Source: Stegostoma tigrinum (lineage: Eukaryota). Taken from it: 64,000 bases of DNA. Within the stretch, counting starts at the first letter, position 1, and each line of letters opens with the position of its first letter. Of the stretch, positions 1-64,000 are shown one piece after another. The stretch spans positions 7,489,310-7,553,309 of the forward strand of contig NC_081395.1 in the NCBI RefSeq assembly GCF_030684315.1, read 5' to 3'. The notes under the pieces are model-generated. The model had not been told where the DNA came from. It was given only the letters and a program-made list of their open reading frames with translations, and searched no databases. The translations under genes were made by a program, and so were the position numbers.

Positions 1-155
1 TCCAACAGATAAAAATCAGCGTGCTTGAAGAATAAAAAGGCAGAAGAGGACTGAGGTGGGTTGAGTTTAAGAATCACAGAATTGTTACAGAGCAGGAGGA
101 GGCCATTTGGATCACTGCGACTGTGCCAGCTCCTTGGAAGTGCAATTTCTTAGTG

Positions 156-712
156 GCAAGGTGTGGAGCTGGATGAACACAGCAGGCCAAGCAGCAGAGG
201 AGCAGGAAAGCTGATGTTTTGAGTCTGGACGCTTCTTCAGAAATAGGGGAGGGGAAGGGGGCTCTGAAATAAATGGAGAAAGGGGGAGGCGATAATAGAA
301 AGTGGATAGTGCAACAGGTGGGTGGAGAGAAGACAGACAGGTCAAGGAGGTGGGGATGAAGCCAGTAAAGGCGAGTGTAGATAGGGAGTTGGGATGGGGG
401 TTGGTCAGTGAGGAGAGAGGGGTGGGTAAGTGGGAGGGAAGACGGACAGGTCAAGGAGGCAGGGATGAGGCTAGTAGAGGCGAGGTGAGTGTAGGTAGAA
501 AGTGGGGGTGGGTTTGGTCACTATCCATCTCTTATCACCTCCCCTTCTCTTTCTTTATTTCAGAGCCTCCTTCGCATCCCCCATTTCTGAAGAAGCGTCC
601 AGACCTGAAAGATCAACTTTCCTGCTCCTCTGATGCTGCCTGGCCTGCTGTGTTCATCCAGCTCCACACCTTGTTATCTCAGACTCCAGCATCAGCAGTT
701 CCTATTATTTCT
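156..712. mobile_element. Palindromic non-autonomous Penelope-derived element (family A)
   Basis: Left arm (~156-300, caaggtgtggagctggatgaacacagcaggcc...) is the reverse complement of the right arm (~530-680); purine-rich spacer; degenerate CTGAAGA...GAAA core near 588-610. Confidence 0.7.
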
Positions 713-939
713 TAGTGGCATTTTCCTGACTTCTCCCCATAAACCTGGCCAATGATCCTTTACAAATAACCATCTGATTCCCTTTTGAATGCCTCAATCA
801 CACTCTCATACAGCACATTCTTGGTCCAACCACTGTCTGTGCAATAAGGTTTTCCTCACACCACTTTACCCGATTTACTTAAAGCCTGTGCCCTCTCATT
901 CAACATCCTTTTAGGGGTGGGATCATTTTCTTTAGTCCC

Positions 940-1200
940 TTTAAGGTGAGAGGGAAAGATTTAAAAGGAACCTAAGGGGTGAATTTTTCATGCAGAGGGT
1001 GGTATGTGTATGGAATGAGCTGCCAGAGGAAGCAGTGGAGGCTGGTACAATTAGAACATTTTAAAAGGCATCTGAATAGGAAAGGTTTAGAGAGATATTG
1101 GTGAAATGCTGGCAAATGGGATGAAATTAATTTAGGGTATCTGTTCAGCCTCGACAGGTTGGACTGAAGGATCTGTTTCTGTGCTGTACATCTCTATGAC
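940..1200 (+). mobile_element. CR1-like LINE 3' fragment
   Basis: Motif aggtgagagggaaagatttaaaagg...tggaatgagctgccagaggaag, which recurs many times in the window. Confidence 0.75.
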
Positions 1201-2649
1201 AAAATTGCTGTTGGAAAACACTTGCTCACAAATCTGTTATATACCACTGTATTGGCAGCCTTCTGAAGGTCCACACGTCCACATCAACAACAATGCCCTA
1301 GTCAAACCTGTTATCTGCTAGAAAAAGTTCCAGTTAATTAGTTAAACATGATTTTATCTGAAGATATCTATGCTGGCAGTCATTTGGTAGTACAGCTCTA
1401 GTATTGCTGAAAAGAAACCCATTATGTTGGTGCATTTTCTCTTGCACTCATCAGGATATCAGTAAGGCTAAGTGTATGGCACTTTTGCACGTCCTAGAAG
1501 CCATATGTGTTAATACCCAAGGCTCTGCTTTTAGAAGTCCAAACAAAAAACATGTACCCACACTGCACCCTGCTTCAACTCCAACAAAATAGGTGACTGT
1601 ATAGCTCTGGTTCATTTCTCAGGGGATACCCTGACCAATCACTCAACTGTCTGGTTTAATCTTAAGCAAAGCTTGGCAATTGTCAATCATGAATCTCCTG
1701 CATTCTCCAAGGCAACACCTCTACCAGAGCTTTCTTTGCAACCAACCAAACCACACCCCTACCTTGTTTTACAGTTCAAAGGTTGTTTGCCCTCAGAATA
1801 GCCTGCAAACAGGTCCTTTGAACCATCGAGTCCACACCATCCCTCTGAAGATTATGCTACCCAACCTGTATTTCCCATGGCTAGTCCACCTAGTCTGCAC
1901 ATTCCTGGATAATATGAGCAATTTGGCATGGCCATTCAACCTAAACTGCACACCTTTGGATCTCTACATAGGTATTCTTGCAAATTGCTGACTGCCAGAC
2001 AAAAGGCTTTAACAAAATGTCTGTGTACAGCAACACTCATAACCATGTAGGTGCGACTTAATCAACCTACAGTCACCCATGTGACTGCTAACATTGTCCT
2101 TAGCTTTCACTACTAGAGGTTTCCCAACTAAGTGTTAAACTGACTAGTCTGTAATTGCTTAGCCTACCCTCACGTCCTTTTTTCAGCAAGGGCATTACAT
2201 TTGTAATTTTCTAATCAACTAGAGTCTAAGGAAGACTAGAAAAATATTGCCAATGCCTATGCATTTTCCACGGTCACTTCCCTTTGTAACTTTGTATGTA
2301 CTTCCTTTGGTCCTGCTGGCTTCTCAAATATTAAGGATAATAGCAGTTTTAAACCTGCCTACAAAATCTCCCCTTTTTTTGTAATAACATCTTTGGTAAA
2401 AGCAGGTACAAAGTACACATTTAATACTTCAATCACATCCTTGATTATCAGTCTTTAATTGGCTCCCGTCTTTCACTACCCTTTTACTATGCCTATAGAA
2501 TGTTTTGAAACTCCATCAGTCTTAAATTTAATTTCTCACTTCCCCTCTGACTCTTCTATGTTCAGCCTGGCTGTCAACTGTACTCTTTAACTTGCTATGT
2601 CAATAAATGCATCTTTTCTTCTTTGTCATTTCTACCTCTCATCACCTTT

Positions 2650-3706
2650 GGATTTGGACAAAAATCACATGATACCAGGTTATAGTCCAACAGGTTTATT
2701 TGAAGACACAAGCTTTCCGAGTCTCACTCTTTCTTCAGGTGTCAGAGAGAGAGGTGGCATTAGACACAGAATTCATAAGCAAAAGATCAAAGGGTCTTAG
2801 AACTGATGCAGTGTTGAACAAACCTAAGGTGCTGAAGGACACCCTCATAAAAACAGGATACAATGCTCAACTCTCTGATGAAGGGTCTAGGCCCGAAACG
2901 TCAGCTTTTGTGCTCCCGAGATGCTGCTTGGCCTGCTGTGTTCATCCAGCCTCACATTTTATTATCTTGGAATTCTCCAGCATCTGCAGTTCCCATTATC
3001 TCTCACAATGCTCAACTCATTGATCATCAGTTTCAATGTGTCACAGCGAAAAAACCTAATGACCTAGGAAGACAGACACATGATACAACTGCTAGGGTAT
3101 CCTTTGTTGTCCAGCATTTCCCGGGAGTGGAGAAACTACACCATGTTCTTCACAACTTTCAATTCATCATTGATGTAAATGAGCACCTCACCAAGATCTT
3201 CCCTATGCCTCACTTCTCACCTTCAAACCGCCAAACCTTAAACAGACCACTGTTCGCGGCAAACAACCCAGCCTTCAGGACAACATTGACCACAATACCA
3301 TATAACCCTGTCATGATAACGTCTGCAAGACGCCAAATCATTGACATGGATTCTACCATCACACAAAGGAACACTACACCCCAAGTGCACAGCTGATACT
3401 TAGTTGACTTGGCCAACATTGTCTACCTTATATGCTGCAGACAAGGATGCCCCAAGGCATAGTATTTTGGCAAAACCACGCAGGTGTTACAACAATGTAT
3501 GAATGGACACCACACAATCATCCATCCTAGCGGGGGAACACTTCAGCCATCAAGGACATTTGGCCTCGGATCTTCGGGTAAATATCCTCGAAGGCAGACT
3601 TCAAATGCAGAATCACCCAGCAGAGGCTGATGGTCAAGTTCGGTATCCATGATGGCCTCAACCAGGATCATGTCATACTATGGGTGACCCCAGTACACTT
3701 ATACGG

Positions 3707-3740
<34 letters not shown>

Positions 3741-4275
3741 TCTCTCCCCCCAACATGTAAATAAATCTATGGGGTGAATTTGCAAATTTTTAATTGCAGA
3801 TACATTCTATTTTATTCAAAAAGCACACAATTTGTAGACATTCAATGCAGCATTTTTATAAATTCCTACTTTGGAAATAAAACCAGTCTGATTCCAAATC
3901 GACATACAGCCAGATTCTAAACGTGACATTCACACCTAAAATGCACCGTCTAACCCGGGATGTCACCTCTTGTATACGGAGGGAACTGATAAAACCTCTA
4001 CTTTTCTCAGGGTGGTGACTTGGAAGAGATTTGCATATTAATCCTTTCTAACTGATTTAAGATTTAATAACCATTTTAGGTTTGTTCAATACACTATCAG
4101 TTCTATGACCCCTTTGTCTTTTGCTTATAAATTCTATCTGATGCCACCTCTCTCACCGACACCTAAAGCAGACTCTGAATACTTGGTGTCTTCAAATAAA
4201 TCTGTTGGATAACAACATGGTGCTTTGTGATTTTTGAGTGTGTCTTCCCCAGCCAAACACCGGGACCTCCACATC
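2650..4275 (+). mobile_element. Degenerate Penelope-like retroelement with GIY-YIG remnant and inverted terminal repeats
   Basis: ~3415-3510 translates as NIVYLICCRQGCPKA*YFGKTTQVLQQCMNGH (GIY-YIG-like, with a stop); 2657-2828 is an inverted copy of ~4076-4235. Confidence 0.7.
2874..3004 (+). mobile_element. Short element with minimal hammerhead core and 14-bp TSD
   Basis: CTGATGA-A-GGGTCTAGGCCC-GAAA-CG-TC at 2875-2902; flanked by acaatgctcaactc at 2860-2873 and 3005-3018. Confidence 0.75.
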
Positions 4276-4945
4276 TCGGGATTTGTTGTTTGCTCTGCTT
4301 TTCCCTTTCAAGGTAACGTCCCTTGACAAGGAACAAATCTCTACATGGAAGGTAGCCTACTGTTCAGCTGCCATCTTTCTTGCCCACCCTTGACTCCAAT
4401 CATCCTAATGATATTTGCTTTCTTTCAATTAGTCATTCTTACTCTGGCTTATTCAATGATCCTTTTCCATTATCACCTTAAGTCTTGCAATACAGCGACC
4501 ACCATCCTCCAAATATTCTCACTAAAAATCTATTTGGCCCGTATCATTCCCAAGAGTGAAATCTAAGAATGCCACATCTTGCTGGACACATAGCAAGATC
4601 TCTTGAACGTACTCCAGGAGCTATTCCTCTGTCCCAAAACTACTACAATCACCCATACTTGAAGCGCCTCCATTATAACTACTCATAAATTTTAGATCGA
4701 AATGCCTTGCAGAATTGTTCCTCTGCATCCTTCTGACAAGTTGGTGGCTTATAGATTACACCAAGCAATATAACTGCATTGACTTTGTCCTTACGCCTTC
4801 TGGGATATCCCCTTTCCAGCAGTGCAATGCTGTCTTTTAATCAATACCAAGTCACCTAGTCCTCTGAGGGTGGAAGTGGATGACAAAACAGCTTGAAATA
4901 TGAGAACATCAAGTCAAGACAGACACAATGATATTTCAGACTAAT

Positions 4946-4951
4946 TTTATT
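4946..4951 (-). terminator. Candidate polyadenylation signal of the RBM14-like gene
   Basis: AATAAA on the minus strand at the end of a largely repeat-free ~1.8-kb stretch downstream of the stop; another AATAAA lies at 6421-6426. Confidence 0.45.
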
Positions 4952-6752
4952 GAATTTCACTACATGTTACGATACAAACACCCCTCCCCATCCCCTGTCC
5001 AACTCTAATTTCAGACACTGGTTCTCTAGCATAGGCAATTATGACAAACTAAATCATTATCATAGTTAAAGAAAATTAAACAAACCTCATTTTAAATTGT
5101 GTAACATGAGACATGTAAACTCACCTCCCCCCAATTCTTCTACTCTTCCATCCACTCACTACCCAACAGCCCACAGAAAACCCTATCTTGCTGTTTCTCT
5201 TTCACCACCCACCCTCACCCAAGATGCCAGATCACACTGGTTATGTTCATGCAAGTGGCAGTTCCCCATTGGCATTGCCCAGGAGGGTCATCCATAATAC
5301 CTAGGGTAAATTTAATGTTCAACTATAGGTGACATCATGATGGAACCATGTCCTTATTGCCTCAAACAAAAACCATACCCGTTTCAAGGAGTCTTCATCT
5401 AGCCCTCAGACACGAATGCTGCAGGACTTTGACTCTGCCCAGAAGGAAATTCAATCAATCATCCCATGTTGGCAGTGTTGCCATGGCAATCATTTGAAAC
5501 ATACAATCCCAGTCACAGACACACATACGTACACACACTTCCAATCTCAATCTGTTTGGAAACATACATTCTGCCCTTGTGCAGCAAGTCCAAAGAGCCA
5601 AACACCGGAAAATATGAAAATGCCTGCCAGTCTCCCCACCCTGGCTTCCTCTTCATTCAAGTTCGACGGCACCAATGACAGCATGTCATTGCTTTTGGTG
5701 GTGAAATTTAGCAGTGAGAACATTTCTTTGAGGGGTGGGGAAGGGGGTTGGGAGGAGCCGGTTTCTCAGCAAAATTGGACCATTACCTGTAAAGCCAGCC
5801 GGTGAATTACGGGTCACACACTCTGCCACGCTGCCCGTGAGTGGACTCGAGGCTGCAGAAGGATAAAGGACTAAAATGAAAGAAAGCACAACCACGTAGG
5901 AGACGGCCTGTCTGCTCCTGTGCATCCCTTGGCAGCATGAATCCGAGCAGCAAGGTGCAGGAATGCAGCATCCGTCTGAGACAGAGTGCCTGAAATGCAG
6001 CTTTGAATTGTGTGGTTGATGATTCACAGTGGCGGTACAGTTAATTAAGTGTGAGGATTATTTAAAGTGGGGGGGAGCCCATTCAGCTTCACAGGTCCTA
6101 CAGCCACTGTGATTTACACCTTCAGGGCTGAAATAAGGAAGAGCGGCAGGTGCCTTGATACACACCACCCTTCAAGCTGTTTCTGTACGATCCATGAGTT
6201 GGACACCAGGCCCCACCCAGAGCAGCTCCCCACGAGAGAAGCAGCCTGCTGTCAAATCACAAGTGGTACTTAGATATCGTGGAAGTGAATATCACAGCCA
6301 TCGGTCCCTTAAGGAAGGGAAAACAGCAGAACAGGCTCCCCACTTCTTTAAAAGGCAGTACTGGACTGGAAGAACGTTATGTGAATGTGGCCTTTACCGC
6401 GGGGAAGAGGCAAAGTGAGGTTTATTGTTTCTTTCTGGTGTTTAGGGAAAGGAGGGGAAATGGTGTCGGGTTGGCTGGAAGAAAACCAAAATAAAATTGA
6501 CGAGTAACATCCGATCACAATCAGTGAGAAAGAGAGCGTTAAAGTGTGTTTACAGAACCTATGGATCACAAGGCAGGGCTCAGCGAATGTATCATTTTGT
6601 TTTGGAGAAAAAGAGATATAAATTTTGTTTTAAATGCCACGGTGCTGTCGTGCTGCGATCACGGGGTCGTGTATTCGTCTCGAGAGAGCAAACTTCTGTT
6701 CGGAGAGCGGCGGCGGCGGAGGAGGAAGAGAAGGAAGGAGGATATCGTCGGT

Positions 6753-6804
6753 TCATTGGGCATAGCGGGTGTCGGTAGTATTATCGTAGTCAAACTGATC
6801 ATAC
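6753..6804 (-). CDS. RBM14: RBM14/RBM4-family protein, coding exon 3 (R|YDQFDYDNTTDTRYAQ*)
   Basis: Acceptor CTTTTTCTCATAG; phase 2 matches the exon 2 donor; TGA at 6755-6753; an R|Y junction after YERTRLSP resembles the last RBM14 intron as recalled. Confidence 0.7.
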
Positions 6805-8149
6805 CTATGAGAAAAAGCACATTATGTCAATACAGGGCTGGCCGGAAAGGAAACGTTGCTCATGCATTCACTGAAGTAGGGGTAGGGCGTTTTCCAAGCT
6901 GCTAGGGCTCCAAATGAGGGGGATCAGGGATAGGGTTAAGTCTCTCATGGGACATGTGAGGGTGAAGCAGGACAGGGCTTTCATGCATGAGTTTTAAAAT
7001 GTGCGTTTCTGCCACAAAGAAAGGACCAATCTTTCTCTCAGAGAAAGCAAAACAGGACATCTTGCCACCTTTCTGCTTCCCATGCTCTGTGGGCCCAGAC
7101 ACCCAAAAAAGGGAGCTTGCTGCATATTACCCAGCTACCACGTTTTGCCAAGCTTTAAGTAATCACAGCCCAAAAGTATCTCACTGACTGATGTGCTGCA
7201 AGACCTCCTAAGCTGTTGCATTCAAGACTGCGAGCAATGATCAATCACTTGGATTTATGAATTACACCAGATGGCATTATCACTGCAGAGTACTATCAGA
7301 ACGTTTTGCAATCTCACAGCCTCTAGAAGAACTGTGTGAGATTGTATAACTGGAGAAGATGGGAGAGATGGTCAAGATATTTGATGCATTGAGCGTGTCT
7401 GAACGCAGAAGAAATAATTGGGAGGCGGAGATAAGTAACCACTGGATCAGTGAAATCGTCTCAGGCACAGGTTTGGGTACAAATTACCTGCCTACTCCCA
7501 AGTCTGCCTAGGAGAGATTTCAAGGCAAATAAAAAAGGAATGCCAAGAGAACACAACCCAGAATTGTATTTGTGGCAGGTGTTAGGGCAAAGAGAAGATT
7601 CTCAAAGCAAAAGAGTTTTGCAGCTGCTTGACTGGTTTGCATGCTGGACAGCATGAAGCTGTAAGGGTCAAGTGCAGTAATGAGAGGCTCTTGACACAAA
7701 GAACCCACACCACCACACCCTCCCACCCCCACACAAAAAAACCGGGCAGAAAGTCAACTTTTTATTGTTATATCTAAATATTGGCTCCATAAACTTCACA
7801 CTCTACCCCAGGTCCCTCAATACTGCACCAAAGTGTAAAGACAGGCTCACTCACATTACCTTCTCCCTCCAAAGCCCAAAAGGAAGTCATAACTGTTCAT
7901 AATATTAATTACCATTGTCTCAGTAACAAATATGGTACTTTTCTTATAAAGGTGGTGAGAAAAGGCATATATTCACAGGGACCTCATGCCACACACACAC
8001 ACACACACACGCACCCCCACCCACCTCACAGTATCTTGCAGTTGTAAACACTTCTATAGTCAGGACAAGTGGAAGGCTTAAAAAAAAAGTAATTTCCCAC
8101 GAAGCCGATGTTCAATAGCATTATGGTTCACTCAAGATTGTGGATGTGG

Positions 8150-8495
8150 TGTCAATCAAGCAAGGCTGCTTTTGTCCTGGATGGTGTCAAGCTTCTTGAG
8201 CGTTGTTGAAGCTTCACTCATCCAGGCAAGTAGGGAATATCCCCTCACAGTCTTGACTAATGCCTTGTAGACAGTGGGCAGGCTTTGGTGTGTCAGGTAG
8301 TAAGTTACTTGCTGCAGGATTCCTAGCCTCTGATCTGCTCTTGTAGCCACTGTGTTTATATGGCAAATCCAATTGAGTTCCCGGTCAATGGTAACCCCCA
8401 GGACGTTGATAGCAGGGGATTCAGTGACAGCAACAGCATTGAATATCAAGGAGCAGCAGTTAAATTATCTCTTGTTGGAGATAGTCATTGCTTTG
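8150..8495 (-). mobile_element. LINE reverse-transcriptase C-terminal remnant (CR1/L2-like)
   Basis: LGVTIDRELNW..HIN..ATRADQRLGIL motif; related copies at ~25490-25740 and ~27485-27660. Confidence 0.65.
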
Positions 8496-9686
8496 TCAGA
8501 GGAATAGGAATGTGGTGTTGAAGAATGTGAAAATCAGAAATCCCTGGAATGACGAACGTGAGCAGCTCTGTCCAAATCTCATTTGAGGTTGTGAAACAAG
8601 AGGGATACTTTTGATACAACTGAATGGTGGTCTCCGAGTGACGATGTGCAGTCAGACTGCAAAAAACCTATTGCACTCACCAAAAGTAACTCAGCAGTCT
8701 TGATTCAATTATCGCACAGCTGTCTTTTTAAAAATCCAGGAGGCGGCCATTTTGCGACTCAGGTCTATGCCAAGTCTCCAATTAAGTCTCACCTCACTTA
8801 TGAAAACCTTGATCAAATTCGCATCCCCCCACCCCAACCCCCACCAAATTAAAGTTATCTGCTCAATGGAGCATAATCCCAGCAACTTTGCTGTTGTGAC
8901 CAGAAATATTTTATCCTTGGTACCATATAAACAAATCTGTTTTAGTCTAAGACCTGGAGATAGGGAATGCTTTTCAGCATGAAGGAGTCTCAACTTGACA
9001 AACTGATAGCTCCAATGAGCCAACATGTTTTTGGTTTACTGCATAGGGTGACCAGCACGGTGTTAACTTCATGGGCTAGAACCTTATGCAGCCCAGCAGC
9101 TTCTAGTTCTCTGGTAAAGCACAGCTTGTGTACTCATCTCACAATGGTACTGTCCTTAACATAGCTCACAACATTCTCTCCAGACACAACCTCAGCCACA
9201 AAAGATTCTAGAAGCCGCACCACAACTACTGGCTGTCTCGCCGGAGCTTGCATGGCTCGATATGAAGGGCACACGTTATTCCCACAATTATTCCTCAAAA
9301 ATCCCCCAAACTGCACAGCTGACACGCAGAAGGGTTCCACCATTATATAATCCAGAAAAGGCAAAAGCATCCATGATTAGAGAGTGGCCTCCACTCCCAT
9401 CAACACTGCATACATAGCTTCATGGCAGCACTGGGCAACTGCGTTACTTACTGCAGAGCCTGCAGGATGCCTGAGCTGACATGACCCCTCCAAAACCAGG
9501 GCACTGCCCAAACAAGAATCTTCAAGGGACAGCTAGTGATTCCCTGAGGAAATGGAGAGACATGTTAAATTAACGGTAGGTTAGGCTGAACTGCCCACCC
9601 CACCACTAACACCATCAACCCCCAACTGAGAAGCCTCGCAGTCCCCCTTTGACTCCCCGGGTGTTTGGTCTGGAGCAGATACATAC

Positions 9687-10176
9687 CTGCTGATGCTATC
9701 GTCTATGTATTTCTCGGTCTGATATTTTGGCACGGTGAGTGGTGACAGGCGGGTACGCTCATATAGGGTGCAGTTGTTGGCCCCTACTACGGCTGTGCCC
9801 AAGCGGTTGGGGCTTCTCTCTCTCACATACTCAAGTGGCGCATAACCCGCGGCAGCACCCGCGGTCTGATAATCTTCATAATAGTCGTAATAGGAACCGT
9901 GGCCATAATCGTAATCGTAGTATGAATAGTAAGAGGGGTAATATTGAGCCTGGTACTGGTACTGGCTATACTGGTTATAGCGCACCGAGTGGCAATCTCG
10001 GGCCTGGTGACCCTGCCTTCCACAGCGTTGGCACACATCCCGCTGCCCACCAGACTTTCCATAGGTCGACCGGGAGAGCTGAACCCTGAGCTTGTTCCCG
10101 TTGAATTCCTGATTATCCAGACTGGCAATCGCTTGCATTGCATCTTCCTCCTTCTCCATGTGTATAAAAGCATAGT
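9687..10176 (-). CDS. RBM14: RBM14/RBM4-family protein, coding exon 2 (end of RRM2, CCHC knuckle, Tyr-rich region)
   Basis: Acceptor TTTTCAG| gives (D)YAFIHMEKEEDAMQAIASLDNQEFNGNKLRVQLS; contains CQRCGRQGHQARDC and YERTRLSP; donor CAG|GTATGT at 9686. Confidence 0.9.
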
Positions 10177-10929
10177 CTGAAAAGTACGAGGATCATATTT
10201 TAAACATTAGTGAAGTCTTCTTATTACTGCAACTAGCAAAAAGAGTCTCATACCTAACAACTGTTGCTACACCCAACCAGACACCTATTGCTATAAGACC
10301 CATCGACTTTTTAAGACAGAATTAGACAAGCCCAAGGAAGTTTTTGTCAAGGTTTGCCCTGAGCAGCTCCATGACACAGGACTCTGTGCACTGCAGTCTG
10401 TTCCCCAGGACGCACACCGAGACAAACACTGACTGTTTCTGTAAGACTATCAACTCAGTGAAGGGCACTCTTTGGTCTTCCAGAACACGGAGGAGTTGAC
10501 ACATTCCAAAGTCCAGGACTACATGCTGAGGGGCACACTAACACTTGAGGCAGTTTCTGTCAAAGCGCAAGGGGAAAGACCACTGTCTGAGGTCTTCCAA
10601 CTAAAGTTAACTGGGGATTCCATTCAATTATTGTACACTCCCAGTACCTCAATGCATGTAAATATAGTCTTGTCCAAGTAAGAAATGCAGTATGTTTGTT
10701 TACTTGATGTTACTGTACAGAACCAAACTGCATTTGTGACAATGCATTGAGAACTATGAATAAAAGCATTTTTTTGAAATAATAAAAATAGGACCCCAAG
10801 AAAGAACAGAATGGAGGACATTCTGAAACGAGAGACAGACTAGTGTGGAGCACTAGAAACAGTACGAACAGTGTTGGCAGAACAGCCTGTGTTTGCACTG
10901 CAATGCTGCCCACAAGACACAATTCAGGA

Positions 10930-11130
10930 CAATAAAGACAAAAACAAATTGCTGGACAAACTCAGGTCAGCACCAATGGAGAGAAACCAGAGTGTGTGTT
11001 TTGGGTCAAGTGACCCTTCCCCAGAATATTAACTCTGATTTCTCTCTCTAGACACTGTCAGACCTACTGAGCTTTTCCAGCAATTTGTTTTTCTTTCTGA
11101 TTTACAGCATCTGTAATTAGTTTGGTCTTT
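10930..11130. mobile_element. Palindromic short element (family B, Penelope-derived)
   Basis: Inverted arms aaacaaattgctgga / tccagcaatttgttt; same family as 18402-18642, 37860-38030 and 45995-46215. Confidence 0.6.
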
Positions 11131-11624
11131 GTTACTTTGCAATATAAATAAACCGTAGTCTTGTAAGGAGTTTGAACTGCCAATATTGCAGATGCCAAAC
11201 AAACCCTGGATGAAAAACAAAATAAAAATGCTGGTCAGGCAGCACCCATGAAGAGAGAGCAAGCTAACCTTTCAAGTCTAGTTCACTCTTGGAATCAGCA
11301 TTCCACACCATGGAAACAGACCCTTCAGCCCAACTTATCCACACTGATCAGATATCCTCAATTAATCTAGTGTCATTTGCCAGCATTTGGCCAATATCCT
11401 TCCAAACACTTCCTATTCATATACCCAGATGCAGCTGCAACTGTACCACCCTCTGCCACTATGTCTGGCATACACACCACACCCTGTGTGAAATATCTGT
11501 CCTTTAGGTTTCTTCCAATTCTCATCTTAAGCCTACGCCCTCTAGTTTTGGACTCCCCTAACCTGGTGAGAAGGCCTTGACTATTCACTTTATCCATGCC
11601 TGTCATGATTTTACAGAATCGTTG

Positions 11625-11940
11625 AATCCCTACAATGTGGAAACAGGCCATTTGGCCCTTCAATCCACACCAACTCTCTGAAGAGTGACCCAACCCCCTA
11701 CCCAAGCCCCCTCACATTCCATTCCCTAACCCACCAGACCTGCACATCTCTGGACACTATGGGTAATTTAGCATGACCAAGTCACCCTAGCCTGCACATC
11801 TTCGGACCATGGAGGAAACCAGAGCACCTAGCAGGGTCCTACACACACAGGGAGAACGTGCAAACTCCACAAAGACACTTACCCAAGGGTGGAACTGAAC
11901 TGTGCCCCTGGAGCAGACAACTACTGTGCCTCTATGCCAC
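11625..11940 (-). mobile_element. HE1/V-SINE-like element nested in a CR1 fragment
   Basis: Reverse complement of tggagtttgcacgttctccctgtgt (V-domain-like) with a tRNA-like head; CR1 3' sequence on both sides (~11290-12230). Confidence 0.7.
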
Positions 11941-12958
11941 TTTGTTACCTTCTGTAAAGGTCACCCCTCAGCCTCCAGCATTCTAGGCAAAATAGCCCAC
12001 AGCCTATTCAACCTCTCACTGTAGTCCAAACCCTCCAAACCCAGAAACATCATCAGGCTTTTCTGAAGCCTTTCAAGTTTCACAACATCGCTCCGTAGGA
12101 AGGAGACCGCAACTGAATGCTGTATTCCAAAAGGAGCCTAACCAATGTCCTGTAGAGCTGCAACATGATGTCTCAATTCCAATACTTGACAGATCTGACC
12201 AATAAAGGCAAGCGCACCAAATGCTTTGTAAAAAGGGGCCAGATATTGACACTTTTTTTAAAAAAAAATCATTTGTGGCACACAGGCATTGCTGGCTGGC
12301 CAGCCAGGGATTTATTTTTCATCCCTACTTGCCCTTTGAGAAGGTGGTGGTGAGCCACCTGCTGTTGACTGACCCATTAAGCCCTTAGGGGCAAAATTTC
12401 AGGACAATGGCCCAGTGATACTGAAGGAATAGACAATATATTTCCAAGTCAGGATGGTGAGTGGCTCGGAGGGGGATACTTGCAGGGGGTGGCGTCCTCA
12501 TGTAGAGAACATAGAACATTACAGCACAGTACAGGCCCTTCGGCCCTCGATGTTGCGCCCCTTGTCCTTCTAGATGTAAGCAGTGGCGGGTTTGGAAGGG
12601 GCCGCCTGAGAATCTTTGGTAAAATTCTTGTAGTGCATCTTGCATATGCACTCGCGGCTGTTACTGTGCTTGCTTCCACTCCATGAACGTCGCGACCTTC
12701 CAACATCATTTGTTTTCTGTACAGGATCCAGCCTCCACAGTAATGCGATCAGAGATAACGGGAACTGCAGATGCTGGAGAATCCAAGACAACAAAGTGTG
12801 GAGCTCCACACTTTGCCATCTACAGTAATGTGCTCCCCAAGGGTGAGCTGTGTTGATGGGCTGAACGGCCTGAGCGTCATGGCGGCCGACGCGGGGAACC
12901 CTCTGACCCCAGCGCCCCCGCCCGCCTCCAAACCCCGCTCCCGAAGCCGTGCGGTTAC

Positions 12959-13289
12959 CTTTGACGATGTCGCACTCCACCACCCGGCCGTACTCCTCGA
13001 ACTTGGCCCTCAGCTCCTGGTTGCTGCAGCCAGCCGCCAGGTTACCGACGTAGACCTTGGTGACGGCGGCAGGCCGGGGCCGGGACTCGGCCACGTTGAG
13101 CTTCTGGCCGTGCAGCTCGTACTGGTTGAGGGCGGCGATGGCCTGGTTCGCCTCCTCGGCGCTGTCCATGTGCACGAAGCCGTAATGCCGGATGATGTCG
13201 CACTCCCGCACCGTGCCGTAGTAGCCGAACAGCGTCTTCAGCTCGTCCACGGTCCCTTCGCTCGGGATATTCCCCACAAAGATCTTCAT
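12959..13289 (-). CDS. RBM14: RBM14/RBM4-family protein, coding exon 1 (RRM1 and first half of RRM2)
   Basis: ATG at 13289 gives MKIFVGNIP...YGFVHM...SRPRP..TKVYVGNL...ELRAKFEEYGRVVECDIVK; donor AAAG|GTAACC, phase 1. The three exons total 873 nt (290 aa plus stop). Confidence 0.92.
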
Positions 13290-14620
13290 TTTTTTTTTCA
13301 ATCTCCCCCCCTCCCCGCTCCACTTTTATTTTTAAACCCGCCTCGGTTCAAATCGATCTCTTTCCCCCACCCCCTAACACAGTCGCACAGAAATAAAATC
13401 TTTTCCCCGATCGAATGGCGGTGTCTCGAACAAAATGGCGCCCACTCCAACCGTTCGTCCGACTGGCTTCTCCCTCCTCGCGGGCCGCGCGCGCTCTCGT
13501 GTTGAGTGACGGCCGCGGCTATCCAATCTCAGCCGTCACCTTACACCGACATCCGGGATAGGCGTCCAATGAGGCTAGGTCTTCTACTCCCCGCCCACCA
13601 CCAGGGGCTGGACATCGTTTCGAGGGGGTGACACCTCCTGCTGTCCAATCGCTGCCGTCATCGTTCGCCTACATCCGGGATGGGTAGCGACTATTCTGGC
13701 AGCGTCACCCACCCACTACCGCCTTTGAGCCCGCCTACCTCTCAGAGCCTTCCGACCCATTCACGACTCACAGCGAAAGCCGCCCATTCGTTTTGATTGA
13801 CAGCCCTCTTTACCCAATGTATAGCCGCTAACGTGACCGCCAGCACCCACCCTTGCATGACAAAGCAGGGTGGCTATCCAATCAGAGTGCCAGATCTATG
13901 CCGCCTTGCGGTCATTGGCTGCCCACCCCCAATTCTAACCGACTGTCCATGCGTCCACCAATCATAGCAACGATGCCGCCTTCCGAACGCCCCTCTCGCC
14001 GCGCTGTGACTACGGACCGCCTTTTCCTCTTGAGTGACGGCCCCTTTACCCAATCACAGCCCTAGATTTTCAGAAGACGGGTGGAGGCTCGAAACGTCAG
14101 CCTTCCTGCTCCTCTGATGCCGCTGGGCCTGCTGTGTTCGTCCAGCTCCACACCGTGTTATCACAGCCCAAGATATCCGCGAATGGTCAGCGCTCGCTGC
14201 CGGGGCGCGGACCGATTGGTGCAACAGGTTGTCCCTCAAGTGATGAGGCGGGCTCTACACCTTTGCCATGTAGGTGAAGGTGGCCATTTTGAAGTCGCTT
14301 TTCTAGCGGGCTCCCGTGTTTGTCTGCGTCGGGCACGATCGTGTTATCCAAGCGGCATCATTTTGGGTGGGACAGGTGTAGAGGGCCCGTGATTCAGGCC
14401 GCGGTTCCGTTCCTCACCGTGAACGACGCTTGTCCCGGCGTCGTAGCTGACGGTGGCAGCCGAGGAGCCGCTAGGAATCGGTTTTTTTTGTTGAGTTCGG
14501 AGGTGAGAGGCCGCACGGCTCCCATCCCCCACCCCGCCATTTGGGCGGATAGGGGGCTTTCAGGATGACGTCACGGCAGCGGTGAGCCCCGCCGCCATTG
14601 CTCCTTTGGGCCAGGTCACT
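13290..14620. promoter_or_regulatory. CpG-island bidirectional promoter (RBM14-like gene / inverted paralog)
   Basis: CpG-rich; about 9 CCAAT/ATTGG boxes (e.g. 13523, 13566, 13645); oppositely oriented YY1-type GCCATTTTG at ~13431-13439 (-) and ~14283-14291 (+); TGACGTCA at 14566-14573. Confidence 0.75.
14068..14159 (+). mobile_element. Family A short element inserted in the promoter
   Basis: Contains gaaacgtcagccttcctgctcctctgatg...; flanked by the direct repeat atcacagccc(t/a)agat at ~14053 and ~14160. Confidence 0.65.
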
Positions 14621-14859
14621 CAGAGTAAGCCCAACATTTATCTCCCGTGTCCCTTACTTGCCCCTGCAGAAGGTGGTGGATGCCCACATTCTTTGTTTGA
14701 ATACATGGACTGACCCTAATGGCCCACCTGTGAACCATTTTGAGGTGGGTCTGAAGTCCCATGTTGGCCAGACCAGCTAAGTTTGGCCATTTTTCCCTTC
14801 CCGAGTGAACCAGATGGGTTTCATAAGTAGAGATTGTTGGAAAACACCCGATAGGCACC

Positions 14860-15695
14860 TTTTAAATTTTTCCCCTCTCACCTTAAACCTACGCTGTGGA
14901 AAAGACCTCATCCTATCCACATCCCTCATGATTTTATAAAGGACACCCCTCAACATCCAATGCTCCAGGGAAAATAGCCCCAGCCTATTTAGCCTTTCCC
15001 TGAGCTGATCTTACAAGCAACATCCTCGTAAATAGTTTCTGAACCCTTTCAAATTTCACAACATCCTTCCTATTGCAGGGAAATCAGAATTGCATACAGT
15101 ATTCCAAATGTTCCAACCAATGTCCTGTACAGTCACAACATGACCTCCCAACTCCTTTCCCCAATGCACTGATCAATAAAGGCAAGCATACCAAATGCCT
15201 TCTTCACGATCCAGTCTACCTGTGACTCCACTTTCAAAGAATTGTGAACCTGCACTCCAAGGTCTGACTATCCAGCAAAACCACCTTACCGTTAAGTGTA
15301 TAAGTCCTGCCCCAATTTGCCTGTCCAAAATGCAGCACCTCAGATTTATCTAAATTAAACTCCATTTGCCACTCCTGGGCCCATTGGCCTAACTGATCAA
15401 GATCCCTTTGTACTCTTAGGTAACCTTCTTTGCTGTTCACTGCACCTCAATTTCGGTGTCATCTGCAAACTTACTAACCATACCTCCTATGTTCACATCC
15501 AAATCACTTATATAAATGATGAAAAGCAGTAGACCCAGCACCAATCCTTCTGGCACACTGCTGATCACAGATCTCCAGTCTGAAAAGCAACCCTCCATCA
15601 CCATCCTCTGTCTTCTACCTTCGCACTGGTTGTGTATCCAAACGGCTAGTTCTTCCTGTATTCCATGTGATCTAACCTTGCTAACCAGTGTAACG
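14860..15695 (-). mobile_element. CR1-like LINE RT fragment
   Basis: Minus-strand peptides SSVPEGLVLGLLLFIIYISDLD...SKFADDT and QRDLDQLGQWAQEWQMEFN. Confidence 0.85.
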
Positions 15696-15913
15696 TGAGG
15701 ACAGTGTTTTTGCCATGAGATGTGATTGCACAGAATTTGATACGGCTTCAGTTGAGACCCACCCAGTGATTTACAGAGGTTCATTACGAGATTTTCATAA
15801 ACACAAACAGAGATCAAGGATCAAATCTTGGCTTGGTACCATACACCCGCTTCCCAGAAATTAATTAACCCATCTTTCTCTCAGGTTGCACCTGGACTGT
15901 AAAGGACGAAATA

Positions 15914-17062
15914 ATGAAAGCCATTAACAAGATGGATCTTGCAGATTTTAAAGGAAGAAAGGTTAGGGTTCAGCCATCCAAGGGAATTGCCAAAACACAA
16001 TCTGTCAGTGGTGCAGTGGAAAATTTTCGTCCCCTCGGAAGATCGAGCCACCAGGAAGCAGAATGCTCCAGGGCACCGTGTGAGTCCCCAGATAGGTACG
16101 GCCAGCAAAAGTCACTCTACACTTGTTCCCACCCAGACGGTGTTACCCAGCAATCTGTTGATGATTACGAGCACTTTGCACCCGGCCCTCACCTTGGGTC
16201 CCAAGCTGCCCGCCGTGCGCGCTGGGGCTATCGGCTCCAGTATTCTGTCCCTCCGAGCCTCTCCAAGAACAAATCCCTGTACCACCGCTTCCGCCTGCCT
16301 CCGCTCCCTGCACCAAAGCTGGAAAACAGAAAACCCACAAAGAGGAAAATACCTCGGGAGGATAAGCCTGCCTTCGTCAAAAGGTCCTGTCCCTCGCTTG
16401 TCAATATCACTACTCAAGGACAGAGCCTCCTGATGAAACAGTTAAACACTTCTGAGATGGGAGAGAGTTCCCAATCTAATCTGTTAAGTGCTCACATCCT
16501 GGCAGGGAGGCCCCAATCCGGTATGTTAAACACCTCCACTTTTGGAGAGAATACCCAATTTGGCCTGTTAAGTACCCACGACTTAGGAATGCAAGGCCAA
16601 TCCAGGTTAAACACCTCTGTCCTTAAAGAGAGTGCTCGAACTGGCCTGTTGGACACCCCCACTCTGGAAGAAAGTGCTCAATCTAACTTGTTAAAGACCC
16701 TCATCTTGGGAATGCATGCCCGATCCAATCAGTCAGACACCCCTATTGCAGATCAGGGTCAACGAGCCAGCCTTTTGAGTTCCCCGTCTGCAAGAAAGAG
16801 TGCTCAATCTGGCTTGTTAAGGGAGCCCTTACTGAGAAAGAGTGCTGAATTTGGCCTGCTAAATACTCCAAGCCTCAGAAAGAGTGCTAAATCTGGCTTG
16901 CTAAATACTCCCACCCTCGGAAAGAATGCTAAATCTGGCCTGCTAAATGCTCCTGCATCCAGCAGAACTGCGCAATCTGGCCTGTTAAACGCTCCCCACC
17001 ATTCTGAGAGAGATAGTCTGATTGGACCTGTTAAATACCCCTGCCCTGGGGAACAGTGCTGA
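15914..17062 (+). CDS. Diverged inverted paralog of RBM14-like exon 2 (half-RRM, degenerate knuckle, 14-aa tandem repeats), 382 aa; may be a pseudogene
   Basis: Acceptor ctttctctcag| at 15884; MKAINKMDLADFKGRKVRVQPS ~ MQAIASLDNQEFNGNKLRVQLS; GRSSHQEAEC ~ GRQGHQARDC; SLYHRFRLPPLPAPK ~ TLYERTRLSPLTVPK. Confidence 0.65.
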   Translation: MKAINKMDLADFKGRKVRVQPSKGIAKTQSVSGAVENFRPLGRSSHQEAECSRAPCESPDRYGQQKSLYTCSHPDGVTQQSVDDYEHFAPGPHLGSQAARRARWGYRLQYSVPPSLSKNKSLYHRFRLPPLPAPKLENRKPTKRKIPREDKPAFVKRSCPSLVNITTQGQSLLMKQLNTSEMGESSQSNLLSAHILAGRPQSGMLNTSTFGENTQFGLLSTHDLGMQGQSRLNTSVLKESARTGLLDTPTLEESAQSNLLKTLILGMHARSNQSDTPIADQGQRASLLSSPSARKSAQSGLLREPLLRKSAEFGLLNTPSLRKSAKSGLLNTPTLGKNAKSGLLNAPASSRTAQSGLLNAPHHSERDSLIGPVKYPCPGEQC

Positions 17063-17070
17063 ATCCAGCC
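16466..17070 (+). repeat. Coding 42-nt (14-aa) tandem repeat, ~13 in-frame units plus 1 out of frame
   Basis: Units such as SAQSGLLREPLLRK, SAEFGLLNTPSLRK, SAKSGLLNTPTLGK. Confidence 0.8.
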
Positions 17071-18401
17071 AGAGACATGTGTCTTCTTGTCTCTGCCCCT
17101 GCTCACCCATAAAATACACTTGCTCAGTTTTGCTCCACATCAATTTGTACCTCCCAAGTGAGATGCCAGTTTCTGCACCTCTAGGTGTCAAACTAATCCG
17201 AGCCAGCAGTCTTTTCAGAGATAAGTGCTGAGTTTCATCAGATCCTGAACTGTTAACCTTTATTGTAGACCGCAAAGAAACTGATTCTAGTTGGAGGCAT
17301 AGATACAGTTTCAGGCTAATTCCGCTCTCTCACCCACCACCCCAACCCTGTCTCACTGCAGCAAAATCTGGACCTTCTGTTGGCACCTCAGTTTCTTGCT
17401 CGTTTCTTGTCCCTATGCCCTGACATTTTTCATTGTCTAGGGCACTTCCCTCAAGGTCAGCGGAGCAAAGCATTGCCTTGCTGTCTTGGCATGTCTCATC
17501 AAAGGTCCTGTGACAATGAGTGTCCCTCTTCTGACTTGAAGGCAGTGGATGTGTAAAACTGCTCCCATCCACTCCTTGTCTGACATTCTTCAGTGAGTTA
17601 CCTTCCCGTGCATTGCTGAACTGCATTTTTAGCTCAATTTTAAATTTTGCATACCTTCTGGCTGGGGACATCTACTGTACCTTCTCCTACCAACAGCAAG
17701 GTGAGATTTGCTTAGTGCAGTTAGAACACCGAAACTGATGATATCCCAGTTAGTTAACTATGCGCAAATGCTTTGTGAAGTTAACTGGATGTCACGGAGT
17801 TTGCGTCTATAGAAGTTATCCTAATTAGCAGTGGCTATCAATTACCAGTAATGTGTCCCCTTTCTGAAAGCAGGAACAATACGCAAAATTTATACAAAAG
17901 CAAAGATGGATCAAATTAAATCAAACCCCATTCACCATATCAACTGTACTGCCTCTTGTACAATCATCCTGACCATTTCTTCTGGCTAGCTGGCTCTCTC
18001 TACAATTCTGATGAAAATTCAAGGGCCAGGATTGATACATTCAATTACACACCCCCTCCCCTCATCCCCAACGTGTTCCAGCAAAGTTGTATTTGTCCTC
18101 CGATATTTTGAGACATCCACGTCAAAACACTGTTTAAAATTGCTGCATGTGCTTGTGAAGTGTTGCTGTTTGTTACAGGCACACAACAGTTTTGAAGTGA
18201 GCTGTGGTCGGTAGTTACAACCAAAATTTGGTCAGCACATTTCAATCTGCAGTTCAACTCTGACTGACTTGTATCTGAATTTACTCAACAATGTTAGGCT
18301 TAAACTGATACATTCCCACTTTTATCAATAGAAGAATTAACTCCACATCACATGATATAATGCTCCTGATTTGATTTGTTTGAGCAATACCATTGAATAT
18401 T

Positions 18402-18642
18402 TAATAAAAACCAAAAGAAATGCAGACGCTGTAAATCAGGAACAAAAGCAAAGTTGCCGGAAAAGCTCAGCAGGTCTGGCAGCATCTGTGGAGGAGAAAA
18501 TATTTAACATTTCGGGTCCAGTGACCCTTCCTCAAAAACCAATTCTGAGGAAGGGTCACCGGACCCAAAACGTTAACTCTGTTTTCTCCTCCACAGATGT
18601 TGCCAGACCTGCTGAGCTTTTCCAGCAACTTTGCTTTTGTTG
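18402..18642. mobile_element. Palindromic family B element with 12-bp TSD and hammerhead-like cores
   Basis: Inverted arms; ccattgaatatt at 18390-18401 and 18643-18654; CTGAGGA-AGGGTC-ACCG-GACCC-(a)AAACG at ~18545. Confidence 0.7.
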
Positions 18643-18669
18643 CCATTGAATATTAGTGAAGTATGTGTT

Positions 18670-21600
18670 CTGTTATGATCCAAACTGATGTTAATACTGG
18701 ACAAATGGTATCCCAAATAGACCCAAATCTTGTCTATTTAAATTTTTTTTTAGTTGTTAAAGTCAATTACTAAACACATTCACAAAAATACTCACGTATT
18801 TTTAACACACAGAATAAAAGAAGCAAAAGGATCATGAACTATATGACACTAAACAACATTTAACGCAGACATCAGAAAAATTTCAAAATCACACTACCCC
18901 TTTTATCAAAATAACATCTTTACATACCCAAACTCAGCAAAGAGCCTTCACATTCTTTATTCTAAAACTTCTTGCTCAGGCTGGCTCAGCTGCAACTGGT
19001 TTCCTGTTGGCAAATTTCTGTGCATTTATTGGATACTACTTTTCTTCAGACAATAATCCCAGAGAAACCCAAAATGAACTGCAAGCTAAACTTGCTATTA
19101 CTTTAACTTCAGGACAAACACAACTTCCGCAAAGTCAGTTCCCAGCAGTTTGTTTCCAAAATTTCTTACCATGGTGTTTAATATATTAACCTCCCCTCTC
19201 TAGCACAGCCACACGCTAACTTAGTGCTTTCTAGATTGTTCTTCTCTGAGCATGTGCCTGGACCCAGCAGGAAACAGCACAGTTTCTTCTACAATTTCAT
19301 AATGTACTGCATTGTTAACCCCTTCCTCCACTTTAAGGTTATAAATCTTCATTAAACACATGTAAGCTAATATATACAAAACAAATCAACAGAACAAAAC
19401 TAAAATCCATCTCCATCCCCTGTTTCCTAACACGCAAGATGTAAAATATATACTTAACTTAAAATTATGTATTGTTTTTGACACTTCCTGTCAAAACAAA
19501 AATGGAAAGCTATCTTTAAGAGGCATTTTCATTTTATATTTCAGTGTCATCATTCTATTACATTTCTACCAATTTTACTCCAGCAATAACAATGCATTTA
19601 CAACAAAAAATTAAAATCACATTCTGCGCAAGTCCACTTTGACTCCACCACAGGTTTTCCTCCGTATTTGCTCTTGATAAAGCATCTGATTGATATTGTC
19701 TCTTCCTGTGACATGAATGCTTTTAAAATTGTGTGGTTGAAGCATTAAACTCCATCAAAACAGTCTCTGATTCTTATTACGAAATTTTATTAGGAAAGTT
19801 GAAGGACTATGGTCTGTTGAAATAATAGTCTGCGAATTTGTACATGCACTTCAAAGTGTTATAGGGCCAACACTGAACTCAAAGTCACTTTTATTTTCCC
19901 CGCAAGTTGAGTATTTCTGACAGCAACAAATCAGCTTTTCTGAAAAGTAACCGACTGGCCATTCCGTCCCCATCTCAGCTTCCTGTAATAAAACTGCACT
20001 AACATTCACATCACTGGAAATAAGAGCTAGTTCAAATGGCTTAACGTAATTTGGTGGCAGTAGTAAGTACAAGTTTTCAAGTTGTCAGTGGCCTTTCTTG
20101 ATACACCACTATCCATTGAAATTTCTTACCCTTCCTTATTGAGCTTGTCAAGTGAATCATGCCCGGCACTGAAATTCAAATCAAACTTCTGATAGAATAC
20201 ATTCACTCCTATATACCGCAAATCTCTTGCTTTGTCTAAGGCACCGAAAATCCTAAGATCGTCCTTACTTTTGCTTCTCCGAGTGCTGCTTGGCTTGTCC
20301 AACAGCGTTCCCCATGCACTATTAGTGACTTCTGCTTTTGCAAGTTCGATTTTGAATTCAATTGGTCGAATTAGTCCCTTGTAACCGATCAAGAAAGTCA
20401 CACAATTGCCTCACTTGGCTCCACAGAGCCATATTAAAATTCCAGTTTGTGTAACATTGTTCGCAGCAGGTTTGGATTCTGTGCCCAGTGTTTCACATAC
20501 CTTGTTCCTTTAAGAATTCACAGATACTTTAATTTTGAGGCGACCTTGTTATGATCCCAGTTGACGTTAATCGTGGATGGTTCAGATCCCAGATTGAGAC
20601 CTGCCTGGGTAGACATCCTTATTTTATTTTAGAAAGCAGGGGGGTCAATTATACATTCTCAAAGATCCACTAATATGCTTTTAACACAAAAAACAATTAA
20701 ACAAGAATTAAAACATGGACTACATTACACTAGACTGTTTAAAAATCAGGGTTTAAGGTAGAGATTGGGCAAAAGAAAATCTCAAGAGTGTCATGAATCT
20801 TCCACACTTTCCCTGAAAAGGTGGTGGAAGTAGAGTCCTAAAATATTCTTAAGTCATGGGTATGTAGATCCCTCTTAAGCAAGGGGCAAAAGATTAGGGG
20901 TAGACAGGGATATGGATTTAAGGTCACAGTCAGATGAGTGACACCCTTATTGAGTGGCGATGGTCTACTCCTGGTCTTGATTAATTTGTATGTTAGTCAA
21001 GAGGTTTGGAAAGAATGTATTACAGACCGCAGAAAAGGATTCAAATTCATACTGCCTGTTATACTTGGGGCAGCCCAGTGGCTCAGTGGTTAGCACTGCT
21101 GCATCACAGTGCCAGGGACCTGGGTTCAATTCCACCCTCGGATGACTGTCTGTGTGGAGTTTGCATATTCTCCCTGTCTGCGTGGGTTTCCTCTGGGTGT
21201 TCTGGTTTCCTGCCACAGTCCAAAGGTGTGCAGGTTAGGGTGGATTGGCTGTGCAAAATTGTCTATAGTGTTCAGGGATGTGTGGGTTATCAGGGAATGG
21301 GTCTGGGTGAGATGCTCTGGGGGTCAGTGTGGACTTGTTGGGCCAACGGGCCTGTTTCCACAATGTATGGATTCTATGATGATATCTGTAGGTCTGGTTA
21401 GTTTAGTTGGCTAGATGAATTGAATACAGTGCAGAATCAAAGCATGGGGGTCAATTATACATTCTCAAAGATCCACTAATATGCTTTTAACACAAAAAAA
21501 ATTAAACAAGAATTAAAACATGGACTACATTACACAAGACTGTTTAAAAATCAGGGTTTAAGGTAGAGATTAGGCAAAAGAAAATCTCAAGAGTGTCATG

Positions 21601-23260
21601 AATCTTCCACACTTTCCCTGAAAAGGTGGTGGAAGTAGAGTCCTAAAATATTCTTAAGTCATGGGTATGTAGATCCCTAGGGTTCAAACCCTATACCAAC
21701 TTTGGCAATTCATGGCAGCATACCTCCTCCTCTTATCCATGCTTGTGGAATGGTTACATAAATCAATTTTGTCCCTCAAACGAAGAAAGATGCTTTGGTC
21801 CTTATGTGATTCCTCACTGGGGCAGCATGCTGGAAAATGAGCCTTGCTATTTCTGAAGTTATCTCAAAACTTAAAGCTTATGTCAACATACACTAAGTTG
21901 CCAATTTACCTTCCTTTGTAGACCCAGGTTAACAGGAAACACAGCCCGAGCTTCAGCACTTAACAAGAATTACGATTTCTCATAAATGAAAATGTTTGAA
22001 CCACCAGATAAACAACAACAAACTATCGACATAGACCTCTACCAGTTAAAACTCTAACCCTCTTGAAAAATTATCCCTGTACAAAATCATACGGACAAAC
22101 ACAGACAGGCAGAAAAAGTGTTAAAATCAGATTTACAAACTGGTAAGGAAGGTCAATGGTTCCCATCCACAGGATTTGCTGAGATCATTTTTTGTTCACA
22201 AGGACTTGCTGTTCTTCAATCTGTCTTCTCCAAGTATTTTTCCCACCTTTGCATGAGGCACAGAGCTACTGGTTCACAAATTATTAATTGGCTAAAAGCA
22301 GCGGGTTATAGCCACTGGTGGGGAGAGAAAACTGGCTTTCTTCAGCTCCAGGTATCTTTTAATCATTAAGAGACACACACCACTTTCCCTTCTGGAGGTC
22401 CAGAAGTTTCTGGCCATATTGTTTATACTCATAAGCTGTTTTGCCACCCAGGAACCAATCACATAGCTGTTAGCAGGCAAATAGCCATTGTCATCAGTTG
22501 GACACGAATCCATAAATCAATCTGCTGCTTCTGGCCAGTCGACTCTCATTTTGCACGCATGCCCTGATGCCAGCTCGTCTGCAACTGGTTGAACAAATCA
22601 ACAGTGTAAATACCAGTAACACGGAGTTTCAGTAAGTTGCTTTCAAAAAGTACAGCAATCCCTTCCACAATCCTTAGTTTTTGAGAGTGGTGCCCTTTTC
22701 TATTCCAATCCACAATCAAAAACAAAAGAGTATGGTATTTACAGATTGTGGAATATCCATACCCCCTTTATCCCAAGCCTCAGTAAAGAATCACCACTAT
22801 CCCTGTATTGAGGCTTCTTGGTTAGGCTGGCACAGCTGTAACCAGTTTCCTTTTGGCAAATTTCCCTACGTTGACCAGATGCTATTTTATTTCAGCTGGT
22901 ATCTCTCCCTGGGATACCTAAAGCAAACCACAAATTAAACGCTATCATTTTTACTTCAGAGCAAACACAAGTTCCCTAATCTCAGCAGTTTCTCAGCTAC
23001 ATCTCTTACCAGACTGTTTACCACATCAGCCTCCCCTCTGTAGCACACTCGCACACCAAATGACTGCTTTTTGGATTTGTGTGTGTTTGCATTCCACTCC
23101 CGTTACAGCTTTATTTCACTGCACAGTTAGCTCCCGCCTCCACTTTAACCGTAGTAAATCTCATTAAAATGTACAAAAGCATCCAATCTCCAGACTCCTC
23201 AGTACCAAGCGCAAAACAACTCTTATGAAATAAAACTAAAAACCATGCCTCACCCCACTT
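18670..23260 (-). mobile_element. Old Gypsy-like LTR retrotransposon remnant, interrupted by later insertions
   Basis: 19851-20072 (-) reads PFELA...SAVLLQE..GTEWPVGYFSEKL...QKYST (RNase H-like); similar LTR-like ends tgttatgatcc at 18671 and 20547; ~19050-19420 resembles ~22940-23255. Confidence 0.55.
21068..21380 (+). mobile_element. HE1/V-SINE-like tRNA-derived SINE
   Basis: A box tggctcagtgg, B box ggttcaattcc, V-domain tgtgtggagtttgcatattctccc, CR1-like tail. Confidence 0.85.
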
Positions 23261-23265
23261 TCTTT

Positions 23266-23432
23266 ACATGCAAAATGTAAATTTAATATTCTCGTCTTTA
23301 AAGAAGTTTATATTTAAAATGTATTCAATAATAATAATATTCTTTACACACAAAATGCAAAATGTAAATTTAGTATTCTCATTTTTACAGAAGTTTATAT
23401 TTAAAATGTATTCAATAATAATAATAATATTC
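23266..23432. repeat. AT-rich tandem duplication (~87 bp x2)
   Basis: atgcaaaatgtaaattta...ttcaataataataatat occurs twice. Confidence 0.8.
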
Positions 23433-24059
23433 CAACACTCAGCTATCACATTTTTAAAGATTGAAATGTTGACCTGCAATCAAAAATGGACACATTTTGT
23501 GATCTGCAGAATCACTGCCCAAACCTTTGAAACCAGACCATACTTTACATCTAGATTTACTTAGCCGTATAGAGACATGATATATTCAGCAGGTCGGGCA
23601 GCGTAAGTGGAGAGAGAGAACCTGGAGTTGACATGGTGGGTTGGCAGCTTTTCTGCAGAACAGAGGAAAACAAAAAGTGCAATTGGTAGGTTCTGAAAGA
23701 GTGAAAGAAGTGGTGAAAAATGAAAAAAACTTGCATTTATATAGTGCCTTTCGCAACCACCAAAATGACATACATTTGTTGTAAAATCACTGAAGTGTAG
23801 AGATTATTTTAATGTAGTAGTTGGTATCCACTCAGTGAGCTCCTATAAAGAGCAATGTGATATCGACCAGATAATATATTTTTTGAATAATTTGTGTATC
23901 AAAGGACTTGACAGCAGGACTACTCCTTCAACCTTTCTCCATCATTCAGTGCTCACAATCTCGTTGTGGTCTCTGTACCTATCTGCGCCCCATAAGCCTG
24001 AAGTCTGTGGTCTGTCAAAAATGTTTCTAATTCAGCCTTGAATAAACTTAAAGATCTCC

Positions 24060-24925
24060 TCTAACCATAGAAAAACTAAGTACAGAAAGAGGCCATTCAG
24101 CCCAATTGAATAAACAAAGCTCCCATACTAACCCTACATTACAGCCTTTGGCCTGTAGCCTTGTAGGTTACAGAGCTTCAGGGGCAGATCTACATTCCTC
24201 TTAAATGAATTGATGGTTTCCACTTCAACCACCAACTGGACAATGAATTCCAGACAGGTAACTCCCTCTGGAATGTAAAAAGAGTTTCGTCAAGACTCCT
24301 TCAAACCTTATTTGGGATCGCCTTAAATCTGTGCCCCATGGGAATCGACTTTTCCTGTAGGAAAACCCGTTTTCCTTGTGCACTGTCCTCAAACCCCTCA
24401 TTATTTTGTACGGCTCAGTTAAACCACCCATCTGCCTCCTCTGTTCTAAGGAAAACAATTCTAGCCTCTCCAATTTTTCCCTGTAGTTACAATTTTCAAG
24501 CACTGGCGACTTTTTTTATAAATGGGTCATCTTTCACTGAAGCGCAGGAGGTCGAGAGGCGACCTTATGGAAGTTTCTAAAACCATGAGAGGTACAGATA
24601 GAGTTAATGGTAGTTGTCCTTTCCCTAGGTTGGGGGATTTCAAGACCAGGGGGCACATTTTTTAAGGTGAGAGGGCTGAGATTTAAAAAGGACATGAAGG
24701 AGAAAGTTTTTTACACAGAGGGTGGTTCACATGTTCAATGAACTTCCAGAGGAAGTGGTGGATGAGGGTACAATTACAACATTTAAAAGACATTTGGATA
24801 GATACAGGAATAGGTTTGAAGGGTTATGGGGCAGGAGCAGGCAGGTGGGACTAGTTTAGTTTGGGTCTATGATCGGCACAGACTGGTTGAGCCGAAGAAT
24901 CTGTTACCATGCTGTATGACTCCGT
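24060..24925. mobile_element. Two CR1-like 3' fragments in opposite orientation
   Basis: Minus-strand LERLELFSLEQRR peptide (24225-24503) and a plus-strand CR1 3' end (24530-24925). Confidence 0.7.
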
Positions 24926-27679
24926 ATTGCCATGGGACTTTTTACATTTTTCTGAGCGGACTTTGGTTTAATGTCTCATTGAAAGTTGTCACCTCTGACA
25001 GCACAGCACCCCCTCGGTACAACACTGGAACTTACAGCCTTGATTTGTTTCATGGCAAAGCCCTGAAGTAAGACTTGAATCTATGGATTCTGAGTCTAGT
25101 GTGCCCCTAACCTAGCCAGAGCTAACATACACAGAGCTGTCAGTGGAATCTTGCTGTGTAAATCGCCTGCCATGTTTCAGGCATTATGGGTGTGACTACT
25201 CAAAAGCAGTGTCAAGTCTTTACGACATTGTGAAAGGTGCTACAGAAATGCAAGCTGGAAATGGCATCAAGGTCCCCTTGTGAAAGAGTTCAAAGCTGCG
25301 CAGTATCCCTTGGGTTGAGGGTTGAACTGACCTCCAGGTGGCTGCCCTATACAGTCTTTTCTTAACTAGTCTGCCCATATTAACATGGGAGAAGAGCAGA
25401 TTCTCCTTGTATTCTGTTAGCCACATGCCATTCATTGATATTGCTATATTCCCCACGATCAATATCCTGCGAGTCACTATTCACCAGAAACTGAACTGGA
25501 TGAGCTATTTATGAATACTGCAGCCTCAAGGGCAGCCCAGAGGCTAGGAATTCTGCAGTAATTAACTCGCCGCCTGACCCCCACTTCCCCAATAAAAGAA
25601 ATCTTGTCCACCATCGACAGGAGTGTGATGGAGTACGCCCCACTTGCCCAGCTGAGCCCTAACAACACTCCAGAAACTCGACACCATACAGGATGAAGCC
25701 CCCCACTTGATTGGCACCACATTTTAACACCTTCGGTATTTGCTCTCCACAAACATCTTCCAGACTCAGCTGGAATATTGTGTAAAGTTCTGGCTGCTGC
25801 AGGAGATGAAAGCATTGGAGGGAATGCAGAAGAGATTTATAAGAATAATTATGGGGAGATGATGGTCTTGTGGTATTATTGCTGGATTGTTAATCCAGAG
25901 ATCCAGATAATGTTCCAGGGGCCAGAGTTCGAATCCCACCACAGCAGATGGTGGAATTTGAATTCAGTAAAAATCTGGAATTGAGAGTCTAATGATGACC
26001 ATGAATCCACTGTTGATCTTTGGGGAAAAGCCCACCTGGGTTGGCCTACATATGACTCCAGACTCACAGCAATGTCGTTCACTCTTAACTGCCCTCTGGG
26101 CAATTAGGGATGGGGCAGTAAATGCTGCCTGGCCAGTGATGTCCTGTGAATGAATAAAAAAGGGAAGCTTCAATTTTGAGGATTGGTTGGATTGGTTATC
26201 CTTAAGAGAGAAAAAGGTCTAAGAGGAGATAAAAGTTTTCAAACTTACAGGGGGTGCTGGATAGATCAGATAAGGAGAAACATTTGTCATTTGTAAAACA
26301 ATCAAAAACAAGGCGACACATATTTAAAGTGATTTACAAAGGAGGTAGATCTAATTGGTGCTTTTCACAAAAGTGTTACGTCATTGTCCGAGGCCATTCA
26401 ACCCATTGTGTCAGTGCCAGCTCTCCAAACAAGCATCATGACTAAGTGCCATCGAAGATAGGAGCAGGAGTAGGCCGTTCCCTCTCGCTCCCCCTCCCTG
26501 AGCCTGCTGTACCATTCAGTGTGATCAAGGCTCAGCGATGACCTCAATTCCCTAACCCGCCCTCCTCCCACGCCATTCTCCTGCCTTTTTGCCATATCCT
26601 TGTAGCTTATTACTGTTTGCAGAATCGTCCAGAGCCCTCCTCAAAACCTTGATTGAACCTGCCTCCACCAAACTTTGCACGCTGTGCGTACCTTACCCAA
26701 ATGATCCGCCAGGTGGAAATCTTTTTCCCCAGTTATACGTCCCACTTGACAGACTGCAGTCTTGCCAAAGTCAGGAGTTTTGAATGAAGCTATGGATGAG
26801 CCATGATTTGATTGATTAGCAGGACAGGCTGAACAAGCTCACCCAGTCCATGTTATAGAATAGATCTGTAACCCACGTGCATGTCTGGGTTTGACTGTGA
26901 TGCAGTGCTAATATAACTGAACTAGTAATCCAGAAACCCAGGCTAAATGCTTTTGGAGCATTGATTCAAATCCCATACTTGCTAGTAATTTAAATCTAAT
27001 TCATGAAATTTAGAGCTGGAAGTTAGTCTCCATCATGGCAACATTGATTGTCATAAAAACCCATCTCGTTCACTCATGCGTTTTAAGGGAATCTGCCATC
27101 CTTATCCAGCCTCCAGAAGCATAGCTACACACATCAATTGCCTCTTAACTGCCCTCTGAAATGAGCAAGCCACTCATTTCAGGGGGCAATTAGGCACGTG
27201 TGCTGAATGCTGTCCTTGTCCACATGCCATGAAATGCACCTTAAATATTAAAGATGTTGCCTCCTTTAACAGATTCCTGCTGGCTTTGTGATGAACTGTT
27301 TGTATCTGAGTGAGCTGGTCAGAGGCTGGGGATTCTGCAGGATGGCTCCTGAAGCTCAGTGGTCATGTCCCTAATCTAAGTCAGTGGACCCACCCACTCC
27401 ACAGAGATGTGACACCATCTCTTATCAGACTGGTCAGAAATTATCAACCCGATCACTCTGAATGGGGTAGTCAAAAACCTGTGGGTATTCTGCAGCGAGT
27501 TGCTTATTTCCTTACTCCCAGGTCTGTCCAAGGCACAAGTTAGGAGTGTGCTGGAATATTTCCCCCCATTTGTCTGGATGACTGCAGCTCCAACAACACT
27601 CCAGAAACTTGACACCATCCAGGACAAAATGGCTTGTTTACTCAGCACCACATCCACTGCCAATGGCTAGTGATATCGA

Positions 27680-28170
27680 TACAATATCCTGTGCTTTACC
27701 TGTCTTGGGAGCTTTACTGTCAGTTTAAAAGACTAGGGGGAGACCTACTCTGTGTCTAATCCTGTGATATCACGTCCCTAGGAATATCTGATGGGGACAA
27801 TGTAATGGGGGCTTTACTTTCAGTTTACATTGAGTTCAAAAGAGCAGGAGCTTCATTCTGTATCTAACCCTTTTTCCTAACTTGTGAGTGTGTGATGAGG
27901 ACAGTGTGGAGGGAACTTTATTTTCAGTTTTAAAAGGTAGAGAGGGCTTTACTCTGTAACATTGTGCTGACGCTGTCCTAAGAGTGTTTGGTGGGGGAAA
28001 TGTACAGGAGGCTTTACTCTGCTTCTAATCATGTGCTGTCCCTGTCCCCATCAAACACTCCCAGGACAATGTAGAAGAAATGTTACTTTCAGTTTAAAAG
28101 ATTAGAGAGACCTTTTATTTGCATCTTACCCCATGTTGTTGCTGTCCTGGGAGTGTTTGATGGGGATGTA
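27680..28170 (-). repeat. Degenerate ~70-bp tandem repeat (same family as 42170-42680, mostly inverted)
   Basis: Repeated gggagtgtttgatggggac...gctttactctg.atctaacc. Confidence 0.6.
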
Positions 28171-28274
28171 AAGTGGAAAATGGGCCATTCTGACCACCAA
28201 AATCCCCCACTGAGATGAACATAAAAATCAGGTGGCATAAAACACATCCAAAAGAAACAGGTAAGTCAAATTCA

Positions 28275-28280
28275 TTTATT
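28275..28280 (-). terminator. Candidate polyadenylation signal of FAM89B-like gene
   Basis: AATAAA on the minus strand ~1 kb after the stop, at the end of an AU-rich UTR-like stretch. Confidence 0.5.
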
Positions 28281-29269
28281 TATAATTAATGGTTACATGT
28301 CATGTGTTAAAATCATGTACTGTATAACTTAATGTGTCTTGCTACTAAACTGAAAAATAAAGCAATGCTAAATATAAATTATATAAAAGCTGCTGTCTTC
28401 CAACATGGATTTCAGAATTCTAACCATATAACATGAACGTGAGTTTTGTCTCAAAGTGAAAAACATCTCAATTTCGTTGTCAGCAAATTATATTGCCAGC
28501 TACGAGAGATGAACAGGACAGAAATCCAGGATCACAAACTGACTCCTACTTGGGTACAAGTTCCACACACACACGCGGACTCTCACTGGGGTACAGCTCG
28601 CACAAACACACATACACACACACAGTCACTGGGGTACAGCTCGTGCTCACTGATTCTCACTGGGGTACAGACTCCCACACACACTGACTCTCACTGGAGT
28701 TTGAAACCTGATTCTGAACGGACACAGTTTGCCCTGATTTTGGTATGGCCGCAGATATTTTAAAAAAAGTCTATAGCAGACAGCATCAGAATGAAGAAAC
28801 AACCTTTTGCGAAAATTTCCTGAGCAGCAAATTGAGCCAACAGGAGAGTCAAGACCAATGCGAGTTTGTCAGTCCAAATTCGTAATGCACAAGGAGGCCA
28901 TGATTGGCATGGGGCTGTGCGCCCAATCAACGGGGTCAGCTCCAATAGTGACCAGATACGACATTCCTGCCTGTTCTCTCCACCTCCTTCCTCCACTTTA
29001 CCAATCCCCCCCTCTCATCCCTAACCCCACCTGCCCCACTCTAGGATTTGTGAAGTCATGAGGCCATTCCAAGTCCCCCTGACATCCCCACCACAAATGA
29101 AATCTGCTCTCCTTACTTAACGGAGCAGGGTCTCTCAGCTCACCGCCATTTCCACACAGGATGACAATAAAATGTTGACCTTGCTGGTGAACCGCATATC
29201 CCGGGAATGGATATTTTTATAAAAGGAAAGGCAGAACCGGGAAGCAGTGTCACCGAAAGTGCCTGCTGT

Positions 29270-29740
<471 letters not shown>

Positions 29741-30687
29741 TTAGGGAAGAGGGTAGTCAGTCATCCTAATCCGTTGTCTAGCGACCCCAGGGTCAGAGGG
29801 AAGAATTAACCAGGGTTCATCTGCAACCAACCAATGTCCAGTGACCCCAGGGTCGGGGGGGGCAGAGGTAATCAGCCAGGGGTCATCTGCTCCCAATCAG
29901 TATCCAGTGTCCCCAGGGTAAGAGGGGAGAATTAACCAGGGGGTCATCTGCAAACCAATCACTGCCCAGGGTCAGGGGGCAATCAGCTGCAGCTGCTGTT
30001 TCTGATCAGCGTTCAGAGACCCTGGGGTTAGGGAGAGGGAAGGGATACATCAGTCTTGGGGTCCTGCTGATCCAAACTTCACGTCTTTAAACACACCAAT
30101 TAAACTGGCGTCTACGCCATGCATCCCGTGCCTGGGGAGGAAGGGAAGGTATAGCAAGGGCTGGATCATCGAGCAGCTGGGGTGGGGCTGTGAGGCAGGG
30201 GACATTTGGGGGAAAGGCCGTTCAGCCCCTCAAATCTTCTCCACAGAAGGTGCAAGGATGCCTGCCCATGCTATGGAATAGCAGGGCCTTTCGGCCTGAG
30301 TGTTTGGAAGTAGGGGGATGGGAAGCTGTCCGTGGGTATTGTCCCAATTGACAAAACAGTGATTCAGAATGTCCTGTGAGCCAGATGCAAGAACAGGCTG
30401 GACAGCCTGAATAAACAGGAACAGATGTGGCTACAGGTCTCTACGTTTACTGGGCCCTAAACTCAATCCTCGCCCTCCACCAGCAGCTGCTGAATCAAAC
30501 CGAAAGAAACAGAGTGCTCTTTCAGGCAAGCATCAACAACAAAAAAAATTGGGAAGACATAGCTCACACAAGGCCAGGATAGGCGCAGGTTGTTCAGAGC
30601 ACTCCCTGTGCTGAGCTCCGGGCTCCAGGTCAAAATATATATGCACAGGAAAGGAAAACGGTTCAGCAGTAGTTTCTACCTAATCAT

Positions 30688-30967
30688 NNNNNNNNNNNNN
30701 NNNNNNNNNNNNNNNNNNNNNNNNNNNNNNNNNNNNNNNNNNNNNNNNNNNNNNNNNNNNNNNNNNNNNNNNNNNNNNNNNNNNNNNNNNNNNNNNNNNN
30801 NNNNNNNNNNNNNNNNNNNNNNNNNNNNNNNNNNNNNNNNNNNNNNNNNNNNNNNNNNNNNNNNNNNNNNNNNNNNNNNNNNNNNNNNNNNNNNNNNNNN
30901 NNNNNNNNNNNNNNNNNNNNNNNNNNNNNNNNNNNNNNNNNNNNNNNNNNNNNNNNNNNNNNNNNNN
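30688..30967. other. Assembly gap (280 N)
   Basis: Run of N inside the FAM89B intron. Confidence 1.
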
Positions 30968-33674
30968 AGAGTCAGTGTATGTGCAAATGGGGTCCCTGTA
31001 CTAACATCAGTTAAAAATCTGGTAACCAGCTTGTGGGAGCCTGTGTGCAAATTGGCTTCCAAAATAACAAAGAATAGGATACAAAACACAAGCTGACACT
31101 GGCCGTGCAGTACTGAGGGAGTGTTGGGGTCTAGGCCCGAAATGTCAGCTTTCCTGCTCCTGTGATGCTGCTTGGCCTGCTGTGTTCATTCAGCTCTACA
31201 CCTTGTTATCTTAGGCTCTCGGATTAGCCTTTTTACATGTGAGGCATTAAAGTGAACCTTCACCTGCCTTCTCACATGGGCATGTAAGAGGATCCAGAAG
31301 ATGCAGGTGCAGAAGTAGGCCATTCAGCCCATTGGGTCTGCTCCAATGCTTCAAAGATATCCTGGCTGATCATCTTCAACTCCACATTCTTGCCTTTTTT
31401 CCCCCTAACCGGTTAGAAATCCATGTGTCTTAGCCTTGAACCTCCTTAACGACACAGCATTGACAGCCCTCTGCAGTAAAGAATGCCACAGTTTCCCTAC
31501 CTACTGAGAGAAGGAATTCCTCCTCATCTCCACCTTAAAATGTGTGACCCCCCCCAATTCTGAAAATATGCCCTCAGGTTCTGGATGGACCCACCAGAGG
31601 CAACAACAAAGTGTATTATAAGCTGGAGAGGGTTCAAGATGTTGCTGGGAATGGAAGGTTTGAGTTATGAGGAGAGGCTAGATAGGCTGGGACTTTTTTC
31701 ACTGGAATGTAGGAGGCGAAGGAGTGACCTTACAGAGGTTTATAAAATAATAGGGGTTATAGATAAGGAGAATGGCAGTTGTCTTTTCCATAGTGGGGGG
31801 GGGGGGTGGATTTCAAAACAAGGGGACATAATTTTTAAGGTGAGAGGAGAGAGATTTAAACAGGACATGGTGGGGGGGAGGGCAATTTTTTTTACACAGA
31901 GAGTGGATCATGTGCAGAATGAACTTCCAGAGGAAGTGGTCGATGCGGGTACAGTTACAGCGTTTAAAAGTATAAGTTCACGATGAAAAAATGTTTGGAA
32001 CAATATGGGCCAAATGAAGGGAGGTGGGACTGGTTTGATTTGGGATTATGGTCGGCATGGACTGTTGGACCGAAGGGTCTGTTTCCATGCTGTATGACTC
32101 TATAGTGTCTGCATATCTACCCCCGTCAAGCCCCCTTAAAAATCTTGCATGTTTCATCGCCTGTCATTCTTCTAAACTCATTAAAAAAATCCATCCATAA
32201 CCAGGATTAGCCAAGTGAACTTTCTCTGGACTCCTTCCAATGCCTTAAATAAAGCGACCAAAACTGGTAATTGCACAGCATTCCAGCTGTAGTCTGCCCA
32301 GTTTTAGTAAGCCCTCCCTGCTTTTATACTCCATTCCCTTTGAAATAAACACCAATATTCCATCTGCCTTCCCTATTAGCTCGGAATTTGAATGCTAGCT
32401 TTTGTATAATTCATTACAAGGACACTCAAATCCCACAGTGCTGCAGCATTCTGCAGCCTTTTTTGCATTTAAATCATATCCAGCTCGTTTTCCTGCTAAA
32501 GTAAATAGCCTCAAACGTTCCCACATACCTGCCAAGTTATTATCTGTTCACTTAGCCTGAAGATATCCACAAGACCACAAGATATAGGAGAATTAGGCCA
32601 TTCAGTCCAATGGGTCTGCTCTGCCACGCAATCATGGCTCCTATGCTTCTCAACGCCATTCTCCTGCCTTTTCCCCATGAGCCTAGAGTTCCTTACCAAT
32701 CAAGAACCTACCTGTCTCTGTCTTAAATCCCTTCAATGGCTTGGCCTCCACAGCTCTCTGCTGCATTGAGTTCCACCCTCCGGCTGAAGAAATTCTTCCT
32801 CATCTCCATTCTAGAGGGTTGTCCCTTCACTCTGAGGCTGTGTCCTCGGGTCCTAGTCTCTTCTCTTGGTGGAGGTACCTTCTCTGCATCATTCTATCAA
32901 GGGGACTTAGTATTCTGCAAGTTTCAGTTAGATCACGGGGGAGGCAATGGCCTAGTGGTATTATCACTGGACTGTTAATCCAGAGGCCCCCGTAACGTTC
33001 AGTGGACCTGGGTTCGAATCCTGCTGAGGGAGATGGTGGGGTTTGAATTCAATAAGTATCTGGAATTACCATTCTAACAATGACTGTGAATGCATTGTCA
33101 ATTGTTGGATGCCCTTTCGGCGAAGGAAACTGCCATCCTTACATGATCTGGGCCTACATGTGACTCCAGACCCACAGCAATATGGTTGACTCTTCACTGC
33201 CCTCAGGGCAATTAGGGATGGGGCAATAAATGCTGCCTGGCCAGCGACATCCTCATCCAGTGAATGAATGAAGACCTGCCTCCGTCACAGTCTCTGGCAA
33301 CATGTCTCAGACCCTATCCACTCGCGGCGTGAAAAAAAAATATACTCCTCGTCTTACTTTTGCTTCATTTACTAATTACCGGAAGTCCACACCCTCTCAT
33401 TCTCAATCCTTTGACCAGTGGGAATAGTTCCTCCCCGTCTACCCTGCCTGAGACCCCTCAGAGTTTTGAAAACTTCTGGCAAATCACCTCTTTCTCCAAG
33501 GATGGCATCCCCAATTTATCCATGTGACCAACATTCCTCATCCCTGGATCCATCCTCTAAATTTGACAGCAGTGCAGCACTCCCTTCAATACCACTAACA
33601 AAGAATCACAGGTCTAGATTGTGTGGGCAAGCACCCTGAAGACATAAGACAGTAATAACTCTGGACCGCTAAAG

Positions 33675-34165
33675 GAAAGATGTTATTAAACTTGAAAGAG
33701 CGCAGAAAAGATTTACGAGGATGTTGCCTGGGGTTGGAGGGTTTAAGCTCTAGGGAGAGGCTGAATAAACTGCGGCTATTCTCCCTCGCGTGTCGGAGGC
33801 TGAGGGATGACCTTATAGAGGTTTATAAAATCTTGAGTGGAATGGATAGGGTGAATAGACAAGGTCTTTTCCCCAGGGTAGGGGAGCCCAAAACTAGAGG
33901 GGCATAGGTTTAAGGCGAGAGGGGAAAGATTTAAAAGGGACCTGCGGGGCAACTTTTTCACACAGAGGGTGGTGCGTGTATGGAACGAGCTGCCAGAGGA
34001 AGTGGTGGGGGCTGGTACAATGACAACATTTAAAAGGCATCTGGATGGGGACATGAAGAGGAAGGGTTTAGAGGGATATGGGCTAAATGCTGGCAAATGG
34101 GAGTACATTAATTGAGGATATCTGGTCAGCATGGATGAGTTGGACCAAATGGTCTGTTTCTGTAA
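33675..34165 (+). mobile_element. CR1-like LINE 3' fragment
   Basis: GLEGLSSRERLNKLRLFSL...DLIEVYKI plus the conserved 3' region; further copies at ~31630-32100, 34870-35530, 35520-36150 (-) and 37450-37850 (-). Confidence 0.8.
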
Positions 34166-34494
34166 TCCAGGAGTTCGGGCTAATATTCACTGGGTCATGG
34201 GTTCGAATCCTGCCACGGCAGATGGGGATATTTTAATTCAATTTTTACCTCAATGAATGTTTTTAAGGCAATGATGGATTAAGGGTTTTGGAGAGCAGGC
34301 AGGTAAGTGGAGCAGAGTCCACGAAAAGATCAGCCATGATCTTACTGAATGACAGAACAAGCTTGAGGGGCCGAATGGCTGCTCCTGGTCTCATTTCTTA
34401 TGAATAGGTTCAATGCCCCAGAAGGCGAGGGCGAGATACCAAAGACGCGTATGTGTGGGGGTTAGGTGCTCGCTAGACAATCAGCTACAAAGAG

Positions 34495-34607
34495 ATAACA
34501 AGATGTAGAACTGGATGAACACAGCAGGCCAAACATCAGAGGAGCAGGAAGGCTGACGTTTCGGGCCTAGACCCTTCTTCAGAAGAAAGTCTGCAGTTAC
34601 TACTATC
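34495..34607 (-). mobile_element. Family A short element with hammerhead core and 14-bp TSD
   Basis: Minus strand CTGAAGA-A-GGGTCTAGGCCC-GAAA-CGTC (34582-34555); tcagctacaaagag at 34481-34494 and 34608-34621. Confidence 0.7.
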
Positions 34608-36353
34608 TCAGCTACAAAGAGAGTTTGGATGGACTGTTATTGTTTTCCATGGAGCAGAGGAGACTGGTGGAGGATGACATGTGACTGAGATGTTTAAAAA
34701 TAAGAGGAGAATAGACAGGGTAGGCAGAGAGGAACGACCCCCTTTGATGGAGGGATCAAGGACCATCGATTTAAGCTAAAGGGCAGGAGGTTTTGAGGGG
34801 AATGTGAGGGAAAGTGTATTCACTCAAAGGATGGTGGCAATCTAAAACACAACTTGAGACAGGAACATGGAGGCAGCTCTAAGATTACAAAGAGATCTTG
34901 ATCAATTGGGTCATTGGGCTGAGGGGTGGCAGATGGGGTTTTAATTGAATAAATGAGAGGTATTGCAGTTTGGCAAAACAAACAAATTTAATGTTGGGGC
35001 CGTGGGTAGTGTTGTAGAACAGAGAGACCTAGGGGTTCAGGATACATAATTCTTAGAAATTTGCATCACCGGTAGGGAGAGTTCAGAAGACATTTAGCAA
35101 GCTTGCCTTCGTTGCTCAGACCTTTGAGTATAGGAGTTGGAACATCATCAGTTATTGGCTGGATATGTTGGGACTTCCTTCGCTGAAGCCAAAGAAGTTG
35201 AGGGGGTGAACTTAGAGGTCTATAAAATCATGGGGGGTGGGGGGGACAGATAAAGGTGAATAACAAAGGTCTTTTCTGTAGGGTTGAGAAGTTCAAAATT
35301 AGGGAGGATATTTTTAAGATGAGAAGAGAAAGTTTTAAAAAGGGGGCAACTTTTTTTTACATACAGAGTAGTTCATATGCGGAATGAACTTCTAGAGGAA
35401 GTGTAGGTACCGTCACAAATGTTCAAAAGATATTTGGAATAAGTATGCAAATAGGTTTGGAGGGATATGGACCAGGAGCAGGCAGGAGGGACTAGTTTAG
35501 TTTGAATATATGGTCAGCATGGAGTAGAATCATAGAGATTTAGAGAATGGAAAAAGACACTTCACCCAATTTGTCCATGTCGAACATGTTTCCTAAATTA
35601 ATCTAGTCCCATTTGTCAGCATTTGGCCCATATCCCTCTAGACCCTTCCAATGCATATATCCATCCAGATGCCTTTTACATGTTGTAATTTACCAGTCTC
35701 CACCACTTCCTCTGGCAGCTCATTCCATATACGCACCATCCTCTGCATGAAAAAGTTGCCTCTTAGCTCCTTTTTAGATCTTTCCCCTCTCACCTTAAAC
35801 TTATGACCCTCTAGTTTTGGACTATTCACCCCGTCCATGATCCTCATGATTTCATAAACTTCTACAAAATCAGCCCTCAGCCTCCGACGCTCCAGAGAAA
35901 AAAGCCCTGTGAAAAAAGCTCCACACTGCGCTATCCCAGCTACTCAGCCTCTCCCTGTATCCCCAACCCTGGCAACATCCTTGTAAATCTTTTCTGAGCC
36001 CTTTCAAGTCTCACAACATCCTCCCTGCAGCAGGGAGACCAGAATTGAAGGCAGGATTCCAAAAGTGGCCTTAACCAATGTCCTGGACAGCCGCAACATG
36101 ACCCTCCCAGCCCTCCTACTCTATGCACTGACCAATAAAGGACAAGACTGAGTTGGGATCCAAGGGTCTGTTTCCATACTGAATGATTCTGGACACCTTT
36201 GCAAGACCAAGGCATTCAGGGCTTGGGATCAAAGTGGTTGGTTTTGACCAGCACGGGGCTCGATGGGCCAAAGGGTCTGTCCCAGTACTCCACTACTTTT
36301 TGCTGATGGGTGGCACGGGAAGAGAAGGGAAGAGGAGTGCTGTCTTGGCTTAC

Positions 36354-36602
36354 CATCTCCTTCCGTAACAACGCCAGGGCCGCGTCTAGATTGGCCGGCT
36401 TGTTCCTTAGTAAGTTCTCGGTGGCCAGGCGGGGCCGGCTCAGCTCGTCCTGGATCATGGTCTTCTTGGCGTACAGCCTCTCCACGTCCCTCCACGACCC
36501 CCCGCTGGAATTGAGGATACCGCTCAGACCCTTGGGCAACGGTGGGAGCCCCTCGATGCCAGAGACTAGGCTCCCGGAGGGCTCGTCCTGCACCCCGTTC
36601 AT
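36354..36602 (-). CDS. FAM89B: FAM89 family protein (FAM89B/LRAP25-like), exon 1
   Basis: MNG...GLPPLPKGLSGILNSSGGSWRDVERLY...IQDEL...NLDAALALLRKEM; donor ATG|GTAAGC. The position just downstream of ZNRD2 favours FAM89B over FAM89A. Confidence 0.88.
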
Positions 36603-38539
36603 ACCCTCTGTTCCCTGCTCTGGTCTGCCTAGCTCATGCAGAGCACGGCTGTCTCAGTCAAAGTTTCCTCTCTCTCTCTCCCACTCCCTCCTCCAGGAAA
36701 CGCTACAACTAATGAAATTGTTAAAAAGTGCAACTTGGAACCAGTTTTGCAAACACTCTCTCTGTCTCTTTGCTTTAAAAAATAAGCTTTCCTTTCTAAT
36801 TTTAAAAGCTAAACCTCTCTCTTTCTCTTACAGGCGCGCACACTACAAATCCTCCTCCCTGGGATTTCCTGTTTAAAAAGATCCGGTTTCTGTGCAGATT
36901 CTATTCTTTGGCTTACCACCACGCCCTGAAAGCGTGAGGGCATTGCTGTTTCCTTTGCAAACTTGTTGATTTTGTTTCCGACGTTTCTCTCCGCCCCCCT
37001 CCAAAAAAATAAACAACGCCTCTCCAAATCCCAAACCAAAAATCTCAAACTATTTCCGCACTTGAGTTTTGTTTTCTCTCCCCCCCCCCCGCCGCGAGGA
37101 TTAAAAAAAGGTTGTTTTTAAATTCCACTGGTAACTGATCTCGTTTTTACCTGTGGAGATTTCTGCAGGATATTTACTGTCCTCTCACTGTGTCTTTTAA
37201 AGGTTGCTAATTTCTGAGAGTAATTACTGTCCTCTCACACGCCCTCTCTCTCTTTTCTGATTTTTCTGGAGAAGGGTCCAGACCCGAAAGGTCAGCCTTC
37301 CTGCTCCTCTGATGCTGCTTGGCCTGCTGTCTTCATCCAGCTCTACACCTTGTTATCTCTCCCTCTCTCTTTCACAGCGTTTATGTTTCTGAGGCAGTGC
37401 AAATGAAGACATCATGCACAGCAAGATCCCACAAAGCAGGGGATAAATAGTCATGGAGTCACATAGAGATGTGCACAGCTCAGAAACAGACCCTTCGGTC
37501 CAGCACGCCCATCCCGACCAGATATCCAAAATAAACCTAATCCCATTTGCCAGCATTTGGCCCATATCCCTCTAAATCCTTCCTTTTCTCTTAAATGCTG
37601 TAACTGTACCAGCCTCCACCACTTCCTCTGGCAGCTCATTCCATACACGCACCGCCCTCTGTGTGAGAAACGTACCCCTTAGGTCCTTTGTAAATCTTTC
37701 CCTTCTCACCCTAACCTATGCCCCTCTAACTTTGGACTCCCCTACCCTGGGGAAAAGACCTTGTCTATCCATGTCCCTCATGTTTTTATAAACCTCTATA
37801 AGGTCACCCCCCTCAGCCTCTGACACTCCAGGGACAACAGCACCAGTCTATTTGATTGGGAGAAATCAGACATTAACATTTCAGGTCCAGTGAACCTTTT
37901 CTCACAACTCAGAAAGGGTCACCAGACTTGAAATGTTAACTCTGATTTCTCTCCACAGATGTTGCTGGACCTGTTGAGCTTTTCCAGCAATTTCTGCTGT
38001 TTCTGATTCCCAGCATCCGCAGTTCTTTATGTTCATTGGAAATTAGAAGAATGGGGGGGTGATCTTATAGAAACATATGAAGTTTTGAAGGGATTAGATA
38101 AAATAGAAGCAGGGAGGTTGTTTCCACTAGCTGGTGAAACTAGATCCACAGGGCATAGCCTGAAAATAAGGGGGAGCAGATTTAGGACTGAGTTGAGGTG
38201 GAACTTCTTCACCTAAAGGGTTGTGAATCTGGAGAATTGCCTGCCCAGTAAAGCACTTGAAGCACTCATTGAATGTTTTAAGGCAAAAGAAGATGGGAGT
38301 TTTGATGAGTAAAGGAGCTAAGGGTTACAGTGAGCGGGTGGGTAAGTGGAGCTGAGTCCACAAAACAATCAGCCATGATTTTATTGAATGCAGAGCAGGC
38401 GCCAGATGGCCTGCTCCTGCTTCTAGCTCTTATGGTCTTGTGTAGCGAGGAGTGGAGTTGAAGGAACACAGCGGGCCAGGCAGCATCAGAAGAGCAGGGA
38501 AGCTGACGTTTCGGGTCGGGACCCTTCTTCAGAAACCCT

Positions 38540-38812
38540 TCTCAGTGGTTAGCACTGCTGCCTCACAGTACCAGGGACCTGAGTTCGATCCCAGCCTCGG
38601 GCGACTGTGTGGAGTTTGCACATTCTCCCTGTGTCTGCGTGGGTTTCCTCCCACAGTCCAAAGATGTGCAGGTTGGGGTGGATTGATCATAGTGTCCAGG
38701 GCTGTCCAAACTAGGCGAGTTAGCCAGGGGAAATGCAGGGATGAGTGGGACAACCCTCAGTGTTGACTCAATGGGCTGAATGGTGTCTTTTGTCACACTG
38801 TAGGGATTCTAA
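38540..38812 (+). mobile_element. HE1/V-SINE-like element
   Basis: ctcagtggttagcactgctgcctcacag...gttcgatcc...tgtggagtttgcacattctccc. Confidence 0.75.
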
Positions 38813-38959
38813 GAGCATTTGAAAGGTGCTTTTACCCCTCTAGAGGGGCCAGATGAAGGGCTGAAGATCAATGCCTCATCCAAAAGACAGCGCCTCTAAT
38901 ACAGTAGCAATCCTCTGACTCTTCCCCCTTCTGTAACTGACTGATTTCACTAATACAGA

Positions 38960-41465
38960 GATCTCAGATAACTGTAAGAATAACAGGGTTGTAATTTTTA
39001 GGGGATTTTAACTTTCCAGACCAAGACTGAGACTGCTGTAGTGTTAAGGGCTGGGATGGGAAGGAATCTGTTAACTGTGTTCACAAGAAGTTTTCTTTAT
39101 CAACATGTACTTATTAGAGGAGCAAAACTTGACCTTCTCTTGGGAAGTAAGGCCAGGCAAGTGTCTGAAATGTTAGTTGGGGAGCACTCTAGGACCGGTA
39201 ATCATAATTCTATTAGTTTTAAAATAGTTATGCAAAACAATACGCCTTGTATAAAAGTTAAATATTCTAAATTGGAGTAAGGCCAATTTTGTTGGTATGG
39301 AACTTTCAAAACTTGATTGGAGTACGCTGTCCTCAGATAAAGGGACAATCGGCCAATGAGGGACTTTCAAAAGTGTGACAACAAGCGTTCAGAGGCAGTG
39401 TGCCTGTTAGAGTGAAGGGTAAGGCTGGTGGGAGTAGGGAACAATGGATGAAGAGACACTAAGGCTCTGGTCAAGAGTGCAGGTAATTGTCAGGTCTCCA
39501 CAACTTTGGTCAAGTAAATCTCTTGAAGAGTATAAGGGGAATAGGGACATTCTTAAGAGGGAAATCAGGAGTGCAAAAGGAGGTGAAACAGCTTTGGCAG
39601 GTAAGATTAAGGATAATCCATAGAGATTCGACAAATACATTAAGAACAAGTACAGAGAGAATAGGATCCCCTTAATGATCAACAAGGTCACCCATATGTG
39701 GAACCACAGATAGGAGAGTGGCTAAATGAATATTTCGCATCAGTATTTACTGTGGAGAGAGGCGTGGAAGCTCTGGAACTCTCAAAATAAACATTCATGT
39801 CTTGAAAACAGTTCACATCGCAGACGGGGAGGTGCTGGATGTCTTAAAAATATAGGGCAGGTGTCACACGATGCCAGAAGGCACCTGATGAAGGAGCAGC
39901 ACTACAAAAGCTTGTGATTTCAAGTAAACCCGTTGGATTATAACCTGGTGTTAGGGAACTTCTGACATTGTCCACCGCAGTCCAACACGGGCACCTCCAC
40001 GTCTTGAACATAAAAGTGGATAAATCTCCAGGAGCTGATCAGGTGTATCCCAGGCACCGCAGAAAGCTAGAGAAGAAACAGGTGGGCCCCTAGCAGAGTT
40101 AGGTGCTAGAAAATTGGAGGATGGCTTATTTAAGAAAGGCTGGAAGGAGTTGCCCTGAAAGCATATAGCATGAGTCTGACATCAGTACTGGGTATGTTGT
40201 TGACGGGGAATTCTCAAAGACAGGATTTACATGCGTTTGGAGGGGCAAGGGACAGTCAGCATGGCTTTGCGCATGGAGAAACGCGTCTCACGAACTTGAT
40301 TCAGCTTATTGATGATGTGACCAAGAAAACAGATGAAGGCAGAGTGGTAGACATTGTCTACATAGACTTTAGTAAAGCCTTTGACACGGTTTTGCATGGT
40401 GGAATGGTTAGTAAAGTTAGATCACGTGGGATTCAGTGAAAGCTTATCAATTGGATACAAAAATTGGCTTGGTGGTCGGAGACGGAGGGCAACGGTGGAG
40501 GATTGTTTAGGCCTGTGACCAATGATGCTCCACAGAGTTCGGGGCCCGGTCCGCTGTTATTCGTCATTTGTATAAACAATCTGGACGACAATTTAGGAAG
40601 CACGGATACAGAATTTGCAGGTGACACCGAGACTGGTGGTACAGCGGGCAGTGAAGCAGGTTATCTAAGATTACAAAGGGATCTCGATCAATTGGGCTGA
40701 GTAGTGGCAGATGGAAGTTTAATTTGGATAAACGCACAGTGTTGCATTTTGGCAAGAAGCAGAAGGCAGGACCGTACACGATACTCCAGAAGTAGCCTCT
40801 TCAATGTTAATGATAGGGCTCTGGGGAGGGTTGTCAAACAGAGGGAGCGCTCGGGGGTTCAGGAACATAGTTGGACAAAGGTGTTTGGTACACGTCATTG
40901 CTCAGACCATTGAGTGTAGGACTTGGTATGTCATGTTGCAATTGTACAGGACATTGATGGAGTATCATGTACAGGTTGCCCTGCTATAGGAAGGATATTA
41001 TTAAATCACAGAGGGTGCAGAAAAGATATACAACTACGTAACCAGGACTGGAGGGTTTGAGTTATAAGGAGAGGCTGGGATTTTTTTTTACTGGAATGTA
41101 GTAGGTTGAGCGGTGTCCTGATGAAGGTTTATTATATCATGACAGTCAGATAAAGTGACCTCAAGGGTAGGGGGAATTCAAAACTAGACAGCACATTTTT
41201 ATGGCGAGAGGAGGAAGGTTTAAAAGGAGCCTAGGGAAGCTACTTTTTTCACGCAGAGGGCAGTTCGTATGTGGAATGAGCAGCTAGAGAATGTGGCAGA
41301 CACAGGTACAGTCACAACATTTAAGTGACATTTGGACAGGTGCACAGATAGGAGAGATTTTGAGGGATATGGGCCAAACAGAAGCAAATTGGACTAGTTT
41401 AGTTTGGGAGACTTGGTCAGCACGGATGTGCTGGGTTGAAGGGCCTGTTTCCATGCTGGATGTCT
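38960..41465 (+). mobile_element. Long degenerate CR1-like LINE ORF2 remnant (endonuclease to RT to 3' end)
   Basis: GDFNF, LDLLLG, QHGF, DIVYIDFSKAFDTV, GPLLFVICINNLD and QRDLDQLG motifs in broken frames. Confidence 0.85.
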
Positions 41466-41816
41466 CCTATGGTTTGGCAGGAGTGGTGGGTGAATGGGGC
41501 AGGAGTGGTGGGTGAATGGGGCAGGGTTCAACTGTGATATGTGCAAATTTGTCCTTCTCCAAGGCAGTGAATCAGCCCATTCTGGGGCATTTCCTTCACT
41601 TTCACCTTTACCAACCACCCCCACCCCTGCCCCAAAGGGTCTGCCTGTGGTTCATGTTGTGTCCAGGGGTGCTGTTCCCCTGAGAGACTGCACACCGCTC
41701 CCTTCTCCCACATGCTCTTATGGGGAGTGTCACCACCTTATGCCCTCATCTGTCCCCGACCCTGGAGACCTACAGTGCCCAAGAAACCGGTCGCACTGCA
41801 AGAGAAATGCAAATAC

Positions 41817-41822
41817 TTTATT
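41817..41822 (-). terminator. Candidate polyadenylation signal of ZNRD2
   Basis: AATAAA on the minus strand ~1.5 kb past the stop, preceded by a U-rich tract. Confidence 0.45.
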
Positions 41823-42169
41823 AACACAAACCAAAATACAAAAAAAAACGGCATTCCTGTGGAAGTGTAGGAAAGAGGGGACTGTGTCTGGTGGCCGTGT
41901 ACAGTCGAATCAATCTCAGCACTGCTACCTCTGGGCTCAGTGCGCCATGGAACAGCGATTGGATCATAAGCTATCTCCACACAATAGTGCAACATCCAAC
42001 GGAGATGCAATCTCAGTTGGGAATCCTCATGGTACTGGCAATGGAGCTGAGCAACAATCCTCGCAATCAGTTTGACTGAAATCATTTTAAAATGTATCCA
42101 ACCTCCACGGTTCCATCTCTCAACTCCGTGGAACGATTCAGCTGGAAGCTGGGGTCAAAAGTTCCAGCA

Positions 42170-42680
42170 CTGACCTATTCCATTAGGCAAACACTCCCAG
42201 AGCAGGTAGAGCAGCGGGCTGGATAGAGAGTAAAGCCTCTCCACTCTTAAACTGCAAGGAAAGCTCTCTATACAGCGTCCCCATCAAACACTCCCAGGAG
42301 ATGTACATCATGAGGTTAGACAGGACAGGGATAGCATGGGGTTAGATACAGAGTAAAGCTCTCTCTACACTGTCCCTCACCCCTATCAAACATTCCCAGG
42401 ACAGGGACAGCACAGTGTTAGATAGAGAGTAAAGCTCCCTCTACACCGTCCCTGTCAAACACTCCCAGGACAGGGAAATCATGAAGTTAGATACAGAGTA
42501 AAGTTCTCTCTACACTGGTCTCCCTGCTATCCCCCCACCCCCCCACCCCATCAAACACTCCCAGGGCAGAGGCAGCACAGTGTTAGATACAGAGTAAAGC
42601 TCCCTCTATACTATCCCCCCCCCATCAAACACTCCCAGGGCAGGGACAGCACAGGGTTAGATACAGAGTAAAGCTCCCTA
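42170..42680 (+). repeat. ~70-bp tandem repeat (about 6-7 units) in the putative ZNRD2 3' UTR
   Basis: ccccatcaaacactcccaggacagggacagcac..gttagatacagagtaaagctccctcta repeated. Confidence 0.85.
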
Positions 42681-43303
42681 GTCAGTGAGGATTTTCATCC
42701 TTTTCTGTGTGAGCAGATGTTGAGCTCAAGCCTCAAAGGTTAACAGTATCTTATCGACCGTGGAGCCCACACCACCAGCCCCCCCAACCCCAGAACAACT
42801 GCACAAACTCTCAAAACCTCTATTCAATACCAGACAGGATTTCCTGTAACAATCCAGGACCATGGGAGGAATGCCAACCCTCCAGGAAATGTCCTACAGT
42901 TTCCAAAACACTAAAGTTTAAACGGTCTTCAAAATGAATAATTGCGAGGGGAGGTTGGGGGGAGGAGGTGGCTAACAGTTGTGTTGAGTAGTTGCAGGGA
43001 TGTTGGACAAGGGAGACGGTGAAAGGCTGTCAAACTGGGTTGGGAGATTGTCCAAATGATTATGCCTTCAGCATGAGTGAAGCTGAACCTTTATACCCCG
43101 AATTTCACTGCTATTTGCTGCATGCCACGTCTAGAGGCATCACTTGCTCTCCAAAAGTGCAAAGTCAAATTTGGCTGGAGGTCATAACAGGACATGTCTA
43201 TGGCTAGCACCCCCTGGAGTCCTAGTGTGCTACAGCACTGGCAGATTCAGGGCTCAGACAGTCGCGGCATCGACAGAGTGCCCCCTCCTGTCCCAGAGTG
43301 CAA

Positions 43304-43671
43304 CTATACCAGCCGCTTCAAGCTGTGCAGCGCGTCAGCACAGTTCCTGATCAGAAGGCAGAGCTGAGAGCTGTACTCCACAGAGGAGGCCCGCTCCAGC
43401 TCGCCGCAGGCCCACGCCAGCCTCTGCAGGACCGCCCGCTCGGCCTCCTGGCGGGCACTGGCACGAGGGGTGCCCAGGCAAGCCGGCCCTGGGGGCCTGT
43501 CACCTTCGGCCCGGGGAGGGGCTGGCTCGGGGGGCTCCAGACAAGGGGCGGGCAAAGACCTGGCTTCGAGTGAGAGTTCCGGAGTGGAGCGGGAGCAGAG
43601 TGCCTCCTCCTGGCCATTGAGGACACGTTGTCGCTCTCGAACTTGAGACAGGGCTGCCTGTGGGTTCAAAG
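43304..43671 (-). CDS. ZNRD2: ZNRD2/SSSCA1 exon 4
   Basis: Acceptor CTCGCAG|; ALNPQAALSQVRERQ...AVLQRLAWACGELERASSVEYSSQLCLLIRNCADALHSLKRLV*. Confidence 0.88.
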
Positions 43672-43917
43672 CTGCGAGATTAAAAAGGCAAAGATTAAAA
43701 TCAGAAGGTGGGAAGACGGCAGGAGTTTTGCAAACTTCACAGACGCACAAACGTGCCCTCATTTCTCACGGGCCACTAAAAGACACGCATGCATACCTAT
43801 TTTTTCTAAATCAACCTGTGCAAGGATGTTATTACACACCTTTGGAGCAGGTTGGACCTGAACCTGGGCCTCCAGGTAGGGGCACTACCACTGCACCACA
43901 AGAGGGCCCCTACTTTT

Positions 43918-43987
43918 TTCTTTGCCTGGTTTCGAACCAGGGCTGTTTCGCATGTGAAGCAAACGCGTTGACCACCACACCATCTCA
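43918..43987 (-). pseudogene. tRNA-Val(CAC)-like pseudogene
   Basis: Minus strand tggtgtggtggtcaacgcgtttgcttcacatgcgaaacagccctggttcgaaaccagg resembles vertebrate tRNA-Val; acceptor stem is degenerate. Confidence 0.6.
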
Positions 43988-45018
43988 CGGGTACATGCAC
44001 TTGTCTAGCGCCTTCCACAACCCCAGGGTGCTCCCAAATGCACTTTACACCTCACGAAGAATTTTTGAACGTGCAGTAACTATCCCCAACAAACAGCATC
44101 GAGAGGGATAAATAAAAAGGCAGACTTCCCATTCAGGATTCCGCCTCTTCCAAAAGGTGGCTTGGGAATCTTTTGCTTTCATCTGTTCCCTTCATTCTAA
44201 AGACATAGGAGTAGGCCATTCAGCCCGTCGAATCCGCTCAATACAATCATGTCTTTTACCCGTGCTATTCCCATGACCCTGTGTACCAGCGATCGATTTC
44301 TGATGGCCAATCTCTACATTAAACATCTTCAAAGAGGGGTATCTAACTGAAACTTTCAGAATACCGAATGGCCTGGACACGGTGGATGTTGGGAAGATGC
44401 TTCCATTGCTAGGAGAGACTAGGACCCAAGGGCACAGCCTTAGAGTAAAGGAACGACCTTTTAGATCGGAGATAAGGAGAAACTTCAGCCAGAGGGTGGT
44501 GAACCTATGGAATTCACAGACACAGAAGGCTGTGGAGGGCAGGTCACTGACTATATTTAAGACTGAGATAGATAGGTTCTTGATTACCAAGGGGATCAAG
44601 GGTAACGGGGAGAAAGCGGGAGAATAGGGTTGAGGAACTTACCAGCCATGATTGAATGGCAGAGCAGATTCGATGGGTTGAATGGCCTAACTTATGCTCC
44701 TATGTCTTATGGACGAGGCCTCTGTGATAGAGAATTCCAAAGATTTGTAACCCACTGAGTGAAATAATTTCTCCTCATCCAGAGAGTGGAAATCACTACC
44801 ACTGAAAGTAGTAGAGGCCAAAAACATCGTCTGATTTCAAGCAGGATGTGGATATATTCCAAACGGAAAAGCAGGAACAGATGACAGAGTTGTGTAGACA
44901 ACCATGATCATAATGGTGGAGGAAACTCGAAGGGCCGAATGTCCTACTCTTGTTCCTATTTTCTGTGTTTCTATCTCGTATTTCAGTGGCATCCCCCTCA
45001 TTATTGCATTGTCTCTCT

Positions 45019-45396
45019 GGATGTGAGTTTGCTCGCTGAGCCAGAAGGTTAGTTTTCAGACGCTTCATCACCATTCTAGGTAACATCATCAGTGAGCCTC
45101 CGACGAAGCGCTGGTGTTATGTCCCACTTTCTATTTATCTGGTTAGGTTTCCTTGGGTTGGTGATGTCATTTCCTGCATTGGTGATGTCATTTCCTGTGT
45201 TGGTGAGGAAATGACATCACCAACCCAAGGAAACCTAACCAGATAAATAGAAAGCGGGACATAACACCAGCGCTTCGTCGGAGGCTCACTGATGATGTTA
45301 CCTAGAATGGTGACGAAACATCTGAAAACTAACCTTCCAGCTCAGCGAGCAAACCACATCCAGAACCTCAACCTGAGCTACAAATCTTCTCAAAAC
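45019..45396. mobile_element. Near-perfect palindromic element (family C) with a hammerhead core in each arm and a 15-bp TSD
   Basis: ~160-bp inverted arms; ttgcattgtctctct at 45004-45018 and 45397-45411; CTGATGA-T-GTTACC-tagaat-GGTGAC-GAAA-CA-TC at 45289-45322. Confidence 0.8.
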
Positions 45397-46547
45397 TTGC
45401 ATTGTCTCTCTCTGGACTCCTCAAACATCGCACTTCATCTACCCTGTTTATATCTCTTTAAATATTTTGTAAGTTTCAATGGGAAATCCCATTCTTTACA
45501 ATTCTCGTGAGTACAGACCCAGTCTCACTTCATAGCGCAGAGATGATGGGAACTGCAGATGCTGGAGAATCCGAGCTAACAAAGCACGGAGCTGGATGAA
45601 CACAGCAGGCCGAGCAGCATCGCTCCTAAGATGCTGCTCGGCCTGCTGTGTTCATCCAGCTCCACACTTTGTGCTACGTAGAAAGGTAACAATCTCTCTA
45701 TCCTGGGAACAAGGCAGGTGAACCTGCATACGCTCCCTCTGTGGCGATTATATCTTTCCTGGAATAAGGAGAACCAGGACTGCTCTCAGTTCTCCAGGTA
45801 TGGCCCAACCAACCAATTTGACAAAAGCAACAGCTGCACATCATTGGAATCAGGCACCTGTGACAGAGCTGCACTTCCTGAGTACTGGCACCAGGAGTGT
45901 CATGTTAGTCTTGAATCTTTTGCTCCTGGTGTGAGTCTTGACCTTACAACTTTGTGACTAGAGGGACACGCCACTCCTCCCTAACAGTTACAGAGCGGAA
46001 CAAAAGCAGAAATTGCTGGAAAAGCTCAGCAGGTGCGGCAGCATCTGCAAAGAAAAAAAAATCTGAGTTAACGTGCCCGGTGACCCTTCGTCAGAACTTC
46101 TCGGTCACTGGGCCAGAAACGTTAACTCTCGAATTTTTTTTTTCTCCACAGATGCTGCCGGGCCCCACTGAGCTTTTCCAGCAACTTGTTCCTGATTTGC
46201 AGCATTCAGAGCTCTTTCAGTGTTACGGAGCAGAACAGTTACAGTCTATGCAAAGGAGGCGATCATAAAATTAACTCAGAGATAGCAAGAACTGCCGATG
46301 TTGGAGTCAGAAACAATAGAGCGTGGAGAGGGAGGAACACAGCAGGGTCAGACAGCACTGGAGGAGCAGGAAAGTCGACGTTTCAGGTCGGGACTCTTCT
46401 TCAAGGCTGACGAGTCCTGATCAAGGGTGTAAACCTGAACTATCAATTTTCCTGCTCCTCCGACGCTGCCTGCCCTGTGTGTCTCCAGCTCCACACTGTG
46501 TTGACTCTGATTTTAAAATCAAAAGTCTGACACTTCAGTCCTTTCAC

Positions 46548-46632
46548 CTGGGTTATCTTTGTCCACGTCAGAATCCAGCTCCTGACAGGCAACGCAGTAG
46601 TTCTTCTGCTTCTTGTCTTGAAGGAGGACAGT
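46548..46632 (-). CDS. ZNRD2: ZNRD2/SSSCA1 exon 3 (second CxxC of the zinc ribbon)
   Basis: CCCTGACAG| TVLLQDKKQKNYCVACQELDSDVDKDNP G|GTGAAA; 85 nt, phases 0/1 fit the neighbouring exons. Confidence 0.9.
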
Positions 46633-46765
46633 CTGTCAGGGAGAACAACGGAGGGGAGGTCAACCCTCCAGCCCGAAGCAGCAACTGACCGCCACCCCCT
46701 CCCCACCCATGGCCTGCATTTCTGGAAGTACCACAACAGAACACCGGCTGGGTAACCAAAAATAT

Positions 46766-46975
46766 TTTGGGGATAGTGGGAACTGCCGATGCTGGGGAAT
46801 CTGACATAACAAGGTGTGGAGCAGGATGAACACTGCGGGACAAGCAGCATCAGAGGCGCAGGAAGGCTGACGTTTCGGGCCTAGACTCTTCTCTTTTTTC
46901 TGAAGAAGGGTCCAGACCTGAAACGTCAGCTTTCCTGCTCGCCCTGCAGTGTTCATCCAGCTCTATGCCTTGTTA
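46766..46975. mobile_element. Palindromic family A element with 12-bp TSD
   Basis: aaccaaaaatat at 46754-46765 and 46976-46987; CTGAAGA-AGGGTCCAGACCT-GAAACGTC at ~46900-46928. Confidence 0.7.
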
Positions 46976-47454
46976 AACCAAAAATATATACTTTTTGTTT
47001 TCACCAGATGGGGACTGGCATGAGATGTGAGGCCTCCTTGAATCAAACTGCCAGTTGGTGTTCCTGAGACACTATTGTTTTATTTTGTTTCTGGGGTGAG
47101 GGGGGTGGGGGGAGAAACCTGTCTCCAATTACTGAGCAGCTTCCTAGGTCCAGTGCATTGGACAGTTAAGTTAAGGAACTACATTGCTGAGGATCCAGAG
47201 TCAAACACAGGCCAGACCAGACAGCACATTTCCGTCCTTAAAAGTTGTCAGTGCCTCAGATTGATTTTACAACAATTGATAATAGTTGACAGCAACCATT
47301 AGCGCGGGTAGCTTTGTATTCGAGAATTTTCCACTGGCTGGATTTACGTTCCACTGTCATGCTGAGATTTGAATGCCAACACCTACTCAAACGTCACAGA
47401 GAAGGGGGCTGCAGGGTATAACAGCTGATGATCAACAGTACAGGCGTGCGTCAC

Positions 47455-48460
47455 AGAGGAGCCGTTTTGGACTGGAGGCCTGCGATCAGTGGTGTGCCAT
47501 ACACGGATCAGTGCTAGGTCCACTGCTTTTTGTCACTTACATAGGAGGGATGGTTAATAAGTTTGCAGATGATGCCGAAATTGGTGTTGTAGTGGGCAGC
47601 GGAGCTGGTTAGCTCAGAGTACAAACGGGACCTCGATCAGATTAGTCAAGGAGCGGCTGTTGGAGCTTAATCTAGATAAATGTGAGGTGCTGCATTCTGG
47701 AAAGGCAAATCAGGGCAGGACTTTATACACTTAGTGGTGAGGTCCTGGGGAAGACCTGCCTAGCAAAGGGATCTTGTGGTGCAGGTTCATAGTTCCTTGA
47801 AAGTGGAGTCACAGGTGGACCAGGGTGGTAAAGGCAGCATCTGGTACGCTTGCTTTTATTGGTTAGTGCACTGAGGAGTTGGGAGGGTCATGTTGTGGCT
47901 ATACAGGACATTGGTTAGGGCCACTTTTGCGATACTGCATTCAATTCTGTTCTCCCTGCTCTAGGAAAGTTGTTGTGAAACTTGAAAGGGTTCAGAAAAG
48001 ATTTACGAGGATGTTGCCAGGGTTGGAGGGTTTGAGCTACAGGGAGAGGCTGAATAGGCTGGGGCTATTTTCCCTGGAGCGTAGGAGGCTGAGGGGTGAC
48101 CTTATAGAGGTTTATAAAATCATGACGAGTATGGATAGGGTGAATAGTCAAGGTCTTTTCCCCACCGTAGGGGAGTCCAAAACTAGAAGGGCATAGGTTT
48201 AAGGTGAGAGGGGAAAGATTTAAAAGGGACCTAAGGAGTGACTTTTTCACACAGAGGGTGGTGCGTGTATGGAATGAGCTGCCAGGGGAAGTGGTGGGGG
48301 CTGGTACAGTTACAGCATTTAAAAAGCCAATGGGTACATGAATTGGAAGGGTTTAGAGGAAAATGGGCCAAATGCCGGCAAATGGGACTAGATTAATGTA
48401 GGATATCTGGTTGGCATGGCATGGTTGGGTCTGTTTCTGTACTGTATAGCTTTATGACTA
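47455..48460 (+). mobile_element. CR1-like LINE RT and 3' fragment
   Basis: GSVLGPLLF, KFADD, ERVQKRFTRMLPGLEGLSYRERL motifs. Confidence 0.85.
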
Positions 48461-48765
48461 TGAGTCACTCCCTCAATCACAAGATGAGATGGGAAGGACT
48501 GGAGAGTTTGAGCTGGTTGTATGGGTAGGGAGGGTCCATTTTCTTAGAGAGAAGCAAGTGAAGCTGGGGCTAGGAGGCATGGAGATTTTGGGACTCCAAC
48601 TCATGACTATTCAGGTCAGCAAGGCACCAGGGCTATACAAAGGTCCGGCTGCTGCTGGCTTACAAGCTTCTGCAAACGTGCAGCAAACACTGCTGTCCAC
48701 CCTACCTCCTAGTCACTCTCTGTAACCATATACAGTGTTTATTCAGCATTGTGGCCAATACTCAC

Positions 48766-48917
48766 TCCACACTCCTGACAACTGTCTGCCAGCATCTTGT
48801 AGCCTTTCAATAAGTAATCCCCCATCAGCTTGGTGATCTTGTCCTGGTGCTCCCGACGGGCCTGAATCACCTTCATCTCCGCCTCAGATGGGGGCGTCCA
48901 CGTAAACTCCTCATCAC
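48766..48917 (-). CDS. ZNRD2: ZNRD2/SSSCA1 exon 2
   Basis: TGCAG| (G)DEEFTWTPPSEAEMKVIQARREHQDKITKLMGDYLLKGYKMLADSCQECG |GTGAGT. Confidence 0.92.
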
Positions 48918-49615
48918 CTGCACACAAACAGCCAACACCAACATTACAAGCCCATGCCATCTTCCTGCTCCAATGCGTCAGGAAGATGCAGCACCCCATC
49001 CTGACGCTTCGTGGAAGGAGTGTTTACCCTATCGCACTCACCCCTCATCTCTGTCTTCCACCTGCAATCTCCCTCCGTTGTCCTTCACCTCCCCAGTGGC
49101 TCCATTCTAATTCTCCCTCTCATGCCCATTCTCTTTCTCTCTTTTTCTCATTATTACCTGTCTCAAGCCCCCAACTTCCTTTTCTCCTCCCCGTCCCGTG
49201 CCCATTACACTCGGTTTCTCTTCTTCCCTATTAGTCTCTCCTTAGCCCATAACCATCTCTCTCTAGCCCACAAGTGTCTTTCCCACTCTCTCTCTCCCAC
49301 CCAGTCTCTCTCCCACCCCTTACACATTACTCTCCCACTTACCCAGATCCTCTCTCTTGCCTTCTTTTGCCCATTGCCTCTCTTTCTCTCTCTCCCCCCC
49401 TCCCCCAACCTGGCCCATGACATTCTCTCCCACATCCTTTCTCTCTCTATCCTCCCTTGCCTCAGTCTCTCTTTCACCAAACAAACTATAATTGAAGAAC
49501 TGCTAAAGCTGGAAATCTATTACAAAAACGGAAAATAACTGGAGAAGGGTCCCTGGCCCTAAAACACTAAGATGCTGCCTGACCTGCTGAGTTTCTCCAG
49601 AAATTTCTGTATTTG

Positions 49616-52600
49616 TCTCTCTCCTCTCTCTTTATTCGCATCCCCCTCTCCTCTCTCTTTATTCTCATCCCCCTCTCCTCTCTCTTTATTCTCATCCCTC
49701 TCTGCTCTCTCTTTATTCTCATCCCTCTCTCCTCTCTCTTTATTCTCATCCCTCTCTCCTCTCTCTTTATTCTCATCCCCGTCTCCTATCCCTCTCTCCT
49801 CTCTCTTTATTCTCATCCCCCTCTCCTATCCCTCCCTCCTCTCTCTTTATTCTCATCCCTCCCTCCTCTCTTTATTCTCATCCCTCTCTCCTCTCTCTTT
49901 ATTCTCATCCCTCTCTCCTCTCTCTTTATTCTCATCCCTCTCTCCTCTCTCTTTATTCTCATCCAAGTCTCCTATCCCTCTCTCCTCTCTCTTTATTCTC
50001 ATCCCCTTCTCCTATCCCTCTCTCCTCTCTCTTTATTCTCATCCCTCTCTCCAGTCCCTCTCTCCTCTCTCTTTATTCTCATCGCTCTCTCCTATCCCTC
50101 TCTCCTCTCTTTATTCTCATCCCTCTCTCCTCTTTATTCTCATCCCTCTCTCCTCTCTCTTTATTCTCATCCCCGTCTCCTATCCCTCTCTCCTCTCTTA
50201 TTCTCATCCCCCTCTCCTCTCTCTTTATTCTCATCCCTCTCTCCTATCCATCTCCCCTCTCACTTTATTCTCATACCTCTCTCCTATCCCTCTCCCCTCT
50301 CTCTTTATTCTCATCACTCTCTCCTATCCCTCTCTCCTCTCTCTTTATTCTCATCCCTCTCTACTATCCCTCTCTCCTCTCTCTTTATTCTCATCCCTCT
50401 CTCCTATCCCTCTCTCCTCTCTTTATTCTCATCCCTCTCTCCTATCCCTCCCTCCTCTCTCTTTATTCTCATCCCTCTCTCCTCTCTCTTTATTCTCATC
50501 CCTCTCTCTTTATTCTCATCCCTCTCTCATCTCTCTTTATTCTCATCCCTCTCTCCTATCCCTCTCTCCTCTCTTTATTCTCATCCCTCTCTCCTCTCTC
50601 TTTATTCTCATCCCTCTCTCCTCTCTCTTTATTCTCATCCCCGTCTCCTATCCCTCTCTCCTCTCTCTTTATTCTCATCCCTCTCTCCTCTCTCTTTATT
50701 CTCATCCCTCTCTCCTATCTCTCTCTCCTCTCTCTTTATTCTCATCCCTCTCTCCTATCCCTCTCTCCTCTCTCTTTATTCTCATACCTCTCTCCTCTCT
50801 CTATATTCTCATCCCTCTCTCCTCTCTCTTTATTCTCATCCCTCTCTCCTATCCCTCCCTCCTCTCTCTTTATTCTCATCCCTCTCTCCTATCCCTCCCT
50901 CCTCTCTCTTTATTCTCATCCCTCTCTCCTATCCCTCCCTCCTCTCTCTTTATTCTCATCCCTCTCCTCTCTCTTTATTCTCATCCCGCTCTCCTCTCTC
51001 TTTATTCTCATCCCCGTCTCCTATCCCTCTCTCCTCTCTCTTTATTCTCATCCCCCTCTCCTATCCCTCCCTCCTCTCTCTTTATTCTCATCCCTCTCTC
51101 CTATCCCTCCCTCCTCTCTCTTTATTCTCATCCCTCTCTCCTCTCTCTTTATTCTCATCCCGCTCTCCTCTCTCTTTATTCTCATCCCCGTCTCCTATCC
51201 CTCTCTCCTCTCTCTTTATTCTCATCCCCCTCTCCTATCCCTCTCTCCTCTCTCTTTATTCTCATCCCTCTCTCCTATCCCTCTCTCCTCTCTCTTTATT
51301 CTCATCCCTCTCTCCTATCCCTCTCTCCTCTCTCTTTATTCTCATCTCTCTCTCCTATCCCTCTCTCCTCTCTCTTTATTCTCATCCCTCTCCTCTCTTT
51401 ATTCTCATCCCTCTCTCCTATCCCTCTCTCCTCTCTCTTTATTCTCATCCCTCTCTCCTATCCCTCCCTCCTCTCTCTTTATTCTCATCCCTCTCTCCTA
51501 TCCCTCCCTCCTCTCTCTTTATTCTCATCCCTCTCTCCTCTCTCTTTATTCTCATCCCTCTCTCTTTATTCTCATCCCTCTCTCCTCTCTCTTTATTCTC
51601 ATCCCTCTCTCTTTATTCTCATCCCTCTCTCCTCTCTCTTTATTCTCATCCCTCTCTCCTCTCTCTTTATTCTCATCCCACTCTCCTCTCTCTTTATTCT
51701 CATCCCACTCTCCTCTCTCTTTATTCTCATCCCTCTCTCCTCTCTCTTTATTCTCATCCCCGTCTCCTATCCCTCTCTCCTCTCTCTTTATTCTCATCCC
51801 CGTCTCCTATCCCTCTCTTCTCTCTTTATTCTCATCCCCGTCTCCTATCCCTCTCTCCTCTCTCTTTATTCTCATCCCCTTCTCCTATCCCTCTCTCCTC
51901 TCTCTTTATTCTCATCCCTCTCTCCTATCCCTCTCTCCTCTCTCTTTATTCTCATCCCTCTCTCCTATCCCTCTCTCCTCTCTCTTTATTCTCATCCCTC
52001 TGTCCTATCCCTCTCTCCTCTCTTTATTCTCATCCCTCTCTCCTATCCCTCTCTCCTCTCTCCTTATTCTCATCACTCTCTCCTCTCTCCTTATTCTCAT
52101 CCCTCTCTCCTATCCCTCTCTCCTCTCTCCTTATTCTCATCCCTCTCTCCTATCCCTCTCTCCTCTCTCTTTATTCTCATCCCTCTCTCCTCTCTCTTTA
52201 TTCTCATCCCCCTCTCCCATCCCCCCTCCTCTCTCTTTATTCTCATCACCCTCTCCCATCCCCCTCTCCTCTCTCTTTATTCTCATCCCCCTCTCCTCTC
52301 TCTTTATTCTCATCCCCCTCTCCCATCCCCCTCTCCTCTCTCTTTATTCTCATCCCCCTCTCCTCTCTCTTTATTCTCATCCCCCTCTCCTCTCTCTTTA
52401 TTCTCATCCCCCTCTCCCATCCCCCTCTCCTCTCTCTTTACTCTCATCCCCCTCTCCTCTCTCTTTACTCTCATCCCCCTCTCCCATCCCCCTCTCCCAT
52501 CCCCCTCTCCTCTCTCTTTACTCTCATCCCCCTCTCCCATCCCCCTCTCCTCTCTCTTTACTCTCATCCCCCGCTCCCATCCCCCTCTCCTCTCTCTTTA

Positions 52601-55600
52601 CTCTCATCCCCCTCTCCTCTCTCTTTACTCTCATCCCCCGCTCCCATCCCCCTCTCCTCTCTCTTTATTCTCATCCCCCTCTCCTCTCTCTTTATTCTCA
52701 TCCCCCTCTCCCATCCCCCTCTCCTCTCTCTTTATTCTCATCCCCCTCTCCTCTCTCTTTATTCTCATCCCCCTCTCCCATCCCCCTCTCCTCTCTCTTT
52801 ATTCTCATCCCCCTCTCCTCTCTCTTTATTCTCATCCCCCTCTCCCATCCCCCTCTCCTCTCTCTTTATTCTCATCCCCCTCTCCCATCCCCCTCTCCTC
52901 TCTCTTTATTCTCATCCCCCTCTCCTCTCTCTTTATTCTCATCCCCCTCTCCCATCCCCCTCTCCTCTCTCTTTATTCTCATCCCCCTCTCCTCTCTCTT
53001 TATTCTCATCCCCCTCTCCCATCCCCCTCTCCTCTCTCTTTATTCTCATCCCCCTCTCCTCTCTCTTTATTCTCATCCCCCTCTCCCATCCCCCTCTCCT
53101 CTCTCTTTATTCTCATCCCCCTCTCCTCTCTCTTTATTCTCATCCCCCTCTCCTCTCTCTTTATTCTCATCCCCCTCTCCCATCCCCCTCTCCTCTCTCT
53201 TTATTCTCATCCCCCTCTCCTCTCTCTTCATTCTCATCCCCCTCTCCTCTCTCTTTATTCTCATCCCCCTCTCCCATCCCCCACTCCTCTCTCTTTATTC
53301 TCATCCCCCTCTCCTCTCTCTTTATTCTCATCCCTCTCTCCTATCCCTCTCTCCTCTCTCTTTATTCTCATCCCTCTCTCCTATCCCTCTCTCCTCTCTC
53401 TTTATTCTCATCCCTCTGTCCTATCCCTCTCTCCTCTCTTTATTCTCATCCCTCTCTCCTATCCCTCTCTCCTCTCTCCTTATTCTCATCACTCTCTCCT
53501 CTCTCCTTATTCTCATCCCTCTCTCCTATCCCTCTCTCCTCTCTCCTTATTCTCATCCCTCTCTCCTATCCCTCTCTCCTCTCTCTTTATTCTCATCCCT
53601 CTCTCCTCTCTCTTTATTCTCATCCCCCTCTCCCATCCCCCTCTCCTCTCTCTTTATTCTCATCACCCTCTCCCATCCCCCTCTCCTCTCTCTTTATTCT
53701 CATCCCCCTCTCCTCTCTCTTTATTCTCATCCCCCTCTCCCATCCCCCTCTCCTCTCTCTTTATTCTCATCCCCCTCTCCTCTCTCTTTATTCTCATCCC
53801 CCTCTCCTCTCTCTTTATTCTCATCCCCCTCTCCCATCCCCCTCTCCTCTCTCTTTACTCTCATCCCCCTCTCCTCTCTCTTTACTCTCATCCCCCTCTC
53901 CCATCCCCCTCTCCTCTCTCTTTACTCTCATCCCCCTCTCCCATCCCCCTCTCCTCTCTCTTTACTCTCATCCCCCGCTCCCATCCCCCTCTCCTCTCTC
54001 TTACTCTCATCCCCCTCTCCTCTCTCTTTACTCTCATCCCCCGCTCCCATCCCCCTCTCCTCTCTCTTTATTCTCATCCCCCTCTCCTCTCTCTTTATTC
54101 TCATCCCCCTCTCCCATCCCCCTCTCCTCTCTCTTTATTCTCATCCCCCTCTCCTCTCTCTTTATTCTCATCCCCCTCTCCCATCCCCCTCTCCTCTCTC
54201 TTTATTCTCATCCCCCTCTCCTCTCTCTTTATTCTCATCCCCCTCTCCTCTCTCTTTATTCTCATCCCCCTCTCCTCTCTCTTTATTCTCATCCCCCTCT
54301 CCTATCCCCCTCTCCTCTCTCTTTATTCTCATCCCCCTCTCCTCTCTCTTTATTCTCATCCCCCTCTCCCATCCCCCTCTCCTCTCTCTTTATTCTCATC
54401 CCCCTCTCCTCTCTCTTTATTCTCATCCCCCTCTCCCATCCCCCTCTCCTCTCTCTTTATTCTCATCCCCCTCTCCCATCCCCCTCTCCTCTCTCTTTAT
54501 TCTCATCCCCCTCTCCTCTCTCTTTATTCTCATCCCCCTCTCCCATCCCCCTCTCCTCTCTCTTTATTCTCATCCCCCTCTCCTCTCTCTTTATTCTCAT
54601 CCCCCTCTCCCATCCCCCACTCCTCTCTCTTTATTCTCATCCCCCTCTCCTCTCTCTTTATTCTCATCCCCCTCTCCCATCCCCCTCTCCTCTCTCTTTA
54701 TTCTCATCCCCCTCTCCCATCCCCCTCTCCTCTCTCTTTATTCTCATCCCCCTCTCCTCTCTCTTTATTCTCATCCCCCTCTCCCATCCCCCACTCCTCT
54801 CTCTTTATTCTCATCCCCCTCTCCTCTCTCTTTATTCTCATCCCCCTCTCCTCTCTCTTTATTCTCATCCCCCTCTCCTCTCTCTTTATTCTCATCCCCC
54901 TCTCCCATCCCCCTCTCCTCTCTCTTTATTCTCATCCCCCTCTCCCATCCCCCTCTCCTCTCTCTTTATTCTCATCCCCCTCTCCTCTCTCTTTATTCTC
55001 ATCCCCCTCTCCCATCCCCCTCTCCTCTCTCTTTATTCTCATCCCCCTCTCCTCTCTCTTTATTCTCATCCCCCTCTCCCATCCCCCTCTCCTCTCTCTT
55101 TATTCTCATCCCCCTCTCCTCTCTCTTTATTCTCATCCCCCTCTCCCATCCCCCTCTCCTCTCTCTTGATTCTCATCCCCCTCTCCCATCCCCCTCTCTT
55201 TATTCTCATCCCCCTCTCCCATCCCCCTCTCCCCTCTCTTTATTCTCATCCCCCTCTCCATCTCTTTATTCTCATCCCCCTCTCCCATCCCCCTCTCCCC
55301 TCTCTTTATTCTCATCCCCCTCTCCCCTCTCTTTATTCTCATCCCCCTCTCCCATCTCTTTATTCTCATCCCCCTCTCCATCTCTTTATTCTCATCCCCC
55401 TCTCCTCTCTCTTTATTCTCATCCCCCTCTCCCATCCCCCCTCTCCTCTCTCTTTATTCTCATCCCCCTCTCCCATCCCCCTCTCCTCTCTCTTGATTCT
55501 CATCCCCCTCTCCCATCCCCCTCTCCCCTCTCTTTATTCTCATCCCCCTCTCCCATCTCTTTATTCTCATCCCCCTCTCCCCTCTCTTTATTCTCATCCC

Positions 55601-58600
55601 CCTCTCTTTATTCTCATCCCCCTCTCCCATCTCTTTATTCTCATCCCCCTCTCCTCTCTCTTTATTCTCATCCCCCTCTCCCATCCCCCCTCTCCTCTCT
55701 CTTTATTCTCATCCCCCTCTCCCATCCCCCTCTCCTCTCTCTTTATTCTCATCCCCCTCTCCTCTCTCTTTATTCTCATCCCCCTCTCCCATCCCCCTCT
55801 CCTCTCTCTTTATTCTCATCCCCCTCTCCCATCCCCCTCTCCTCTCTCTTTATTCTCATCCCCCTCTCCCATCCCCCTCTCCTCTCTCTTTATTCTCATC
55901 CCCCTCTCCCATCCCCCTCTCCTCTCTCTTTATTCTCATCCCCCTCTCCCATCCCCCTCTCCTCTCTCTTTATTCTCATCCCCCTCTCCTCTCTCTTTAT
56001 TCTCATCCCCCTCTCCTCTCTCTTTATTCTCATCCCCCTCTCCCATCCCCCTCTCCTCTCTCTTTATTCTCATCCCCCTCTCCCATCCCCCTCTCCTCTC
56101 TCTTTATTCTCATCCCCCTCACCCATCCCCCTCTCCTCTCTCTTTATTCTCATCCCCCTCTCCCATCCCCCTCTCCTCTCTCTTTATTCTCATCCCCCTC
56201 TCCCATCCCCCTCTCCTCTCTCTTTATTCTCATCCCCCTCTCCCATCCCCCTCTCCTCTCTCTTTATTCTCATCCCCCTCTCCTCTCTCTTTATTCTCAT
56301 CCCCCTCTCCCATCCCCCTCTCCTCTCTCTTTATTCTCATCCCCCTCTCCTCTCTCTTTATTCTCATCCCCCTCTCCCATCCCCCTCTCCTCTCTCTTTA
56401 TTCTCATCCCCCTCTCCCATCCCCCTCTGCTCTCTCTTTATTCTCATCCCCCTCTCCTCTCTCTTTATTCTCATCCCCCTCTCCCATCCCCCTCTCCTCT
56501 CTCTTTATTCTCATCCCCCTCTCCTCTCTCTTTATTCTCATCCCCCTCTCCCATCCCCCTCTCCTCTCTCTTTATTCTCATCCCCCTCTCCCATCCCCCT
56601 CTCCTCTCTCTTTATTCTCATCCCCCTCTCCCATCCCCCTCTCCTCTCTCTTTATTCTCATCCCCCTCTCCTCTCTCTTTATTCTCATCCCCCTCTCCCA
56701 TCCCCCTCTCCTCTCTCTTTATTCTCATCCCCCTCTCCCCTCTCTTTATTCTCATCCCCCTCTCCCATCCCCCTCTCCTCTCTCTTTATTCTCATCCCCC
56801 TCTCCCATCCCCCTCTCCTCTCTCTTTATTCTCATCCCCCTCTCCCATCCCCCTCTCCTCTCTCTTTATTCTCATCCCCCTCTCCTCTCTCTTTATTCTC
56901 ATCCCCCTCTCCCATCCCCCACTCCTCTCTCTTTATTCTCATCCCCCTCTCCTCTCTCTTTATTCTCATCCCCCTCTCCTCTCTCTTTATTCTCATCCCC
57001 CTCTCCCATCCCCCTCTCCTCTCTCTTTATTCTCATCCCCCTCTCCTCTCTCTTTATTCTCATCCCCCTCTCCCATCCCCCTCTCCTCTCTCTTGATTCT
57101 CATCCCCCTCTCCCATCCCCCTCTCCCCTCTCTTTATTCTCATCCCCCTCTCCCATCTCTTTATTCTCATCCCCCTCTCCCATCCCCCTCTCCCCTCTCT
57201 TTATTCTCATCCCCCTCTCCCATCTCTTTATTCTCATCCCCCTCTCCCATCTCTTTATTCTCATCCCCCTCTCCTCTCTCTTTATTCTCATCCCCCTCTC
57301 CCATCCCCCCTCTCCTCTCTCTTTATTCTCATCCCCCTCTCCTCTCTCTTGATTCTCATCCCCCTCTCCCATCCCCCTCTCCCCTCTCTTTATTCTCATC
57401 CCCCTCTCCCATCTCTTTATTCTCATCCCCCTCTCCCCTCTCTTTATTCTCATCCCCCTCTCTTTATTCTCATCCCCCTCTCCCATCTCTTTATTCTCAT
57501 CCCCCTCTCCTCTCTCTTTATTCTCATCCCCCTCTCCCATCCCCCCTCTCCTCTCTCTTTATTCTCATCCCCCTCTCCCATCCCCCTCTCCTCTCTCTTT
57601 ATTCTCATCCCCCTCTCCCATCCCCCTCTCCTCTCTCTTTATTCTCATCCCCCTCTCCCATCCCCCTCTCCTCTCTCTTTATTCTCATCCCCCTCTCCTC
57701 TCTCTTTATTCTCATCCCCCTCTCCCATCCCCCTCTCCTCTCTCTTTATTCTCATCCCCCTCTCCCATCCCCCTCTCCTCTCTCTTTATTCTCATCCCCC
57801 TCTCCCATCCCCCTCTCCTCTCTCTTTATTCTCATCCCCCTCTCCTCTCTCTTTATTCTCATCCCCCTCTCCCATCCCCCTCTCCTCTCTCTTTATTCTC
57901 ATCCCCCTCTCCTCTCTCTTTATTCTCATCCCCCTCTCCTATCCCCCTCTCCTCTCTCTTTATTCTCATCCCCCTCTCCTCTCTCTTTATTCTCATCCCC
58001 CTCTCCTCTCTCTTTATTCTCATCCCCCTCTCCTATCCCCCTCTCCTCTCTCTTTATTCTCATCCCCCTCTCCTCTCTCTTTATTCTCATCCCCCTCTCC
58101 TATCCCCCTCTCCTCTCTCTTTATTCTCATCCCCCTCTCCTCTCTCTTTATTCTCATCCCCCTCTCCTCTCTCTTTATTCTCATCCCCCTCTCCCATCCC
58201 CCTCTCCTCTCTCTTTATTCTCATCCCCCTCTCCCCTCTCTTTATTCTCATCCCCCTCTCCCATCCCCCTCTCCCCTCTCTTTATTCTCATCCCCATCTC
58301 CCATCCCCCTCTCCTCTCTCTTTATTCTCATCCCCCTCTCCCATCCCCCTCTCCTCTCTCTTTATTCTCATCCCCCTCTCCCATCCCCCTCTCCTCTCTC
58401 TTTATTCTCATCTCCCTCTCCCATCCCCCTCTCCTCTCTCTTTATTCTCATCCCCCTCTCCTATCCCCCTCTCCTCTCTCTTTATTCTCATCCCCCTCTC
58501 CTATCCCCCTCTCCTCTCTCTTTATTCTCATCCCCCTCTCCTCTCTCTTTAGTCTCATCCCCCTCTCCTATCCCCCTCTCCTCTCTCTTTATTCTCATCC

Positions 58601-61600
58601 CCCTCTCCTATCCCCCTCTCCTCTCTCTTTATTCTCATCCCCCTCTCCTGTCCCCCTCTCCTCTCTCTTTATTCTCATCCCCCTCTCCTGTCCCCCTCTC
58701 CTCTCTCTTTATTCTCATCCCCCTCTCCTGTCCCCCTCTCCTCTCTCTTTATTCTCCTGTCCCCCTCTCCTCTCTCTTTATTCTCATCCCCCTCTCCTCT
58801 CTCTTTATTCTCATCCCCCTCTCCTCTCTCTTTATTCTCATCCCCCTCTCCTATCCCCCTCTCCTCTCTCTTTATTCTCATCCCCCTCTCCTATCCCCCT
58901 CTCCTCTCTCTTTATTCTCATCCCCCTCTCCTGTCCCCCTCTCCTCTCTCTTTATTCTCATCCCCCTCTCCTGTCCCCCTCTCCTCTCTCTTTATTCTCA
59001 TCCCCCTCTCCTGTCCCCCTCTCCTCTCTCTTTATTCTCATCCCCCTCTCCTGTCCCCCTCTCCTCTCTCTTTATTCTCATCCCCCTCTCCTCTCTCTTT
59101 ATTCTCATCCCCCTCTCCTGTCCCCCTCTCCTCTCTCTTTATTCTCATCCCCCTCTCCTCTCTCTTTATTCTCATCCCCCTCTCCTCTCTCTTTATTCTC
59201 ATCCCCCTCTCCTGTCCCCCTCTCCTCTCTCTTTATTCTCATCCCCCTCTCCTCTCTCTTTATTCTCATCCCCCTCTCCTCTCTCTTTATTCTCATCCCC
59301 CTCTCCTGTCCCCCTCTCCTCTCTCTTTATTCTCATCCCCCTCTCCTCTCTCTTTATTCTCATCCCCCTCTCCTCTCTCTTTATTCTCATCCCCCTCTCC
59401 TGTCCCCCTCTCCTCTCTCTTTATTCTCGTCCCCCTCTCCTGTCCCCCTCTCCTCTCTCTTTATTCTCGTCCCCCTCTCCTGTCCCCCTCTCCTCTCTCT
59501 TTATTCTCGTCCCCCTCTCCTGTCCCCCTCTCCTCTCTCTTTATTCTCGTCCCCCTCTCCTGTCCCCCTCTCCTCTCTCTTTATTCTCGTCCCCCTCTCC
59601 TCTCTCTTTATTCTCGTCCCCCTCTCCTCTCTCTTTATTCTCGTCCCCCTCTCCTGTCCCCCTCTCCTCTCTCTTTATTCTCGTCCCCCTCTCCTCTCTC
59701 TTTATTCTCGTCCCCCTCTCCTGTCCCCCTCTCCTCTCTCTTTATTCTCGTCCCCCTCTCCTCTCTCTTTATTCTCGTCCCCCTCTCCTGTCCCCCTCTC
59801 CTCTCTCTTTATTCTCGTCCCCCTCTCCTCTCTCTTTATTCTCGTCCCCCTCTCCTGTCCCCCTCTCCTCTCTCTTTATTCTCGTCCCCCTCTCCTCTCT
59901 CTTTATTCTCGTCCCCCTCTCCTGTCCCCCTCTCCTCTCTCTTTATTCTCGTCCCCCTCTCCTCTCTCTTTATTCTCATCCCCCTCTCCTGTCCCCCTCT
60001 CCTCTCTCTTTATTCTCATCCCCCTCTCCTGTCCCCCTCTCCTCTCTCTTTATTCTCATCCCCCTCTCCTGTCCCCCTCTCCTCTCTCTTTATTCTCATC
60101 CCCCTCTCCTGTCCCCCTCTCCTCTCTCTTTATTCTCATCCCCCTCTCCTGTCCCCCTCTCCTCTCTCTTTATTCTCATCCCCCTCTCCTGTCCCCCTCT
60201 CCTCTCTCTTTATTCTCATCCCCCTCTCCTGTCCCCCTCTCCTCTCTCTTTATTCTCATCCCCCTCTCCTGTCCCCCTCTCCTCTCTCTTTATTCTCATC
60301 CCCCTCTCCTGTCCCCCTCTCCTCTCTCTTTATTCTCATCCCCCTCTCCTGTCCCCCTCTCCTCTCTCTTTATTCTCATCCCCCTCTCCTGTCCCCCTCT
60401 CCTCTCTCTTTATTCTCATCCCCCTCTCCTGTCCCCCTCTCCTCTCTCTTTATTCTCATCCCCCTCTCCTGTCCCCCTCTCCTCTCTCTTTATTCTCATC
60501 CCCCTCTCCTGTCCCCCTCTCCTCTCTCTTTATTCTCATCCCCCTCTCCTGTCCCCCTCTCCTCTCTCTTTATTCTCATCCCCCTCTCCTGTCCCCCTCT
60601 CCTCTCTCTTTATTCTCATCCCCCTCTCCTGTCCCCCTCTCCTCTCTCTTTATTCTCATCCCCCTCTCCTGTCCCCCTCTCCTCTCTCTTTATTCTCATC
60701 CCCCTCTCCTGTCCCCCTCTCCTCTCTCTTTATTCTCATCCCCCTCTCCTGTCCCCCTCTCCTCTCTCTTTATTCTCATCCCCCTCTCCTGTCCCCCTCT
60801 CCTCTCTCTTTATTCTCATCCCCCTCTCCTGTCCCCCTCTCCTCTCTCTTTATTCTCATCCCCCTCTCCTGTCCCCCTCTCCTCTCTCTTTATTCTCATC
60901 CCCCTCTCCTGTCCCCCTCTCCTCTCTCTTTATTCTCATCCCCCTCTCCTGTCCCCCTCTCCTCTCTCTTTATTCTCATCCCCCTCTCCTGTCCCCCTCT
61001 CCTCTCTCTTTATTCTCATCCCCCTCTCCTCTCTCTTTATTCTCTTCCCCCTCTCCTCTCTCTTTATTCTCATCCCCCTCTCCTCTCTCTTTATTCTCAT
61101 CCCCCTCTCTTATCCCCCTCTCCTCTCTCTTTATTCTCATCCCCCTCTCCTATCCCCCTCTCCTCTCTCTTTATTCTCATCCCCCTCTCCTATCCCCCTC
61201 TCCTCTCTCTTTATTCTCATCCCTCTCTCCTATCCCTCTCTCCGCTCTCTTTATTCTCATCCCTCTCTCCTATCCCCCTCTCCTCTCTCTTTATTCTCAT
61301 CCCTCTCTCCTATCCCCCTCTCCTCTCTCTTTATTCTCATCCCTCTCTCCTATCCCTCTCTCCTCTCTCTTTATTCTCATCCCTCTCTCCTATCCCTCTC
61401 TCCTCTCTCTTTATTCTCATCCCTCTCTCCTATCCCTCTCTCCTCTCTCTTTATTCTCATCCCTCTCTCCTATCCCTCTCTCCTCTCTCTTTATTCTCAT
61501 CCCCCTCTCCTATCCCTCTCTCCTCTCTCTTTATTCTCATCCCCCTCTCCTATCCCTCTCTCCTCTCTCTTTATTCTCATCCCTCTCTCCTTATTCTCAT

Positions 61601-61793
61601 CCCTCTCTCCTATCCCTCTCCTCTCTCTTTATTCTCATCCCTCTCTCCTATCCCTCTCTCCTCTCTGTTTATTCTCATCCCCCTCTCTCCTCTCTCTTTA
61701 TTCTCATCCCTCTCTCCTATTCCTATCCCTCTCCTCTCTCTTTATTCTCATCCCTCTCTTCTTTCTCTTTATTCTCATCCCTCTCTCCCTCCC
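49616..61793. repeat. ~12.2-kb polypyrimidine/polypurine minisatellite (27-nt and 40-nt units)
   Basis: 27-mer cctctctctttattctcatccccctct, with or without a 13-nt module (cctgtccccctct, cccatccccctct or cctatccctctct); 26 perfect 40-mers at 59961-61000. Confidence 0.97.
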
Positions 61794-61806
61794 CAGGGCC
61801 CATTAC

Positions 61807-61822
61807 CACTGTTTAAGGCCAT
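61807..61822 (-). CDS. ZNRD2: ZNRD2/SSSCA1 exon 1 (MALNS-G)
   Basis: ATG GCC TTA AAC AGT G|GTAATG matches the MALN start recalled for vertebrate SSSCA1; phase 1 joins exon 2; the four exons total 621 nt (206 aa plus stop). Confidence 0.8.
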
Positions 61823-62330
61823 GCTGCTACTTCAGGCACCCTCAGCGTTGTCGGAAGTGACGTCTTCTTGAGGCTTGGCTTCAACTTAACCGCTAAAATG
61901 GGAGAATAGACTAGTCGGACACCCCTCTCCTCCTGCGGGATGGTGAGAATGGGATCGTCCGGGCGGGAGGCGGAGTCTGTGCGATCAAGGGGCGGGACCA
62001 GAGTTCGTAAGGGGGCGGGGTTAGAGTCGGGGCAGGAGCGGAGTCCGGACTCCGGGCGCTGACCTTCGGCGAGGGGGAGGGGGCCAGAATCATTGGTGTT
62101 CGGGGCGGGGTCGGATCCGCGAGGGGGCGGGATCAGACTCGGGCGTTGTCAAGCTCGGGGCGGGGCTCCTTCGTTTAGGGGGCGTGGTTAGTGCGGTAGG
62201 GAGGCGGGGATAACGGCGAAGGGCGGGGTCACAACGGGTAATGGGGGCGGGTGTCTTCTTGGTGCCGTTACCAGGGAGATGCCGAGGCCTAGTTGATCGT
62301 TTGAGGCCTGCCGTCAGGCCGCTCAGATGC
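61823..62330. promoter_or_regulatory. CpG-island bidirectional promoter ZNRD2/SRR
   Basis: ETS/CRE-type CGGAAGTGACGT at 61852-61863; many GGGGCGGGG GC boxes at 61960-62255; possible non-coding SRR exon 1 donor ATG|GTGAGA at ~61943. Confidence 0.7.
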
Positions 62331-63092
62331 TCTCTTTCTGACCCCGACCCTTTTCCAGGGCAAATACAATTGTGCTATTGCAACGGGACCTATGGTGCAG
62401 CGCATATGACTGCACCTCCACGGTCATTGTCAAAAAAAGAGGCAGCTCTTCGGGGCACCGTTAGCTCAGTTTCTCCCCCCTTCTGTACTCCCAATAGTTC
62501 TTTTAATCCCATATCCTCATCCCTATCCCCAGAGCCCTGATAGAAATAGGTCATTCTGCCCATCTTGTCTGTTCCTATCATCTCTGAAAGAGATATCTAG
62601 TCTCATTCCCGCTTTCCACCAGCTCTTGGTCTGTAGACCCTGTTGCTACAAGTGCACATCCAATTTTTTTCTCAGGAGCAGTAAGGATATTACTACCCTT
62701 TCAGGAATTGTGTTCCAGACCCCTTTGAGTGAAAACAGATACCCATCACATGCACCAAGCCCCTGCGCAGCAAAGGTTTCTGTTGCTTACTTTAAATCTA
62801 TGCCTCACTTGTCATTTGACTTGTTCTGTCAAGGAAAGTTGGATTATCTAGAACCTTCAATTCTGTACATCTTGATTAGATCTTGTGTGTTCCGAAGAAA
62901 TCAGACTCAACTATCTGATCTTGTCTCCCAGTTACAATATGCCATTCTGGTAAAGATCTTGCTCTGCATCCTTCCTTATTGCGATCACATCCTTCCTATA
63001 ATGTGGCAATTGCCATTGCATTGTACTATCTGTGGTCTTAACTGCTGCTTTATACCATTCCTGTTGAAATTCTTTGCTAGTTGTAAGTAGCC

Positions 63093-63260
63093 ATGGAGTC
63101 TCAGTACTGTGTCTCCCTGGCGAGTGTACAGAAGGCTCACATGGTCATCTGTGATCTTGTCCACCGGACGCCAGTCCTCACCAACTCCACCCTGGACAAG
63201 CGAGCTGATAGGAAGATCTTTCTCAAGTGTGAACTTTTCCAAAAAACTGGATCATTCAAG
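63093..63260 (+). CDS. SRR: Serine racemase, first coding exon (gene continues beyond the window)
   Basis: gccATGg Kozak; MESQYCVSLASVQKAH...HRTPVLTNSTLD...IFLKCELFQKTGSFK includes the PLP-binding Lys; donor AAG|GTAAGA; 168 nt. Confidence 0.88.
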
Positions 63261-63379
63261 GTAAGATGCTTTTAAGAAATTGAAATGCCACCCTGGCATC
63301 AATATGTTGTTGATTCAGAAACAGGAGAGGGATAAAGAAATAGAATTGGATCTGGTCTTTGAAACACAAAGGAAGCACA

Positions 63380-63830
63380 TAATCTCAGTGGACCCAAACC
63401 CCTTCCTAATTTATCCCACTGTACATGATCACAATTAGCCAAACCCCTTCTCATTCACCCCCACTCTACATAATCTTGATGGACTCGGGTCCCTTCCCTG
63501 TCACTTCCATTGTGGATAATTCTGTTGGAACCAAACCCCTTCCCATTTACTCCCACACAATTGGATTGCACACAATCCAAATCAACCAAATCACTGCCAA
63601 TGCACTCCCATTTTATACATTCCAATTTATCAAACCCTTTCTGTTCCCTCCCATATTACATAATCCCAATTAACCAAACCGCTTTGCATTCACTCCCATT
63701 GTACTCAATACCAATTAATCAAACTTTTCCCATTCACTCCCATTGTATGCAATTCTGTTGGGTTAAATCTCTTTCTATTCATCCCAATGTACGCAATCCC
63801 AAGAGACCAAACTTTTTCCAATTTATTCCT
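63380..63830 (+). repeat. Degenerate ~42-bp tandem repeat in SRR intron
   Basis: Recurring caaaccc(t)ttcccattcactcccattgtac...aatccca. Confidence 0.55.
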
Positions 63831-64000
63831 GTTGTATAGAATCAGTTATCATAAAAATCCAGGCTATTTAACACTATATTATTCATGTTACTAGGCTGGG
63901 TCCTGGATATAATTTGAGCCAGTCAGTTTAACATAGCTAAGTGATACTGCACTCTGCTGGTAGAAGGTTAGGACTACTTTTCATATTAGCATAATGTGTT

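Follow-up and report, generated by a model that had tools for sequence, protein, structure and literature searches.

A transcribed, spliced RBM4-family paralogue lying head-to-head with its parent gene in Stegostoma tigrinum and lacking RNA-binding modules

Introduction

The closest described relatives of the gene reported here are the RNA-binding proteins RBM4, RBM4B and Lark on the one hand and RBM14/CoAA on the other. Human RBM14 carries the motif YERTRLSP, and its product CoAM retains the RRMs but has no tail, which is the reverse of the situation described below. For RBM4, the accessible text of PMC3602429 names two RRMs, a CCHC zinc knuckle and an RD/ERSP motif as characteristic features, and it reports clustered duplicate copies in mammals and zebrafish.

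Here we analyse a window of 64,000 nucleotides from contig NC_081395.1 of Stegostoma tigrinum, to which all positions refer unless stated otherwise. A preliminary description of this window had pointed to an open reading frame beside a gene that it called RBM14-like, and proposed that an inverted duplicate of a single exon was a candidate new gene. The candidate descends from the RBM4/RBM4B/Lark family. While its neighbour has two RRMs, a CCHC knuckle and RERSP, the candidate is devoid of RRMs, knuckle and RERSP; its first exon is non-coding, and its tail consists of repeats (Table 1).

Table 1. Features of the candidate gene and its neighbour in the window
Feature	Positions	Strand	Remarks
Neighbour, last coding exon	6753..6804	-	YDQFDY...RYAQ
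Neighbour, exon 2	9687..10176	-	Rest of RRM2, CCHC knuckle, Tyr-rich region, RERSP, ERTRLSP
Neighbour, coding exon 1	12959..13289	-	RRM1 and half of RRM2
CpG island between both genes	12800..14600	.	10 CCAAT boxes; likely shared bidirectional promoter
Candidate, non-coding first exon	14122..14269	+	Contig pieces and joint in 4/4 runs
Candidate, intron	14270..15884	+	GT..AG; phase 1 relative to the ORF, as in the neighbour's intron 1
Candidate, exon 2	15885..18488	+	Entire ORF and long 3' UTR
382-aa ORF	15914..17062	+	Net charge +23, predicted disordered
RRM2 remnant	15914..15982	+	Last helix and strand; RNP1 motif just upstream destroyed
Zinc-knuckle remnant	16025..16066	+	First two Cys gone, His and last Cys kept
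LYHRFRLPPLPAPK	16277..16318	+	Homologue of the neighbour's LYERTRLSPLTVPK, Ser lost
Bipartite-NLS-like KRK-x10-KR	16340..16384	+	In 4/4 carpet-shark proteins; prediction
Repeat tail	16421..17005	+	About 14 copies of a 42-bp/14-aa unit, 11 of them clear; region single-copy in the genome
Frameshift near the ORF end	16990..17161	+	Relatives' coding tail out of frame; 2 stops, 2 further shifts

The neighbouring gene

Exon 2 of the neighbour is identical at 163 of 163 residues to a Stegostoma tigrinum RefSeq protein that NCBI names RBM4B-like. The gene has two RRMs, a CCHC knuckle and the RD/ERSP motif; the knuckle scores 19.5 bits against a Pfam cut-off of 20.8, with all four ligands in place. Unlike RBM14/CoAA, it has this knuckle and scores higher on RRM2 of RBM4B, with 105 bits for the human RBM4B domain and 89 bits for that of RBM14 (PDB sequences). 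Its exon 1, however, comprises one and a half RRMs, which is also what RBM14 contributes to CoAZ in the accessible portion of PMC4267627. The PDB scores thus favour RBM4B and the exon-1 boundary is RBM14-like. We therefore class the neighbour as a member of the RBM4/RBM14 family with the RBM4 domain set, and keep the label 'RBM14-like' for the exon-1 boundary only.

The neighbour has several annotated C-terminal isoforms (9687-6753, minus strand). Three ray proteins are 339 aa long, and the two that were aligned appear to continue past the exon-2 donor. A second head-to-head pair of the RBM4/14 family lies on the same contig (contig positions 12666478-12681558; L004 and L005); each of its genes has a Pro-rich tail and a single open frame that contains both RRMs, and L004 scores slightly better with RRM2 of RBM14 (86 bits) than with that of RBM4B (82 bits). 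Four further loci (L006-L008, L010), at 8.86 Mb of the same contig and at C44:14.13 Mb, C44:15.95 Mb and C15:51.67 Mb, comprise three RBM4-like genes whose exons are laid out differently and a single broken copy related to L004.

Elsewhere in the window, two exons on the minus strand (29140-29740 and 36216-36653) have a FAM89/LURAP-type look (Pfam LURAP E 0.026, below the cut-off). The last exon of this gene shifts frame near 29400, which is either genuine or an error in the assembly. The end of an ORF at 43304-43765 (minus strand) resembles SSSCA1/ZNRD2, without Pfam support; together with FAM89B it would echo human 11q13, the home of RBM4 and RBM14. At 49560-61870, a pyrimidine-rich tandem repeat of about 12 kb, extremely skewed between the strands, gives rise to spurious long ORFs. 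Two nearly identical copies of about 260 bp in direct orientation (20620-20880 and 21440-21680), noted by eye, flank a SINE-like element.

The candidate gene and its transcript

The candidate ORF runs from the ATG at 15914 to the stop at 17062 on the plus strand and encodes 382 aa; counted from the acceptor, 392 codons are free of stops, in agreement with the earlier reading of a stop-free frame behind a strong acceptor. That acceptor (15884/15885) is in use: the joint 14269>15885 is present in 4/4 runs examined, which come from two studies, and the neighbour's intron is spliced in the same four. These are four of the six runs that contain the whole stretch; four small-share runs from another organism were left out of the evidence. 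None of the runs that contain the stretch is on record as RNA, and we take the four to be RNA because introns are skipped. The RNA contigs match the ORF without an indel, and genome searches yielded no second copy of it. The candidate is a real, transcribed and spliced gene, and it is probably coding.

The contigs of the first exon begin inside a multi-copy repeat (matches at ~14068-14165), so that its 5' end is unfixed; an AATAAA lies at 18403 in exon 2, where the contigs do not fix the 3' end, and true transcript start and end sites are not readable from them. The first exon has no in-frame ATG and no similarity to RRMs. It contains upstream ATGs at 14183 and 14243, and the ATG scan found a third, created at the splice junction, whose uORF overlaps the start codon of the ORF. 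The intron harbours a dispersed repeat at ~14850-15690.

According to the preliminary description, no RRM-coding exon 1 is visible upstream. This holds for 13450-15884, where searches with the neighbour's exon 1, a profile and the sevengill exon 1 (see below) found no RRM-coding exon, although an upstream exon as such exists and is non-coding. A weak match of ~14246-14383 to the sevengill RRM linker beat 60/60 shuffles in a region that had been chosen afterwards; it did not withstand a larger number of shuffles and a change of matrix (its score was reached by 43 to 339 of 400 shuffles) and was rejected as an exon-1 remnant. Likewise dismissed was a 10-mer common after donor-like sites, for which the DNA alignment gave no support (178/300 shuffles as high).

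The 5'-most contig ends of neighbour and candidate, at 13452 and 14122, are 670 bp apart, and the two genes likely share a bidirectional promoter. Donor-like sites at 14502, 14581 and 14624 (plus strand) lie beside a GC box and an TGACGTCA element; this region (14500-14630) might serve as an alternative first exon, and the four runs examined show no depth there.

Homology to the neighbour and loss of its modules

Residues 1-160 of the ORF align to the neighbour's exon 2 with 43/160 identities (27%, BLASTP E 4e-6), and the local score of 112 compares with 61 for the best of 1000 shuffles. The pairwise alignment that had been proposed as a check upholds the three collinear blocks, and the two genes are inverted paralogues. 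In a genome search with the candidate, the sole other match was the neighbour. When other RBM4/14 loci were tried as the source, the neighbour reached z 12-18 and the runner-up (L017) z 2-9; the other loci were rejected, the neighbour having outscored the four other ORFs tested. A profile of the parent matches 4/4 carpet-shark proteins at E 9e-13 to 3e-7. At the DNA level, blastn found no similarity between candidate and parent exon, and the two have 10/18 fourfold sites in common. The intron is kept at the homologous phase-1 position and is spliced, unlike in a processed retrocopy. Descent from the RBM4 family is borne out by the parent profile, the grouping with an intact sevengill paralogue and the same intron phase.

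The RNA-binding modules have been lost, as had been surmised. In the candidate and the relatives' proteins checked, no Pfam family was found, and hence no pair of RRMs. The first two Cys of the knuckle are replaced in 4/4 carpet-shark proteins, so that no CCHC knuckle exists, and the earlier reading of a remnant that keeps His and the last Cys proved accurate; the remnant belongs to one of the two blocks with the highest conservation, which matches C. plagiosum at 36/41 positions. The RD/ERSP phosphorylation motif is absent in 4/4 candidates and present in 6/6 parents checked, and the serines of both RERSP and RLSP are gone in 4/4 carpet-shark proteins. With 6-7 Tyr in the 79 aa of the homologous stretch, against 19-20 in 84 aa of the parent, the candidate also differs from RBM14/CoAA, in which two RRMs are followed by a Tyr-rich prion-like region. 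What has been kept and conserved is the counterpart of the YERTRLSP-like motif, in line with the preliminary description.

The basic NLS-like segment and the repeat tail recognized earlier were found again, the former as a prediction, and the net charge of the four carpet-shark proteins is +23 to +34. The repeat units have a consensus like [KE]SAQSGLLNTP. Across the 11 clear units, 21/22 Leu-Leu codons encode Leu with synonymous variation present, and 19/22 are conserved across species, a figure by which a neutral model is not clearly beaten (p 0.03-0.18). The within-gene dN/dS of the repeats, ~0.5, carries little weight because a shifted-frame control is similar (pN/pS 0.72 vs 0.62) and Leu-Leu had been used to anchor the units. 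An origin of the repeats from the read-through tail of rays was rejected (61 and 488 of 500 shuffles scored as high), and other genomic repeat matches were set aside as unrelated arrays after inspection of two loci.

Given an alignment of three sequences, AlphaFold2 returned a model of low confidence throughout (pLDDT 39), which fits disorder and may also reflect the shallow alignment. A PDB profile search with the candidate gave no matches, and the ESM Atlas gave sub-threshold leads only.

Carpet-shark orthologues and selection on the frame

Open orthologues of 396-397 aa, free of stops, occur in three bamboo and epaulette sharks (Chiloscyllium plagiosum, C. punctatum and Hemiscyllium ocellatum), with identities of about 70%. 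Like the candidate, LOC122543839 (C. plagiosum; one protein under two accessions) and LOC132836336 (H. ocellatum) have the same start Met and architecture and are direct orthologues; unlike it, they retain the tail that is frameshifted in Stegostoma. Each orthologue lies on a contig sized identically to that of the parent, with near-adjacent accessions in both Chiloscyllium species. The gene had been called unrecognized, and rightly so inasmuch as NCBI lists the three orthologues as uncharacterised and gives no hint of RBM4 descent, but the protein is already in the NCBI and UniRef collections. A literature search, with most subscription papers outside its scope, found nothing on the gene, including under LOC122543839.

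The candidate is identical to its C. punctatum orthologue at 253/353 positions (~72%), against 281/290 (97%) for the parent. This divergence is uneven: the parent-derived blocks (residues 1-67 and 113-160) are identical at 96/111 positions and the rest at 160/242 (Fisher p 6e-5, with block borders drawn after the alignment had been seen). In a neutral simulation, none of 1500 draws attained 96/111, whichever of the 8 settings was used, and at the given divergence the frame stays stop-free in ~0.006 of draws or fewer. All indels upstream of the tail are in frame in the orthologue alignment. The tail that the frameshift has freed accumulated 4 disablements in ~57 codons; in the ~360 codons upstream there are none, where ~25 would be expected (lower bound 7). 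Outside the blocks, 66% of positions are identical, a share that does not exceed that of the freed tail (~38/51, counted by eye). The frame looks selected because the parent-derived blocks are more conserved and the freed tail has decayed, and selection on the candidate protein appears very likely from these comparisons.

Two protein searches of 210-669 aa recovered the whale-shark parent and no whale-shark orthologue of the candidate. The accessible text of 10.1101/2022.10.17.512540 held no usable substitution rate.

A probable sevengill orthologue and the origin of the duplicate

A profile search of 1.84 billion representatives returned ten matches, namely the query, a sevengill protein and eight unrelated repeat proteins, which were dropped. 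The sevengill protein, XP_067831709.1 of Heptranchias perlo, is annotated as 'RNA-binding protein 4.1-like isoform X2'. It carries two RRMs, and its CCHC knuckle is intact. Its accession adjoins that of the parent in the same species and its contig is sized alike, so that synteny is read here from accession order and equal contig size. The candidate is identical to it at 33/64 positions (score 151) and to the parents at 17-19/52 (scores 69-74); 21 residues are common to candidate and sevengill protein and occur in none of the four aligned parents, against 7 the other way. In the tree, the two group at 94/94, just below the tool's star threshold. When the sevengill gene was left out, a carpet-shark origin survived the AU test (p 0.54), a result that is uninformative.

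Like the candidate, the sevengill gene has these derived residues, the same neighbour and RARW in place of RERSP; unlike the candidate, it retains the RRMs and the CCHC knuckle, and its 218-aa isoform stops before the ERTRLSP homologue, the NLS and the repeats. We infer that the two genes are very probably orthologous. Heptranchias is a squalomorph and Stegostoma a galeomorph, two groups that diverged some 200 million years ago or earlier. Since the likely sevengill orthologue keeps both RRMs and the knuckle, the duplicate would have been whole and older than this split, and the RRM exon and the knuckle would have been lost later. Two earlier statements thereby lose support, namely that the candidate was built from exon 2 only and that it may be a new gene.

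Discussion

The reading that we favour, as a moderately probable one, is that of a spliced RBM4-family paralogue, derived from an old whole-gene inverted duplicate and stripped in carpet sharks to a predicted basic, disordered nuclear adaptor that would not bind RNA. A whole-gene inverted duplication of an RBM4-type gene would have preceded the galeomorph/squalomorph split, and the RRM exon and the knuckle would have been lost in the carpet-shark lineage. The alternative of a recent partial duplication, in which exon 2 alone was captured by the parent's promoter, is now very improbable and largely refuted: the candidate resembles the intact sevengill gene much more than it does any parent, and the absence of blastn similarity to the parent exon and the low number of shared fourfold sites do not fit with it either. 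In its favour are the lack of a detectable exon-1 remnant, the AU test without the sevengill gene, and the start Met, whose counterpart in the alignment is a Met present in just four of 15 parent sequences, those of the carpet sharks.

We also regard it as unlikely that the locus is a slowly decaying transcribed pseudogene or a divergent lncRNA, whose RNA would be a by-product or tuner of the parent's CpG-island promoter and whose ORF would be a relic. The upstream ATGs, the near-neutral change across two thirds of the ORF, the tail frameshift already fixed in Stegostoma, the whale-shark protein not found in searches of 210-669 aa and the 670 bp between the 5' contig ends would all suit such a locus, but a frame that is open in 4/4 species where it was found (in protein databases, which hold open frames only), conserved parent-derived blocks, indels that are all in frame before the tail, a repeat unit that is a multiple of three and the small neutral odds of survival would not. 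The preliminary description had named stops or frameshifts in orthologous loci, with dN/dS near 1 and no expression, as the mark of a pseudogene; the frame is open in four species and the blocks are conserved. Quite unlikely, too, is a dominant-negative competitor that is expressed from the shared promoter, binds no RNA and titrates the partners of the parent's C-terminal region (import receptor, SR kinase and condensate proteins). The head-to-head layout, the splicing of both genes in the same four runs and the conserved ERTRLSP homologue accord with this idea. Such a role, however, needs surfaces common with the parent, and these are largely gone: the candidate is only 27% identical to it, and the loss of the Tyr-rich region and of both Ser-Pro motifs in 4/4 proteins weakens the reading. 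The residues removed in the zebrafish Rbm14b 18S mutant are reportedly tyrosines. They were needed for the entry of Rbm14b into granules (PMC6796953, accessible text).

Returning to the stripped nuclear adaptor, a tentative mechanism would be that the bipartite NLS imports the protein, that the two conserved parent-derived blocks bind nuclear partners and that the Leu-Leu repeats add weak multivalent contacts. Lacking the Ser-Pro phospho-sites, the conserved blocks would make it an adaptor outside SR-kinase control, and the three upstream ATGs would hold protein output low. In the accessible text of PMC3602429, the N-terminal domains of RBM4 decide the splicing outcome, and the C-terminal domain serves import, localization and partner binding; likewise, the disordered region of zebrafish Rbm14b alone gave no functional rescue in the accessible text of PMC6796953. 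By these precedents, the stripped gene could not perform the parent's job. It is conceivable, if doubtful, that we are looking at an unnamed shark sister gene of RBM4 in stepwise change from an RNA-binding protein to a repeat scaffold, with the cysteine-less knuckle as a new protein-binding surface.

While no new mechanism is revealed yet, several 'uncharacterised' shark proteins can now be assigned an ancestry. New genes are known to arise when duplicates lose domains, but living series of this process are uncommon. Here, an intact and a fully stripped gene stand beside a near-frozen parent, a setting in which one may test when RNA binding ends and what selection keeps.

Follow-up and report, generated by a model that had tools for sequence, protein, structure and literature searches.

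At the human SCA31 locus, kilobase arrays of (TAAAA)n and (TAAAATAGAA)n lie in an intron of BEAN1 and place AAUAAA on the transcribed strand. These pentanucleotide expansions measure 2.5-3.8 kb in patients, also occur in unaffected people with detectable RNA and, in the excerpted text of the source, are not described as lying beside the first donor (PMC9968654). The first intron of FXN carries (GAA)n, a repeat that is purine-rich on the sense strand and is linked to possible premature termination (PMC9558844). Introns of the Drosophila Y fertility genes are composed mostly of tandem repeats that the polymerase must cross; they are megabases long and germline-specific, as far as the excerpted account goes (PMC6508621). 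Intronic poly(A) sites restrained by U1 or splicing are associated, in the accessible parts of two sources, with first introns, weak donors and a hexamer near the donor (PMC10651852, 10.1101/2025.08.19.671063). In the excerpted text of the former, 98.5% of predicted human intronic poly(A) sites are unused (PMC10651852).

The window analysed here, the whole stretch of 64,000 nt of zebra shark DNA, contains a related arrangement in ZNRD2 (Table 1). The original prediction had placed intron 1 at 61806-48918 and estimated that about 95% of it is repeat; we found an intron of 12,889 nt, of which a purine-rich array takes up 94.4% (12,172 nt in the assembly). By TRF the array starts 18 nt after the exon 1 donor, or 13 nt when leading G-rich bases are counted, the latter agreeing with the distance of about 13 nt that had been predicted. 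It consists of 349 units of 75 distinct types, most of them 27 or 40 nt long, and these head-to-tail units lie within the range of about 10-100 nt that characterizes minisatellites. As had been foreseen, AATAAA recurs in nearly every unit: 325 copies were counted, beginning at 61773-61768. Every one lies on the transcribed strand, and they are spaced by 40 nt 171 times and by 27 nt 115 times. Their density, about 27 per kb versus 0.5-0.8 per kb in the remaining window, is above chance. Gene names, coordinates and counts in the prediction were correct. A coding role for the array was considered and rejected, since the exon 1 frame reaches a stop at most 11 codons past the donor.

Table 1. Coordinates of the ZNRD2 array, the ZNRD2 gene parts and the neighbouring SRR exon in the window
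Feature	Position	Strand	Remarks
Purine-rich minisatellite	49617..61788	-	TRF; 349 units, 325 sense-strand AATAAA
Two unit blocks with AGTAAA replacing AATAAA (11 copies)	52441..54031	-	belong to array-internal duplication
ZNRD2 intron 1	48918..61806	-	GT...AG, 12,889 nt; exon 1-exon 2 junction in X4, X5 and X8 contigs
ZNRD2 exon 1	61807..61862	-	start codon 61822; contigs reach up to 61862, true start site possibly further up
Alternative 5' exon 3' of the array	49042..49257	-	seen from 49257 in X7 contig, may extend further up; donor 49041; in-frame ATG 49048
ZNRD2 exon 2	48766..48917	-	contig joints
ZNRD2 exon 3	46548..46632	-	joints in 4/4 runs
ZNRD2 exon 4 and 3' UTR	41817..43671	-	stop codon ends 43304; 3' UTR taken to the signal in the next row
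Likely terminal poly(A) signal of ZNRD2	41822-41817	-	use inferred from signal context
CpG-island-like region upstream of ZNRD2	61801..62400	.	GC 0.56-0.69, CpG observed/expected 0.76-1.17, 200-nt windows
Serine racemase (SRR) first coding exon	63093..63260	+	E 6.6e-17 to PDB serine racemase; spliced onward in X5 and X9

The array occupies a single locus: in genome searches with exact patterns, 241 of 241 and 253 of 253 matches to the unit fell inside the window. A dispersed satellite DNA family was rejected, the unit being absent from other loci in this exact-pattern search. Long minisatellites are common on the host contig of 16.8 Mb. A 1.11-Mb sample of it contains 28 arrays of at least 1 kb and 4 of at least 10 kb, and 27% of the non-N bases in the sample belong to tandem repeats. 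The array is an extreme example of an ordinary kind of repeat. A genome-wide scan covering periods 20 and 27 found other AATAAA-bearing minisatellites at four loci with period 27 and at one with period 20.

Unit variants are arranged as ordered blocks, and a diagnostic series of variants is duplicated internally. The AGTAAA variant, predicted at about 52440-52630, is present at about 52441-52628 and again in a second block at about 53858-54031. It might be argued that the array is real but that its length is inflated or misassembled, given that this length comes from the assembly and that stretches of identical units reach about 1 kb (26 identical 40-mers). However, the 75 unit types in ordered blocks, the duplicated diagnostic variants and the 1,166 unique 31-mer positions form a pattern that fits an evolved array, with no N letter inside it, and we consider such an artefact very improbable.

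Runs X4 to X9, which have no recorded run type, were treated as RNA on the ground that the gaps in their contigs fit introns with canonical ends; X1 to X3 come from other organisms. In X4, X5 and X8, three of the four runs compared with exon 1 and from two studies, contigs of 1,270-1,312 nt have exon 1 spliced to exon 2 with the array left out. The array is therefore no absolute terminator. The X6 contig matches that of X5 in length and geometry, and the X9 contig begins within exon 2 and carries no information on the first junction. The predicted 206-aa product is identical to XP_048381071.1, and annotated proteins from other sharks and one ray have a similar N-terminus (MALNSG, MAVNSG, MAMSGG). 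In four of four runs no contig runs from exon 1 into the start of intron 1, a result given no weight because contigs lose rare forms and a product ending at the first sites would be shorter than 200 nt. Three 57-nt contigs lie at the array start, with depths of 7.7-15.7 and two differing letters each. They probably derive from more frequent units, the 31-mers of which are present 14-46 times. This would suggest less than one unit of depth per array copy; it was given no weight, as parts of a gene cannot be ranked by contig depth.

The original prediction had counted another ZNRD2 first exon beyond the array as evidence against itself, and this objection partly holds. Such an exon is used in one run and corresponds to RefSeq isoform X2, whereas the three runs named above splice exon 1 to exon 2. 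Among the contigs listed for X7, the one that covers exon 2 continues into 49257-49042 instead of exon 1, by a joint that skips 124 nt, and the in-frame product equals RefSeq isoform X2 (P0121), with the ATG at 49048 giving its N-terminus. Donor strength, taken as a plain count of matches to the 9-position consensus, is 7/9 at 49041 versus only 5/9 at exon 1. The X7 donor could be a bypass of the array: transcripts from the CpG promoter would be blocked in some tissues, and ZNRD2 would start in or after the array. This tissue-dependent roadblock seems improbable to us. The exon was seen in one of six runs and nothing ties its use to the array; 49042-49257 could be a cassette exon, with candidate acceptors upstream at 49517-49486, or a partly spliced precursor. 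Moreover, X2 isoforms starting in exon 2 are annotated in two lamniform sharks, and alternative 5' ends may therefore predate the array. Equally doubtful is a repeat-driven first-exon switch, in which minisatellite expansion would have made intron 1 a length-tunable, tissue-dependent terminator. There, low hnRNP H/F or U1 protection would permit G-rich-supported cleavage at hundreds of AAUAAA, turn the CpG promoter output off and leave a downstream first exon with an almost identical protein.

We favour, with a probability of roughly 0.65, the reading that the array is a single-locus minisatellite spliced out of the mature ZNRD2 mRNA and that its 325 AATAAA are likely silent passengers. The lack of downstream elements, noted in the prediction, is borne out: within 60 nt 3' of the hexamer, a U-rich element accompanies 0 of 325 copies and a GU/CU-rich element 2 of 325, both at the distal end and extending into unique sequence. 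UGUA within 40 nt upstream and U-rich upstream elements are likewise found at 0 of 325 copies, the upstream T fraction being 0.07. In contrast, UGUA, U-rich and GU/CU-rich context are all present at the likely terminal poly(A) signal of ZNRD2. CA, which is preferred but not required at the cleavage position, occurs 10-30 nt 3' of the hexamer in 51 of 325 cases. Of the 28 GT dinucleotides in the array, none agrees with the donor consensus at more than 6/9 positions, in line with the predicted absence of obvious U1 sites.

G-runs of at least three are found within 30 nt 3' of 324 of the 325 hexamers and within 15 nt 5' of 319, sitting immediately 5' of the hexamer and 12-16 nt 3' of it. The prediction had missed these G-runs beside nearly every hexamer, and also the 92% purine, G-skewed strand. 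In human, about 20% of poly(A) sites have no U/GU-rich element, and G-rich elements are able to support cleavage via hnRNP F/H or CF II. On the other hand, polyG is a verified suppressor and HNRNPH2 sites in the downstream region are repressive (10.1101/300061), and G-runs 3' of a donor raise splicing (PMC6344860). Hexamers that have no U/GU elements and are flanked by G-runs are likely ignored.

The passenger reading may be put as follows. A GA-rich seed that chanced to hold AATAAA would have been amplified in place, as the block and duplication structure and the 80% purine content of intron 1 outside the array suggest. Polymerase from the CpG island would traverse the array, and exon 1 would be spliced to exon 2, as in the observed products. 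With UGUA, U-rich and U/GU-rich elements absent, CPSF would likely find no CFI or CstF partner. Finally, human data predict that the G-runs around the hexamer attract hnRNP H/F and so hold back cleavage and aid the weak exon 1 donor. The mechanistic rules used here are all drawn from human data. There are also observations on the other side. First, a weak donor (5/9) with the first AATAAA 33 nt from it combines features that would, by analogy with human, favour intronic polyadenylation. Second, the X7 donor could reflect a bypass. Third, the array is unusual even locally, as AATAAA occurs in none of the 59 other arrays of at least 500 nt in the 1.11-Mb contig sample.

Two of the three roles first proposed treat the hexamers as functional, either as a tunable attenuator biasing expression toward SRR or as a CPSF-binding sponge RNA. 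ZNRD2 and SRR do lie head to head around one CpG-rich region, the hexamers are very dense and on the sense strand only, and the unit was found nowhere else in the genome by exact patterns. However, the hexamer is no better conserved than the remaining unit sequence (5 substitution types across units in its 6 sites, 16 in the other 21), with no sign of selection, and both proposals are unsupported. In shuffled units of equal composition, AATAAA arises by chance in 1.6-2.4% of trials, and the 325 copies are not independent because one chance event was copied by repeat amplification. The SRR first coding exon lies 1.2 kb from the ZNRD2 5' end. At bidirectional promoters the two start sites lie within about 1 kb of each other; the 5' ends seen here are 61862 or above for ZNRD2 and 63043 for the 5'-most SRR-exon contig, contig ends that may fall short of start sites. 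Early termination at one side of a head-to-head pair brings no known benefit to the other. A selected element is accordingly highly unlikely. The SRR exon is covered in two of four runs and ZNRD2 exon 1 in three of four, a difference given no weight because the runs had been picked via ZNRD2. The third role, that AATAAA without a downstream element is inert, at least largely, fits best of the three, given the spliced exon 1-exon 2 contigs from two studies. The change of AATAAA to AGTAAA suggested as a control is a weak one, since it is among the least damaging changes in a reporter-trained model.

Spliced contigs prove presence and not efficiency, and the majority of nascent transcripts could still be lost. 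Arithmetically, with 325 sites, half of the polymerases survive if per-site use is below 0.21% and 1% survive if it is below 1.4%. It is conceivable, though unlikely, that the array causes an unselected partial attenuation, costing ZNRD2 a length-dependent share of transcripts that the gene tolerates. The loss might come from summed weak cleavage, where 38% of transcripts would survive if each site were used 0.3% of the time, the weak donor and the near first site being favourable to it. It might also come from R-loops or G-quadruplexes stalling the polymerase as proposed for FXN, whose intron 1 purine repeats provide a precedent for premature termination in the excerpted source (PMC9558844). 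The array strand is 92% purine with a GC skew of 0.97, a mean G4Hunter score of 1.22, 434 runs of at least four G and 100-152 motifs of the R-loop-initiation type. However, only 8 canonical short-loop G4 motifs are present. Unlike pure GAA, the purine tract is broken by pyrimidines about every 5-26 nt (longest run 26 nt), and purine mirror arms are at most 8 nt in a 400-nt sample. Strongly skewed arrays are also common on the contig: of the 27 others of at least 1 kb, 6 have a purine fraction either no higher than 0.25 or no lower than 0.75. The full-length spliced contigs from two studies also speak against such a loss.

If the passenger reading is true, the array sets an extreme natural bound on the weakness of bare AAUAAA, the principle behind which has long been known. 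Spliced mRNA is still made despite 325 serial hexamers, hardly any U1-like sites and a distance of 33 nt between the first hexamer and a weak first donor. The unit would be a clean reporter substrate for telling apart three ideas, namely the missing CstF element, repression by G-runs, and protection from a distance by U1 or splicing. The locus would gain importance if allele length altered ZNRD2 output or first-exon choice.

Compared with described systems, the array resembles single-locus GC-rich VNTR minisatellites in its 27-40 nt unit, one locus and variant-unit blocks. Unlike usual VNTRs, it fills 94% of a first intron and has AATAAA in nearly every unit. Its host contig, with 27% tandem repeat in the sample, resembles the small zebra shark chromosomes described as rich in tandem repeats in the excerpted source (PMC10620051). 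With BEAN1 it shares kilobase length, intronic position and the strand of AAUAAA, but it is 12 kb long, G-rich and begins 18 nt into intron 1. Like the FXN repeat it is purine-rich in a first intron; unlike it, the tract is pyrimidine-interrupted rather than a long homopurine mirror repeat and belongs to a wild-type animal's reference genome. With intronic poly(A) sites restrained by U1 or splicing it shares the first intron, the weak donor and the nearby hexamer; it differs from them in having no UGUA, U-rich or GU-rich elements and in being judged from contigs, which cannot display poly(A) ends. Finally, like the Drosophila Y introns it is mostly tandem repeat that polymerase must cross, but on a scale of 12 kb and in a short, broadly conserved gene.

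Intron 1 of ZNRD2 is occupied almost throughout by a tandem array of 349 units belonging to 75 types, most of them 27 or 40 nt long, the commonest of which is GAGAATAAAGAGAGAGGAGAGGGGGAT with 71 copies. AATAAA, the poly(A) signal hexamer, occurs 325 times in the array, on the transcribed strand only and first at 61773; the window outside the array holds 0.5-0.8 AATAAA per kb per strand. TGTA and TTT are both absent from the whole array. It contains 28 GT dinucleotides, none matching more than 6 of the 9 positions of the donor consensus. The original prediction had described this intron accurately, in its extent, in its hundreds of sense-strand hexamers and in its lack of obvious U1 sites.

Features of the ZNRD2 region, in window coordinates
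Feature	Position	Strand	Remarks
ZNRD2 intron 1	61806-48918	minus	12,889 nt, GT...AG
Tandem array	61788-49617	minus	12,172 nt, 94.4% of intron 1
Serine racemase (SRR) exon, divergent from ZNRD2	63093-63260	plus	E 6.6e-17
CpG-rich stretch	about 61800-62400		
Exon with the look of a FAM89B start	36229-36630	minus	no Pfam match for the exon alone
Exons encoding RRM domains and a CCHC zinc knuckle	12570-13325 and 9581-10192	minus	
Open frame of 397 codons	15869-17062	plus	about eight degenerate 14-residue repeats; no Pfam match; beginning similar to RRM exon tail
Interspersed element, ZNRD2 intron 3	45158-45280		long inverted arms, short internal tandem duplication

When segments 61822-61807, 48917-48766, 46632-46548 and 43671-43304 are joined, they encode 206 residues identical to zebra shark ZNRD2 isoform X1 (XP_048381071.1), and a similar N-terminus is present in other sharks and a ray. 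SRR and ZNRD2 lie head to head in the window, whereas human SRR has TSR1 as its divergent partner. The exon at 36229-36630 resembles the beginning of FAM89B, a gene next to ZNRD2 in human, and the layout of the RRM and CCHC exons is RBM4-like.

The array contains no N. Its variant units are grouped in ordered blocks, diagnostic series are duplicated, and unique 31-mers start at 1,166 positions, as in a minisatellite that has evolved. One stretch of 26 identical 40-mers may have the wrong length. Two bamboo shark ZNRD2 models (P0124 and P0125) lack the 5' exons, a weak hint that the region may be hard to assemble in relatives too.

In the 3.2-Gb genome, all exact matches to a 26-mer (241/241) and to two-unit patterns (253/253) fall in the window. 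Since the unit is confined to one locus, the 325 hexamers represent one amplified event. By chance, AATAAA appears in 2.4% of shuffled 27-nt units and 1.6% of shuffled 40-nt units (200,000 trials), and it averages 1.0%, either strand, in 82 unit consensus rows from sampled long arrays. Zebra shark small chromosomes are described as rich in simple tandem repeats (PMC10620051 and 10.1101/2025.06.08.657570). In 1,264,000 sampled bases of the window's own contig (154,198 of them N), tandem repeats make up 27% of the non-N sequence, with 60 arrays of at least 500 nt, 28 of at least 1 kb and 4 of at least 10 kb, the ZNRD2 array included. None of the other 59 arrays of at least 500 nt carries AATAAA, so that a long array with this hexamer is uncommon, yet consistent with a rate of 1-2%. 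One 100-kb block (1000001-1100000 of the contig) is entirely a 14-nt satellite, a 55.7-kb array of a 32-nt unit lies about 100 kb upstream of the window (7332682-7388350), and a 53-nt unit forms a dispersed minisatellite family of many separate arrays, 0.5-5.4 kb, on both strands.

Genome-wide, four AATAAA at period 27 occur at 4 further loci and five at period 20 at 1 locus. One of the former, G000:C14:10269439-10269525 on another contig, is a second GA-rich 27-nt minisatellite, short and apparently independent. Substitutions do not spare the hexamer relative to the rest of the unit: 5 types fall on its 6 sites versus 16 on the other 21, counted over the 313 of 349 units that are 27 or 40 nt long. 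Intron 1 outside the array is 80% purine at 49480-49042, which suggests that the seed arose locally.

Six sequencing runs with the zebra shark organism code, their kind not on record, fully cover ZNRD2 exon 4. In all four runs examined, introns 2 and 3 are missing from the contigs, with canonical ends at the joints. In three of four runs, from two studies (X4, X5 and X8; 1,270-1,312 nt), the contigs match the genome up to the exon 1 donor and then run on in exon 2 sequence. The X6 contig equals that of X5 in length and offset, and the exon 1-exon 2 junction is thus shown or implied in 4/6 runs; X9 is uninformative on it. These contigs are evidence of presence alone, and of neither transcript ends nor levels.

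In X7, exon 2 is joined instead to a 49257-49042 exon (minus strand) that lies downstream of the array, skipping only 124 nt. The donor of this exon, which has an in-frame ATG ahead of it, matches 7/9 consensus positions, versus 5/9 for that of exon 1. The encoded protein is RefSeq isoform X2 (P0121), and RefSeq already contains the exon. Two lamniform sharks have annotated X2 isoforms starting in exon 2. Because a second, unspliced X7 contig (49601-49415) runs across the candidate acceptors at 49517-49486, the segment may be either a first or a cassette exon, or else partly spliced precursor. The boldest reading, in which the repeat drives a switch between first exons that depends on tissue and favours the one past the array, draws on one run of six and is very improbable.

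Poly(A) site recognition is described as joint, CPSF binding AAUAAA, CstF a U/GU-rich downstream element and CFI UGUA (PMC4421977). Array sites fail as canonical intronic poly(A) sites by sequence, offering AAUAAA alone of the three elements: 0/325 have UGUA, 0/325 are U-rich and 2/325 GU/CU-rich. The likely terminal signal of ZNRD2, at 41822, has all three. Runs of at least 3 G lie within 30 nt after 324 of the 325 hexamers and within 15 nt before 319. Reporter-trained models have polyG suppressing a site and hnRNP H sites repressive downstream (10.1101/300061). G-rich elements help most 10-25 nt past a GU/CU-rich one, and 98.5% of the intronic sites predicted in human go unused (PMC10651852). 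G-runs lying past a donor enhance its splicing (PMC6344860). CPSF would thus find no CstF or CFI elements to pair with, and the G-runs would repress cleavage. From these observations we infer with a probability of roughly 0.65 that the hexamers are silent through missing partners and G-run repression.

Several published observations count against silence. About 20% of human poly(A) sites lack a U/GU element (PMC4421977), hnRNP F/H or CF II can allow G-rich elements to support cleavage, used intronic sites tend to sit near weak donors, and no introns are more sensitive to U1 loss than first introns (10.1101/2025.08.19.671063). Because the 325 sites act in series, their summed weak use may impose a partial cost on ZNRD2 transcripts: computed survival is 72% at 0.1% use per site and 4% at 1%. 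Independently of AATAAA, R-loops or G-quadruplexes on the array strand could slow elongation, by analogy with FXN, cited as a case of such a repeat cost (PMC9558844). In silico the strand is prone to both (purine 0.92, GC skew 0.97, mean G4Hunter 1.22), but its purine tract is interrupted, the longest run being 26 nt.

A literature search, from which subscription literature was mostly absent, returned no paper that deals with the ZNRD2 array locus or with any minisatellite serving as an array of intronic poly(A) sites. Structurally, the array appears to belong to the single-locus minisatellites; it is real and striking in scale, and most likely ordinary in kind. Human BEAN1 is similar, with kilobase intronic arrays carrying, by our own reading of the unit sequences, sense-strand AAUAAA in the unit, and these are described in unaffected people as well (PMC9968654).
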